Shown in pieces: positions 1-64,000 of a stretch of DNA of 64,000 nt. Both the position numbers and the translations under genes were made by a program. Position 1 is the first letter of the stretch. The number at the start of each line of letters is the position of its first letter. Where the stretch lies: contig QPMI01000040.1 in assembly GCA_004431415.1 (NCBI GenBank), positions 310,001 to 374,000 on the forward strand, read 5' to 3'. The stretch comes from Cyanophora paradoxa CCMP329. Lineage: Eukaryota > Plantae > Glaucophyta. Below the pieces are notes generated by a model. The model had not been told where the DNA came from, did no database searches, and saw nothing but the letters and a program-made list of their open reading frames with translations.

Positions 1-1710
1 CGTCCCGGTGGGCTGGGTTGGAGCTCCCGGAGGCGGCTCCCCCCCCCCCCCCCCCCCCCCCCCCCCGACCGCATCCCGCGGGACCGGGAGCCCCCCCTCC
101 CCGGCAGGCCTCGAGGAGGAGGGATGCGAAGCGGGCGATTAATATTGCCGCCTGCGCCCTCTTCGAATTCTCCTCCCTCGAGCTCCTCCTCGAGGCCGCC
201 GGGCGCCCCGAGGCCGCCGCCGCCGCCCGCCCGGGACCCCCGCCACGCCGCCCTCCTCGAGGCCGGCCTCGCCGCCGCCGCCGAGGCGCGGGCGCGGGCG
301 CGCTCGCTAGAGGCGGCGGGGCGCGTCGACGTCCCCGGCCCGAGGCGGAGGCTGACGCCATCGCGTGCCCGCCGGGGGGGGCGGGGCTGACCTTGCGGCA
401 GCTAGCTCGAGGCGGTGGACCTCGCGCGCCTCGAGCCCGACGAGCTCGAGCCGGCCGGCACCCCCGCCGCCTCCGCAAGTACGAGGAGGCGGCGGGGCGT
501 TTCCAGGACGCCGTCGTCGGGGGGCGCCCCACCCCGCCCCGCCCGGCCCTGAGGAGAGGGGGAGGGGAGGGGGGGGGGGGGGGCGAGGGGGGAGGGAGTG
601 GGGGCCTGCGGGTGGCGATCTCGGGGGCACAGGCGGCGCCGGACGTGCTGGCCATGGCGGCGCTGGGGCCCGGCGAGTACCTCGACGTCGCCCACTGGGG
701 CCTCGCCAAGGCCGGGGCGCCCCGCCCCCGCCCACGCCCCGGCCCGGCCGCGCGCCCCTCACCGCCCCGCCCCCAGACGAGCAGCGCGGCGCGGCGCGCG
801 GGGCCGGCGAGACGGGGCGACTGCTGGCGGCGCAGCGGGGGCGGAGGCGGCGGAGGGGGCGCTGGTGGCGCTGCGGGAGGCGTGCGCCGGGGGCGGCCCG
901 CGCCCCCCCCCTCCCCCCCCCCCCCCCCCCCCCCCCCCGCGGAGCTCGAGGAGTCCCTGCGCGCCGCCGGCGCCGCCGTGCGCCCCGCCGGCCCCGCCGC
1001 ACGCCGCCGGCCCCGATGCGGCGGCGCAGGTCGCGGCGCCGCCCGCCCGCATGCGCAGCGGAGGCCCCCGCCAAGCCCGCCAGAGGCCCCAGCCGCTGCC
1101 CCCCGGCGAGGCCGGTGGGCGCGAGGAGACGGCGGCCGCCGCCGCCCGCATCGCGATCGTCGCCACGGCAATCGTGCGCGGGTGGGGGCCCCCGGGGCGC
1201 GGGGGCGTGACGGGGCGGCAGCTGGCGGAAGAGCCCGAGGTGCTGGGCGGCGTCGTGTGGAGGCGCCCCGCGCCGCCCCCGCCGCCCCGGGGCCCGGGCG
1301 CCCCGGCGCGCGCCGCTCGCCACCGGCGCCGCCCGTCGCGCCGCCTTCCTCGAGCCGCTCCTTCCGGGCCGCCCGCCCGCCCCGCCGCCGGCCGGCCGGC
1401 CGGCCGGGGCGGAGCGCGACGCGGGCGCGCAGCCCTTCATGCGCCTCTGGAGGGAGCCGTGGCGGCGGGTGCGGCCCGCGGCGCAGGCGGCGGCCCCGCC
1501 CTTCGCGCCCCTCGTCTGGCTCCCGACGCCCGCCCTCGATCTCGAGCTCCTGCATCCGCCCCTGGCGAGGCGCGCCGCAGCGTTAGAGGCGGAAGCGGAG
1601 CCGCCGGGTCCCGAGGGGCGCCGGCGTGCCCTGCAGCTGCGCGAGGCCCGCCCGCCTCGCCGCCGCCCGCCTCGCCCGTCCCCGAGCCGGCGACGGCAGG
1701 CGGAGCGGCT

Positions 1711-1748
<38 letters not shown>

Positions 1749-2500
1749 CTGCGGGGCGGGGCAGCGCTGCTGCGCGGGGGCGGCGGGGAGGGGCAGCCAG
1801 CAGCATGACGAGGGGGCAGCATCTTCCTGCGGAGCAGGAACAAGCTTTTCTCGGGCCGGCATCGTGTCCGGCATTTAATTTCAATATAGAGTTAGGGCAC
1901 ACTCGGCAATCCGGGAGGCGCTGCTGGGCGTCCTCTCCCTCGACCGCGGCCCCGCCCCTCTCGCGCAGGCTCTCGAGCTCGCCAGCACCGTCGCTTCAAG
2001 CGGCGGCGAGCAGCTAGCGCTGGCGAGGACGCTGGCGACGAGCTGGGCGTACCCTGTGACGGCGGCGGGGGGGGGGGGGGGGGGTGGGGCGGGCGGAGTC
2101 CGGGGCGCCGTCCTCGGCGTGCCACGTGCACACGGGGTCGCCACGTGCACCGGGCGGGCGGGCGCGGGAGGCGGCAGGCGAGGCAGGACGACGGCGCCTG
2201 CCGCCCGGTGCCGCCTGCACGCCGCGCCCGGCGAGGGGGGCAGGAGGGGGGGGGGGGGGGTGGGGAGCCCCAGGGGAGCCCGCAGGGGGGGCGGCGAGCC
2301 TGCAGGGGCCCATCGGGGGCCCGCCGGGGGCCAGGGGGCCTGCCGGGGGCCGGGGGGCCTGCCGGGACCGACAGGTTGGAGTCAGCTCCGAAGCTCGACG
2401 GGTTGCGCACCGCGTGGCCTTTAATTTCGCAGCCCTCTCCAGAGCCTCAGGCCTCACACGCCTCCGAGGCTCCGGTGCGAAATATAACTGTTTCCTTGTG
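1..2500 (+). CDS. Probable 3' part of an unidentified gene, very GC-rich, frames broken at long G/C homopolymers
   Basis: Protein-like segments in shifting + frames (LFEFSSLELLLEAA; VAISGAQAAPDVLAMAALGPGEYLDVAHWGLAK; PFAPLVWLPTPALDLELLHPPL; VRAHSAIREALLGVLSLDRGPAPLAQALELASTVASSGGEQLALARTLATSWAYP). No recognisable domain; ends are approximate. Confidence 0.35.
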
Positions 2501-3455
2501 TTGAGCGCTTGAAGGAAACCGAGCGCTTGACGTTCCTTCCAATTCAACCGCGTGATCTGCCTCGCGTGCATCTCTAGATCTCATGCTCATGCCTCAGGAT
2601 TATATGAGTGATGTAGGATGCGACAACACTTAAAGACAACGATCACATTATCAAGATATATAGATGCGAAACGCACGGAATATGTAGTATGTCTAGCGGT
2701 TCGATTCGGCCTAACTCGCAGAGTCTGCGACTGCTCGTAACCTAGCTGAAGGGCGCCGGCCAGAACGATGAAATCCTTGCACTGGATACAAATGCAAAGA
2801 TATATCGATATCTTTCCAGATGAGACTCGGAGCTTTCCGAAAAGACACAAAACGCACACAGCACACAATATATCGAAAAGTCAAGCGCTAGCTGAAAAAG
2901 AGATTGCAAAAGCGCGGAGAACTTGGTTGAATCGAAGGTGCATCAGGGTACACGAGGGACGAGGTCCAGCTCAAGCTCAGCTTGCACACTTGCACAATAA
3001 TAATAAGGAGTCTTTTTGAGAATTATAAGGAGTCCTACTTGCACACGGCGGAAGCTACACTTGCACAATAAGAAAGTCCCAATTGCACAGGCCTAGGGCG
3101 GACGCCTGCTGCAGGCAACACTGACGAAGGAGGCGCCTCATCTAATACAAGCTTAACAGGCATCGGCGTAAGCCTAGCCGCCTAAAAGGCCGCGTCATGA
3201 TCAGCGGCGAAACAAAAGGGATGCAATGCGAAATACCCATATAGTCTTTGGCAGGCAATGATACATCCAATACAAGAGGCAGCGAAGATCGTTTTGCGAC
3301 GCTGCGCTAGCATATGCATAGCAACTATTACAGAGACTCGAACACTCTACGCATCCATTGACTGGAGTCACAAAATGGGTTCTCGAACTTCCACCAAGAA
3401 GCTACAGAACTGCATAGAAATTGCATGGGAGCGTGAAGTGAAGTTCGAACACTGT

Positions 3456-6400
3456 TCAGCGTCGAAGATGGGTGATGCGGTGAAGCGCGAGGGCCTTGCC
3501 GGCTTCAAAGGCGACCCAGTAGGCAGCCAGAATCCCCAGGTTCGCCCACTGCGCGAGAACGTCAATTTATCCAGGGAAAACAGGTCTTCAAACCAGATGC
3601 GGGCGAATAGATAGATACCTGGCGATCAGGGTTGAGGTCGTAGCGCGCCAGAACAGCCGCTCCTGTCGGGAAGCAGAGCTCCGTGGAGGCCATTCTGTCG
3701 ATAGAGCGAATTGCATGTCGATTGCGGGGCGAAAGGGTGGCGCGGGGTGGGGGAAGGGGGGAGGGGGGGGGGAGAGGGAGGGGGAGGGTGAAAGAGCGGT
3801 TGCGCACTGGGGGCTGCAACCCTTAAACACGATGTTGGACAGCTCGTTCGTAGCCAGGCCCTCGAAGGGGTACCTGATTAAACACTTTAGAAGGCGAGAT
3901 TGCAATGCAGCCGGGTATGAATGGCTTATAGCTGCACCGGAACCAGTGGAGGTAGAAGAACCAAATCCACGCCCGAGGGATGTCTGGGCCCGGAATCTGC
4001 GGTGCATCAGGATTATAATTATTTCCGCTGGATGCTGAATCGCTGGAGAAATGTGAGCCCGCACCATGAAGCCCGCGAAGAAAGCGCCACACGCAAGGAC
4101 GGCAGAGGCAATCGCGAAGACTACCGGTGCAATCTGCACGACGAGCATGACGACGAGTTGAAATGAAGCACCGCGGCGAAGCGGAGGGTCCCGGACCGGC
4201 AGGGCAAGAGCGAGGAACTCGATAAATGAGCTGTTCACGAGCGTCCAGACACACGCCATCAGAACCGCGTATCCCATATGACTGCGAACCCGGGGTGAGC
4301 CGCGTGACGCGAGATGCGAGACGTACGCGCGAGCCGCACCCCTGAATCCGGAAGCCGCAAAGGGGGTACACAATGGCGATGCAGGCGACGGCGTTGACGA
4401 TGTGGAAGGCGGACAGCACGACGAGGTTCGAGACCTGAGGAGGCGATCGGGGCCTACACGGAACCTGAAGCAATATATATACGGCACCTGCTGCGCAAGG
4501 GGATTGACTAGACCTGTGGGGTGTCACGATCAGCGGCGATCCAAGCTTAGGCGGCCATGGCCACGCGCGCGGTCGAGGTCGGCGGCTCGCGCGCGTGCAC
4601 GCCTTGGGCCCGCTCGCGGTAGTAGACGTCTCGCAGGCTGCAGTGGCTCGTGATGTCCCCAAGCGCTCTGAAATCAAACAGTTCGCGATCAGTGCGAACC
4701 CACGAGCGATGCGATTTGGTAGACCCATGATTAGGGAGCGGACCGGAAGTAGAAGTATAGCGTCATGCAATACATGGCGGAGAGGCGGAGGCGAGCGGAT
4801 GGCTGGTCCTCCCCCATCTGGAACCTGGATGCACAGCCCCGAGTTCGGAAATTAAAGAAGCCAAGGAGCAGCCCAGATTGCTTGCAAGCGAGCACCAAGT
4901 GGTGCCGGCGATGAGAGCGACGATTAGGTTGCTGAAGACAGAGGTTAGAGATGGAGGAGCCATTTAAATCCCCAATCAAGGTAGCACGCACCTGGCAACG
5001 CTGACCCAGAAGCGCTGCCGCTCGCGCCACAGCCAGCGGGCCTTGCGGTCAATCAGCAGAGCGACCTGAGGTGTGTGTCGACTTCAATGATATGATCATG
5101 AACTCTTCAGGAGTCAAGTGTTGGGTCACCTGGCGGCCAAAGCCCGGTCGCTGGGGCACGCGGGGCGCCTCCTTGGCGGATACTGTGCGAGAGCGGGAGT
5201 CCTTGAGGGGCAGAGCGTCAAAGGCGCTGGACAAAGCGAAGAGCGCACGGGCGGCCTCTAGCTCCGAAATCTGCTCCTGAAGCGTCCTGGCCAGGGCACT
5301 TGCCTGCAAGGGTCGAATTGCACACGTAGCGTCTGAAAGCTCTAGATCTTTCCAAGCCCACCTGGAACTGAGCCGCGATTTCGTCGGCGGCGCGGTTCAT
5401 GCGCGTACGGGAGAGCACTGCGGTCGTCGGCGCGGGAGCGCCCGCTTCCGAAGCCTCCCGCTCGGACGCGGGCGGCGGGCTCGAGGCCATGCCCAGTTTA
5501 TTTGTGATGCGCAAAGCAGTCTGGCCCTCTGACCGCCGGGCGGACCGGCCTGCTGCGGTCTGCACATGTACACGCAATCCGATCAGAACCGCACTTGTGC
5601 GCAATTTTTCACATTCCGCGCGCGTATTTTATAATCGATATCCCTGTACCTCGATAACGAAATCTGCCGGGTTGCGGAATGGGGGGAGGTCGTAGCCTGG
5701 CCACGGAATGATTAATATTGACGAGCGTATGAGTGCGACACCGAACCTGGCAATAACGTCAACGTACCCAGCTCGGAGAAGAAGGCAAGTACTTTCGAGC
5801 AGCGCTCCCCAAGCTCTCCTGCATCGGCAGTGAGACGACCTTCGCGCTTTCCGATGGAAACATATTGTGGACCGCAGAATACGGGGAAACCGCCCTTCTT
5901 CAGCAGAATCAAGTAGTCGAAGAGGGAGAAAAGCTGTTGCGACGGCTGGCTGCTCGGCGGGGACCATCAGCTGGAGCCACTTTTCAAAAGAAATGTACAC
6001 GCAGCGTGCTTACTGGATCGTCGCAACAGTGGCCTGCCCTTTGCTGGCAATCCGGCGCAGCAGCTGCAAAGCATTAGCGATAAGAACCAAATCCGAAACG
6101 CTATATATGGGAGTCCAGAGCGCTTAAAGCGCTAACCTTGCCGACGCGCAGTGCTGCCATCGAGTCCAGGCCAGTCGTGGGCTGCAAAGGAGGCGGCGTA
6201 AGAAGCAGCGGAGTTGAGAAGCCGCGCGTGAGTGCAACGAAGGCACGGGCCTCGTCCAGGAACAGAATCTGGGGGCGCGGAACGAGCTCCATCGCAATGC
6301 ACGTCCTCTTACGCATCTGGCGGGTCCGGAATCGAATACGTCATTCCCTCGCATATTTCCAGATGCATGTTGCCGTCTACCTACCTCGACAGGAATTCCG

Positions 6401-9400
6401 CCCCCCGCGAGGGTCCCGATCACGAGGCCTGCAGCTGCCTCCAAATCGAGCTCCCGCAGTGCCCACTCCGCCTAAAGCCGAGCACAATCGATCGAAAGAG
6501 TTGAGTTTCAGTAAAGGGCAATTCAACGCCTGCCGCGCACCGCGGCGAGCTTTTCGTGACGGGGCACGCTGTTATCCAGGCGGACCATGGCAGAGAGCAC
6601 AACCGCTTCCCGAACCGTCTGCGGCGCGTGAGGAGGGGCGGAGCGTGAGTCACGATGAACGCCGCCTCCGATCCGAGAACGAGCGAGAGCGGCAGAAATT
6701 ACGAAGAGCACCATGGTTGGGAACAGGAGGTCGAACTGTTCGACGTACGAAGAGAAGCGCGCGAAACCGCCGCCGGGAGGCAGAGGTCGCCCGTTCAGTT
6801 TGATCTCGCCCGACACGGTCCCGGTAGTCTTCCTCCCCGCCAGAACATCGATCAGAGTAGTCTTTCCCGCTCCCGAGGCGCCCATGAGAATAGTGAGGCT
6901 TCCGCCCCGCACGATCCCAGAGACACCGTTGAGGAGCCGCTTCAATTGGCCGCCTGCAGAAAGATAGCGATGAGGGTCCAAGTCCCTTCGACAACATCGA
7001 TTTCGATCGGGATCGGAGCGCACCGGTCTTCTCGTCAGGAACGTCGTAGCAAAGATTGCGGAACGTGAGCGCCGCAGCGGGTGGCCGCGAAATGTCATGG
7101 TATTCGTCCCCGCGCGCTACCGAGACGTTGACCACCAGGACTGAATTGCCTGGCATCTCCGTCTGCTTATAATTGAGACTGGGATCCGATTTTCCTGCAG
7201 GACGATGCGTGTCCAGCTCGGCCGGAGCGGGTGCCGAGAACGTCTCCAGTTCGACGCCAGGAAGCTTTTCCTCAGCGACAGCCATCGCAGAAGAGAAGGG
7301 ACGCCGGGGCCGGGAAAAGCGCGCGCCAAGGGCCGCCACTGTGAGCCACGCAAGCCAGTAGCCCAGCGAAATCAGAACATTGTACCTGCCGAAAAATTGT
7401 GTGAACCAAAGGCAAGCGCTAGATCATGTACTTGAAAAGTGGAGCTCACCAGTACCAGGCCGGGTCAGTGTTCATTCCAAAAGTCTCTAGGATGGCCGCG
7501 CCGCCGTTCGGCAAACCTTCCACCGACAAGTCCCACAGTTCTGCACAATCGGCGCCATTGATTGACAGATTACACGACGTTGTGCGGCCGTTCGCACCGT
7601 TGACGCAGAGCGCCTCGTGGGGGTACGAGAAGTAGGACCAGTAACGGGCCCACTTCCACCAAGAGGGAAGCGACTCTCGCGGGACTACAAATCCGCAAAA
7701 GATGAAAGAGAGGGCAGGCAAAATAGGCGCCAGCGAGGAGCAGACCTGACCAACGAAAGGTTGATTTGCTCGCAGCGATTCGGAATTCGCACAGTGTCGA
7801 ATCGAAATCAAGGCACCTCGGGGACGGCAAAGAGCTGGCACAGAGCCAAAACAGACGCGTCGGCGATCAGTGACATCTGTGCATAGGCGGTGAGACATTT
7901 GATTTAGCTCTGACGGGAGAAACGGCATGTAGCGCTGGCGAGCCTGGAACAGAACGAGGAGGAATCTCGCGAATCGCTGGTGCCCGTCGACCACTTGCAG
8001 GCCGGCCGCATGGTACGCCACCAACGAAAATAGTACGACCTGGAGAGGGCTTGTTAACAAACGGGCTTCCAACGAGGCGAAAGCTCACTAACCTCGACGA
8101 AGAGTCGTGGAATTTCCGATATGACATTCGCGACAACCCACTGCAGATTCACTAAGCCGCCGAGCGCGCACGAGAGGCCAGGCATGAGAGAGAACCAGGC
8201 CCGCGCACAAGCTCGGGGCGGTACGTTCCATCCTGCGTCTGCGCGTGCATGACCCGCCGATTTTCGTAGTTGATGTCGATCTGTCATGATATAGAATGTC
8301 ATGATCGAGATCTGTCTGTCGATTTGATGTAAAGAGAGGGGACCTTCGAGAGAGCCATAAAGGCAAAAACAAGGAGGCAAGCCTGCACGCAAACATTTGT
8401 CTCCGAGGCTCAAATTAAACACGCACGCAATTGCAATGTGGCGCTGGCGCAGGCGACGTCAGCATGCGCGCCTGCAGATACGAGACGCGGTTGACGGCCC
8501 CGGTCGACGTTGCTGGCATCTAGAAGCAGGTATGTTCGCGGCGACGGCCGCGACGTCATATGTTAGGGACAGAACGAGACGATGAAAGGGGCGACGCGTA
8601 CAAGGCAGCGTTTACCTGGCAAAAGAGAGTGCCGAGAATGAAAGCGATGACGAGGGACTGAATGATGCGGGAGAAAAGGGGCTCCCGATTCCGGAAGAGG
8701 AGGACGTTGAAACGGGCGTACAGAAATTTGAACTGCGTTTGCCTCCAGTTAACTCTCAGATGCAGACTGAGCGATACCTCTTATCTTCACTCTACCTGCT
8801 TTGTACCAGGCGCAGCGTACTGGCGCTCGATATTGATCTGCATATCCACGCATCGAAATAAATCCGCCGGATGGAAACCAGCTGCAGGCGGGACTGCTTT
8901 CACCTCGGGGACGACGTTTGCAGAAGACAGGCTAGATCCCCCCGTCAACGCTGGGGGAAGCGGCTGACTGCGCGACGGACCGAAAGTCAGAGGCAACGCG
9001 TATACGCAGAAAACCCAACGATCATGCTGTAACGCACTTCAGCGCCTTGTTATCGGCGAAGAGGGTAGACGCCGAATCATCGACTTTAACCTGGGCGTGC
9101 GATTAATTAAGTACTGTGCGACAAAGCTGCAAACGAAACGCACCTCAAAGTCGGCTTCGCCCGAGGGAATGAACATGGCATTTGTGCCACGTACACGGGA
9201 CTCCGAATTGGACGCGATCGAGACTAGAAAGTCCTGCGCATATATACGATCGATTCGATCAATGCGCTTAACATATGAAATAGCAGTGCGGCGCACGGGT
9301 GGGCTCAGCGCGTCAACATTCTTGATCCCCAGCACATCTTCAAAGTGACGGACGGGAGCGAGGCCGCCGGAACCCTTCGGAACGTTAAAACACGGAAGCT

Positions 9401-11009
9401 TAGAAGGCACTGGGGGCCCGCGGACCTGGTAGACGCATCGTCCGGGAGCAAGGAGGATCAAGTCGTCAAAGAGGCTGTACACCTCCCTGCGCAAGAACCG
9501 CGTTTTGAGTTTCGAAGTGTATCTGTTTGAATTTGTGCAGATGGTTATCAGACCATGAGGGCTGCAGAAGAGAGCAAATGACGGCCACGCCGGACTCGGC
9601 AAGGCTGCGGAGCGCGCGGCAGAGGTCGAGCGACGCTGCCGCGTCCAAACCTGCGCAGGGGCCGCTGTCGGCAAGCGAAGGTGAAGGGAAGCGGGTGGTG
9701 CAGGATTGCGTGCCGTCTGTGGGCTGGTCCAGAATCACTACGCCCTTGCCTCCCTAAGAGGCCGCCGCCCTTTTAAAGAGAAGATATCGATTAAAAGGCG
9801 AGTGGGGGGTCACACCCCCACGAGTTGGCTCGCCACGGTCAGCCGTCGCCGCTCGCCGCCTGAGATACCGCGGACGTTGTGATCCCCGACAGAAGAGTTC
9901 ATCACCTGCGAAACACACACATTTCAGTAAACCATGGCCAACTGACATCAAAGCTTGAACCCAGCCGGCGCGCCTGGATTAGATTTAGAACCATGCCCGC
10001 TGCGAGCGTCATTGCGTGCGCGTCCCGCAGGTCCGTGGCGTCCCGTTCGTCCTTAGTGGACCGCTTCATATGCGCCGCGAACTCCAGCGCTTCCTTGACC
10101 GTCAACTGGGCTGCATATATATACGGAATATTATATATCAAAGGCTTAAAGTGGCAGTGTATGGATTCGCACGGTAATGGCACCCGTCGTCTTGTTGGAC
10201 AATGACCACGCGCCTGCGCATTTTGCGTTGGGATTCGGAGAAGTCTCGATTGCAATTGTCCACGCACCTCGCAAAGGCAGCGCTGTTGCGGGCGAGCTCG
10301 CCGTTAAGCTCCACTCTCCCACCCACATGCCCAGCTTGCTTGAGCTCTCCGCAGCGGTTTGCAAGAATTTGCAGCAAAGCACTCTGCACTCAGTGCCGAT
10401 CCTCAATTCAGAAAGGAGATTCTGAAAGAATTCAATGCTTCTACCTTGCCCGAGAAAGCCGGCCCCAAAACACAAGTCATGGTACCCGGCTGTGAGACAA
10501 AAGTGTTTAGAATCAAGACAGAGTTTTACACGCACGTAATTATAAACACGCACGAGAAGCTTGCCCGAGATAGGGGCGAGCACGTAACGCCGGTGCTTGA
10601 CAAGACCGATGCTCTCGCTGATGCTCCTGCTCCCGACCATCGGTTACGTAGACCACGGGCTACTGGCAGGAATAATTATATAAATGCGGTGGCGCACCTT
10701 GCCAGCCTGGCCCCGACTTTGCGCACTTGCGGCCCGGACTGCGACTGGAGCTGCGGCGCGGCCTCCTTGACCGAGAAACTAACATTCTCTGCACAGAAAA
10801 ACCAAGCTTCAGAAAATTCGAACTGTCTAAAAGTTTGTTAAGAAACCGCGGAACCAAATGTAAGGTGACAAGTGCCGTAAGTCTCGATGTCAGAGAGAAT
10901 CTAGTCGGCAACATTATGTAGTAGAAAGGACATGAAGAGGAATCATCGCTCTCTTTACCTGCGCTGGCTGGGACCCTACACTGGGCTGCTTCGGAACGAC
11001 CACGAAGTT
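3456..11009 (-). CDS. Full-size ABCG/PDR transporter exons (NBD1-TMD1-NBD2-TMD2)
   Basis: NBD1: GPAFSGKS, VRGISGGERRRLT, ILDQPTDGLD, SLLQP. TMD1 about 7440-8650 (FIFCGFVVPRESLPSWWKWARYWSYFSYPHEALCVN). NBD2: GASGAGKTTLIDVLAGRKT, YVEQFD, GIPVEMRKRTCIAMELV, LFLDEPTTGLDS. TMD2 about 3460-4950 (FFAGFM, IPGPDIPRAWIWFFYLHWF, RYPFEGLATNEL). Confidence 0.95.
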
Positions 11010-13594
11010 CTGCGACGACGTCAATCCCAGTTGCACTTTCCATTTGAATTCAATCAGCGAATTCGAAGCGGAGCAAAGGCACCGGAGGTAGGAGGGAGGC
11101 GGAGGGGCGACCCGAGGCCCGGGGGTGGTCCGACGCCGCCACGAGGCGTTCGATGAAAGCGTCGAGCCGGCGCTTCGGCTCCCCTCTCAAGAGCTGCGAC
11201 CATTGAATGTGAGCGAGCATCTTCACCGGAACTGCTTTTCCTGGATCTACCAGACCTGCTTTTCGACGGTGCGGCAGAGGTTCTCCAGATGCTTGGGGCT
11301 CGCATCGATCATGCTGGGGAGGGGCGGCAGACGAGTTAGCTACAGGGCGCCAGGCGTCGCAAAGCGGAAATGTAAATGTCGCGAATGGCAGGGCACTTGT
11401 CTAGTCCGGGTGGGAGACGGGGCGACAGGCGAATAAAGTCTTCCCCCCACAGGTTCTCGGCCTGCGCATTCGAATTCGAATTCATGAGGTTACGTCGCGT
11501 GGACTCAGAGCAAGAGCCAGTCGACATGTGTACCACGTCCGTTGAGCAGTCTCCGTTGCCTGCGCCGCTGACATCGATACCGATATGAACCGGTCCAGTC
11601 TAGACCAGTCTACGGCCAGTCTAGATCTAGTGTTGACAAGTCCGGCGATGCGCACCGTCAAGAAAGCAAATTATAGCAGGGACGAGCCACCTGCGCGGAC
11701 GTTTTCAGCTCCAGATTCCACCTGCAGAGCGCACAGATATCGATGCAAGCTTGCTGTACGACACGCACTCCAGAGCGTTCCACTTGCTCGCTGCAGAATA
11801 GCTGCAATTGCACGAACGTCGCGTATTAATGTTATTACGTTGCATTTTATTGTGTATGGAGCTGAGCACCTCATCGGCACGTCGGACGAGCCAGTTCCCA
11901 GTGAAACCATGAGAATCTTTCGCCCTGCAATTGCAAGCAAGGCCCCGATAAATCAGCATGCAAAATGCAGTACCCCGGATGAAGAGCGCTCGCAGTCGGG
12001 GGTACCAGGGAACAGGCGCGCGGCTTCCGCGTGGGCGATAAGCGCCGGATTGTTTGAAGCGAAACTGAAGGGGGCGTTAGTTGGTAAAGATAGCCTCGGT
12101 CTTCGTACTGCGCACCAGCCGTCGGCAAACGTACTGTAGTCCTTGTGCACGTAGATTCCAGGGCAGTGCAAGCGAACCGGAGCCAGCATACCGGGAGCCG
12201 CGACCGCCGCCTGCGCATGCGCGAACCGTTCAACGGTTGAACAGAACTGAACGCCTCGCAAATGTCCAGGCGCGTGGAAGGGTGAAGCATGCACGTGAAG
12301 AACGTCGTGGAGCAGCAAGTTGTGGGCGTCGGGGTCGGCGAGCGCCTGGGACTGGAAGACGACACGGCGAGGGCACGCGGCTTGTGATTCAGGATTACGA
12401 ATTTAAGTAAGATACTGCTCACCGTGGAAAAGTAGACCGGGCATCTCTCCTCGAGATCGTATGTCGGGATCTGCGGAACAGCAGGGACGCATGCCGATTT
12501 AGAGAGCGAAAACGAGAATAGGTCGAGGAATAGGCACGACAAGGAAGGCGCTGGTGTCAGAGAATCGGCAGTCTCCGTAGAATTCCTTGAAGACCCCATG
12601 GACCTTGTTCTGGGGAATTAGAATAAGCACTTATAGTTAGACACGAAATTTGAATGTCAGAGTGGTGCACGTGATCAAACATCGGGCCGCGGAGGGCGCG
12701 AGCGATGGCGACTGGGGGAGAGTAGCTTGGAAAGACATCGATCCAGCGCTTCGTCAATGTAGCGACCTGCAGGTCGCTACGATTAATATTGGCGCGCACG
12801 ATTGGCTAAAAGGTGGGAGAGGAACTTTACAGGGCCGACTTCAAATAAAACAGACTAGAGTCAAAGACGTCGCTGACCAGATTCTCTGCGGGGACGATGG
12901 GCTTCCCGTCGCGAACCCCAAAGCACGACATGGCACACAGCGCTCCGGCGCTCGTCCCTGCGGATCTTACTATCAGCTGCAGCTGCAGCGAACATTCTTC
13001 GGATCTTGAATATCTTGAATTCGAATCCGTGTTATCAGCGGCGGATGTTATGAGATCGGCGCACCGGCGACAACATCGAATAGTTCATGGATTGGCTGCA
13101 TCGATCGCGATTGCCGCGGGTCCGGATTAGCGAGCGCTCGCGCCCCGGCGGCACGTGTGCACTGTGCGCACCCTTCCCGCTCTCGCCGAGATGTACCTGC
13201 GTTATTGCGTGGGCGATTGCGTATACAAAGCAAACGCGCGCGCGCGCGCGCGCGCACTCGATAAGCTTCGCCGGAATGATGCCATGGGCTGCGCAAAGGG
13301 CTCGCCGCGTAAGCGAGAGCGAATTCGAAGGGCCGGGCTCGAGCTCGGGCGAGAGTTTAGATGAGTGGAGTTCACCTCCTCCGCCATCTGGGGCAGGGGC
13401 GACATTGATCAAACTTGAAAATACGCAAGACACGCATGCTCGAAATTAAACGGACCAATGGAGAGAACGCGAACGGGAGGTAACTCCGACGTATCGGCGC
13501 CAGCGGCCACATGCGCGGATCCGGAGTCATATCTCTCCGCATCAGTCCGGAGTCCGGGTCGCAGCCTCAGAAGCGGCACGCTCTCATCTCCCAT
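3456..13594 (-). CDS. Multi-exon patatin-like phospholipase + full-size ABCG (PDR-type) transporter, predicted as one fused ORF
   Basis: ATG at 13594; TGA at 3456-3458 after QWANLGILAAYWVAFEAGKALALHRITHLRR. A canonical 73-nt GT-AG intron (11082-11010) joins the last patatin exon (...SASLLPP) in phase 0 to NFVVVPKQPSVGSQPAQ|ILSDIETYGTCHLTF|ENVSFSVK, which is the ABCG N-terminal motif. Confidence 0.7.
11083..13594 (-). CDS. Patatin-like phospholipase (PNPLA) domain exons
   Basis: Spliced motifs: VRVLSI-DGGG-AHGIIPAKLIE (oxyanion loop), PIHELFDVVA-GTSAG (GxSxG nucleophile), FADGCFASNNPALIAHAEA (catalytic Asp), KILMVSLGTG, LDNMIDASPKHLENL. Confidence 0.93.
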
Positions 13595-13699
13595 GATCGC
13601 GCGCGGCCTCCAAAACACTTTGCGCCCAGCGCGGGGTCCGGGGATAGTTATCGATCCGGTCGGCTGTAGCGGAACAGTCGTAGGCAGGCTCATGCAGCG

Positions 13700-14270
13700 G
13701 CTAGCCTATACTATGATAGCTAGTAGTGCACGTGCGCCAGCGGCCACGCCGGCCAGCTGCAGCCTGCAGCCTGCAGCCTGCAGCCTGGCAGGGCCCACCG
13801 GTACCCCGGGCCACCGTGGCACCCGGCCCAGCGCTGCCCGGCGGCAGGCCGTGGCCATGGCAGGCCCTGCAGCTGACTCAGTGAGTCCCCGGGCCCCTGA
13901 CTCTGCAGGCTGCAGTCTGCAGTGCTCTGCACTGCCAGGCTGACTCAGTGACTCTGCAGCTGCAGCGGCAGTGCAGCCTGCTGCGGCAGTGCTGCAGCTG
14001 CCTGCAGGCTGCAGCCTGCAGGCTGCAGGCTGCAGCTGCAGGCCTAGGCTGCCGGAGCTGCCGCGCGCGGCACTGCCGCAGTGCCGCACTGCGGCACTGG
14101 CCGCCGGGTGCCGCAGTGCAGTGCCGCGCGCACTGCGCGCGACAGTGCGGCGGCACTGAGCCGGTGCCGCAGTACTAGTCTGCGCGCCATGACTCCGCGG
14201 GACTCGGGAGTCGGGACTCGGGAGTCGGGAGTCGGGACTCGGGACCCGGGGAGTCGCGCGCGTGACCCGC
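13700..14270. repeat. Low-complexity tract of CTGCAG/GCAGTGC and GAGTCGGGACTC units
   Basis: Dense reiterated ctgcag, cactgc/gcagtg and gagtcggga motifs; no credible ORF. Confidence 0.8.
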
Positions 14271-14342
14271 AAATTAATATACTAGAGTCGCAATGGCCAT
14301 GATGACGTCGACGCCGTGACGACGCGCCGCGTCACGCGCGAC

Positions 14343-14726
14343 TAGGGTTGCCGTGTCAATTGACATGTCAGTCTACCCTGTGGACATTGACATCGGACAT
14401 TTGACATGTCAACCGACATGTCAACTGACATTGATTATTATATTATATTATATTATATTATATTCCAAAAGTGAGGCGGCGGGGCAGCTTGGGCGAGGTC
14501 CTCAGCGCCTCCCTGCTGCCCTCTGCCTCCTTCCTAACATCAGAAACGTGCTGCTAACGCTTGCAGAGTGCTGCTTACATGTTTTAATCATGATTTGCAG
14601 GCGTTTTAGCTTGTTTGGAGGGGTATCCCCCCCAATGTCAATGGACATGTCAACCCGGACCCGTGGACATTGACATGACTGACATTGACATGTCAATGTC
14701 AATTGACATCGGACACGGCAACCCTA
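14343..14726. mobile_element. Non-autonomous hAT-type MITE (384 bp)
   Basis: TIRs TAGGGTTGCCGTGTC...GACACGGCAACCCTA; 8-bp TSD CGCGCGAC at 14335-14342 and 14727-14734; subterminal TGACATGTCA repeats. Confidence 0.9.
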
Positions 14727-15230
14727 CGCGCGACGGCCACGCCGCCCTTGAACTTGGCAACTTGCGTGCTGGCAATTGACATCGGACACGGCAAGTAACG
14801 GACCTATAGTAGCTACGGCACGCGTGAGCTGGCACTGCCTGGCAGCGCTGCGGTGCCCGGCGGCCGCATGCGCACGTGCACTGCGGCGTCTGCGGCGCAC
14901 TGCGCTGCCGCGCCTGCGCACTGCGCATGCGCACTCATGCCATGACTCAGTGTGATGATCAGCAGCACAGTGCCAGCACTGCGGCACTGCGGGCCGTCTG
15001 CGGCGCCGGCAGTGCCGCAGTGCGCAATGCATGGCATGCGCACATGTACATGCACTGCGGCGCCGGCACGACGCCTACGGGGCCGGATCCGGATCCGGAT
15101 CCGGACCCGGGACGGCCCCGCCGGGGCCGAATCCCCCGATTCGCGATCGCGATCATATGAACGATCTAGCTATGCCTAGTATAGACGTCGACGACGCGGC
15201 CGCGGTGTCTCGACTCCGTACTCTCGACTA

Positions 15231-15471
15231 CTGTAAAACGAGAAATGTCCGGCGTCACTTTATTTCGGCAAAACCTGAAAAATGCGCCGAAACTGTGGTT
15301 CATCGGCATCATATTTTCGGCAACACAGCCAGTCCGCCTAGGCGGCGGGTACATCGATCCTGCTTTCGCCATACATTTGCACAATTCTGGCATTTTCAAA
15401 TATTCGGCACCGCGAGGCTATGCCGAAAAGCGCCGAATATTAAGTGCTGCCGGACATTTCTCGTTTTACAG
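15231..15471. mobile_element. MITE with CTGTA termini (Tc1/mariner-pogo-like if the TSD is TA)
   Basis: TIR CTGTAAAACGAGAAATGTCCGGC...GCCGGACATTTCTCGTTTTACAG flanked by TA; a 9-bp direct repeat TACTCTCGA also lies at 15219-15227 and 15475-15483. Confidence 0.85.
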
Positions 15472-15559
15472 TAGTACTCTCGACGCGCCGGCGCCCGGCG
15501 GCCGATCCGCCGGGCCGATGATCGCGAGTCGACGGACGATGACGTCGACGTCGACGTAC

Positions 15560-15690
15560 TAGTATTTTGTGCCGAATATTTAATGCCGCCGGACGTCGAC
15601 ACAAAATGCCGATGTCGACGCCAAATTCGGCACAAAATTCGGGATTTGCCGAAATAAAGTCACGCCCGACATTTCTCGTTTTACATGTAC
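15560..15690. mobile_element. Partial second copy (one end) of the 15231-15471 MITE family
   Basis: TTTGCCGAAATAAAGTCACGCCCGACATTTCTCGTTTTACA is a near reverse complement of the left end of the 15231 element. Confidence 0.7.
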
Positions 15691-15713
15691 AGTACTAGTA
15701 CGTATACTTTGCC

Positions 15714-16013
15714 TGTCGCGTGCGGGATTAGTGGGGAAGCACGCGGGGAGGCTCCCGGTCGAGCGTGGCTCGACGGGGCTCAGTGGATCACGAGGGATCG
15801 CTGTCGCTTCTGTAGTATTGCAAGTAACACTGTATCCCTAATGAATGATGTGTACCCGGACAGGCCCGGCGTACCCGTATTAGCTATAATAAGAGGCGGC
15901 CGAGGCGTACTGACGCCGACGTCGGCCCTAGCAGCACGTAGGCTGCACTAGCCACTAGCAGCACGAAGGCTGCACTATCTAGCTCCGCATGCACGATAAT
16001 CATGCATGCGACA
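15714..16013 (-). repeat. 3' LTR (300 bp)
   Basis: Direct repeat of 20817-21116 with TG...CA termini. Confidence 0.95.
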
Positions 16014-16030
16014 ACTCCTCCACTCGGAAG
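16014..16030 (-). promoter_or_regulatory. Polypurine tract adjacent to the 3' LTR
   Basis: Minus strand reads CTTCCGAGTGGAGGAGT immediately before the 3' LTR TG. Confidence 0.75.
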
Positions 16031-18775
16031 GCCACGTCCTCGTGGGCTAAGTACCACGGAAATCACTACAAGCAAGCATATTTACAAGATTTCGCGGCAG
16101 GACACTGCCGGGAATAAAAGACTGGAAGCCGTATTTACAGATCCGCGAATTTCGCGCACGCCGGCGGCTCGACTGCCGGGAATAGAAAATAGACAAATGG
16201 CCGGCTACTGCCGGGAATTGAAGAAGACCGCTGGCCGTTAGCTATGAGGGCTATTCACATCGCTAAATCATCGAATCTCTAAATCAAAGCCAAGATCTGA
16301 TTATATAAATCATTTACCAAATTCTAAATGTAGAACTGAGTCAAGGGGGCGGCAATGGGCCGCAAATAATCGTCCGTCTCCGGCCCAGGGGGCCAAGGTC
16401 AAGCTTCGAGCCGGCGGCTCAGGGAGATGAGGAATTGGTTTGTACATTGGATGTCTTTCCACAGCGGGCTTTCGCCCAGATGCCATGCAAGCCCCGCGAG
16501 AGCACGCCGCAGATGCGAACGCGAAAGAGCAGCGCGAGGCGACGTGGCGCGCAGGCAGCGCACGGCCCCCTCCGGTGTACCCCCCAACCGCGACGCGGTC
16601 GAGTGACCCAAGTGCGAGCTGCGCTGAGCTCCACCCAGGCGAGCACCCCTTAGGCTCTCGCAGTGGTGAAGTACAGGCGATCGGATCGGCGGGGATTCAA
16701 CCGTGCCGACGAGGGTAGAGCCGGCTTTGGGACCGGGTACCGCTCACAAGAGTGCATTCCGGTTCTGCCGCACGCGGCGCCGAGCACCCCTGCCCGACCC
16801 CCGTGACTTCGTTCGATACCAAGGGAGAAGAGCCAGCGTCAGGCGTCCCCGACGTGGATTCTCATGCATGAGAGTCATTGAGCTCTCGTCATCGCGCACG
16901 GACCTTGAGCCGGCCGACCGCCCATTCACTGGGACTTCGATTCAGGATAGGGCCCAGGGGTCGTCTAGCCCCGTCGCGCCGTTCTCGTCAGGAACGCGCC
17001 GAGATCGGGGTCGTCGAGCCCCGTCGCTCACTATGGGCGGAGGGCAAGTCTGCCCGTCGCGTCGCTCGACGCCGAGTCGAAGCGCGCCGCCTGGATGCCA
17101 ACTGAACGGGCGTCCCCAGGACTTCATTCGCTCACGATGGGCGGGGCGATAACGCCCGTCACACGCTCGGCTCAGAGCCGCAGCGCGCCGCCTGGATGCC
17201 AACTCGGCGGGCGTTACCAGGACTTGAATTCAATTGCAATGAATTCATAATTGCCAGGCTCGCAATAGAGCCATCGCCGAGCCAGGCTTGGAGCCAGTGC
17301 TCGCGGCCTGACCGTCTCGCGGAGCGCGCCGCGAGCCAGGACCTTGCTTCAGGCTCGAGCTTTCGAGGGCGCCATGGCCTCAGGCTCGCCCTTCCGTGGA
17401 GCTCGGAGGCTCACGAATTTTGCAGGGGCTCGAGAGGCCGCCTGTCAAGCTCACGACGCGTGGCCAAGCGCTGGGCCAGGCGTCTCGCGATCGCCTCGGG
17501 CGTCGAGCTTTCTTTGAGAGTGCATTCCGAGCTCGGGGCCCGCGGATCACATCTCGTATCGCGAGGGCATCGGGGCCGCTCGCCTGGAGCGCTTCAGCTC
17601 CAGCGCGCGATGGGGCCAAGGGCCGCATCTTTCAGCGCGCTCGTCGTCATGATCAGCTCCCTAGCGCAGGCTGAGAGACTCGCTGGGGCTCGACGGAGCA
17701 GCGTGCAGCGGGCACGGGTCTTGGGCCGCGGCCCTTTGCTTTCAGCACGTGCAAAGGCAGCTTCCCGCCGCAGACTCTCGGGCCTTGCGGAATCCGGAGC
17801 TCCTTACAATTTCAATTGCATGAGACGGGGCCATGAGGCTCCTCGCCCATCTTCAGCTCTCTTGGGCGGGCCGCGAGTCCGCGACTTGCGGGCCTCGCTG
17901 GAGCTTTTATTGCAGCGTGAGGCGGGCTGCAGGACAAGCCCCCTCAGCTCACGTTTGAGCTCGGCAGCTCAGCTCGCCGAAGCTCGCAATCGGCAGCGCT
18001 AGCCTGGCATGGGGGCCGTCGGCCTCGCATTCACGCTTGGCTGCCGCTCGCCCGACTGGGTGTGCAAGAACGCATGCCCGCTGCGGCTCGGAGGCCGGTC
18101 ATGGCGGTCATCAGGGGGTCCGCTAGAGGGACTCCTCCTCTCGGAAGACTGACCCCCGCGGCAGCAACCGGGCTGCATGTTGGGGTGTGCACGTGCACAG
18201 GCGCGCCTCAGGGCGGCGGGCCACCTTCCCAGCGAGCTCCAGGGCTCGCTTCGCGAGAGAGGGTGGACTCCTCCTCTCGGAAGACTTGTACCCTCCCGGA
18301 GGGGTACGCGACGCTCGGTTTCGCGCAGAGGGCGAACCGGATGCCAATATTTGCAAATATTTACAAATTTACAAGGGGCTCATCACGTGCTCACGCACAG
18401 CCGGCTGCGCGAGATGCGCACCGGGGCCCACTCACAGTCCTAATCGCGAGAGGGAGGAGGGACTCCTCCTCTCGGAAAGCGCTGTACCCGTTGCTAGGGT
18501 ACGGCCGGCCCAGGTCAGGCCTCGGGAGGCGCGAGCTCACGGCTCGTCAGCTCACTCCTCTTCTCGGAAAACGTCGTCCCCGACGTCAAGAGTTTATGTG
18601 CAAATGTACAAATGTACAGCCCGCTCGTGGCAGGTATACTGGCCGCTATACTACAGCGACACGCCGGCACTTTCGCAGAAGGCCGGGGGCTTGGCGAAAA
18701 ATTTTGCGGTGCTTCGCAAAATTTTCAGGGCCTTGCTCTGGCGGCTGCCCAAGCCGGCCAGGCCCAGAGAGAGTT

Positions 18776-20336
18776 TTACTCGTCCTCGGGGGCAGGCGCC
18801 GGCAGGGCCAGAGGGGCCTTGCCCTTGGCACGAGTCGGCGGGTCGGGGCAGGCACTGTGGTGGTGCCCGGCTTCGCCGCAGCGACCGCAGACCTCGTTTG
18901 CCGCGTCATCCTCATACTCATTGTCGTATGAGTCGTCGTACGATTCATCGTACGCTGGAGCTGAGGAATCCGCCCGGTCATTCCGCACCCAAGGGTGGTG
19001 GGGGGCGTGCGGGGGGCGCTTCGGGCAAAGGAAAGCCCAATGAAGGCGCTTCGAGGCTGGGACACAGGGGTCGCCAGCACAGTTCCAGCACTCAGCCGGA
19101 GGGTACTGAGGGTACCCTAGCTCAGCCATGCGCTGCATCACAGCAGCAAGGGCGTCTGGCGAGCTAGACTGCACGGCCCAAGAGGACCCATGTGCAGAAA
19201 CGAGGGACCGGGCCTCGCGATCAGCTGCAGGAGGGGGGTCACGCCCAGCCTCAGCAGGAGCTGCTGCTGCAGCTGCAGGCTTCACAGCCTTAATGGGCGT
19301 GGCATCCACGTCGCCGGCATACGGCGGAGCCTTGAAGCCGGCCGGCCCCTTGGAGCGCTTTGCCGAGGGCTCAGTCTCCTAGGCCTGGGACGGCTCCTGC
19401 AGCAGGCACACGGTCCGGCGACCGTGGCGGTCGCACTGCTCCTCGAAAATCTTCTCGACGCGCAGGACAGTGAGCGTGGCCCCATAACGCGCGTGCTCCT
19501 CGCGGAGAGCCCGCAGAATGTACGTCATGGTGGTTTCGTTCTGGCGCGCGCAGAGCGCCGCGCGAACGTTGTAATTATCATACTGCGGGTCAAGCCCGGT
19601 CTGGCGGCGCGAGAGCGCATTCCCAATCACGGTGATCAGGTGCTCCGAATAGGATTTCCCCAACGGGCACGTGTGGCGCACATGCGGGGCGATCCAGTTC
19701 ACCCACGTCAGCGGGTCCTCGCCGGTATAGGCGGAATTGATCGCGGCCTCGGCGACGTGGGGCAGGCCCTTTGTCACGCGCGAAATGATATACTTCTCAA
19801 CGCCGGGAGCGCGCTGGAAGGTATCGCGGCCCTCAGCGATCTCAGCCTCGAGGCGTGCGATCGTGGCCTCGAGCTGGAGGATTTCCATCTCAGTTTCGGG
19901 GAGCCGGGCCTCAGCGGGCAGTGCGTCCAGCACAGCGAGACGCGCGCGCTGGGCGGCGAGGGAAGCCTTGGTGTCATTCAGCTGGTCGCGCATGCGCTGC
20001 AGCTGAGAGCGCAGCGAGCCCTTGCAGAGCTGCGAGACCATGAATTTCGAAGCCGCCAAGCGCTTCAACTTTGGTCCAGCTGTCACCCTCAGGCTCGTAC
20101 GCATACTTATGCGCCTGAGTGGAGACGAAAGTGCTGATCTGCTGGCGCCACTCATCGACTTCTTCGATGGTAGGGTTCGCAGACAGCGGAGTGATGGAGG
20201 GCAAGCCCTTCGCATCGACTGCGGGCGCCGCAGCAGTCATCTGCTGAACGGACACGCCACTCACAGGCGCGGTCGAGTTGAGTGCGATCATGCGATCGCG
20301 CTCACTCGCCGGCAGCTCGACTGGAAGCCGCGACAT
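18776..20336 (-). pseudogene. gag: Gag-like ORF disrupted by one frameshift (near 20030-20060) and an in-frame TAG (19379-19381)
   Basis: ORFs 19974-20336, 19379-20215 and 18776-19309, the last two in the same frame; coiled-coil segment; CGRCGEAGHHHSAC (CX2CX4HX4C) plus a variant knuckle CWNC...H...C. Confidence 0.75.
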
Positions 20337-20799
20337 GGCAGGCTCTCACAGCGGCAAGTACAAGGCAGATCAAATTTGAGCTCGAAGCTCTTTGAGGCCG
20401 AGTCGCCGCGTAAAACGCGGGATTTCGACGGCACAGGCGACGATATGCTGCTTACGCAACACACCGGAGCTCGATCCAGGCTCGCAGGCCAGGGATCGGC
20501 GATGGCTCAAAGTTGCCCTCTAGGGGAACTTCGGCGGCTCGACGCGCACGAGGGCGGTCGGCTCTAGCGCGGCGCGCGGCCGGCTCTTCAGCACGCAGGG
20601 CAAGAGTTCCGGTAAAGAACTCAAGCCAGCCAGTCTCCGGGGTCACCGGAGCGCAGGCTCTCACTTTTCGGCACCCGGGGTAACCGGTTGCGTACTGTGA
20701 GCAGACGGCTGGGAATGTCACTACGATGCTACGGTGTGCGTGCGCGGCGCGCGCGAAGGCGGGATCGCGAGCGACCCGACCTGACCCTTAAAGATTCAG

Positions 20800-20816
20800 C
20801 TCCGAGCAGTGGCGCC
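20800..20816 (-). promoter_or_regulatory. Putative primer-binding site
   Basis: GGCGCCACTGCTCGGA directly after the 5' LTR on the minus strand; resembles the tRNA-Asp-type PBS TGGCGCCGTTGCCGGGGA. tRNA identity not verified. Confidence 0.55.
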
Positions 20817-21116
20817 TGTCGCGTGCGGGATTAGTGGGGAAGCACGCGGGGAGGCTCCCGGTCGAGCGTGGCTCGACGGGGCTCAGTGGATCACGAGGGA
20901 TCGCTGTCGCTTCTGTAGTATTGCAAGTAACACTGTATCCCTAATGAATGATGTGTACCCGGACAGGCCCGGCGTACCCGTATTAGCTATAATAAGAGGC
21001 GGCCGAGGCGTACTGACGCCGACGTCGGCCCTAGCAGCACGTAGGCTGCACTAGCCACTAGCAGCACGAAGGCTGCACTATCTAGCTCCGCATGCACGAT
21101 AATCATGCATGCGACA
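20817..21116 (-). repeat. 5' LTR (300 bp)
   Basis: Direct repeat of 15714-16013. Confidence 0.95.
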
Positions 21117-22240
21117 TTGCCTCAACTGCCAGTCACTGGGGGCCGGGCGCCGGGCGCGGCGCGCGCGAGGGGGTCAGGAGTCAGGACTCTCAGGACTCAG
21201 CCTGGCAGGAGTCAGGACTCAGAAGCAGTGCTACGCTTTTGCGCTCTCAATCGCGATCGAGCTCCGAGGCTCTTCGGCGGCCAAAGCCCCCTTTTTCTCA
21301 GAGTCTTCCCGTGGAAGGGGTACTTAAAAGAGGCAGATTTGATAGAGCTCGATGTAAAGCTCGAGTTGGCTGCCGGCGGCTTGCCAAGCGCTTGCAATTG
21401 CCCTGGCCAGCCGAAAATTTCGGGCGGCCAAGCCGCTAGCTAGGGCGAGCCCCGCCGGCCCCCGGTGCAAGGACTTGAGAGTTTGGGCCAGCCCCGGCCC
21501 GGTGCAAGCTCTGAGAACCGACGGCCAGTCCCCTATAGCTACTAGGCTAGCATGCACGGCGGCGGCGCAGCAGGACTAGTGCGCATGCAAAGTATGATAT
21601 GCGCATACTGGTATGCATTGCGCATTGCGCACTGGAATCGCAGCCGCATGCATATGATGCCATGATGGCCCGCATCCGCGGCCGCCGCCGCCGGGCCGGG
21701 CGGCGCGGCGGCGCCGGCCCGCCGGGCGGCTGACTGAGCCTGACTCCCGAGTCCCGACTCGGCCTTGCAATTGGCACTGCGGCAGTTGGCCGACTCGGCA
21801 ACGAGTAGCTAGTCGACACTGACTCGACAGCGAGCTCAATTGCAATTTGCAGGTCGACGCAACTTCAAACTTGAAATTCGAACTTCGAAGTTCGACGTCC
21901 AATCATGGATTGAAGAAGTCAACGTCGACGTCACGTGCACGTTCTTCTTCAAGGAATGTCGGTAAGGTTGCCAAAACCGTTGCATAACTTGCATTGCTTA
22001 TCCGTTATTCCGAGTTTCCGTCGTTTCAACTTTCCGATCGCGAGGGCCTTCCGAATCTTCCGATTAAGTTCCGAAATTGCTGGCCGATTGGATGACTGGA
22101 AGTTGCATGCAGTTATACTTAATTACTGCTGTATATCATAGTATATGAGTCTTTTTAATATGACGTCTAATAATAAAATAGATAATATTAAATATTGTCG
22201 AATTCATGCATTTGTCGATCGCGAATGTGTTTTAAAAGTA

Positions 22241-22443
22241 TTTTTTTTTTTTTTGGTGAATTACCGGCCACAGCCTCTAGTCTACTCCAGCACTGTGGGG
22301 GCGTGTACAGGCAAGGTGGGGCATGATCGATCGGAATTATGTGGAACGGGCGGGATTTGAAGGCGTGATTCTCATCGCAGGGCGATTCGAACACGGAAGG
22401 CATGCATCGGAAAGCGTGTATGATAACCACACCGCTATGAGCG
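22241..22443 (-). mobile_element. 5'-truncated non-LTR (LINE/SINE-type) retrocopy, copy 1
   Basis: poly(T) followed by GGTGAATTACCGGCCACAG; approximate TSD TTTTAAA(A)GTA. Confidence 0.7.
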
Positions 22444-22495
22444 TTTTAAAGTAACTTCATTAAGTAAAGTAATTGTCGAACGTGTACATGTTATG

Positions 22496-22527
22496 TTTTT
22501 TTTTGGTGAATTACCGGCCACAGTCTC
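22496..22527 (-). mobile_element. Extremely truncated retrocopy of the same family, copy 2
   Basis: poly(T)GGTGAATTACCGGCCACAGTCTC flanked by TGTTATG direct repeats. Confidence 0.75.
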
Positions 22528-22576
22528 TGTTATGTTACTTATGTAACTTATGTTACGTTACTTACGTATAAACGTA

Positions 22577-22812
22577 CTGTAGGATTGCTTTTTTAGCCGA
22601 TGTTTTAAATTGCCGTATATTGCCGAGAGGCGGATTTCGGCAATTTTAAAGCACGGCAATTCTCAGGGGGTAGGGCTAAACGACCGATTTTGTATGGCGC
22701 GGCATTGGCGCCATTGAAGAAATCCAGAGTTTCGGCAATTTATCGTCACGGCAATTCCGGTTTTTGTCGAATTCGGCAATTTAACTACGCGGCAATTTAA
22801 GCATTCCTACAG
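22577..22812. mobile_element. TA-flanked MITE with CTGTAGG termini
   Basis: TA|CTGTAGGATTGCTT...AAGCATTCCTACAG|TA; internal CGGCAATT/AATTGCCG repeats. Confidence 0.75.
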
Positions 22813-23039
22813 TATTAAAGGAAGTTTTGTCGAATTTGTCGAGCGAAAAGTAACGTTAACTATATAGCTACTAGCTAGTTGAAGTAAATAATTCGTATAC
22901 GTAGCCTGTTAACTTGATAGTGATTAACTTACCAGTAGTAAGGATAACAACAATTAAGTTACTAGGCAATTAAGTTAGTAGTATAAACAAGCAAATTGAA
23001 GCAAGCATAACTTGAAATATTACGGAATCCGCAAGCTAG

Positions 23040-23780
23040 CGCTTGCCACCGCTTGCATTGCGCATGCTGCGCATGCGGATTGCAATTGCAGGCAATATAT
23101 TACCGGGGTAATTGGCACCGGCCTGTGGCCACTGGCCACTGGCCACAGTGGCCAGTGGCCAGTGGTAGGCACTGCCACACTGGTAGCTGCCACTGCCTGC
23201 CAGGGATGGGAAAATTTTTGGGGGTCCCCCTAGAGTCCAAAAAGTTTTGCAAAAATGTTTGCCTTGTATGTAAAATTTTTGAGAAACTTTTAGAATGTAT
23301 GGGAAAAATTTAGAAACCGCCAAAAAGAATGCGAATGTTTGCACAAAACGCTACTGCTGCACTCTAAACACGTACCCTGGTAGCTGCCAAGTTGCAAGCT
23401 GCAACGTTGACTTCTGCAGCCTGCAGCCTGCGCATGCCAGGGCTGCCGCGGCTGCGCATGCAGCCTGCATGCAGCGGCATTGCAGCCTGCCAGGGCTGCG
23501 CATGCAGCTGCAGTCCAGGCCCAGGCTGTGCAGCCTGCAGGCTGCAGCTGCAGGCTGCTCTCAGAGTCTGCGCATGCCGCTGCGCAGTGCAGCCTGCCCC
23601 AGTGGATGCAGGCTGATGACTAGTGATGCAGCTGTGCAGCGGCTGCAGCTAGCCTAGTAGCCTGCCAGGTTGGCCGCTGGCAGGCTGCAGCCTGGCAGGC
23701 TGCAGGCTGCAGCCTGCAGCCACGGCCCACGTCACACACGGGCCACGTCACGTGCCGCCACGGCCGCCGCGGCCCGCCAC
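23040..23780. repeat. Palindrome-rich low-complexity tracts (TGGCCA, CTGCAG, TGCGCA, GCATGC)
   Basis: Reiterated short palindromes, interrupted by an AT-rich segment at 23201-23379. Confidence 0.75.
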
Positions 23781-23782
23781 TA

Positions 23783-24459
23783 CCGTAAAGCACGTTATTA
23801 ATGCGCGCACTTAATTAATGCGACACCAAATATTAATTAATGCTTTTTTTTTTTGGTGAATTACCGGCCACAGTCTCTAGACACCAGCACTGCGGGGGCT
23901 GCCCAGGGGGCATAAAGACAAAAAAGCAAAATAACTAAGACAAGAGCACGAAGAAAGATAAGACAAAGAGCCAAAATCGACAATAAAAAAGAAAAGACAC
24001 AGAGCTCGAGACAGATCGAGAAGAGACGAGAAATCGAGCAGATCTAGGGACAGAGGATGACTGACACGAAGAAGAGCCAGAGCTAGAGATACCATCAATA
24101 TCGGAAGGAATTACATCACTAAGAAGCGGAGGACAAATTTGAGAAAGATAAATAACAGGAAGCAGACAAGTAAGAGGAACAACAAGACGACGCGGAGGCG
24201 GAGGCGAAGCAGGACGACGCGAAAGGGCAGAGCTACGGCAGAGCTAATATTAATTAATGCGCTTTCCGGAGGCAAAACGCATTAATTTGGTCCCGCATTA
24301 ATATTGAAACGCTAAGAAACTGCTGTATATGTACCCCCAGCCGCAGCCAAAAGGCTTCAAAACGCATTAATTTGGTGCCGCAAATAGCCATTATGTGGGT
24401 CCGGGACTCCGGGTCCAAACACGCATGAATATCTGGCGCAATAATTAAGTGCATTACGG
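23783..24459. mobile_element. Tc2/pogo-like MITE with CCGTA termini, interrupted by a retrocopy
   Basis: TA|CCGTAAAGCACGTTATTAATGCGC...GCGCAATAATTAAGTGCATTACGG|TA; GCATTAAT subterminal repeats. Confidence 0.8.
23844..24245 (-). mobile_element. 5'-truncated non-LTR retrocopy, copy 3, nested in the MITE
   Basis: poly(T)GGTGAATTACCGGCCACAG end; perfect 15-bp TSD AATATTAATTAATGC at 23829-23843 and 24246-24260. Confidence 0.88.
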
Positions 24460-24717
24460 TAGTACTCAGGCACTAGTAGTAGTCTAGTACTGGGCCGCCA
24501 GTGCACTGCGGCAGCATGATCATGTCATCATGATCGATCATGATGCCATCATTGCCATGTCAGCCATGATGGCTGATGATCATCGGATGCAGGCTGCCAG
24601 GCTGAGCTGTCCACTCATTTATATACACATATATATAAGAGAGGCTCAAACAACAAATTTTTTTAACTTAGTAAGCCCGGGGCCTGCGGTAGCAGCGGTA
24701 GTACTAGGCTACTACTA

Positions 24718-25636
24718 CTGTAGAACTAGTTTATTTAGTACAGGAAAATAATTAGTACTTTGCGATTTTGGTCATTTTAGTGGGCGGGAAATATTTGGTA
24801 GGTCCGGCCAAACCGCTCCCTAGGGGGCGTCAGCGGAGGCCCCCCCCCGGCCCCGCCCTCCCGCCCCGCGCCCCCGCCGCTGCAGGTCGCTGCTGTCACT
24901 GCTACTGCACCGTGGCGATCCTTGAAGGACTGGAGCCAGTGGCGGTTGACCAGGCTGAGCTCGAGAAGGTCGTACCGACGGCGCTTCTTCATCAGGATCC
25001 CCCTGCGCGCGCGCGGGCCCGGCCTCAGGAACAAGCGAAGAGAAAGCTCTATAAACGCACTTTGCAGCGCCGATGATGGTCTTGCCGCGGATGACGGCGC
25101 CGTCGCCGCGCATGCGGTCGAGGTACGCCTTCAGCCAATCCTTAAGCTTGGCCAGGGCGAGCCCGCGCGGGCGACGTCGACCGGGCGCACGCCGCTCGAG
25201 GAGCACGGGCCTAACGTTGCCGTCCTTGTACTGCTGCTTCAGCGCCGCCCGGTACTCGTTCCGGAAGCGCTGGATTGTCGAGACGGGGACGTTCAGCTTC
25301 GGCAAGCCGTACGACTTCAGCTCGCCGAGTCGCCGGCCGCGAGAAGCCGCTGAGGCGCCCGCCAGCGGCGCCGGCTGCGCCTTCTGATAGACCGTCGTGT
25401 CGGGCTCGGGCCAAGGCGTGGCTGCTCGGCTGGCCGGCCTTTCATCACTGGAGCTCGGCGGCGACGCCTGGCGCTTAGCTACGCGCTTGGGCGGCATTGC
25501 TTTCCCGCGCCTAAGGCCTTTTCAGCCGGTACCCCCCCTACCTCCCCTCTTTAGTGAGCGATAAAACTTTAGTAGAACGCCCAAAAATTTTTAGTACTAT
25601 AAATATGCAGCCCACTAAATATTTCTAGTTCTACAG
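24718..25636 (-). mobile_element. Internally deleted pogo/Tigger-like DNA transposon (919 bp)
   Basis: TA|CTGTAGAACTAG...CTAGTTCTACAG|TA; encodes a CENP-B/Tc5-type HTH with no room for a DDE domain. Confidence 0.85.
24910..25497 (-). CDS. Transposase-derived CENP-B/Tc5-type HTH DNA-binding protein (truncated, one intron)
   Basis: LKDWLKAYLDRMRGDGAVIRGKTIIGAAK|GILMKKRRRYDLLELSLVNRHWLQSFKDRHG, joined by a GT-AG intron at about 25004-25060; W..F..RH is typical of HTH_Tnp_Tc5. Confidence 0.7.
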
Positions 25637-27145
25637 TAGGCTAGGCTACTAGTGCTAGCAGCAGGCTGCCGGTCAGTGCCAGAGCCTGCCACTGCCTGCC
25701 AGCAGCGGCAGCGCAGCAGCTGCCAGCGCTAGCTAGCTATAGCTATTGTATACAACTAGCTATAGTGCTGCACTGCCGCAGTGCGCATGCGGCAGCCTGC
25801 AGGCTTCAAGGCTTGCAGCGGCACAGGAGATATACGCTGCTCTGTTGCGCACGCGAAGAGAAGCAAGCGCGGCAGGCCTAGCTTTAGAGAGCAAGAAGCT
25901 CGGATCTCGCGATCGGATTGCGCCGATCTTCGCTTATATAATTAGTCAGCCACAGCAACTTTGGCAACGCAGCAGCTATATGCACAGGTGCGCATATGCA
26001 TGCGTGCGCGCACACAACGCACGCGAGCCGGATCATGATCGTTGCATGTGCGCAGATCTATAGCTAGATAGAGCTCAGATGCGTGCGCTTGAGGAGGCTC
26101 GTCCTGCGCGCTTGCCAAACAACGGGAAGGCGCAGGGTCTCGCGCCGTGCGTCTCTTTAATATAGCGCCGATGTCGAAACTACGTATACTCGGATAGAAC
26201 GGCCTCGTGCCCTTCCGAATTCGCTTAGCTCGGCCCGGCGCCGCTCGGAGTGGCGCCTATACGCGTCCGGCGGGTCTTGGCATCCTTGCACCAGCTACAG
26301 CCTCCCCGTGAGATTTAGCGCTCCAGTTCCTGTGGCCGGGCCTGGTCCAGAGCCGAAGCCACGCGTCAGGCCCTACGTAACCTCTCCACGCTCATGAATA
26401 AGCTTCAACGTATAGGGCGAGTACTAGTGGAAGGCGGGGGCGCGCGCATGCGCAGCACGCATCACTGGCTATGGATCTCCTTCACTGGCTCTGAAACCGG
26501 CCCGCGAGACTTTACCTGCGACGAAGACCCTCCTCTGCGAGACATAGAGTCGTCGGCAAGCTTGTTTAACGCCTTTGCATAAACTAGTACTGCCTTTTCC
26601 TTCACCGAAACCGGTTCTGGCCGCGGGCCCCAAGCCGCGAGCGAGCCCAGCAGGTTGATTTCGAACTCTCACCGATATATAGTCATGGTCACCCAGAGTA
26701 CCCTTGCCCGTTCCAGCCCCTCTCGAATTCGCAATCTGGATCCAAAAAGATTTCACTGCGCCTTTCCCTACATATCTAGATATATAGATAAGGGGCCATA
26801 GTTTTCAGATCACGGATTTCACCATGTTGCCTCGACGTCTAGATCTAAAGATGCAGCGCAGGTACCGGTGCAAATATTCCAAGCGAGATAAAGGGGCCTC
26901 TGATGCTTTGTAAGTTTCCCTCCTCTCATTCTTCCTTTCTGTTCGTCTTATGGGGCTTCTCTCAATTCGCGTTGCCAGTCGACGCGTACGATCGCGAGCT
27001 GGATCCGGAGGCTTAGGATTTGATTGCCAGGAGCGTCTTCCCCAGAACCGTCGCCCCTATCTCCCGCCTCCGACGCTCCAAGGACACGCAGCAGGTGCTC
27101 CCGTCAGACTTGACTCTGCTTTTCGTAGCAAGATGTAGCTATAGC

Positions 27146-30100
27146 ATGACGCGCACGGCAGCGCTCCTGGCAATACTGGGCGCGCTCCTCCTGGTGCCGG
27201 CTCTTTCCCAAGGAGCCACTCCGCCGGACGCCCCCGCATCGGTTTCGGTCAGCAGCATCTTTGGCACTAGAGCGGAGATCGTAGTCACATTTGGGTACAA
27301 TGGCGGCTCAAATATTACGAGCGCAAGCGCGAGCTGCCAGCTCAGTGCGGGCGGCTCTGCAGTATGGACGGGCAGCGTCGCGGTGGCGGCCGGAGCGGCG
27401 AATGCAAGCCTGACAGCCTTGGGACTGCAGCCTCTCACATCGTACGTCTGCAACGCAAACGTCACAAACGCCGCAGGAACCTCTCCTAACTCTTTTTCGT
27501 TGCCGTTCAACACCTCCGGTCAGTCATGCGCCTCTATCAAAATAATTCGCTTGCTCGCCCCTATCAACATAAGCTTAAGTGTGAGCAGCTCTGTATACCG
27601 TGACGTCGACTACGCTGGCCACGGGGCCAGGCGCCGGCCGAATTCGAGCCGCTGGCGTCATGTTTCGAAACCAGACCGGCAGCCTAAAATTTGCTGCCGT
27701 GTGTGGCGCCGAATCCCCACAGAATCCTTATGTTGCGACAACTATGGTTCTCGACGTCGGTGCGCATATATATAGGTTATCATACACATATCCGCCCTGT
27801 AGTAACACGCTGACCACACATATGCCATCCAACCTTTCTCGCCAGCCTCAAACACGTGGACGCTGCCGAACTTCACGGCGCCTCTTCCCTTAATGTTAAC
27901 GGCTTGCAGTTGGGACGGCGCCGGTGCGTTATCTTGTTGTTACGCGCACGCGCCATTTAAATTCCAAGTTCGAATTCTCATTTTGAATTACTCGCGCATG
28001 TTGCGTCTGTGTGCACGTCAATCCATGTAGACCTTGTCTACTGTGCCGGTTCGGGATCGCGCACAAACGTTCGCCGGGGAAAAAATCCGAATAACGTTTG
28101 CTGCAGGGGGCTATATTTCGACGGGAGAAACCACGGCCTTTTGGAGCTTTCCCGTGAATCTGACCGGGGAAATCGTCGACTACACGGCAGCGTGGCCTCT
28201 CCCGGAGTATCGCTCGTCTCACTGTAGCACTTTCTTCAACGGAAGCTTTTACGTGAGCATACAGCTGCAGAACAGAATCAAAATCATTAAGTTTGCGGCT
28301 CACGTCAAATTGTGTCGGCGTCTCGCAAATAGCTCGCGGGTGGACATACGGCTTCAGGAACCAACAAGCTGGATTTAATCCGGTGAGCGCTGGCGCCCCC
28401 TCGCTGGCAGTTATCTGTTTTTACATGGGACTTCCTTGTTCTTTGCAGCTGGTCGTCTGCCACAGGATGGGTGACTGAGATCTCTCAAGTTGAATCCCCG
28501 TACAGCAGCGTTTACTACGGCGGATGCACTCGGCTGGGTCAGTGGTCGTGCTCGCATGATAGAAATTGAAAGAGCGCTGATAACGTCTCCTTGCTGTTTC
28601 CAGGGAGCAAGCTCTATGTCCTCGACGGAGATTATCCCTCCAACCCTCCTGTGTCACTTTAGTGAGCTCGATCTCCGCTGACCTGAGCCGCAGCTCAGCT
28701 GCTTTCGTCCTTTCCACGCTGAACAATTTATTCCCAGCGAGGTCGAGCTGGCCGGAAGCGGCCCTCGGTCCTGGCGTCGGGTGGACACGCTTGCGTCGAG
28801 CGACGTGGCGAAGGATGAGGGCCCCGGATCGCGTCTTATTTTCGGTGGCTGTGGAGCCTTTTTGCTGCATGCGGGATCAAACTCTACCAGCGCCGAAATA
28901 TTTGAGCCTAGACTGCTCGACCCGACCAGTACGTATACGCAGCTCATGAGCTCGACACGCAATCGTTTTACACAGCTTCGCAGCGGGCGCTGTCGTCTCC
29001 TCCAGCACACCCGACGCTGTGCAGGAGTACCCGAACCTGCGCCAAATGGCCTACGGATCGGATCTCGATACCTGCACGGTTGTTGCGGCTACTGGGAAGG
29101 ACCCTAACACCAACGAGAAAATGAATAAGGCGTACCTCTTCACCGGTGCGTGCGTTGTATGTGAGCTTCGCGAAACACGCGCGCAACTTCTGCTGCAGTA
29201 AGGCAGCTGGAGCTCACATCTTCATCTCCTTCCGACACTCTCAGCCCGACGCCGACGCCGCTCCCCACTCCATCACCCATACCCGGATCTCCATCGACGG
29301 CCGGAATAACCTACCTGTCGACCTCCAGCGTCCCCTTCAACAGCGGCGTGGCCAGTCTCAGCATCTCCGGGCTGGACCCCGCCGACCATGTGTCGTCGGT
29401 CTCCGTGTCGTGCTCCTTCTCTGACCCAACTCTGCCCCCGCCGTTCGCGTCCTCCGTGGCGGGCTACTACGACGCCTCGTCCTGGACGGGATCGCAGTGG
29501 AGCGACCTGTCGGGCAACAGCAGGCACGCAACTCAGATCCGCGGGTCCCCCAACGTCACGATGGTCGCCTCAACGAACGTGCTGGGCGGCGGAATGACCG
29601 ACGGCATCGTCATTCCGGCCTCGGTCATGAACGCTTCGACTACTGCGTATACCTTGGTCCACGGCTGCCGTTACACATCGACGGACTTCAACAACGGTCC
29701 GAAATGGGGGCGCATCATCGATGGCACCACTCAAGTTGGCTTTGTATCCGGCTTTTATTCACAATTGCGTGCCGTGTCCTCGCGTATGGGAGGCTGGATC
29801 ACGCCCTCCGACTCGACTACTAACCCGGGGCAAATAGACGACTGGCTGCTCAGTGTTGATCGTCCCCAGAACTACCGCGGCAACGGCCTCGATCTGACCA
29901 CCTGTCCGACCTGCAGCAATTCTCCTGCAGACCAGATCGGAGTCAATTACGGATATTACACGTTCAATGGCAATCCCTCCCAGCAGTCGGAGTGGCAATG
30001 CTCGTTCGTACTCGTGTATGACCGGGAGCTGTCCGACAGCGAGGTGGAGGAGGTGGAAGTCTGGGCGCGCCTGCGCTACCCCGGAGTCACGTTCCCCGGC

Positions 30101-33100
30101 GCAACGGACTGGCAATACACGACTCTGGTGCCGCAGTCGGCGAGCTCCGTCATCGCCCTGGTTAGCTGCGCCACGCGCTTGCTCGCTACGTTCCCTTGGC
30201 CTCGGATCGTTTGCATTTTCAATGCTAGTACTGATGCGCTGGCCGGGGCTCTAGGTTGGCAAGGCGTATGGATACAGCTTCCCGGTGAACGCAGACATGC
30301 GCCAAGCTCTCTGATGCGCTGTCTGTACATATCTGACTGCGCGTTTCCGCAGGGGCCCATTCGTGCCAGCACGACGTACACCAGCTGCGTTGTTCAGCTC
30401 GCGAACTCCAACGGGACCGCGACAGCGAGCCCCGTCACGTTCACCACAACCTCCTCAGGGGGGAGCCCCGCGTTGACCAGCCCCCCGTCGGCCGCCGGCA
30501 TCAGCTACCTGGCCACCTCAAGCGTTCCTTTTAGCAGCGGCGTGGCGAGTCTCAACATTTCGGGGCTGGATCCAGCGGACCAGGTGCACTCGGTGTCGGT
30601 GACGTGTCCGCCTGTCGTCAACACAACGCTCGATCCTCCGTTTGCAACCTCCATTGTGGGCTTCTACGACGCTTCGTCGTGGACGGGCTCGCAGTGGAAC
30701 GACCTCTCGGGCAACGGCCAGCATGCAGCTACGATTCGCGGGGCTCCTAGCGTCGCGACCGTCGGCACCATCGCAACAAATGTGATGACCGGCACCACTG
30801 CCGATGGCATAAGCATCCCGAGCACCGTCATGAGCGCTTCAAGAACATCGTACACCGTTGCGCACGCGTGCCGCTACACCGCAACCTCGTTAGGCGCAAA
30901 CACCAAAGGTATCTTGATGGGTACGAACATGTACAGCACGTGGTTTTCGGGCCACTTGGGGGGTCAGCGCGGTGTGTCAAAGCACGGAGACCGGTACATT
31001 ACTTCGCAGAAGGGTGTACCATCGGCCATCAACGACTGGATTCTCAGCGTCGATGAACCTATGCAGTACCGCGTCAACGGCCGGGACCGCACTTGCACCG
31101 GTACCTTTATGTGCAACCAAAGTCCGAATCAGTCCCCCACGTCGGACACGATTTCTGTTAATTATGGAGCGTCTTCGGGTTATTATTCGGACTGGCAGTG
31201 CGCGTTCGTCCTCGTGTACGACCGGGAGCTCTCCGATAGCGAGGCGGAGGAGGTGGAGGCGTGGGCGCGCCTGCGGTACCCTGGAGTCACGTACCCATCG
31301 TTTGACTGGACGTTCACGACCCCGGTGGACGCGTCAGCGACCTCCGTCGTCGCTCAGGTATTTGACTCGAAGTTGCGGGCATTATAGTGCGGAGAATTTG
31401 GAGTCGTCATTTTTAATTATAACGCCCTTGGAATTAAAGATCTATAACACGCGGTGGCCGACGTCGACGCTCACACTTGCATCGCGCATTTGCGCAGGTC
31501 GGCAAGCCTTACAGCTTCCCGGTAAGCTGTTCGAAATGCGTTATGCTTTATGGCAAATGGCAAGCATTATGGCAAATTAAATAGCCGCGAAGTATGCGCA
31601 CGCAAACCGACTTTCGCGCTTCAAATTCGATTCGTTATTACTTTGTCACAGTGTAATCTGCGCCTGCGCACGCAGGGGCCCATTCGCGCGGGAACGACAT
31701 ACACCAACTGTCAAGTGCAGCTGACAAATGCGGTCGGCAAAACGACAAGCTCTGTCACGTTCACAACAAGCTCCGCTACGTTCACGACGAGCTCTCCGTC
31801 GGCCCCATCCGCCTTCATGCTGTCCAGCCCAACGCCGAACCAGAGGAACGTCACTCTTGTCGGCGGAAACGCGCAGTTCGTTCTGGAGGGCCTGAGCCCA
31901 GCGGATGGGCTGCAGAGGGCCACAGTGACGTGCGATGCATCGATAGGCGACCCGCTCGCGCAGCCGCCGTACGCCGCGTCCATCGCCGGCTGGTACGACG
32001 GGACGTCGTGGACGGGCACCTATTGGGGCGACCTGAGCGGCAACGGGCGAAATGCGACCGACACGAGGGGGAACATTATAGCAACTACTGACTCTTCTGG
32101 CGTGCCTGTCCTTGAGGGAGATCAAAACGCAGGTGTCCGCATCCCTACGACTGTCATGAACAGCGCAACCTCCCAGTACACGCTGGCGCACGGCTGCCGG
32201 ACACGTGATGACGACAGTCGCCTCGTCTACGGTGTGACAAAGAATTGGCTGTCGGGCTTCTGGGGGGACTCTGCGCCTGTCTATGGCGTCGCTTTCCACG
32301 AGGGATGGATCACACTCACATCTATGCCGGGCAATGTCCCTTCTCGCATAGATACATGGCTTCTGAGCGTCGACCGTCTTCGTTCATACAGGGCGAACGG
32401 CGTTGATCGGACAACGAATCCGTATGCTGGGTCCTCCACAGCCGACCAGATATCCGTTAATTACGGCAAGCATGACTACGATCCAGAATTGTCCTCGTGG
32501 TGGCAGTGCTCGTTCCTCATGGTCTACAGTCGGGAGCTATCTGATAGCGAAGTCGCCGAGGTGGAGGCTTGGGCGGTCAAACGGTACGGCTACGCTGGCC
32601 AGTTCCCTGGCCTTCCATCTTCCTATCGGTTCTCTGTCAACAAGACGCTCTCGGGATCAGAGACATCTACTGTCGTCCCGGTTCGCATTGCACATATATA
32701 ACTGTATAAATGCCTAAAGAGAAATTACCTTCCGGGTTCATTGTATCCTTATCTTCTTTTCCGCAGGTTCCTCTTGTCAATGGTGCGATGTACATGTGTT
32801 CGCTGGCGCTCGAGAACGGAGGGGGCACCTCGGCGCCGAGCGATATGCGCAATGTCACGTTCTCCACCATGCCTACCGGTCCTCCATCAACAGCGCGTGT
32901 CACATACGTCTCGACCTCCAACGTTCCCTTCAGTGGCGGCGTTGCCAATCTCACCATCCTCGGGCTGAATCCGTGGGACCAAGTCTCATCGATCTCCGTG
33001 ACATGTCCTCAAGTGGGCGAGACCTACACGACATCGGTGCCGCCATTCGCGGGATCCGCGATCGCCCAGGTGATCATGAGCATGCGATCCCAAATTGTAT

Positions 33101-36100
33101 ACCAGCGCTAGTACTAATTAAACATAACCTCCTCTGCGCTGCACAGATTGGCACTGCATTCTCTCCACAGGGGCCTATTTTTGCTGGCACAATGTACAGC
33201 AACTGTGCGGTGCAGCTGACGAACGCAGTGGGTACCACCGCTGCGAGCCCCGTCACGTTCATAACACGGCCGGCATCTGCCCCCTCGACTGCGGGTGTCA
33301 CGTACGGATCGACCTCAAGTGTCCCCTTCAGCAACGGCATGGCGAGCCTGAACATCAGTGGCCTCAATCCCACTGATCAGGTCTCCTCGATCTCCGTGAC
33401 CTGCCCTGTAACAGCGAATACAACGCTGGCGCCGCCGTTCTCTTCGGCTCTTGCGGGCTTCTACGCGGCCTCGTCGTGGACAGGATCGCAGTGGAACGAC
33501 CTCTCGGGCAACGATCGGCATGCGACTCAGACCCGGGGCACGCCCACCGTAGGCTCGTTCGGTTCGGCAAACGTGCTGCAAGGCAGCATCAACGACGGCG
33601 TCATATTTCCGGCTACCGTTATGAGCCCCTCGACGACTTCGTACACTTTTGTGCACTCGTGCCGCTACACTGCAGCATCCTTGGGCCCCACGACGAACCG
33701 CATTGTCGAAGGCGTCACCAAAAATTGGCTATCGGGGCATTTCCTCGGCCTGCGAGGTGTTTCTTTTCGGGAACGGTGGATCACCCTCGAAGAGAATGTA
33801 GTGCCTTCAAATATGGATGATTGGATCCTGAGCGTAGACCGTCCCCGGAATTACCACGCCAACGGACAAGACCGCACCTACTGCACAACCTGTGACTCTG
33901 AGACGTATGGGGATCAGATATCTATCAACTATGGCTTCACAGGCATCAACAACTATCCGTCACCGATACCGGGTTCAACACTTCAGTATTCGGACTGGCA
34001 ATGTGCGTTCGTTGTTGTATACAACCGAACGCTCTCCGATCTGGAGGTGGAGGAAGTAGAGGCCTGGGCGCGACTGCGCTTCCCTGGGATCACATACCCG
34101 GGATTCGGCTTTACATATACGACTTCGGTCCCGCCTTCAGCGAGCTCTGCAGTCGTCCAGGTGCACAGCCGCGAGCGCATCGTAGCCACTGACTGAGCGC
34201 TAACGTGTGCATGCAGATTGGCAAGCCTTACGGATTCCCGGTAAGCAATGCCGCTGCGTCTGTCGCCATCAGCCAGTCCCCATTCACGAATCGCGCAAAA
34301 AGGAAACTGATTTCACGTGCTCGCTAGGGTCCTATTCGTGCTGGCATGACCTACAACAATTGCGAAGTGAACCTGATGAACGCCGTGGGCTCCGCAACTG
34401 CGAGCCCTGTCACGTTTACTACCATGTCGCCAATTCCGCTGGTATCAAATATATCCATAGTCTCTGTAGGGGCGCGAAATGCAACGATGGCAATCACATT
34501 CGAGGGAGATGCATCGTCCGTATCGGCCAGCTGCAGTCCTTCGACAGGCGGAGCAGCAGTCTGGGGGCAATCAACAAGCGTGACACAGACTTCGACTACG
34601 ATCGTTCTCGCGATCCAAGCTCTCGAACCCAACACGACGTACGTGTGCCAGGCCAACGCGACGAGCGCGGCGGGGACCTCGCCCGCGACGCTCTCGACCT
34701 CGTTTACCACGGCTGCAGCTGCGGAGGCGCCTTCAACTTCGTTTATCACGTACGTATCGACCTCGAGTGTCCCGTTCAGCAACGGCGTGGCGAGCCTCAA
34801 CATAAGCGGACTGAACCCCGCCGATCAAGTATCCTCGGTATCCGTGACATGTCCCGGTACAGCGGACACGACGCTGGCCCCGCCTTTCGCGTCATCCGTT
34901 GCAGGCTTCTACACTGCATCATCTTGGGAAGGATTCGGGTGGTATGACCTCTCGGGAAAAAATCGTAATGCACATGACATTCGTGGGAATCCCAACGTAT
35001 CGACAGCTGCAGTGGGATCGACGAGAGTTTTTCAAGGAACAGTCAACGACGGAATCAGACTTCCGACTTCTGTTATGAGCTCGTCGACGCCAGCGTACAC
35101 GCTCGTGCATTCGTGCCGCTACACTGCCACAGCCTGGGGCTCCACAACGAACCGAATCATTGACGGCGTGAACGGCGGGTATTGGATGTCAGGCTTCCAC
35201 ATGTCTCACAACGGCGTGGCATTCCATGGAGTGTGGATTACAGAGCAGACTGCTGTGGGAAATCCTAACGACTGGATCCTCAGTGTCGATCGTCCCGAGA
35301 ACTATCGCGCCAACGGTCAAGACCGCACAGCCGCTTGTACTTCATGCACTGGTTCTGTTTCTGTTCCCTCGGACCAAATGTCAATCAACTACGGAGGAGG
35401 CGGGCAATATGGCGGCGAATATTCGGACTGGCAGTGCGCGTTCGTCCTCGTCTACGACAGGCTCCTCTCGAATGCCGAGGTGGAGGAGGTGGAGGCCTGG
35501 GCGCGTATGCGCTTCCCTGGTATCACCTACCCGAACTACGGGTTCACGTACACAACCTCTGTGCCGCCGTCGGCAAGCTCCGTAGTCGCCCAGGTGAGTG
35601 ATCGAGGCTATCATCTGCTCTTAATACGCGAAGGGCTAACACTCATGTTCGCAGGTCGGCAAGTCGTACAGCTTCCAGGTAATTTCATTTTAATAGTGCT
35701 GCGGATGATTAGAATGCACAATTTTAATCTGCATTCATGCAGGGGCCGATCCGCGCTGGGACGACCTATAGCAATTGTACGGTGCAAGTATCGAACGCTG
35801 CGGGGACGATGGCCGCCAGCCCTGTTACGTTCACAACAAGTCTGGCCGGGCTCCCTTCAACTTCAGATATCACGTTCGTATCGACCTCAAGTGTCCCGTT
35901 CAGCAACGGCGTAGCGAGCCTCAACATCAGCGGCCTCAATCCTGCGGATCAAGTCTCCTCTGTATCCGTGACATGTACCATTACAGTGAACACGACCTCG
36001 GCCCCGCCGTTCTCTTCGTCTGTTGCGGGCTTCTACGCTGCCTCCTCGTGGACAGGATCGCAGTGGAGCGACCTCTCGGGCAACAACCGGCATGCTAGTG

Positions 36101-39100
36101 AAATTCGCGGGAGCCCCACGCTGGCGGCCGTCGGGTCGACAAACGTGCTGCAAGGCACCATGAACGACGGGATCCGGATTCCGGCTTCCGTGCTCAGCTC
36201 TCCGACGACTGCGTACACACTCGTGCATTCGTGCCGCTACAACGCACCCGCTTGGAGCGCCCCTACAAACCGCATCATTGATGGCGTTACCTCCGATTGG
36301 GTGTCTGGGTTCTATACTGGCCGGCGCGGTGTCGCGTTCAAAAAGGGTTGGTGGATTGGAGGTGACAACATGATATCCGCCGAGGTAGCTCCGAATATCA
36401 ACGACTGGGTCCTAAGCGTCGACCGATCCAGGAACTACCGCGCTAATGGCAAGGACCGCACCAATCCATGCCCCTCCTGTGATTCGTACCCCCAATCCGG
36501 CGAAGCCGATCAGATCTCCATCAACTACGGCTACTCCGCTATTTACAGATCTCAGTGGGCCTGGGGATTTCCGCCGGGCACGAGCTCTAGCAACGAATAC
36601 TCGGACTGGCAGTGCGCCTTCATCCTTGTCTACGATAGGCGGCTGTCAGATGCCGAGGTGGAGGAGGTGGAGGCCTGGGCACGGCTGCGCTTCCCGGGTG
36701 TCACCTACCACGGCATGCAGTTCACTTACACGACATCTGTGCCGCCGTCGGCGACCTCCGTGATCGCTCAGGTAAGCGACCTAGGCTATAGCTATCATCA
36801 CCTTTCCACACGCGATGGACGACGTCAACATTAACATTTCCATCGCGCGGTTGCGCAGGTCGGCAAGCCTTACAGCTTCCCGGTAAGCTGTTCGATATGA
36901 GTTTTTGCTTTATGTCAAATTAAATAGCCGCGAATTATGCGCACGCAAGCCGACTTTTGCAATTCGAATTCGAGTTCGTTATTACTTCGTAATCCGCGCC
37001 TGCACACACAGGGGCCCATCCGCGCGGAAACGACGTACACCAACTGTCAAGTGCAGCTGACAAACGCGGTCGGCAAAACGACAAGCTCTGTCACGTTCAC
37101 GACGGGGGCTCAGCCGCCTCCACCATCGCCCTTCTCGCTGTCCAGCCCAGTGCAGAACCAGAGGAACGTCACTCTTGTCGGCGGAAACGCGCAGTTCGTT
37201 CTGGAGGGCCTGAACCCAGCGGATGGGCTGCAGAGGGCCACAGTGACGTGCGATACGTCTGTAGGCGACCCGCTCGCGCAGCCGCCGTACGCCGCGTCCA
37301 TCGCCGGCTGGTACGACGGGACGTCGTGGACGGGCACCTATTGGGGTGACCTGAGCGGCAACGGGCGAAATGCGACCGACACGAGGGGGAACATTACAGC
37401 AACCAACGACTCCGGCGTGCCTGTTCTGGAGGGCGGCACAAATGAAGGCGCTCGCATCCCTACGTCCGTCATGAACAGCGCGACCTCCCAGTACACGCTG
37501 GCGCACGGCTGCAGGACACGTGATGATAATAGTCGCCTCGTCTACGGTGTCACGAAGAATTGGCTCTCGGGCTTTTATGGGCCACTCTACGGCGTCGCTT
37601 ACCACGAGGGATGGATCACGCCGGAATCTATGCCGGCCAATGTCCCTTCTCGCATAGATAGATGGCTTTTGAGCATCGACCGCCTTCGTTCATATAGGGC
37701 GAACGGCGTTGATCGGACTTCGAATCCGTATGCTGGGTCCTACACGGCCGACCAGATATCCGTTAATTACGGAAATCCGGATCCTATATACAATTTAGAA
37801 CTGTCCTCGTGGTGGCAGTGCTCATTCCTCATGGTCTACAGCCGAGAACTCTCTGATAGCGAAGTCGCCGAGGTGGAGGCTTGGGCGGTCAAACGGTACG
37901 GCTACGCTGGCCAGTTCCCTGGCCTTCCTATAACAGCTCGTTACACGTTCAATAAGACACTCTCGGGCTCGGAGACATCGACTGTCGTCCAGGTCCGCAT
38001 TTAATTTCTAACATTATATATATATGTATAGGTTACAGATCAATGTTATTTCAGCTTTATTGTTTGATGCTTGTTTGACGTGCAGGTGCCGGTGAAACCT
38101 GGCGCAGCGTACACATGCTCAGTCACGCTCGAGAACGCAGGAGGCACCTCGGCGCCGAGCGATATGCGCAATGTCACGTTCTCCACCATGCCCACCGGTC
38201 CTCCATCAACAGCGCGTGTCACATACGTCTCGACCTCCAACGTTCCTTTCAGCGGCGGCGTTGCCAATCTCACCATCCTCGGGTTGAACCCTTGGGACCA
38301 AGTCTCATCGATCTCCGTGACGTGTCCTCAAGTGGGCGAGACCTACACGACATCGGTGCCGCCATTCGCGGGATCCGCGATCGCCCAGGTGATCATGAGC
38401 CCACGAACTCAAATTGTGTACCAGCACTAATTATTAATTATATATATTACCTCCTCTGCGATGCACAGATTGGCACTGCATTCTCTCCACAGGGGCCTAT
38501 TTTTGCTGGCACAATGTACAGCAACTGCGCGGTGCAGCTGACGAACGCAGTGGGCACCACCGCTGCGAGCCTCGTCACGTTCATAACACGGCCGGCATCT
38601 GCCCCCTCGACTGCGGGTGTCACGTACGGATCGACCTCAAGTGTCCCCTTCAGCAACGGCATGGCGAGCCTGAACATCAGTGGCCTCAATCCCACTGATC
38701 AGGTCTCCTCGATCTCCGTGACCTGCCCTGTAACAGCGAATACAACGCTGGCGCCACCGTTCGCTTCGGCTCTTGCAGGCTTTTACGCTGCCTCATCGTG
38801 GACAGGCACCCAGTGGAACGACCTCTCGGGCAACGATCGGCATGCGACTCAGACCCGGGGCACGCCCACCGTAGGCTCGTTCGGTTCGGCAAACGTGCTG
38901 CAAGGCAGCATCAACGACGGCGTCATATTTCCGGCTACCGTTATGAGCCCCTCGACGACTTCGTACACTTTTGTGCACTCGTGCCGCTACACTGCAACTT
39001 ACAGAGACACCACAACAAATCGCATCATCGATGGCGTTACGAGCAACTGGCTTTCTGGGCACTACAATGGCCTACGCGGTGTCTCGTATCGTGAAGGGTG

Positions 39101-42100
39101 GATTACACCTTTTTCAAATTTTCCGTCAATTCCAAATACAAACGACTGGATTCTGAGCGTTGACCGTCCCCAGAACTACCGTGCCAACGGCCAAGATCGA
39201 ACCACTTGCCCCGTTTGCGAAGTCCTCCCTGCTGACCAGATATCGATCAACTTCGGGTACTCCCCAATGTTGAACCATAACGTGAATCCCGGGTCCTACT
39301 ACGAGTACTCGGCCTGGCAGTGTGCATTTGTCATTGTTTACAATCGGACCCTCTCGGACAGCGAGGTGGAGGGGGTGGAGGCCTGGGCGCGAATGCGCTT
39401 CCCTGGGGTCACCTATCCGAATTATGCGTTCACGTACACGACTTCCGTTCCGCCTTCGGCGAGCTCTGCAGTCGTCCAGGTAGACAGCCTATAACATATC
39501 AACGCATGTCCTATCTCTTTAACACCGACGATTCGCACGCAGATTGGCAAGTCTTACGGTTTCCCGGTATGCTTGTTGAAAGTTTTACGCAAGACTCTGA
39601 GACGTGCTAGCATTTTCCATTAACAATATCGCGCTTTGATGCAGGGGCCCATTCGCGCGGAGACGACATACACCAACTGTCAAGTGCAGCTGACAAACGC
39701 GGTCGGCATTACGACGAGCTCTTTCACGTTCACGACGAGCTCTCCGCCTGCCACCGCCCCGGACGCACCCTCCTCGGTCTCGATACCGGCGAGCAGCATT
39801 CGGGGCACGACCGCGCAAATTGCAGTCTCGTTTGGCTTCAATGGCGGCTCAAACATCACGAGCGTGAACGCAAGCTGCCGGCTCAGCTCAGGCGGCTCCG
39901 CTGTGTGGGCGGGCAGCGTGGCGGTGGTGGCCGGGGCGGCGAACACAACCCTGCTGGCGACTGGGCTGCAGCCAGGCACGTCGTACGTCTGCAGCGCAAG
40001 CGTCAGCAACGCTGTGGGAGTCTCCCCGAGCACTTCCTCGGCGCCATTCACAACAACCGGTCAGTGTTGCCCCTGTACTTGTGCCTCTGCCCCTGTAGCA
40101 ACCCTAGACGTCGACCGTACCCCCGCACCTGTAGCTGATGCATGTGCCCCCCGGCAGCTCTCTACACATTGACGACCGCTTCCATGGCTGCGGGGCCTCG
40201 CTACAGCTCCAGGGCTGCTGGCGTCATGTTCCGTAATCGCACTGGAAGCTTGAAGTTTGCCATGGTTGGTGGGAACGTGGCAGATAAAATTGCCAGCGTT
40301 TTGGTTCTCGACGTAGGTGAGCAGCTCACATAGCAGCGGATTGGCATACTTTGCAGTCACTGACACCTCTCTGCAGCTTCAGGCATGTGGACAACACCGA
40401 CGCTCACTGCTCCTGTTCCCGTGATGAACTCGGCTTGCAGTTGGGATGAGGCCGGTTAGTTGTTTCGCAGCTGCAGATCACTAGTACTGTTGGCCTTTCT
40501 CATGATGATACCGTCTCTTTTGCGTTTCGCGCAGACACTATTTACTGTTCCGGTCCGCGAGCTCAAGCTGTGATCTGCTTGAACCTTGAAATCTTCCTTA
40601 AACCGATACGTATATACATTTGCAGGGGGATATTTTGGTGCTTCCCAAGAACACGCGACTTTCTTTTGGAGTTTTCCAACGTCCATGGCTGGAAACATTG
40701 TTGATTACTCTGCCACCTGGCCTGTGCCATCTGGCCGGGCCGGCCATTGTAGTGTGTTTTTTGACGGAAGCTATTATGTGCGTATGAAGCTGCCACTTCC
40801 GGTGCGTGAAGCTGAGTGTGTAGCTTTTAACCTCTGCTTTCACATCCCAGGTTGCCGGTGGTGCCGGTCTCCCCAGTTTTATTTTGATACGGTGCGGTTC
40901 AATCAGTATAACATGATTCTCCGGATTTCATCCTGATATGCGGGTACAGCTGGTCTCCAGCAACGGGCTGGGTGACTGAAATAGGTTCCTCGGCATTCTC
41001 ATCTCCTTGGTTGCCCGGCTGCAGTCGCCTGGGTCCGTATTTCGTTGAGCCTGTCTTGTTTGAGGTCGAAAACACGGCTAATATTTCTTCAACGCGCGGA
41101 TGACAGGCAGCAAGCTCTACGTCCTAGATGGATATAGTACTTATGCGCTCTAGTAAGCTCTTATGCTGCCTTTCCATTTGATTTACGCTCTCGGATAATT
41201 TGTTCTGACATTATTTTTCAAGCGAGGTCGAGCTTGCGGGGAGCGGTCCGCGCTCGTGGCGTCGTGTAATTACGTATGCTACAAGCGACGTGGCGGGGCC
41301 AAGTCTGATGATCTTCGGTGGATGCGGGAGGTTCTTGTTTCATGCTGGAGCAGGGGCATCATTTCTTCCCCGCCTGATCGACCCCACAAGTGCGCATTGC
41401 TATTGCCTTTCACTATTGCAGTGGATAGAGACTCGCTTGTTGTGTTCATGCCTAATCCTTTCACCATTACCAGCGGGCGCAATCGTATTCTACGGCTCGA
41501 ATTCGTTCACCATCCCTTCGTGGATTGCGCACGGATCGGAGACAGCGACATGTACATTAGTGGCGTCGACCGGAGACACCGCCTTCCGCTTTCCAGGTGA
41601 CTAGCTATAGTCGCAATCGCGTAACGTTGTTCAGCGCGCGACTTATTAAATTGTGAATCCCGCCACATGTACAGCGACACAGCCCGTCACGGCACCGGAA
41701 GCGCCGATAAAGCTGACGACCACCAGCCTTTCCCTCACATCAGCAGTTCTCGCCATCACTCTTGGGTACGATGGAGGCGATGCAATCGTGACCGCGTCAT
41801 TCGCCTGTACATTTGCAAGCGGGGGGCCCGCTGTATGGGCCGCCTCGGTACCAGTGGATTCGGGGGCAATATCTGTCTCTGTGGTCGCTTCTGGACTGCA
41901 AAGACTCACATCATACACGTGCCAGGCGAACGCGACAAATCGTGTCGGAACCTCGAACAGCTCTTTCCCTTTGTCCTTTACAACGACTGGAGAAGCACCG
42001 TCGGTGTTGCTTTCTATCTCGGTGCCTGCTTCTCAAATTGTAGGCAACGTCTCAGTCTGCTCTACAGCGCCAGGGCCTCCACGAGGATATGGTAAGCAAA

Positions 42101-45100
42101 CGTGCGCCCTCGTTGCGGCTCTGGGCGCTCACATTTTCGACAGCGGCCTACTTTCCGGGACCAGCTGCGGGTGGCCCATACATGTACTTCGGCTCGACGA
42201 CGTACGGGAGCACTGCGGCTGGCCTCACCGTAGAGTGCTGGTGGGTAACGAGGGGGTAGAAGATAAGTTTATACAATTCCTTGGCCGCTGACTTGCGATT
42301 GACGCTAGGTTCAGACGCTTGTCGAACATCTTACAATGGGCTCGCATTTTCGACCTTCACAACGGAGCTTCAGCGTCTTCCGGTCCGAGTACGGGCAACA
42401 TAGCTTGGGCTTTTCAGTGGGACAGTGCGACCGCTGGTGCGCCATATATGCGTTCATTTGATTTATCGATCTCCGGGCAAATCCGCTCAACTACTACGCG
42501 TTTCAGTTCAGTACACCGCCATCTGGGACGGATGGACAAACGGCCAATTTTCAGAAACTCGTCCCGTGCCTATAACTGAAGGCGCAGTTCCGGTAAGCCA
42601 TAACCGCAGCGGTCCTCCAGTTCCATGAAGCGTGTTGATGATCGGTATACGTATTAATGCTGTATGCACGTGCATTAGGCCGGGAGCTGGCAGCACTTGG
42701 CGATCAGCGTCTCCCAAACGGCATCATTGTCAACCTCGGCCAGCTGCAAGTTTTATATTAATGGCCAGCTGAAGAATACAGTGACGTGCAGATCAGTCGA
42801 GGCGTACACCCGCGCGTGGGGCCTTCTGGGGCTTAGCTCATGGCCAGGCGAACCGACGGTCGAAGCCGGACAAATTGCCGAGCTCCGCTTCTGGAATGTC
42901 GAGCGCACTGCTGCGCAGATTGCAAGCGCATACCAGACCACTGTTCCCCCGACGTCGCCCGGCCTCTACATGTATTTCCCTTTTGCAGGAGACTTTGTGC
43001 GTTCTGCCGCGCCGTGCACGTGCGCGCTTGCTGTAGTCCCGTGCTGCTCTGATGGCTTCTTCCGCGATCGCGACACAGAACGACATCGGCCCCAACGCGC
43101 GACACGCAACTGCTGTGCCGACCGGAAGCGTTCAACTTCTGAGCACAGGAACAGGTTCGCGAGAGCTCTTTATGGTTGCATTATTTATATCCAACCTCCA
43201 CTGAAATCGAACTTGAAGGAACTTCATGTACAACTCGTGGATCCGGCAACGCTACCCTAACGGTCTCATTTGCAAACAGCAATGACTCTGCCGTTGCTTC
43301 CGTGACAGCGAGCTGCGCGACAACGAATGGCGGATCGATTGTTTGGACTGGGCAGTCTTCCATCGCGGCAGGCCAGTCGGTCGTGGTGTTCAATGTGACG
43401 GGATTAATGAATGGCACTGCATACACGTGCACGGCGACCGCTATAACCGCTGCTCAAGGACGGGCCACGGCGACAACGGAGGCGTTCGACACAACTCCAC
43501 GGACCCCCGCGGCTCCGTCTCTTGTACTGGTAGGCTCGGTTGGAGCGCGAAACGCTTCCATCGTCGTCAGTATTGAACCGGGATCAACTTCCATCTCTGC
43601 GAGCTGTGCTCTTCAGGCGGGTGGCGGACCTGTGTGGGGAGCATCCGTTAACGTGCCAGACGGAACGACGACGATCGCAGTGGCGGCGACAGGCCTGGAG
43701 CCGAACACGACGTACGTGTGCCAGGCCAACGCGACAAACGCGGCGGGGACCTCGCCCGCGACGCTCTCGGCCTCGTTCATCACGGCTGTGGAGGCGCCGT
43801 GGGCGCCGGCCTCGGTGGCGGTCTCGGCGATCGCGCCGCGCAACGCGACGGTGACGGTGACGCTCGGGTACAACGGCGGCGCGTGGGTGACGTCGGTGGC
43901 GGCGAGCTGCGGGCCGGCGGAGGGCGGGGCGGGCGCCTGGGGCGAGGTGCAGGTGGTGAGCCACGGGGCGGCGGGGACGACGGTCAGCTTCTCGGCGGCG
44001 GGCCTGGAGCCGAACACGACGTACGTGTGCCAGGCCAACGCAACGAGCGCGGCGGGGACCTCGCCTGCGACGCTCTCGGCCTCGTTCATCACGGCTGCGG
44101 AGGCGCCGTGGGCACCGGCCTCGGTGGCGGTCTCGGCGATCGCGCCGCGCAACGTGACGGTGACGGTGATGCTCGGGTACAACGGCGGCGCGTGGGTGAC
44201 GTCGGTGGCGGCGAGCTGCGGGCCGGCGGAGGGCGGGGCGGCCACCTGGGGCGCGGTGCAGGAGGTAACCCTCGGGGCGGCGGGGACGACGGTCAGCTTC
44301 TCGGCGGCGGGCCTGGAGCCGAACACGACGTACGTGTGCCAGGCCAACGCAACGAGCGCGGCGGGGACCTCGCCCGCGACGCTCTCGGCCTCGTTCATCA
44401 CGGCTGCGGAGGCGCCGTGGGCGCCGGCCTCGGTGGCGGTCTCGGCGATCGCGCCGCGCAACGCGACGGTGACGGTGACGCTCGGGTACAACGGCGGGGC
44501 GTGGGTGACGTCGGTGGCGGCGAGCTGCAGGCCGGCGGAGGGCGGGGCGGCCGTCTGGGGCGCGGTGCAGGCGGTGAGCCTCGGGGCGGCGGGGACGACG
44601 GTCAGCTTCTCGGCGGCGGGCCTGGAGCCGAACACGACGTACGTGTGCCAGGCCAACGCGACGAGCACGGCGGGGACTTCTCCCGCGACGCTCGCGGCCT
44701 CGTTCATCACGGCTGTGGAGGCGCCTTGGGCGCCGGCCTCGGTGGCGGTCTCTGGGATCGCGCCGCGCAACGCGACGGTGACGGTGACGCTCGGGTACAA
44801 CGGCGGCGCGTGGGTGACGTCGGTGGCGGCGAGCTGCGGGCCGGCGGAGGGCGGGGCGGCCGTCTGGGGCGCGGTGCAGGCGGTGAGCCTCGGGGCGGCG
44901 GGGACGACGGTCAGCTTCTCGGCGGCGGGCCTGGAGCCGAACACGACGTACGTGTGCCAGGCCAACGCAACGAGCACGGCGGGGACCTCGCCCGCGACGC
45001 TCTCGGCCTCGTTCATCACGGCTGCGGAGGCGCCGTGGGCGCCGGCCTCGGTGGCGGTCTCGGCGATCGCGCCGCGCAACGCGACGGTGACGGTGACGCT

Positions 45101-48100
45101 CGGGTACAACGGCGGCGCGTGGGTGACGTCGGTGGCGGCGAGCTGCGGGCCGGCGGAGGCCGGGGCGGGCGCCTGGGGCGAGGTGCAGGAGGTGAGCCTC
45201 GGGGCGGCTGGGACGACGGTCAGCTTCTCGGCGGCGGGCCTGGAGCCGAACACGACGTACGTGTGCCAGGCCAACGCGACGAGCGCGGCGGGGACCTCGT
45301 CCGCAATGCTCTCGGCCTCGTTCATCACGGCTGCGGAGGCGCCGTGGGCGCCGGCCTTGGTGGCGGTCTCGGCGATCGCGCCGCGCAACGCGACGGTGAC
45401 GGTGACGCTCGGGTACAACGGCGGGGCGTGGGTGACGTCGGTGGCGGCGAGCTGCGGGCCGGCGGAGGGCGGGGCGGCCGCCTGGGGCGAGGTGCAGGCG
45501 GTGAGCCTCGGGGCGGCGGGGACGACGGTCAGCTTCTCGGCGGCGGGCCTGGAGCCGAACACGACGTACGTGTGCCAGGCCAACGCGACGAGCGCGGCGG
45601 GGACCTCGCCCGCGACGCTCTCGGCCTCGTTCATCACGGCTGCGGAGGCGCCGTGGGCACCGGCCTCGGTGGCGGTCTCGGCGATCGCGCCGCGCAACGC
45701 GACGGTGACAGTGACGCTCGGGTACAACGGCGGCGCGTGGGTGACGTCGGTGGCGGCGAGCTGCGGGCCGGCGGAGGCCGGGGCGGGCGCCTGGGGCGCG
45801 GTGCAGGCGGTGAGCCTCGGGGCGGCTGGGACGACGGTCAGCTTCTCGGCGGCGGGCCTGGAGCCAAACACAACGTACGTGTGCCTTGCCAACGCGACGA
45901 GCGCGGCGGGGACCTCGCCCGCGACACTCTCGGCCTCGTTCATCACGGCTGTGGAGGCGCCGTGGGCGCCGGCCTCGGTGGCGGTCTCGGCGATCGCGCC
46001 GCGCAACGCGACGGTGACGGTGACGCTCGGGTACAACGGCGGCGCGTGGGTGACGTCGGTGGCGGCGAGCTGCGGGCCGGCGGAGGGCGGGGCGGCCGTC
46101 TGGGGCGCGGTGCAGGCGGTGAGCCTCGGGGCGGCGGGGACGACGGTCAGCTTCTCGGCGGCGGGCCTGGAGCCGAACACGACGTACGTGTGCCAGGCCA
46201 ACGCAACGAGCGCGGCGGGGACCTCGCCCGCGACGCTCTCGGCCTCGTTCATCACGGCTGCGGAGGCGCCGTGGGCACCGGCCTCGGTGGCGGTCTCGGC
46301 GATCGCGCCGCGCAACGCGACGGTGACGGTGACGCTCGGGTACAACGGCGGGGCGTGGGTGACGTCGGTGGCGGCGAGCTGCGGGCCGGCGGAGGGCGGG
46401 GCTGCCGCCTGGGGCGAGGTGCAGGCGGTGAGCCTCGGGGCGGCGGGGACGACGGTCAGCTTCTCGGCGGCGGGCCTGGAGCCGAACACGACGTACGTGT
46501 GCCGGGCCAACGCGACGAGCGCTGCGGGGACCTCGCCCGCGACGCTCTCGGCCTCGTTCATCATGGCTGCGGAGGCTCCGTGGGCGCCGGCCTCGGTGGC
46601 GGTCTCGGCGATCACGCCGCGCAACGCGACGGTGACGGTGACGCTCGGGTACAACGGCGGGGCGTGGGTGACGTCGGTGGCGGCGAGCTGCGGGCCGGCG
46701 GAGGGCGGGGCGGCCGCCTGGGGCGCGGTGCAGGCGGTGAGCCTCGGGGCGGCAGGGACGACGGTCAGCTTCTCGGCGGCGGGCCTGGAGCCGAACACGA
46801 CGTACGTGTGCCAGGCCAACGCAACGAGCGCGGCGGGGACCTCGCCTGCGACGCTCTCGGCCTCGTTCATCACGGCTGCGGAGGCGCCGTGGGCGCCGGC
46901 CTCGGTGGCGGTCTCGGCGATCGCGCCGCGCAACGTGACGGTGACGGTGATGCTCGGGTACAACGGCGGCGCGTGGGTGACGTCGGTGTTGGCGAGCTGC
47001 GGGCCGGCGGAGGGCGGGGCGGCCACCTGGGGCGCGGTGCAGGAGGTAAGCCTCGGGGCGGCGGGGACGACGGTCAGCTTCTCGGCGGCGGGCCTGGAGC
47101 CGAACACGACGTACGTGTGCCAGGCCAACGCAACGAGCGCGGCGGGGACCTCGCCCGCGACGCTCTCGGCCTCGTTCATCACAGCTGCGGAGGCGCCGTG
47201 GGCACCGGCCTCGGTGGCGGTCTCGGCGATCGCGCCGCGCAACGCGACGGTGACGGTGACGCTCGGGTACAACGGCGGGGCGTGGGTGACGTCGGTGGCG
47301 GCGAGCTGCGGGCCGGCGGAGGCCGGGGCGGGCGCCTGGGGCGAGGTGCAGGCGGTGAGCCTCGGGGCGGCGGGGACGACGGTCAGCTTGTCGGCGGCGG
47401 GCCTGGAGCCAAACACAACGTACGTGTGCCTGGCCAACGCGACGAGCGCGGCGGGGACCTCGCCCGCGACACTCTCGGCCTCGTTCATCACGGCTGCGGA
47501 GGCGCCGTGGGCGCCGGCCTCGGTGGCGGTCTCGGCGATCGCGCCGCGCAACGCGACGGTGACGGTGACGCTCGGGTACAACGGCGGCGCGTGGGTGACG
47601 TCGGTGGCGGCGAGCTGCGGGCCGGCGGAGCGCGGGGCGGCCGTCTGGGGCGAGGTGCAGGCGGTGAGCCTCGGGGCGGCGGGGACGACGGTCAGCTTCT
47701 CGGCGGCGGGCCTGGAGCCAAACACGACGTACGTGTGCCAGGCCAACGCGACGAGCACGGCAGGGACCTCGCCCGCGACGCTCTCGGCCTCGTTCATCAC
47801 GGCTGCGGAGGCGCCGTGGGCACCGGCCTCGGTGGCGGTCTCTGAGATCGCGCCGCGCAACGCGACGGTGACGGTGACGCTCGGGTACAACGGCGGGGCG
47901 TGGGTGACGTCGGTGGCGGCGAGCTGCGGGCCGGCGGAAGGCGGGGCAACTGCCTGGGGCGCGGTGCAGGCGGTGAGCCTCGGGGCGGCGGGGACGACGG
48001 TCAGCTTCTCGGCGGCGGGCCTGGAGCCGAACACGACGTACGTGTGCCAGGCCAACGCGACGAGCGCGGCGGGGACCTCGCCCGCGACACTCTCGGCCTC

Positions 48101-51100
48101 GTTCATCACGGCTGCGGAGGCGCCGTGGGCGCCGGCCTCGGTGGCGGTCTCGGCGATCGCGCCGCGCAACGCGACGGTGACGGTGACGCTCGGGTACAAC
48201 GGCGGCGCGTGGGTGACGTCGGTGGCGGCGAGCTGCGGGCCGGCGGAGCGCGGGGCGGCCGTCTGGGGCGAGGTGCAGGCGGTGAGCCTCGGGCGGCGGG
48301 GACGACGGTCAGCTTCTCGGCGGCGGGCCTGGAGCCAAACACGACGTACGTGTGCCAGGCCAACGCGACGAGCACGGCAGGGACCTCGCCCGCGACGCTC
48401 TCGGCCTCGTTCATCACGGCTGCGGAGGCGCCGTGGGCACCGGCCTCGGTGGCGGTCTCTGAGATCGCGCCGCGCAACGCGACGGTGACGGTGACGCTCG
48501 GGTACAACGGCGGGGCGTGGGTGACGTCGGTGGCGGCGAGCTGCGGGCCGGCGGAAGGCGGGGCAACTGCCTGGGGCGCGGTGCAGGCGGTGAGCCTCGG
48601 GGCGGCGGGGACGACGGTCAGCTTCTCGGCGGCGGGCCTGGAGCCGAACACGACGTACGTGTGCCAGGCCAACGCGACGAGCGCGGCGGGGACCTCGCCC
48701 GCGAAGCTCTCGGCCTCGTTCATCACGGCTGTGGAGGCGCCTTGGGCGCCGGCCTCGGTGGCGGTCTCTGCGATCGCGCCGCGCAACGCAACGGTGACGG
48801 TGACGCTCGGGTACAACGGCGGGGCGTGGGTGACGTCGGTGGCGGCGAGCTGCGGGCCGGCGGAGGGCGGGGCGGCCACCTGGGGCGCGGTGCAGGCGGT
48901 GAGCCTCGGGGCGGCGGGGACGACGGTCAGCTTCTCGGCGGCGGGCCTGGAGCCGAACACGACGTACGTGTGCCAGGCCAACGCGACGAGCGCGGCGGGG
49001 ACCTCGCCCGCGACGCTCTCGGCCTCGTTCATCACGGCTGTGGAGGCGCCGTGGGCGCCGGCCTCGGTGGCGGTCTCTGAGATCGCGCCGCGCAACGCGA
49101 TGGTGACGGTGACGCTCGGGTACAACGGCGGGGCGTGGGTGACGTCGGTGGCGGCGAGCTGCGGGCCGGCGGAAGGCGGGGCAACTGCCTGGGGCGCGGT
49201 GCAGGCGGTGAGCCTCGGGGCGGCGGGGACGACGGTCAGCTTCTCGGCGGCGGGCCTGGAGCCGAACACGACGTACGTGTGCCAGGCCAACGCGACGAGC
49301 GCGGCGGGGACCTCGCCCGCGACGCTCTCGGCCTCGTTCATCACGGCTGTGGAGGCGCCTTGGGCGCCGGCCTCGGTGGCGGTCTCTGAGATCGCGCCGC
49401 GCAACGCAACGGTGACGGTGACGCTCGGGTACAACGGCGGGGCGTGGGTGACGTCGGTGGCGGCGAGCTGCGGGCCGGCGGAGGGCGGGGCGGCCACCTG
49501 GGGCGCGGTGCAGGCGGTGAGCCTCGGGGCGGCGGGACGACGGTCAGCTTCTCGGCGGCGGGCCTGGAGCCGAACACGACGTACGTGTGCCAGGCCAACG
49601 CGACGAGCGCGGCGGGGACCTCGCCCGCGACGCTCTCGGCCTCGTTCATCACGGCTGCGGAGGCGCCGTGGGCGCCGGCCTCGGTGGCGGTCTCGGCGAT
49701 CGCGCCGCGCAACGCGACGGTGACGGTGACGCTCGGGTACAACGGCGGGGCGTGGGTGACGTCGGTGGCGGCGAGCTGCGGGCCGGCGGAGGGCGGGGCG
49801 GCCACCTGGGGCGCGGTGCAGGCGGTGAGCCTCGGGCGGCGGGGACGACGGTCAGCTTCTCGGCGGCGGGCCTGGAGCCGAACACGACGTACGTGTGCCA
49901 GGCCAACGCGACGAGCGCGGCGGGGACCTCGCCCGCGACGCTCTCGGCCTCGTTCATCACGGCTGTGGAGGCGCCGTGGGCGCCGGCCTCGGTGGCGGTC
50001 TCGGCGATCGCGCCGCGCAACGCAACGGTGACGGTGACGCTCGGGTACAACGGCGGGGCGTGGGTGACGTCGGTGGCGGCGAGCTGCGGGCCGGCGGAGG
50101 GCGGGGCGGCTGCCTGGGGCGAGGTGCAGGCGGTGAGCCTCGGGGCGGCGGGGACGACGGTCAGCTTCTCGGCGGCGGGCCTGGAGCCGAACACGACGTA
50201 CATGTGCCGGGCCAACGCAACGAGCGCGGCGGGGACCTCGCCTGTGACGATCTCCGCTTCTTTTATTGCGGCTGTGGAGGCGCCGTGGGCGCCTGCCTTG
50301 GTGGCGGTACCGGTTTGGGCGATCGGGCCTCGCGTTGCAACCGTGACGGTGACGCTCGGGTACAACGGCGGGACGTTGGTGACGTCGGTGGCGGCGAGCT
50401 GCGGGCCGGCGGAGGGCGGGGCGGCGGTCTGGGGCGCGTTGCAGGCGGTGAGCCTAGGGGCGGCTGGGACGACGGCGAGCTTTTCGGCGGCGGGCCTGGA
50501 GCCGAACACGACGTACGTGTGCCGGGCCAACGCAACGAGCGCGGCGGGGACCTCGCCCGCGACGCTCTCGGCCTCGTTCATCACGGCTGCGGAGGCGCCG
50601 TGGGCGCCGGCCTCGGTGGCGGTCTCTGAGATCGCGCCGCGCAACGCGACGGTGACGGTGACGCTCGGGTACAACGGCGGGGCGTGGGTGACGTCGGTGG
50701 CGGCGAGCTGCGGGCCGGCGGAGGGCGGGGCACCCGTCTGGAGCACGGAGCAAGGCCTCAACTTTGGATCCGCCGGAATTTCAGTCAGCTTCCGGGCAAC
50801 GGGGTTGGAGCCAGCAAAACCCTACCTGTGCCGGGCTATTGCGAAAAACGCGGCGGGGATCTCGCCCGCGACGCTCTCAACCTCATTTTCCACGGCTGCG
50901 GAGGCGCCGGCGATGCCTGCCTCGGTGGCGGTTTCGGCGATCGGGTCTCGTTTCGCGACGGTGACCGTGACGCTCGGGTACAACGGCGGGGCGTGGGTGA
51001 CGTCGGTGTCGGCGAGCTGCGGGCCGGCGGCGGGCGGGGCAGCGGTCTGGGGTGCTGTGCAGGCTGTGAGCCTCGGGGACGCAGGAAATGCAGTGGCTTT

Positions 51101-54100
51101 CTCTGCATCGGGCTTCACACCTTCGTCATCGCTTGTGTGCAGCGCATCGGCTTTGAATGCTATTGGAAGCTCGCCAGTGCGAATGGCGGCGTCCTTTATA
51201 ACTCCAGCCGAGCCTCCCGCCCCTCCTTCCGCTGTAACCGTATCAAACATTGTACCGCGCTCTGCAACGGTCACAGTCGCGCTCGGGTACGATGGAGGAA
51301 CAGTCATCACCAGCATGGACGTCAGCTGCTCGACAACCACGTCAGGCGCGGTGGTGTGGTCAGGGTCGTCGGCGCCCTCGGCAGGCAGCAGCTCTATCGT
51401 ACTCCAAGTATCAGCGCTCTTGCCATTAACGCGCTATCGGTGTAGTGCCAGCGCTAAAAATGCAGCTGGCGCGTCGCCCGCTGCTGTATCGCTGGCCTTT
51501 ACGACTCCACCGGAGCCCGTTATCATCACTCCGAGCCCATCTCCATCCCCAACACCGATCCCAGTCCCTGTTGACAGCACCGTGAAGCCTACCGTTGCTG
51601 TGACGGAAGCGATCGAGTACGACCCTGACGTCATCTCCGCTCAGGACCTTGTCAATAGCATTGCATCGCTAAGCTCAGCCGTGTATGATACCCCGCCTGT
51701 CATTGTCGGTGACGCGGAAACGCCGGCAAGGCGGCACATGCTGCAGACATCGGGAGCTAGGAGTCGCAGGCGCAAGGCGACTGTAAAGTTCACATTCCCG
51801 GCCGCCCTGGCGCCAACCCAGCAAGTGGTCCGCTGCTTCAAATTTCTTCCGCTCTCGCCGCCGATCTGATTTTGGGGTACCGTACCGCAGACATTCTCGT
51901 CGGTTCTGCAAAGCTCTTCCACGTCCTCCACTGCCGCTTTGCTGCAGGGCGTGTACTCCGTGGCCGATGCTACCTCGGGCGACTCTGCACCGCCCATCCC
52001 CAACCCGCGATACCCGTTTGAAGGTGCGCAATACTTGCCTCTTGCCCTGAGCACTGGCTGACTCGCTTGGCCTGAACAGGGCCGCCTCTGTCATCGGAAG
52101 TCATGGGCACGATGGTGTACGACCCCGATCGCGCCTCGTTCAGTTCGATCGCCTCCGCCATCCAGTCTGCCACAGGCCACAGGCCCGGCGCGCTTGGGGG
52201 GAAGAAGGCGGCGGTTCGACGGCTGCGCTCCAGGGGGCTGCTCCAGTATTCCGAGTCCTCCATCGTCGTCCTCTTCAAGGCCTCGACCGGAGCATTGGAA
52301 GCGGCGAAGAAAGTGCGCCCTCCTCTCAATCTCTTGAAAGATGTAGTGTTTGTATATTTCTGACACGAAAACTTGCTCAGGTCGTGCAGTTTGTTGAAAC
52401 TGGCTCCTCTGTCGCGAATGCAATCTACTCCTTTACGCTCGAAGCGGAAGGAGAAACGTTTTCCGTACAAAATCCAAAGCTCCAGTACAACCCATCGCAA
52501 ACCCTGCCATTCCCCGGTGCGCGTGGCACAAAGACAAGCTCAGCTTGAGCCTACTCGATAGCTATAGACTTTCTCTCTGACGCGTTTTGCTACGCTAGGC
52601 ATTCGGCTATCTGAAGGATCGCCCGTCGAGCTCGACCCAGACGGTATCGGTGCCTCAGACTTCGTTCTTTTTGGTTCTGCTGGGGAAGAATCCATCGGCG
52701 TTGCTGTGTCTCGGAGCCCCGTATTTGCAACAACTTTACGCCTCAGTCACACCCAGCCCGACTACATTCTCGACATAAATAAGGTGGCAGAGGCGACCGC
52801 CACCTGCGCACTCTCCGACGGTGTTGGCAACATTTTTGTCGCTCTGGAAGGTGCGCAACTGCATGCACAGCTCCCTAGCTTCGAAGCGGTGGATACTAGT
52901 TCACACTGACGCATGTCTCCTAACTCCAGGTGCTGCTGGAAATGCCTCCAGCTTGCCTCCAACATTCATGGCAATCGACGCATCTACTCCTGGCATGTGG
53001 AATTTTACACGCTCGCTCGACGCCGCGTCGCTGCCACCGCCAGCGTCCTGCACGTATCTGGGCGGCGTCGGCTCCGCGGCTGCCGTCGTGGTCGGGACCC
53101 GATCGGGAGCGCTGTACCGAGTTCAAGTCTCTGCCGACACGCTTTCAGCCGAGCCTCTAGTGGCTTCGCAGTCGGGAAACTCCCGCAATGTCAAGCAAAG
53201 CTCGATGCCTATCTTACTGAGCGCCACGGCGCCAACGGCGAAACCCACACGCGCCGTCTTTCTACAAGCCGAGACTGCCGTCTGCAAGTCCGACGCGGTT
53301 CTGCACATTGTCGATGCGCAGAACGCGTACGCGGTAACGTCTATTAACACCGCGTTTCCATCCGCCGCGTGCCCCAAATCGCTGGCCGTCTCCCTTGATG
53401 GAACCTCTTTCTTCGTCCTCGCTACGGATGGACGTATTTTCCGCGCGTTGTTGCGCACTTCCGACAGCAGTTCCAAGGACAGCAAGGAGAACAAGGACAG
53501 CAAGGACACCAAAGACAGCATGGAAGATTTCCGCGAAATTCGCGGCGCTCAGACGAATGCCGGCGTGCTCCGCGCAGGCGAGGTCCTCTCCCAGATTATC
53601 TCCGTCTCGAGTCGGGCGTACCTTGTTGTCTCGATCACCGGCGGGGAAACCGGTCCTCGCCTCGCACTCATGTCCCCAGACGGAACTATCGAAATGAGCA
53701 CAGTCAAGCCTCTCTCGGGCCTGCTGCCGTCTGTTGAGGCGGCCAACTCTGCCTCGGCGACCGTCACCATCCATGCCGTGCCCGGCCGCCGCCAGTTCTA
53801 CGCAGTGATCGGCCGTCATGTGGCGCGGTTCGATGTCATTGCTGGTGCATAGCATCGCCTCTGTTTGCTACTATTTCGCTCGCATTAACAAGGGCTTAGG
53901 GGCGCTGCGGCTCTTGAGCGTTCCGCCAAGCGCCACACTCGGCAGCTCGCTGACGGTTAACTTCATGATGAGCGGCATCTCGCCCTCCCTTTCGGTTTGC
54001 AATTTCTGCACTCTCTCGCTATCGAAGAGCCGCTCTTGAATCGTTGCAGATATCGATTCTCAGCGCGGCAAACCTGCGGACGATCCAAAGTTCCCCGTTT

Positions 54101-57100
54101 GCAGACGCCGCTGCCGATCCCGAGGGCCGTCGCGCCACCAGCATTTCCGTCAACAGCCCAGCATTCGCTGTCGGTGGAAGTTACGTACTCCGCATCTGCC
54201 TTGTGGATGAGGCGATCTGCTCGGCGGTCAGCTCGTCTTTCGTCGTCCGCGATGCATCGGGTTCTGCGCACTCCCCTCCGCGCACGGTCCTCTTTACGGC
54301 GACAAACGCTTCGGATGACTCCTTGTTCATCGGCGGGAAACTGCAGGCGGTGCTCGACGGCGTGAGCGTTGAAAGTCCGCAGCGCGGAAATATTCAGGTC
54401 CTCGTGTTTCGTCTTGAGCGTGGTCCTCTGCAGCTCCTGACTCTCAGTACACACAGTCGGCGGTGTTTGCGGACGACGCCGACTCGAAGACACTTGTGGC
54501 GAGGGTGGTATGGAACGACCCCGCGCGCAAGTCGAGCGCCAGTGCGCTTGCGCTCTTTTGCAAGCGTGTAGCTCTGCCCGCGGACTCAAATGGGCACTTG
54601 CGCAGCCGGTCCAATCCGGTCAATGGTCATCCGTCTCCGGCTCTCGGATACCGCCTCGAGCGCCGCCGCCAGCTGGTCCCTCTCTAGCATCGCAGTCTCC
54701 GACGCGACTGGAGTGCGTAAACTATAATATACATACGGCGCTTGCGCGTGGGACTTTTGTGCGCTTGCTGAGTGCGAGCAGGAAATGCTGGAGTGGTCCA
54801 ATGGAGCAGGCAGCGCGGAAGCTGTGTCAGCTTTGGTTGGGGAGAGCATCGAATGCGGCATGCTCAATCTGACTTTGTCCGGCGGTGGAGTCGCGCGGGG
54901 CTGGGTCGCTCTGCAGGACTTCCGCATGTGGGGTTTCGGCCGGCTCAGCCGTGGCGCCCGGTCGTACGACTGCGCGGGCGGCATGACATGCTTCCTCTCC
55001 GATGCATATGGTTCCACCGGATCCGTCGTTTCCATGTGCGGCACAGCTGCACCGGTCACTGTGACGCTGCGCGCCAACATCGCATTGTACGGCCTCAAAA
55101 CGCTCGTCTCCCAAATTGCGGAGGTCACAGGCAGCAACGTCACTATCAACCAAGGCCGTGGGACAAAAACCCGCCGCTCGCTCCTCCAGAAGGTTGCGGA
55201 CCGCGTGACAATCCTAGTGGGCTATGGCCCCGCTGGTACCGCGGTGCGTGTTCGACAAATTGTGTTTGTTGGAATAGCGGCGCCGGCGCCAGTTGCGCTG
55301 AAGCAAATCCGTTTGCGTAGGCTGCCGCAACGCTGTACACAGCAGTCAGTGAGGGCAGTCCGACCGTCTCCATGGTTCAGGGCCTGGCGCTTGAGGGCAT
55401 GGAAGAGAGCATCAACCCGAAGCCCGTCTCCGCTCCCGGTGCGTTACGTGGATACTTGGCATGTAAGCTCTATTGTTCTTGACACGTTAGCTTTAATTTG
55501 CAGCGGGCATTTGGACGGCGGTATCATCGACGATGGGTCATTACGAATTTGCATGCGTTTTCGGCACCAACCTCTTTGCATTCTCCACGGCTGTGGATGA
55601 GACGACAATCAGCATGAAGGAATTCAACCTGCGTATGGGCCAGTGGACTGACGGCCAGAGCGGCCCCGGGCCGGCAACGCGCGGGGCCTTCGCCTGCCAG
55701 GAGCCCAACGTGTATGTGTTTGGCGGAACGAACGCGGCGGTGCCGACGAAAAACCTCTACATGTACTCAACGCTCTCTTCGCTGTGGTCTTTGATTGCTG
55801 TTACGGGCAGCGAACCGCCGCCGCGTTCGGAGGCCGTGCTCATCCCGCTCAGCGGCACCTCAATTCTTCTTGCGTGCGCGCGCACCCTCGTATTTTCTTG
55901 AGCAAAGCTTAACGTGCGATGCTGCATGTGCAGGGGAGGGCTTGACGGCGACGGCAAACCGCTGAGCGACGTATGGCGATTTGACGTGACCGAGCTCGCG
56001 TGGACGGCAGTCGAAGGCCTCGACGCTGGCATTTCTGCGCTGTTCGCGCGGAGGGGGCGCTCCGTCGTCTCTGCCGCTTCTCTCTCTGACATGTTCGTCT
56101 TTGGTGGCTGCACTGCCGAAGCCGCGCCGTCGTTCTTCAACGATCTGTGCGTTTGCGAATGTAAACATTATTCGTGCACAACTTCTCACCGCGAGCACAG
56201 GTACCAAGTATCAGTCGCGCAAGGTGAGCACTACTACTTGGACCAATTCGCAGTTTCCTTTCAGCTTGTCCGACTTCGAAGCATGTTGCTAACTTTACCC
56301 GTGCCAGCAGATTCATCCAGTACCTTGGCGATGACGAAACTGTCACTGGAGGGGAGTCCGCCCACGCCGCGCGCATTCGCTACAGTCCGGCTGTCATCAA
56401 ACGGCGCTCAGGTACAATCGCGTTGGCAATTACATTTGCTGCTCACAGCTTCGGTCTAACAAGCCTTGCAGCTGTATGTGACTGGGGGCTTCATATCTGC
56501 CACCGAGGCGGCGAACCCAAGGGAGCTGTTTATGTACGACTTCAACGGCGAGACCTGGTTCAAGGTCGTGCCAGTGGGGACGCCGCCGCTGTACCCAGTC
56601 CGCAGCGTCGAGCCCATCATGTGGAGCGTGGCTTCTGCAGAGTACGGCGGAAACGCATACATTCTCGGCACGTCGGGCCTCGTTGCGTGGGGCCTCAGCC
56701 GGGCACCGTCTTTCGGAGCAAGCAGCGGCACCAGCACGGCCCCTTACATTGCGGCCGCCCCAAAGCCCTCCACAATCGAGCCGCAGGTGATGTATCCGGG
56801 CGAGAACACAATTCTGGTAGCTGGCGGCTTTGTGTCAGTCTCGTGGGCATCGAATGTGGACACGCACACGCTCGCGACGGTGACCGCGTTCCCTATTGAC
56901 CGGTCCAAGACTTTCGTGAGTACTTGGTCTTCGTTCCTTCTGAGGGCTACTCTAATCACACGCTCTCGTACTGCTGGCCATTAGCTTCTCTGCTCCGGCG
57001 CAAACAAAGGCGCCTGTCTGTCGTCGCTGCCAGTTTCTGCGCCCGTTGGTTCGTACCAAGTTTCCATAGAGCTGACAGGAACAGCCGGAACGGATCCCAT

Positions 57101-60100
57101 CAGCTTGCTGAGGTAAACACAAATTCGCGCGCTCCTTTTGGATCGTTCTAAACCTAACTGCTTGCATGTTAGCGAGTTCTTCCGCGTTATTTCATGTGCG
57201 TCTGAAAATGGCAGGCCACTTCTCTCCAGCTGCGCGCCTCACCCGCCCCGGCTTCGCAGCGTCTGTGACCGAAGTGCTGAACACGATCTCGCCGGGAGTC
57301 CTCGTGGTGGCCCCCGGCCTGTCTGCCGACACGCCTGTCGTCTCCGGTGACAGCATTCGCATCGTGCGGATGCTTTGCTTTCATTTTCGAATTTCATTGC
57401 GCTCTTCTAAAGAGGGCTATGGCACGCAGCTGTGGTCGACCAAAGGTCTTGCGTTGGGGCAGAACGTCACAGTCGAGCTTGTCGAATCCGAAACGGGCGA
57501 CGTGATTCAGGTTATCGAGCGCGTACAGTCATCCACATCCTCGAGCTCCATCTCGTGGCTCGCCGACGTCGTCAACCCGGGCACGTTCGCGTTCAGCGTC
57601 ACGGTTAGCACCGCCGCGGGCTCCTTCACTGGCGTCAGCGACAGCTTTACCATCCAGCGTACGCATGCGTATAACTTCAAATTCGGGTCTAGTTTGCCAC
57701 TGATAGCACGCAGCGTATTCGGTTGGCGTGGACGGACTAAACGTGAACTCGGATTGGAATCCGGGCATGCTAGTCCCTCTGGTGAGTGCACAGTTGTGTG
57801 ACTTCAATTTGCGTTTCGATTCGAAGTTCGTTGACCGCGGGCCCTTGTTCGTGAATCCGCGCCAGATCATCTACACTTTGAATCCTCAGAAAACAATCAC
57901 GACATCCCTCGTTTCTCTGTCCCTGTTGCGGTTCCCGGAGCTTTCGCTGGCTCAGGTGGTTGAGCCTATCATTAAGCTCTCCAAGATTGGCGCAACCACT
58001 TCTATTCCAAGCTCGGTTGTTTCAGTCTCGACGGAAAAGTGGACTATGATCGGCGACTACACGTGGAACATATCCTCTAGACTAACACCGGGTCTCTTCT
58101 TGTTAAAGGTGCGTTCGGCCTCGCTGAGATGAAAACTGCAGCTTCATCCTATTCACATTCGAGTTCGCGCAGGTGGATGTTCCTTCGGACTCGGCTACGG
58201 GGACGACAGTGTTCGTTCTGCTCATATTCAATTAAGTTCTCTCTCTCTCTCTAATGCATTCGTTTTTGTATTGCGCAGTCCATTTTGTATCGGCGGAAGC
58301 TGCGAGCGTGCGTCAATTCTGAAGAAGAAGGAAACGTTGTCTGCACATATTCACTAAATTCTGCGCAGCTGGGTTCGTATTCAAGAATCCTTCGGCTACC
58401 GGCGCAGTAGAGGTACGCAGCGGTTGTTCGCGGATTGGTACCTGTTGCCCGTTTGATTAGATTGCCCACCCCGTGCAATTTCAGGCGCCCAGGATATCCG
58501 TTTCCACCCCGTACACGGTCCGATGGATCTCGGCCGGCGTGCCAGCGGAAACGCTCGTTCAAATCTCGCTGACTAGCCTCTCAACGGGGCGCCCTGTTCC
58601 GGTGAGCTCGAGCAACATGGATGCACGACCATGGCCATATGTTGCTATACTCAGCGCGCATCGCAGATTGCTGTGAGGGCGAACACCGGCTCATTCACGT
58701 TTGTGCCATCGCCCTCTCTTGGCACGGGCTCGTTCGTCTTCGAACTATCGGCCGTCTACAAGGAGAAGACCGTTCGTTCTGCAAGCACGCAGGTTCGCCT
58801 GCCAATCATCTATGCGAGAGCGTACTGGTGCACTTGGGCGACCCAGTTTTCTTGCAGGTCCTCGTGGAGATGCCGGCTGCCTACATCATTGTCCGCCTGC
58901 CCGATGGGCGAGCAAGCTTCAGGGCCGGGCAACGCGTGGCGATCCGATGGTGCGTCAGATTGAGATTAAAAACTTGCAATTGGTCTGTTTTGCGAAATGC
59001 TGACGGGATCGCGCAGGGATCAGGCGAGTCTTTGTTCATTGCCATTGTAACATTTGCGCTCTTGCTGACGTTCCGGTATCGCTTCACAGAACAACGTCGG
59101 GTCGCTCGACGCGTCTCTACGCGCAGTCACCAGCGACGGGTCGATTTTGGTGCGTTACAGCTTCATGATATTCCGGCCTCGCCGGCCTTAGCTAAAGATG
59201 CACATGCTCTGACGCTTTCCTTGCACCTGCAAGACTATTGCGCTCGGCGTCCCCAACACAGGTGAGCCTACCATGGCCTGGCCATATGCATGGCCATGCC
59301 ATCACTGAAGAATCTCGGTCGGAACTCACGCTGATGCGTATGCAGGCTCGTACACGTGGCAAATAAATGACCAGGTTCCTCCGGGGACGTACGCGATCGA
59401 GGTTGGCGTGAGCGACTTCAAAGTCAGCAGCACGAGCGCGCTCTTCACCATCGCGGCCACCGCGAGCTCGATGCCCTCCGTCCGCGTCGCCGACGTCCCG
59501 CCCCTTATCGCCACGCAGAGCTACACGTGCGCATGCGCCCATGATCGATGCCCCCACGGATACGTACGCGCCCGGTGCTGATTGTAATTGGTGCCGCAGC
59601 ATCAAGTGGACTTCGACGGGCGTTCTGCCTGACGAAGAATGCACCGTCGCAATTGTGTCCTTGCCTGCAGGCAACGTTGTTGAGGTGCACGAACGAGATT
59701 TGATTTGTCTAGCTTGCATGCGCACTGCTTAATTGCCACGGCTCTCGCAGAGTCTGGTGGCAAGCATCGCGCAGCAGAGTGTCGAGTGGACGGCCCCGTC
59801 GACGCCGGGCGAGTACCGCGTCGATGTGCGGGCGCGCAACGTGACGGGCGAGAGCAAGAAATTCGAGATCAAACCGAGTGCGCTCGTACATTGTATTACT
59901 GTTTGTCGACTTGCTGAATATGCGTGAGCTTGAGCTTAACGCACGCGCTTCTACAGTCCCTCCCGTCCCCGACCCCTGCCTCGGCAACCCGCCGTCAGCA
60001 GTGGCCACAATCAAGGAGACGGGATCCAAAGCAGGTCCGCCCGAGCCTACAATCACGTTTATTGAATTCCGGGTCCTCACGACATTATAAATTATCCGAT

Positions 60101-63100
60101 GATCAGATGCCGGCACGGAGCTTGTGATGGAGGTGGGGCGCGGGATCGTGGACCTGGACGCGTCGCAGTCGAAGTCGTGTGATGGGAAGCCGGTCGACGC
60201 GTACCTCTGGACCGAGGTCGAGCTCAGCGACCCGAAGCGGCCCGCTCTCCTCCAGGACAACACGACTGCGAGCACCACCGCCACCCGTCTGCGCGTGGGC
60301 AAGACTACGTGAGCGGCGCCAGAGGCGGCGCTAACGCTAGCGTGCACCTGCAGCTGCGACTAATTATTGCTGTTGTACAGATTCCAGCTGAAGGTGACGG
60401 ACCGCGTGGGCCAGTCCAGCACAGCGGAGGTTGTCGTCACCGTGCTTAATCGAAAGAGTGCGCGATTTTTTCATCTCGGTTTCGCATCGATATCGGCGCG
60501 GCGCTTTACAGTCGCTGTTCGCGCGCAGACGTCGTGGCGCTTGTTTGCGTTGATGAGGATGAAAAGACGTTTGCAGATTCGTTTAATGGAACGGTTGTAG
60601 CGAGCACGCTTGCCAGTGCCTTCGGGGCCTTCTTGGAGTCAACCATCGACCCGGCAACATTCGGCGACCTACGCGCGTCGGTCTGTGACGACGAGAGCGG
60701 GAAGGCCGCCGTCTCCGTCATGATTCCGGCCATTCCAGGTTCGCCCCTTTAGCTTTTTGTTCTTCGCTGCCTTCTTAGGTCTCTTAAGCTTGAAGTCTTG
60801 CCACTCAATAAGTGACTCACTCGAGCGCTTTTAACCACGACGAAATGCAGGCATGACGGGAACTGAGGTCGGCGAGAAGCTCAAAACGATGACGCCGGCG
60901 GATTTCGGGCCCAGAGGGGTGCTGCGGCGCCTTTTCGCATCCTCGAGCTCCCTTACCGTCACGCGGCTCTCCGTCCAACTTTTGACCTCTTCAAGTGCGA
61001 TTCGCAAATTTAATATGGTTTGATCTGGCGTATACGGCCTCTCACTCCGACCGCGGTTGCAGACAACGAGCCACCGAGCACACCTGTTCTATCAATTTAC
61101 CCACAATCACGATACAGCTACGTTGTCGTCGACAGGGCGACAAAGGCGCGCTTTAATTTCGGTTGCACGCATTTCATGAACACAGCTTGATCGGACTTGC
61201 GTGTCGCAGCTTGGAGACGTGCAGCTCATTGCGCAGTCCATTGACAAGGCCCCAGGCGTGGTTGTCTCGTACGAATGGTGCGATGGCACGAATGTTTTCA
61301 AGGCACGTGCACCTTAGACCGTTCAACCAGGTATCTCGACGGAGTGATGCTCAAGTCGAAAACGAACACAGTGAAACTGAGCCTGCGTGCCGCAAACTAC
61401 ACCGTCCGCGCAATAGGCTCGCTCATTACTCCTTCAGACAGTATTTATGCCTTTATGCCCTTTCTGACTATCCGCAATGCTCTCCAGCTCTCGACGATGA
61501 GTCGTCGTACGCCGAATCCGATGTGATGAAGCTTCAGGCCCGTTCAACGCCGAATCGCCTGCACGTCATTTTCAATGGCGCCCTCTCACGTCCTCGGGGC
61601 GCAGGTGACCGACGAATACAGCTGCAACGTTGCGAAGGTTTGCCCTACGTTTCATTTCCCTTGGCCGGCGCCAGCGCTGGCGTCTTATTTGCCGTCGCGC
61701 AGGATCTCGTCTTCGTGCTCGACGCCTCGACATCGCCAGCGTGCGACCATGCGCCCGCCGCCTCGCGCGTGCTGCGCAGCCGACGCGAGCGCAGGTCGTA
61801 CAAGATTGCGCAAGAGTTTGTGGCAAAGATCCTGCGTCCCTTCTTCCTGCAGGGCCCGGACTCGTACGCTACCATCGTCCGGTACGGTCTGCCGCCCGAC
61901 GGCAATGCGACGGTCATCTTTGAGCGGAGCGGTGCGCTGTTTGTTCGCTCTGCCACGTGCACACGACACATGCGCGCGCTCTTAAACACGTTTCTGCAGA
62001 GGTGAAAGTGGTCCACGACGCCCTTCTCGCCAACAAGATGCCGAATGTGCGGCTTGCACTGCGCATGCGTTACTTGCAGAGCTCTTGACTCACGTGCGAG
62101 GGCAGGACGTCGATCCATCCATGCCTCGGCTCCTCGGCAAGGGCTTGGAGGTCGCTCGGACGACAATCGAGGCCTCTGCGCGCAAAGGCATCGTCCGCTC
62201 CATCGTTTTCGTCGCTTTTGACGAGCCGCTCGACGGGACGCAAGCCCGAAACGCCAGCCTTCAAGCACTCGCTCGGAGCAACGTGCGACCGCTCTCTTCA
62301 GCTTTGATTGTGCCACTGCTTTTAATCGATTCACGGCACTACCTGCAGGTGTACGCAGTCCCAGCGTTGGCCGACCCGTACAGCTTCACCAACGGTTTCG
62401 ACTCCATGCGCCAGCTCGTGTACGCGTATACTCCTCAACGATCCGCAAATCAAAGCCGTCAGCGTCCACCCTCTGCTTATAAAGCGCGCGATCGGCAGGC
62501 GGAACAACGTCAGCGACGTGCTGCCCGTCACGCTGGAGCTGCAGGAGGAGGTGCAGCAGGCCGCCGTCGACCTGGCGACCATGGTCTGCGAAGGTGCGCT
62601 CCGGGTTTCGGCAGTCTTCCCATGCGACAGAAAGAGGAATCTTGGCTTTTCATTGCTCATCTGCGGGGGACACGTAGGATTGGCGCCGCCGGGGGCGGAT
62701 GACGCGCAGGCGGGGCAGACGATCGGAAGGACGCTCACCGTGCGCGATTGAGCACTTTGTCTCCGTTGCAGTGCGCGTGCCTCTGCAATAACGGTAAAAC
62801 AGGTCGCGATCGCCGCCAGTATCGGCGCGACGATCGCTTCGGGATCGATCGGCGGCTCTGCGGGCGTGATTGATCAAGCGCAGTTCATTGCACAGACATC
62901 CTTCCTTAGCATGAACCAGTGCGCCGTGCCCCGTGCTAGCCCGGCGCTGATCGCACACTGCTGACCCCTGGTTCGCCAGGCCGCAGCCTTACAACGCAAC
63001 GGCCTCGTCAACTCGCTGGACGATGCTTTACTTGGGCGCGGTCCGTCTCTCCGTCTCTGCAAGCCGCGCTGCTCTAGATCTGAAGCAGCCGATGTGCTGA

Positions 63101-64000
63101 TATGGACGTCGATATCTTGCAGCCGTGGAAGCGTTCGAACACGTCGACCAGTGCTACTGGCTCAAGCTCGGGCGAGAGCGTCGTAGGCCGGCGGCGGCTG
63201 CTCGGCGGAAATTCCTTTGCTCGCGAAATCGGCGGTGAAGTCGGCACAGACTTCCTCTCCGAGAGCGTCACGTGGACGGTCATCATTCTGCTCGGCGTCT
63301 CTATTCTACAGGGCCTCCTCCGGCTCTTTATCGCGTACGTGCTCAAGCGCAAGAAGGCGCCCGAAGTTCTCTGGTAATTTGGACCCCTTTTCCCAACCTC
63401 TCGCTTGGAGGTTCTGATCCCTCCGGCAGGTTCCCCAAGCCACAAATCACGGTGATGGTTATGGCGTACGAGGGCTTTGTGATGGCCTCGGCCGCAACGG
63501 CGCGGGCAAACGATGGGGCGAGGCCGTGGGCTGCAGTCGTGCTGGTACGCCGGGAAGTATTTCCGCGTCGATCTTGCCGTGCTCATCGGTTTCGGGCGTA
63601 GCTGCTCGGCGCCGTGGGCTTCTGCTTAATTGTCGTGGTGAGCTGTGGAATTGCAGGGCCGTGTGCTTAAAAGTACTCATACGGATGCATGCGCAGGCGG
63701 CGGTAATCTGGCGCCTCCGGCACGAGAAGCACATCATATGGTACAATTTCAAAGAGCCGGACTGGCGCCGTCTGTGGCGGGGCGAGGACCGGCCGGCGTG
63801 CCTGCGCGAGCTAAAGGAAATCCGGCACCTGCTCGCCATACCCGACACGATCGACAAGTTCGAGGACGCCACGCACGCGTACCTTGCCAAAGACTTCAGG
63901 AAGTTCTTCAAGAAGGGCACGCTGAATGCCTTGAAGGCACTCGGCCGCGCAAAGCAGGCGGCCAAAGAGGGCAGCGTGCACAAGAAGATCGCGCTGACGC
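27146..64000 (+). CDS. Giant multi-exon cell-surface/receptor-like protein (signal peptide, FN3, lectin/LamG, Kelch, PKD-like, vWA, multi-TM); 3' end beyond the window
   Basis: ATG 27146 MTRTAALLAILGALLLVPALSQG; continuous chain of short-intron-separated + strand exons with extracellular domains, and TM helices after about 62800. Single-gene continuity was not verified at every junction. Confidence 0.7.
29280..39740 (+). repeat. Array of 8 ConA/LamG-like domains, each inserted in an Ig/FN3-like scaffold, plus 2 empty scaffolds
   Basis: Motif YDASSWTGSQWxDLSGNxRHA...YTLVHSCRY...NWLSG...DWILSVDRP...SxWQCxFVxVYxRxLSDxEVxEVEAWA starting at about 29440, 30635, 31965, 33430, 34880, 36000, 37280 and 38750. 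Confidence 0.85.
42310..43000 (+). other. Laminin-G3/pentraxin-like domain exons of the giant gene
   Basis: WARIFDL...KFYINGQLK...LGLSSWPGEP...GQIAELRFWNVERTAAQIAS...GLYMYFPF. Confidence 0.8.
43791..51510 (+). repeat. About 25 tandem 309-bp (103-aa) FN3-like repeats in one intronless exon
   Basis: Unit EAPWAPASVAVSAIAPRNATVTVTLGYNGGAWVTSVAASCGPAEGGAAxWGxVQAVSLGAAGTTVSFSAAGLEPNTTYVCQANATSAAGTSPATLSASFITA recurring every 309 bp; terminal units are diverged. Confidence 0.95.
55500..56700 (+). other. Kelch/galactose-oxidase-type beta-propeller exons
   Basis: VYVFGG...NLYMY...W...GSEPPPRSEA; GGLDGDGKPLSDVWRFD...W; MFVFGG...FFNDL; LYVTGG...ELFMYD...W. Confidence 0.85.
60100..60460 (+). other. PKD/K319-like Ig domain
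   Basis: LDASQSKSCDG...YLWTEV...TY|RFQLKVTDRVGQSSTAEVVVTV. Confidence 0.75.
61695..62430 (+). other. von Willebrand factor A-like domain
   Basis: DLVFVLDAS...YKIAQEFVAKIL...ATIVRYG...IVFVAFD...VYAV. Confidence 0.65.
62800..63700 (+). other. Start of a multi-pass transmembrane region
   Basis: VAIAASIGATIASGSIGGSAGVIDQAQFIAQTSFL; VTWTVIILLGVSILQGLLRLFIAYVL; FPKPQITVMVMAYEGFVMASAA. Confidence 0.65.

Follow-up and report, generated by a model that had tools for sequence, protein, structure and literature searches.

A single gene of the glaucophyte Cyanophora paradoxa is predicted to encode a patatin-type lipase domain and a full-size ABCG transporter in one polypeptide. The gene occupies 3456..13594 of the analysed window, a 64,000-nt stretch of contig QPMI01000040.1, and it and all features described below lie on the minus strand. 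Splicing of 69 hand-placed introns joins its 70 exons into a single open frame of 1765 aa that runs from 13594 to a stop at 3456. On comparison with related sequences we are confident that this patatin-ABCG fusion is real and that it belongs to a small gene family. The architecture, which is built from two known families, seems not to have been described before and is very probably real.

The evidence that carries this conclusion comes from paralogs. A protein search with the NBD2 exon returned C. paradoxa gene models from EukProt as the closest relatives. One of these, g10192 (P0122, tig00000158), matches aa 1098-1277 at 100% identity and thus represents the present locus, for which the public model recovered spans only the C-terminal aa 1098-1765. 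Two others, g21651 (P0123; 1763 aa) and g1155 (P0125; 1751 aa), are colinear with the present model over its full length, at 74% and 51% identity, respectively, and each contains a Patatin, two ABC_tran, and two ABC2_membrane domains in a single chain according to Pfam. The alignment with both paralogs is ungapped at the splice point between the patatin and ABCG halves, and both continue there with residues like those of exon 20 rather than with the peptide that reading through the intron would give. The linker across this point (aa 363-405) is 84% identical to that of g21651 and 49% identical to that of g1155, close to the values for the patatin domain (79% and 52%) and NBD1 (81% and 57%), whereas the other three inter-domain linkers reach only 38-59% and 16-21%. 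Two paralogs of the same architecture that are colinear over the junction, together with a linker as conserved as the domains that it joins, thus make the fusion very probably real.

So far the patatin-ABCG architecture is known from this one species. Among the matches listed in two protein searches (120 in each), PF01734 was found only in g21651 and g1155, and the named matches included no other glaucophyte protein. The 30 nearest Atlas models contain patatin alone or patatin with laminin G, and of about 90 patatins fetched from prokaryotes or viruses, not one is joined to an ABC transporter. An initial annotation of this DNA knew of no description of the architecture. We likewise found no published description of it, in a sample that is thin outside Cyanophora, but the architecture was already present, without comment, in the public C. 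paradoxa gene models.

A patatin domain with a variant active site

Exons 1-19 (11083..13483) encode the patatin domain and a C-terminal arm (about aa 38-376). Within this region, aa 42-340 can be aligned over their whole extent with natural patatins, with a best match of 31% identity and an E value of 7e-39 in the small set that we compared, and the patatin domains of the paralogs score above the Pfam cut-off for PF01734. Structure predictions were made on the 74% identical paralog g21651 and not on the present copy. The g21651 patatin domain is predicted to fold with a pLDDT of 90, and its best solved match is the potato patatin Pat17 (1OXW; TM 0.75). An assignment of exon 20 firmly to the patatin fold was rejected, its pLDDT being 84-96 in the domain model and below 50 in a longer one. 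Since the matches sampled were prokaryotic and viral and all have about 30% identity or less, we claim no donor for the domain.

The elements of a patatin active site can be recognized by their sequence motifs. An oxyanion-hole glycine loop (13284..13456) is split over exons 1-3, the catalytic serine, Ser82 (12950..12952), sits in a G-T-S-A-G elbow, and the catalytic aspartate, Asp227 (12121..12123), is part of a D-G-C motif. At the position after the glycine loop that is usually Arg or Lys, the present copy has His52 (13286-13284). Patatins are described as having the motifs G-x-S-x-G, D-G-A/G, and Gly-Gly-Gly-Arg (PMC10291501), from which the present copy thus deviates at two places, His52 and D-G-C. 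The motifs had initially been read as intact, which is correct for Ser82, Asp227, and the glycines and needs amending for these two non-canonical positions.

This combination raises the possibility, which we consider credible though rather unlikely, that the fusion is real and that the patatin of the present copy is weak or inactive, regulating the pump instead by binding lipid, as a sensor or feeder. Such a role would fit the replacement of the oxyanion Arg/Lys by His52, given that Gly-Gly-Gly-Arg is a described motif (PMC10291501), as well as the occurrence of both D-G-C and D-G-W variants among the Cyanophora patatin-ABCG copies and the highly conserved linker, which suggests mechanical coupling. 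Against this, all three copies retain the catalytic Ser and Asp as well as the glycine triplet over about 50% divergence, the oxyanion position remains basic in the paralogs (Lys in g21651, Arg in g1155), and D-G-C is also found in stand-alone patatins, 6 of the 74 scored.

In its fold, G-x-S-x-G elbow, Asp motif, and glycine loop, the fusion patatin resembles Pat17 and the bacterial Pat17-like and CapV/CapE phospholipases. It differs from them in being joined to a pump, in its conserved C-terminal arm, and, in the present copy, in the His that replaces the basic residue of the oxyanion hole. Residues 1-410 contain no signal peptide or membrane helix (hydropathy maximum 1.53), and the lipase is therefore predicted to be cytosolic, where it would lie beside NBD1.

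Ahead of the patatin domain, aa 4-9 (13568..13585) form an acidic dileucine-like motif that is a candidate endomembrane sorting signal. A similar motif is present in g21651, absent from g1155, and absent from all 185 other full-size ABCGs fetched. Motifs of this type can sort transporters to the vacuole or tag them for endocytic uptake (PMC3576705). As a lead from sequence, the motif would be more in place on a membrane protein than on a soluble lipase.

An asymmetric full-size ABCG transporter

From about aa 400 to its end, the protein shows about 29% identity to plain full-size ABCG transporters and contains NBD1, TMD1, NBD2, and TMD2, in this reverse topology, in one chain. NBD1 (9297..10900) has a PDR-like insertion after its first strand. 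In all three copies, its ATP site is degenerate, with Gln for the Walker B Glu (D-Q) and Leu for the H-loop His, while its signature is intact. TMD1 (7312..8732) is recognized by PF01061 on exon 37, and the paralog model places six membrane helices in it. NBD2 (5650..7086) is recognized by PF00005 and has Cdr1 and Pdr5 as its best solved matches. In all three copies, its Walker A, Walker B Glu, and H-loop His are canonical, while its signature is degenerate. TMD2 and the stop codon (3456..5065) are placed by the spliced model and the ABCG alignment. As judged from these motifs, the predicted pump is asymmetric in the manner of PDR transporters, combining a canonical with a degenerate ATP site.

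This half of the protein has clear counterparts among known transporters. With yeast Pdr5, Candida Cdr1, plant PDRs, and dictyostelid full-size ABCGs it shares the domain order, the succession of a degenerate first and a canonical second site, and an insertion between the first NBD1 strands that resembles linker LD1. Pdr5 itself has one active site and a relatively immobile NBD1-TMD1 half (PMC8421411). By analogy, a half of this kind might be a suitable platform for a tethered enzyme.

Other features set the fusion protein apart. The Cys that fungal PDRs have in the NBD1 Walker A is absent, Lys being kept at this position, and unlike fungal PDRs the fusion paralogs show PF06422 (PDR_CDR) only weakly, with no stretch above the Pfam cut-off. 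The nearest plain ABCGs share only about 29% identity with the protein, which sits on a long branch in the tree. Full-size ABCGs normally begin with a short extension that is followed by NBD1 and carry no enzyme domain, whereas the fusion protein has about 400 extra N-terminal residues that include the patatin domain.

The closest precedent in kind is provided by TagA, TagB, and TagC of Dictyostelium, which are serine protease-ABCB fusions in which processing is linked to transport (PMC3743828). As in the fusion protein, a hydrolase and an ABC transporter are combined in a single chain. The Tag proteins differ in pairing a protease with an ABCB transporter rather than a lipase-type domain with an ABCG transporter, and the TagC protease lies outside the cell, whereas the patatin described here is predicted to be cytosolic.

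Possible coupling of lipid hydrolysis and export

Lipid transport is widely attributed to full-size ABCGs. To our knowledge, their true substrates and the way in which lipids are handed over to them are mostly unknown. A natural lipase-ABCG chain would point, like a Rosetta stone, to fatty acids or lysolipids as the cargo, and the respective roles of lipase and ATPase in export could be tested within one molecule. It further suggests that ABCG N-termini can bear whole enzymes, as the Tag proteins illustrate for ABCB.

The domain content suggests a simple scheme, in line with the coupled lipase-exporter of the initial annotation and plausible from the topology, in which one gene would give rise to an asymmetric full-size ABCG exporter whose NBD1 bears a patatin lipid acyl hydrolase as a tethered domain in the cytosol. 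The tethered patatin could deacylate lipids of the cytosolic leaflet beside the pump, and the pump could then move the freed fatty acid or lysolipid across the membrane, presumably to the cell exterior or to the inside of a vacuole-type compartment. We consider the case for such coupling, in which the tethered lipase makes products that the pump exports, to be evenly balanced: the domains, residues, and topology are established or strongly predicted, and enzymatic activity, substrate, coupling, and location are inferred. A more elaborate version can be put forward only tentatively. In this 'cut and pump' family, a patatin held at NBD1 by its conserved arm would hand fatty acids or lysolipids directly to the ABCG transporter, possibly at a vacuole-type membrane, and the paralogs would range from active lipases to lipid sensors.

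A looser relationship between the two halves, in which the fusion is real and the pump serves mainly to anchor an active lipase at a particular membrane while exporting unrelated compounds, or in which the chain is cleaved after translation, strikes us as unlikely. A three-domain AlphaFold model (pTM 0.58; linker pLDDT below 50) gives no confident arrangement of the patatin relative to NBD1 and no confident interface between domains, PDR pumps often have a broad spectrum (PMC8421411), and the linker is proline-rich. The conservation of this linker nevertheless argues for more than a tether, as it is far better conserved than the other linkers of the protein and a mere tether would need no such conservation.

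The junction intron and the gene family

The reading of patatin and ABCG as one coupled protein depends on the intron that separates their exons. This junction intron (11010..11082; 73 nt, phase 0) has its donor at 11082 and its acceptor at 11010. It contains the stop codon that would end a read-through patatin (11052-11050) and, six bases past it, an out-of-frame ATG (11043) whose frame meets a stop in the next exon once the intron at 10958-10901 is removed. The initial annotation had given the same junction coordinates, which the splice model bears out, and had noted the same stop, ATG, and frame closure, which held when their coordinates were re-checked.

The junction intron is unexceptional by the standards of its gene, in which introns measure 51-113 nt (median 68 nt) and include six GC-AG introns and one with an AAG acceptor. 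When splice sites were scored with position matrices derived from the 68 remaining introns, the junction donor (7.4) ranked 22nd of 69 and the acceptor (6.4) fell at the median of the gene's introns. Decoys that score as high as or higher than the junction sites make up 0.8% of GT and 4.4% of AG dinucleotides in the same gene. In base composition, the junction intron looks like an intron (rank 28 of 69), a level also reached by 4 of the 70 exons, and the flanking exons 19 and 20 are exon-like in composition. A tblastn comparison of the g21651 protein with the raw window yielded one segment that terminates exactly at 11083, and the linker residues of exon 20 (10959..11009; aa 377-393) are 88% identical to g21651 and 35% identical to g1155. 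The in-frame splice from patatin to ABCG that had been proposed for this locus is thus supported, at the level of sequence, by the 1765-aa open frame, the typical junction sites, and the two colinear paralogs.

The proposal had also held that the ABCG half has no obvious start of its own. This stands insofar as the frame of ATG 11043 closes, but an in-frame route through weak sites does exist. Formally, ATG 11043 could serve as an ABCG-only start if a donor at 11036 were joined to an acceptor at 10976 or 10964, sites that score 3.8, 3.0, and 0.75, respectively, and so fall at the bottom of or below the range of real sites. An ABCG-only form made in this way would lose the conserved first part of exon 20.

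That the locus instead consists of two abutting genes, with the patatin stopping at 11050, the ABCG starting separately (for example at ATG 11043), and the fusion arising as a prediction artefact, is improbable. In its favour, C. paradoxa has a compact genome with closely spaced genes and UTRs that may overlap (PMC6704402), ATG 11043 offers the weak in-frame start described above, and the paralog models come from a predictor able to merge neighbours. Against it, the register and the conserved residues are kept on both sides of the joint in three copies at 51-74% identity, an ABCG start Met is absent from the joint in the present gene, g21651, and g1155 alike, the alternative start drops conserved sequence, the stop and the ATG are only six bases apart, and none of five poly(A)-like motifs tried occurs in 11082-10901.

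The paralog models that support the single-gene reading are BRAKER1/Augustus predictions that need curation according to their authors (PMC6704402). In the supplement of the genome paper, g21651 is linked to a partial Trinity transcript, which indicates that this paralog is expressed and does not cover the joint (PMC6704402). In a quick NBD2 tree, one long-branched clade (SH-aLRT 100) unites the five Cyanophora sequences, among them the fragments P0124 and P0129, a grouping that fits a single fusion event followed by duplication.

Public gene models of the patatin-ABCG locus and its relatives

Alignment to our spliced model revealed that the public C. paradoxa model of the same locus, P0122 (g10192), begins at residue 1098 of the predicted 1765-aa patatin-ABCG protein (window 7098-3456) and lacks residues 1278-1387. 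The public annotation thus splits and truncates the patatin-ABCG gene.

The paralog P0125 (g1155) carries a 26-aa insertion (aa 339-364) that falls exactly at the exon 18/19 boundary of the window's patatin-ABCG model. This insertion looks like an intron retained in the public model, and its coincidence with the boundary suggests that the window gene and P0125 have this intron position in common.

The window gene's Cyanophora ABCG clade contains two further members, P0124 (g5818) and P0129 (g20833), both of which are fragmentary; the NBD2 of P0124 exhibits 89% identity.

Repetitive sequence in the window

Two GC-rich low-complexity tracts composed of short palindromic and tandem units (13700-14260 and 23415-23518) lie upstream of the patatin-ABCG gene. 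On the plus strand, several long frames at 29165-39491 contain repeated Ig/FN3-like scaffold segments, and an intronless array at 43143-51866, in which a 309-bp unit recurs approximately 24 times with 94% matches, encodes FN3-like repeats. Near 48485-49521, stops or changes of frame interrupt this array.
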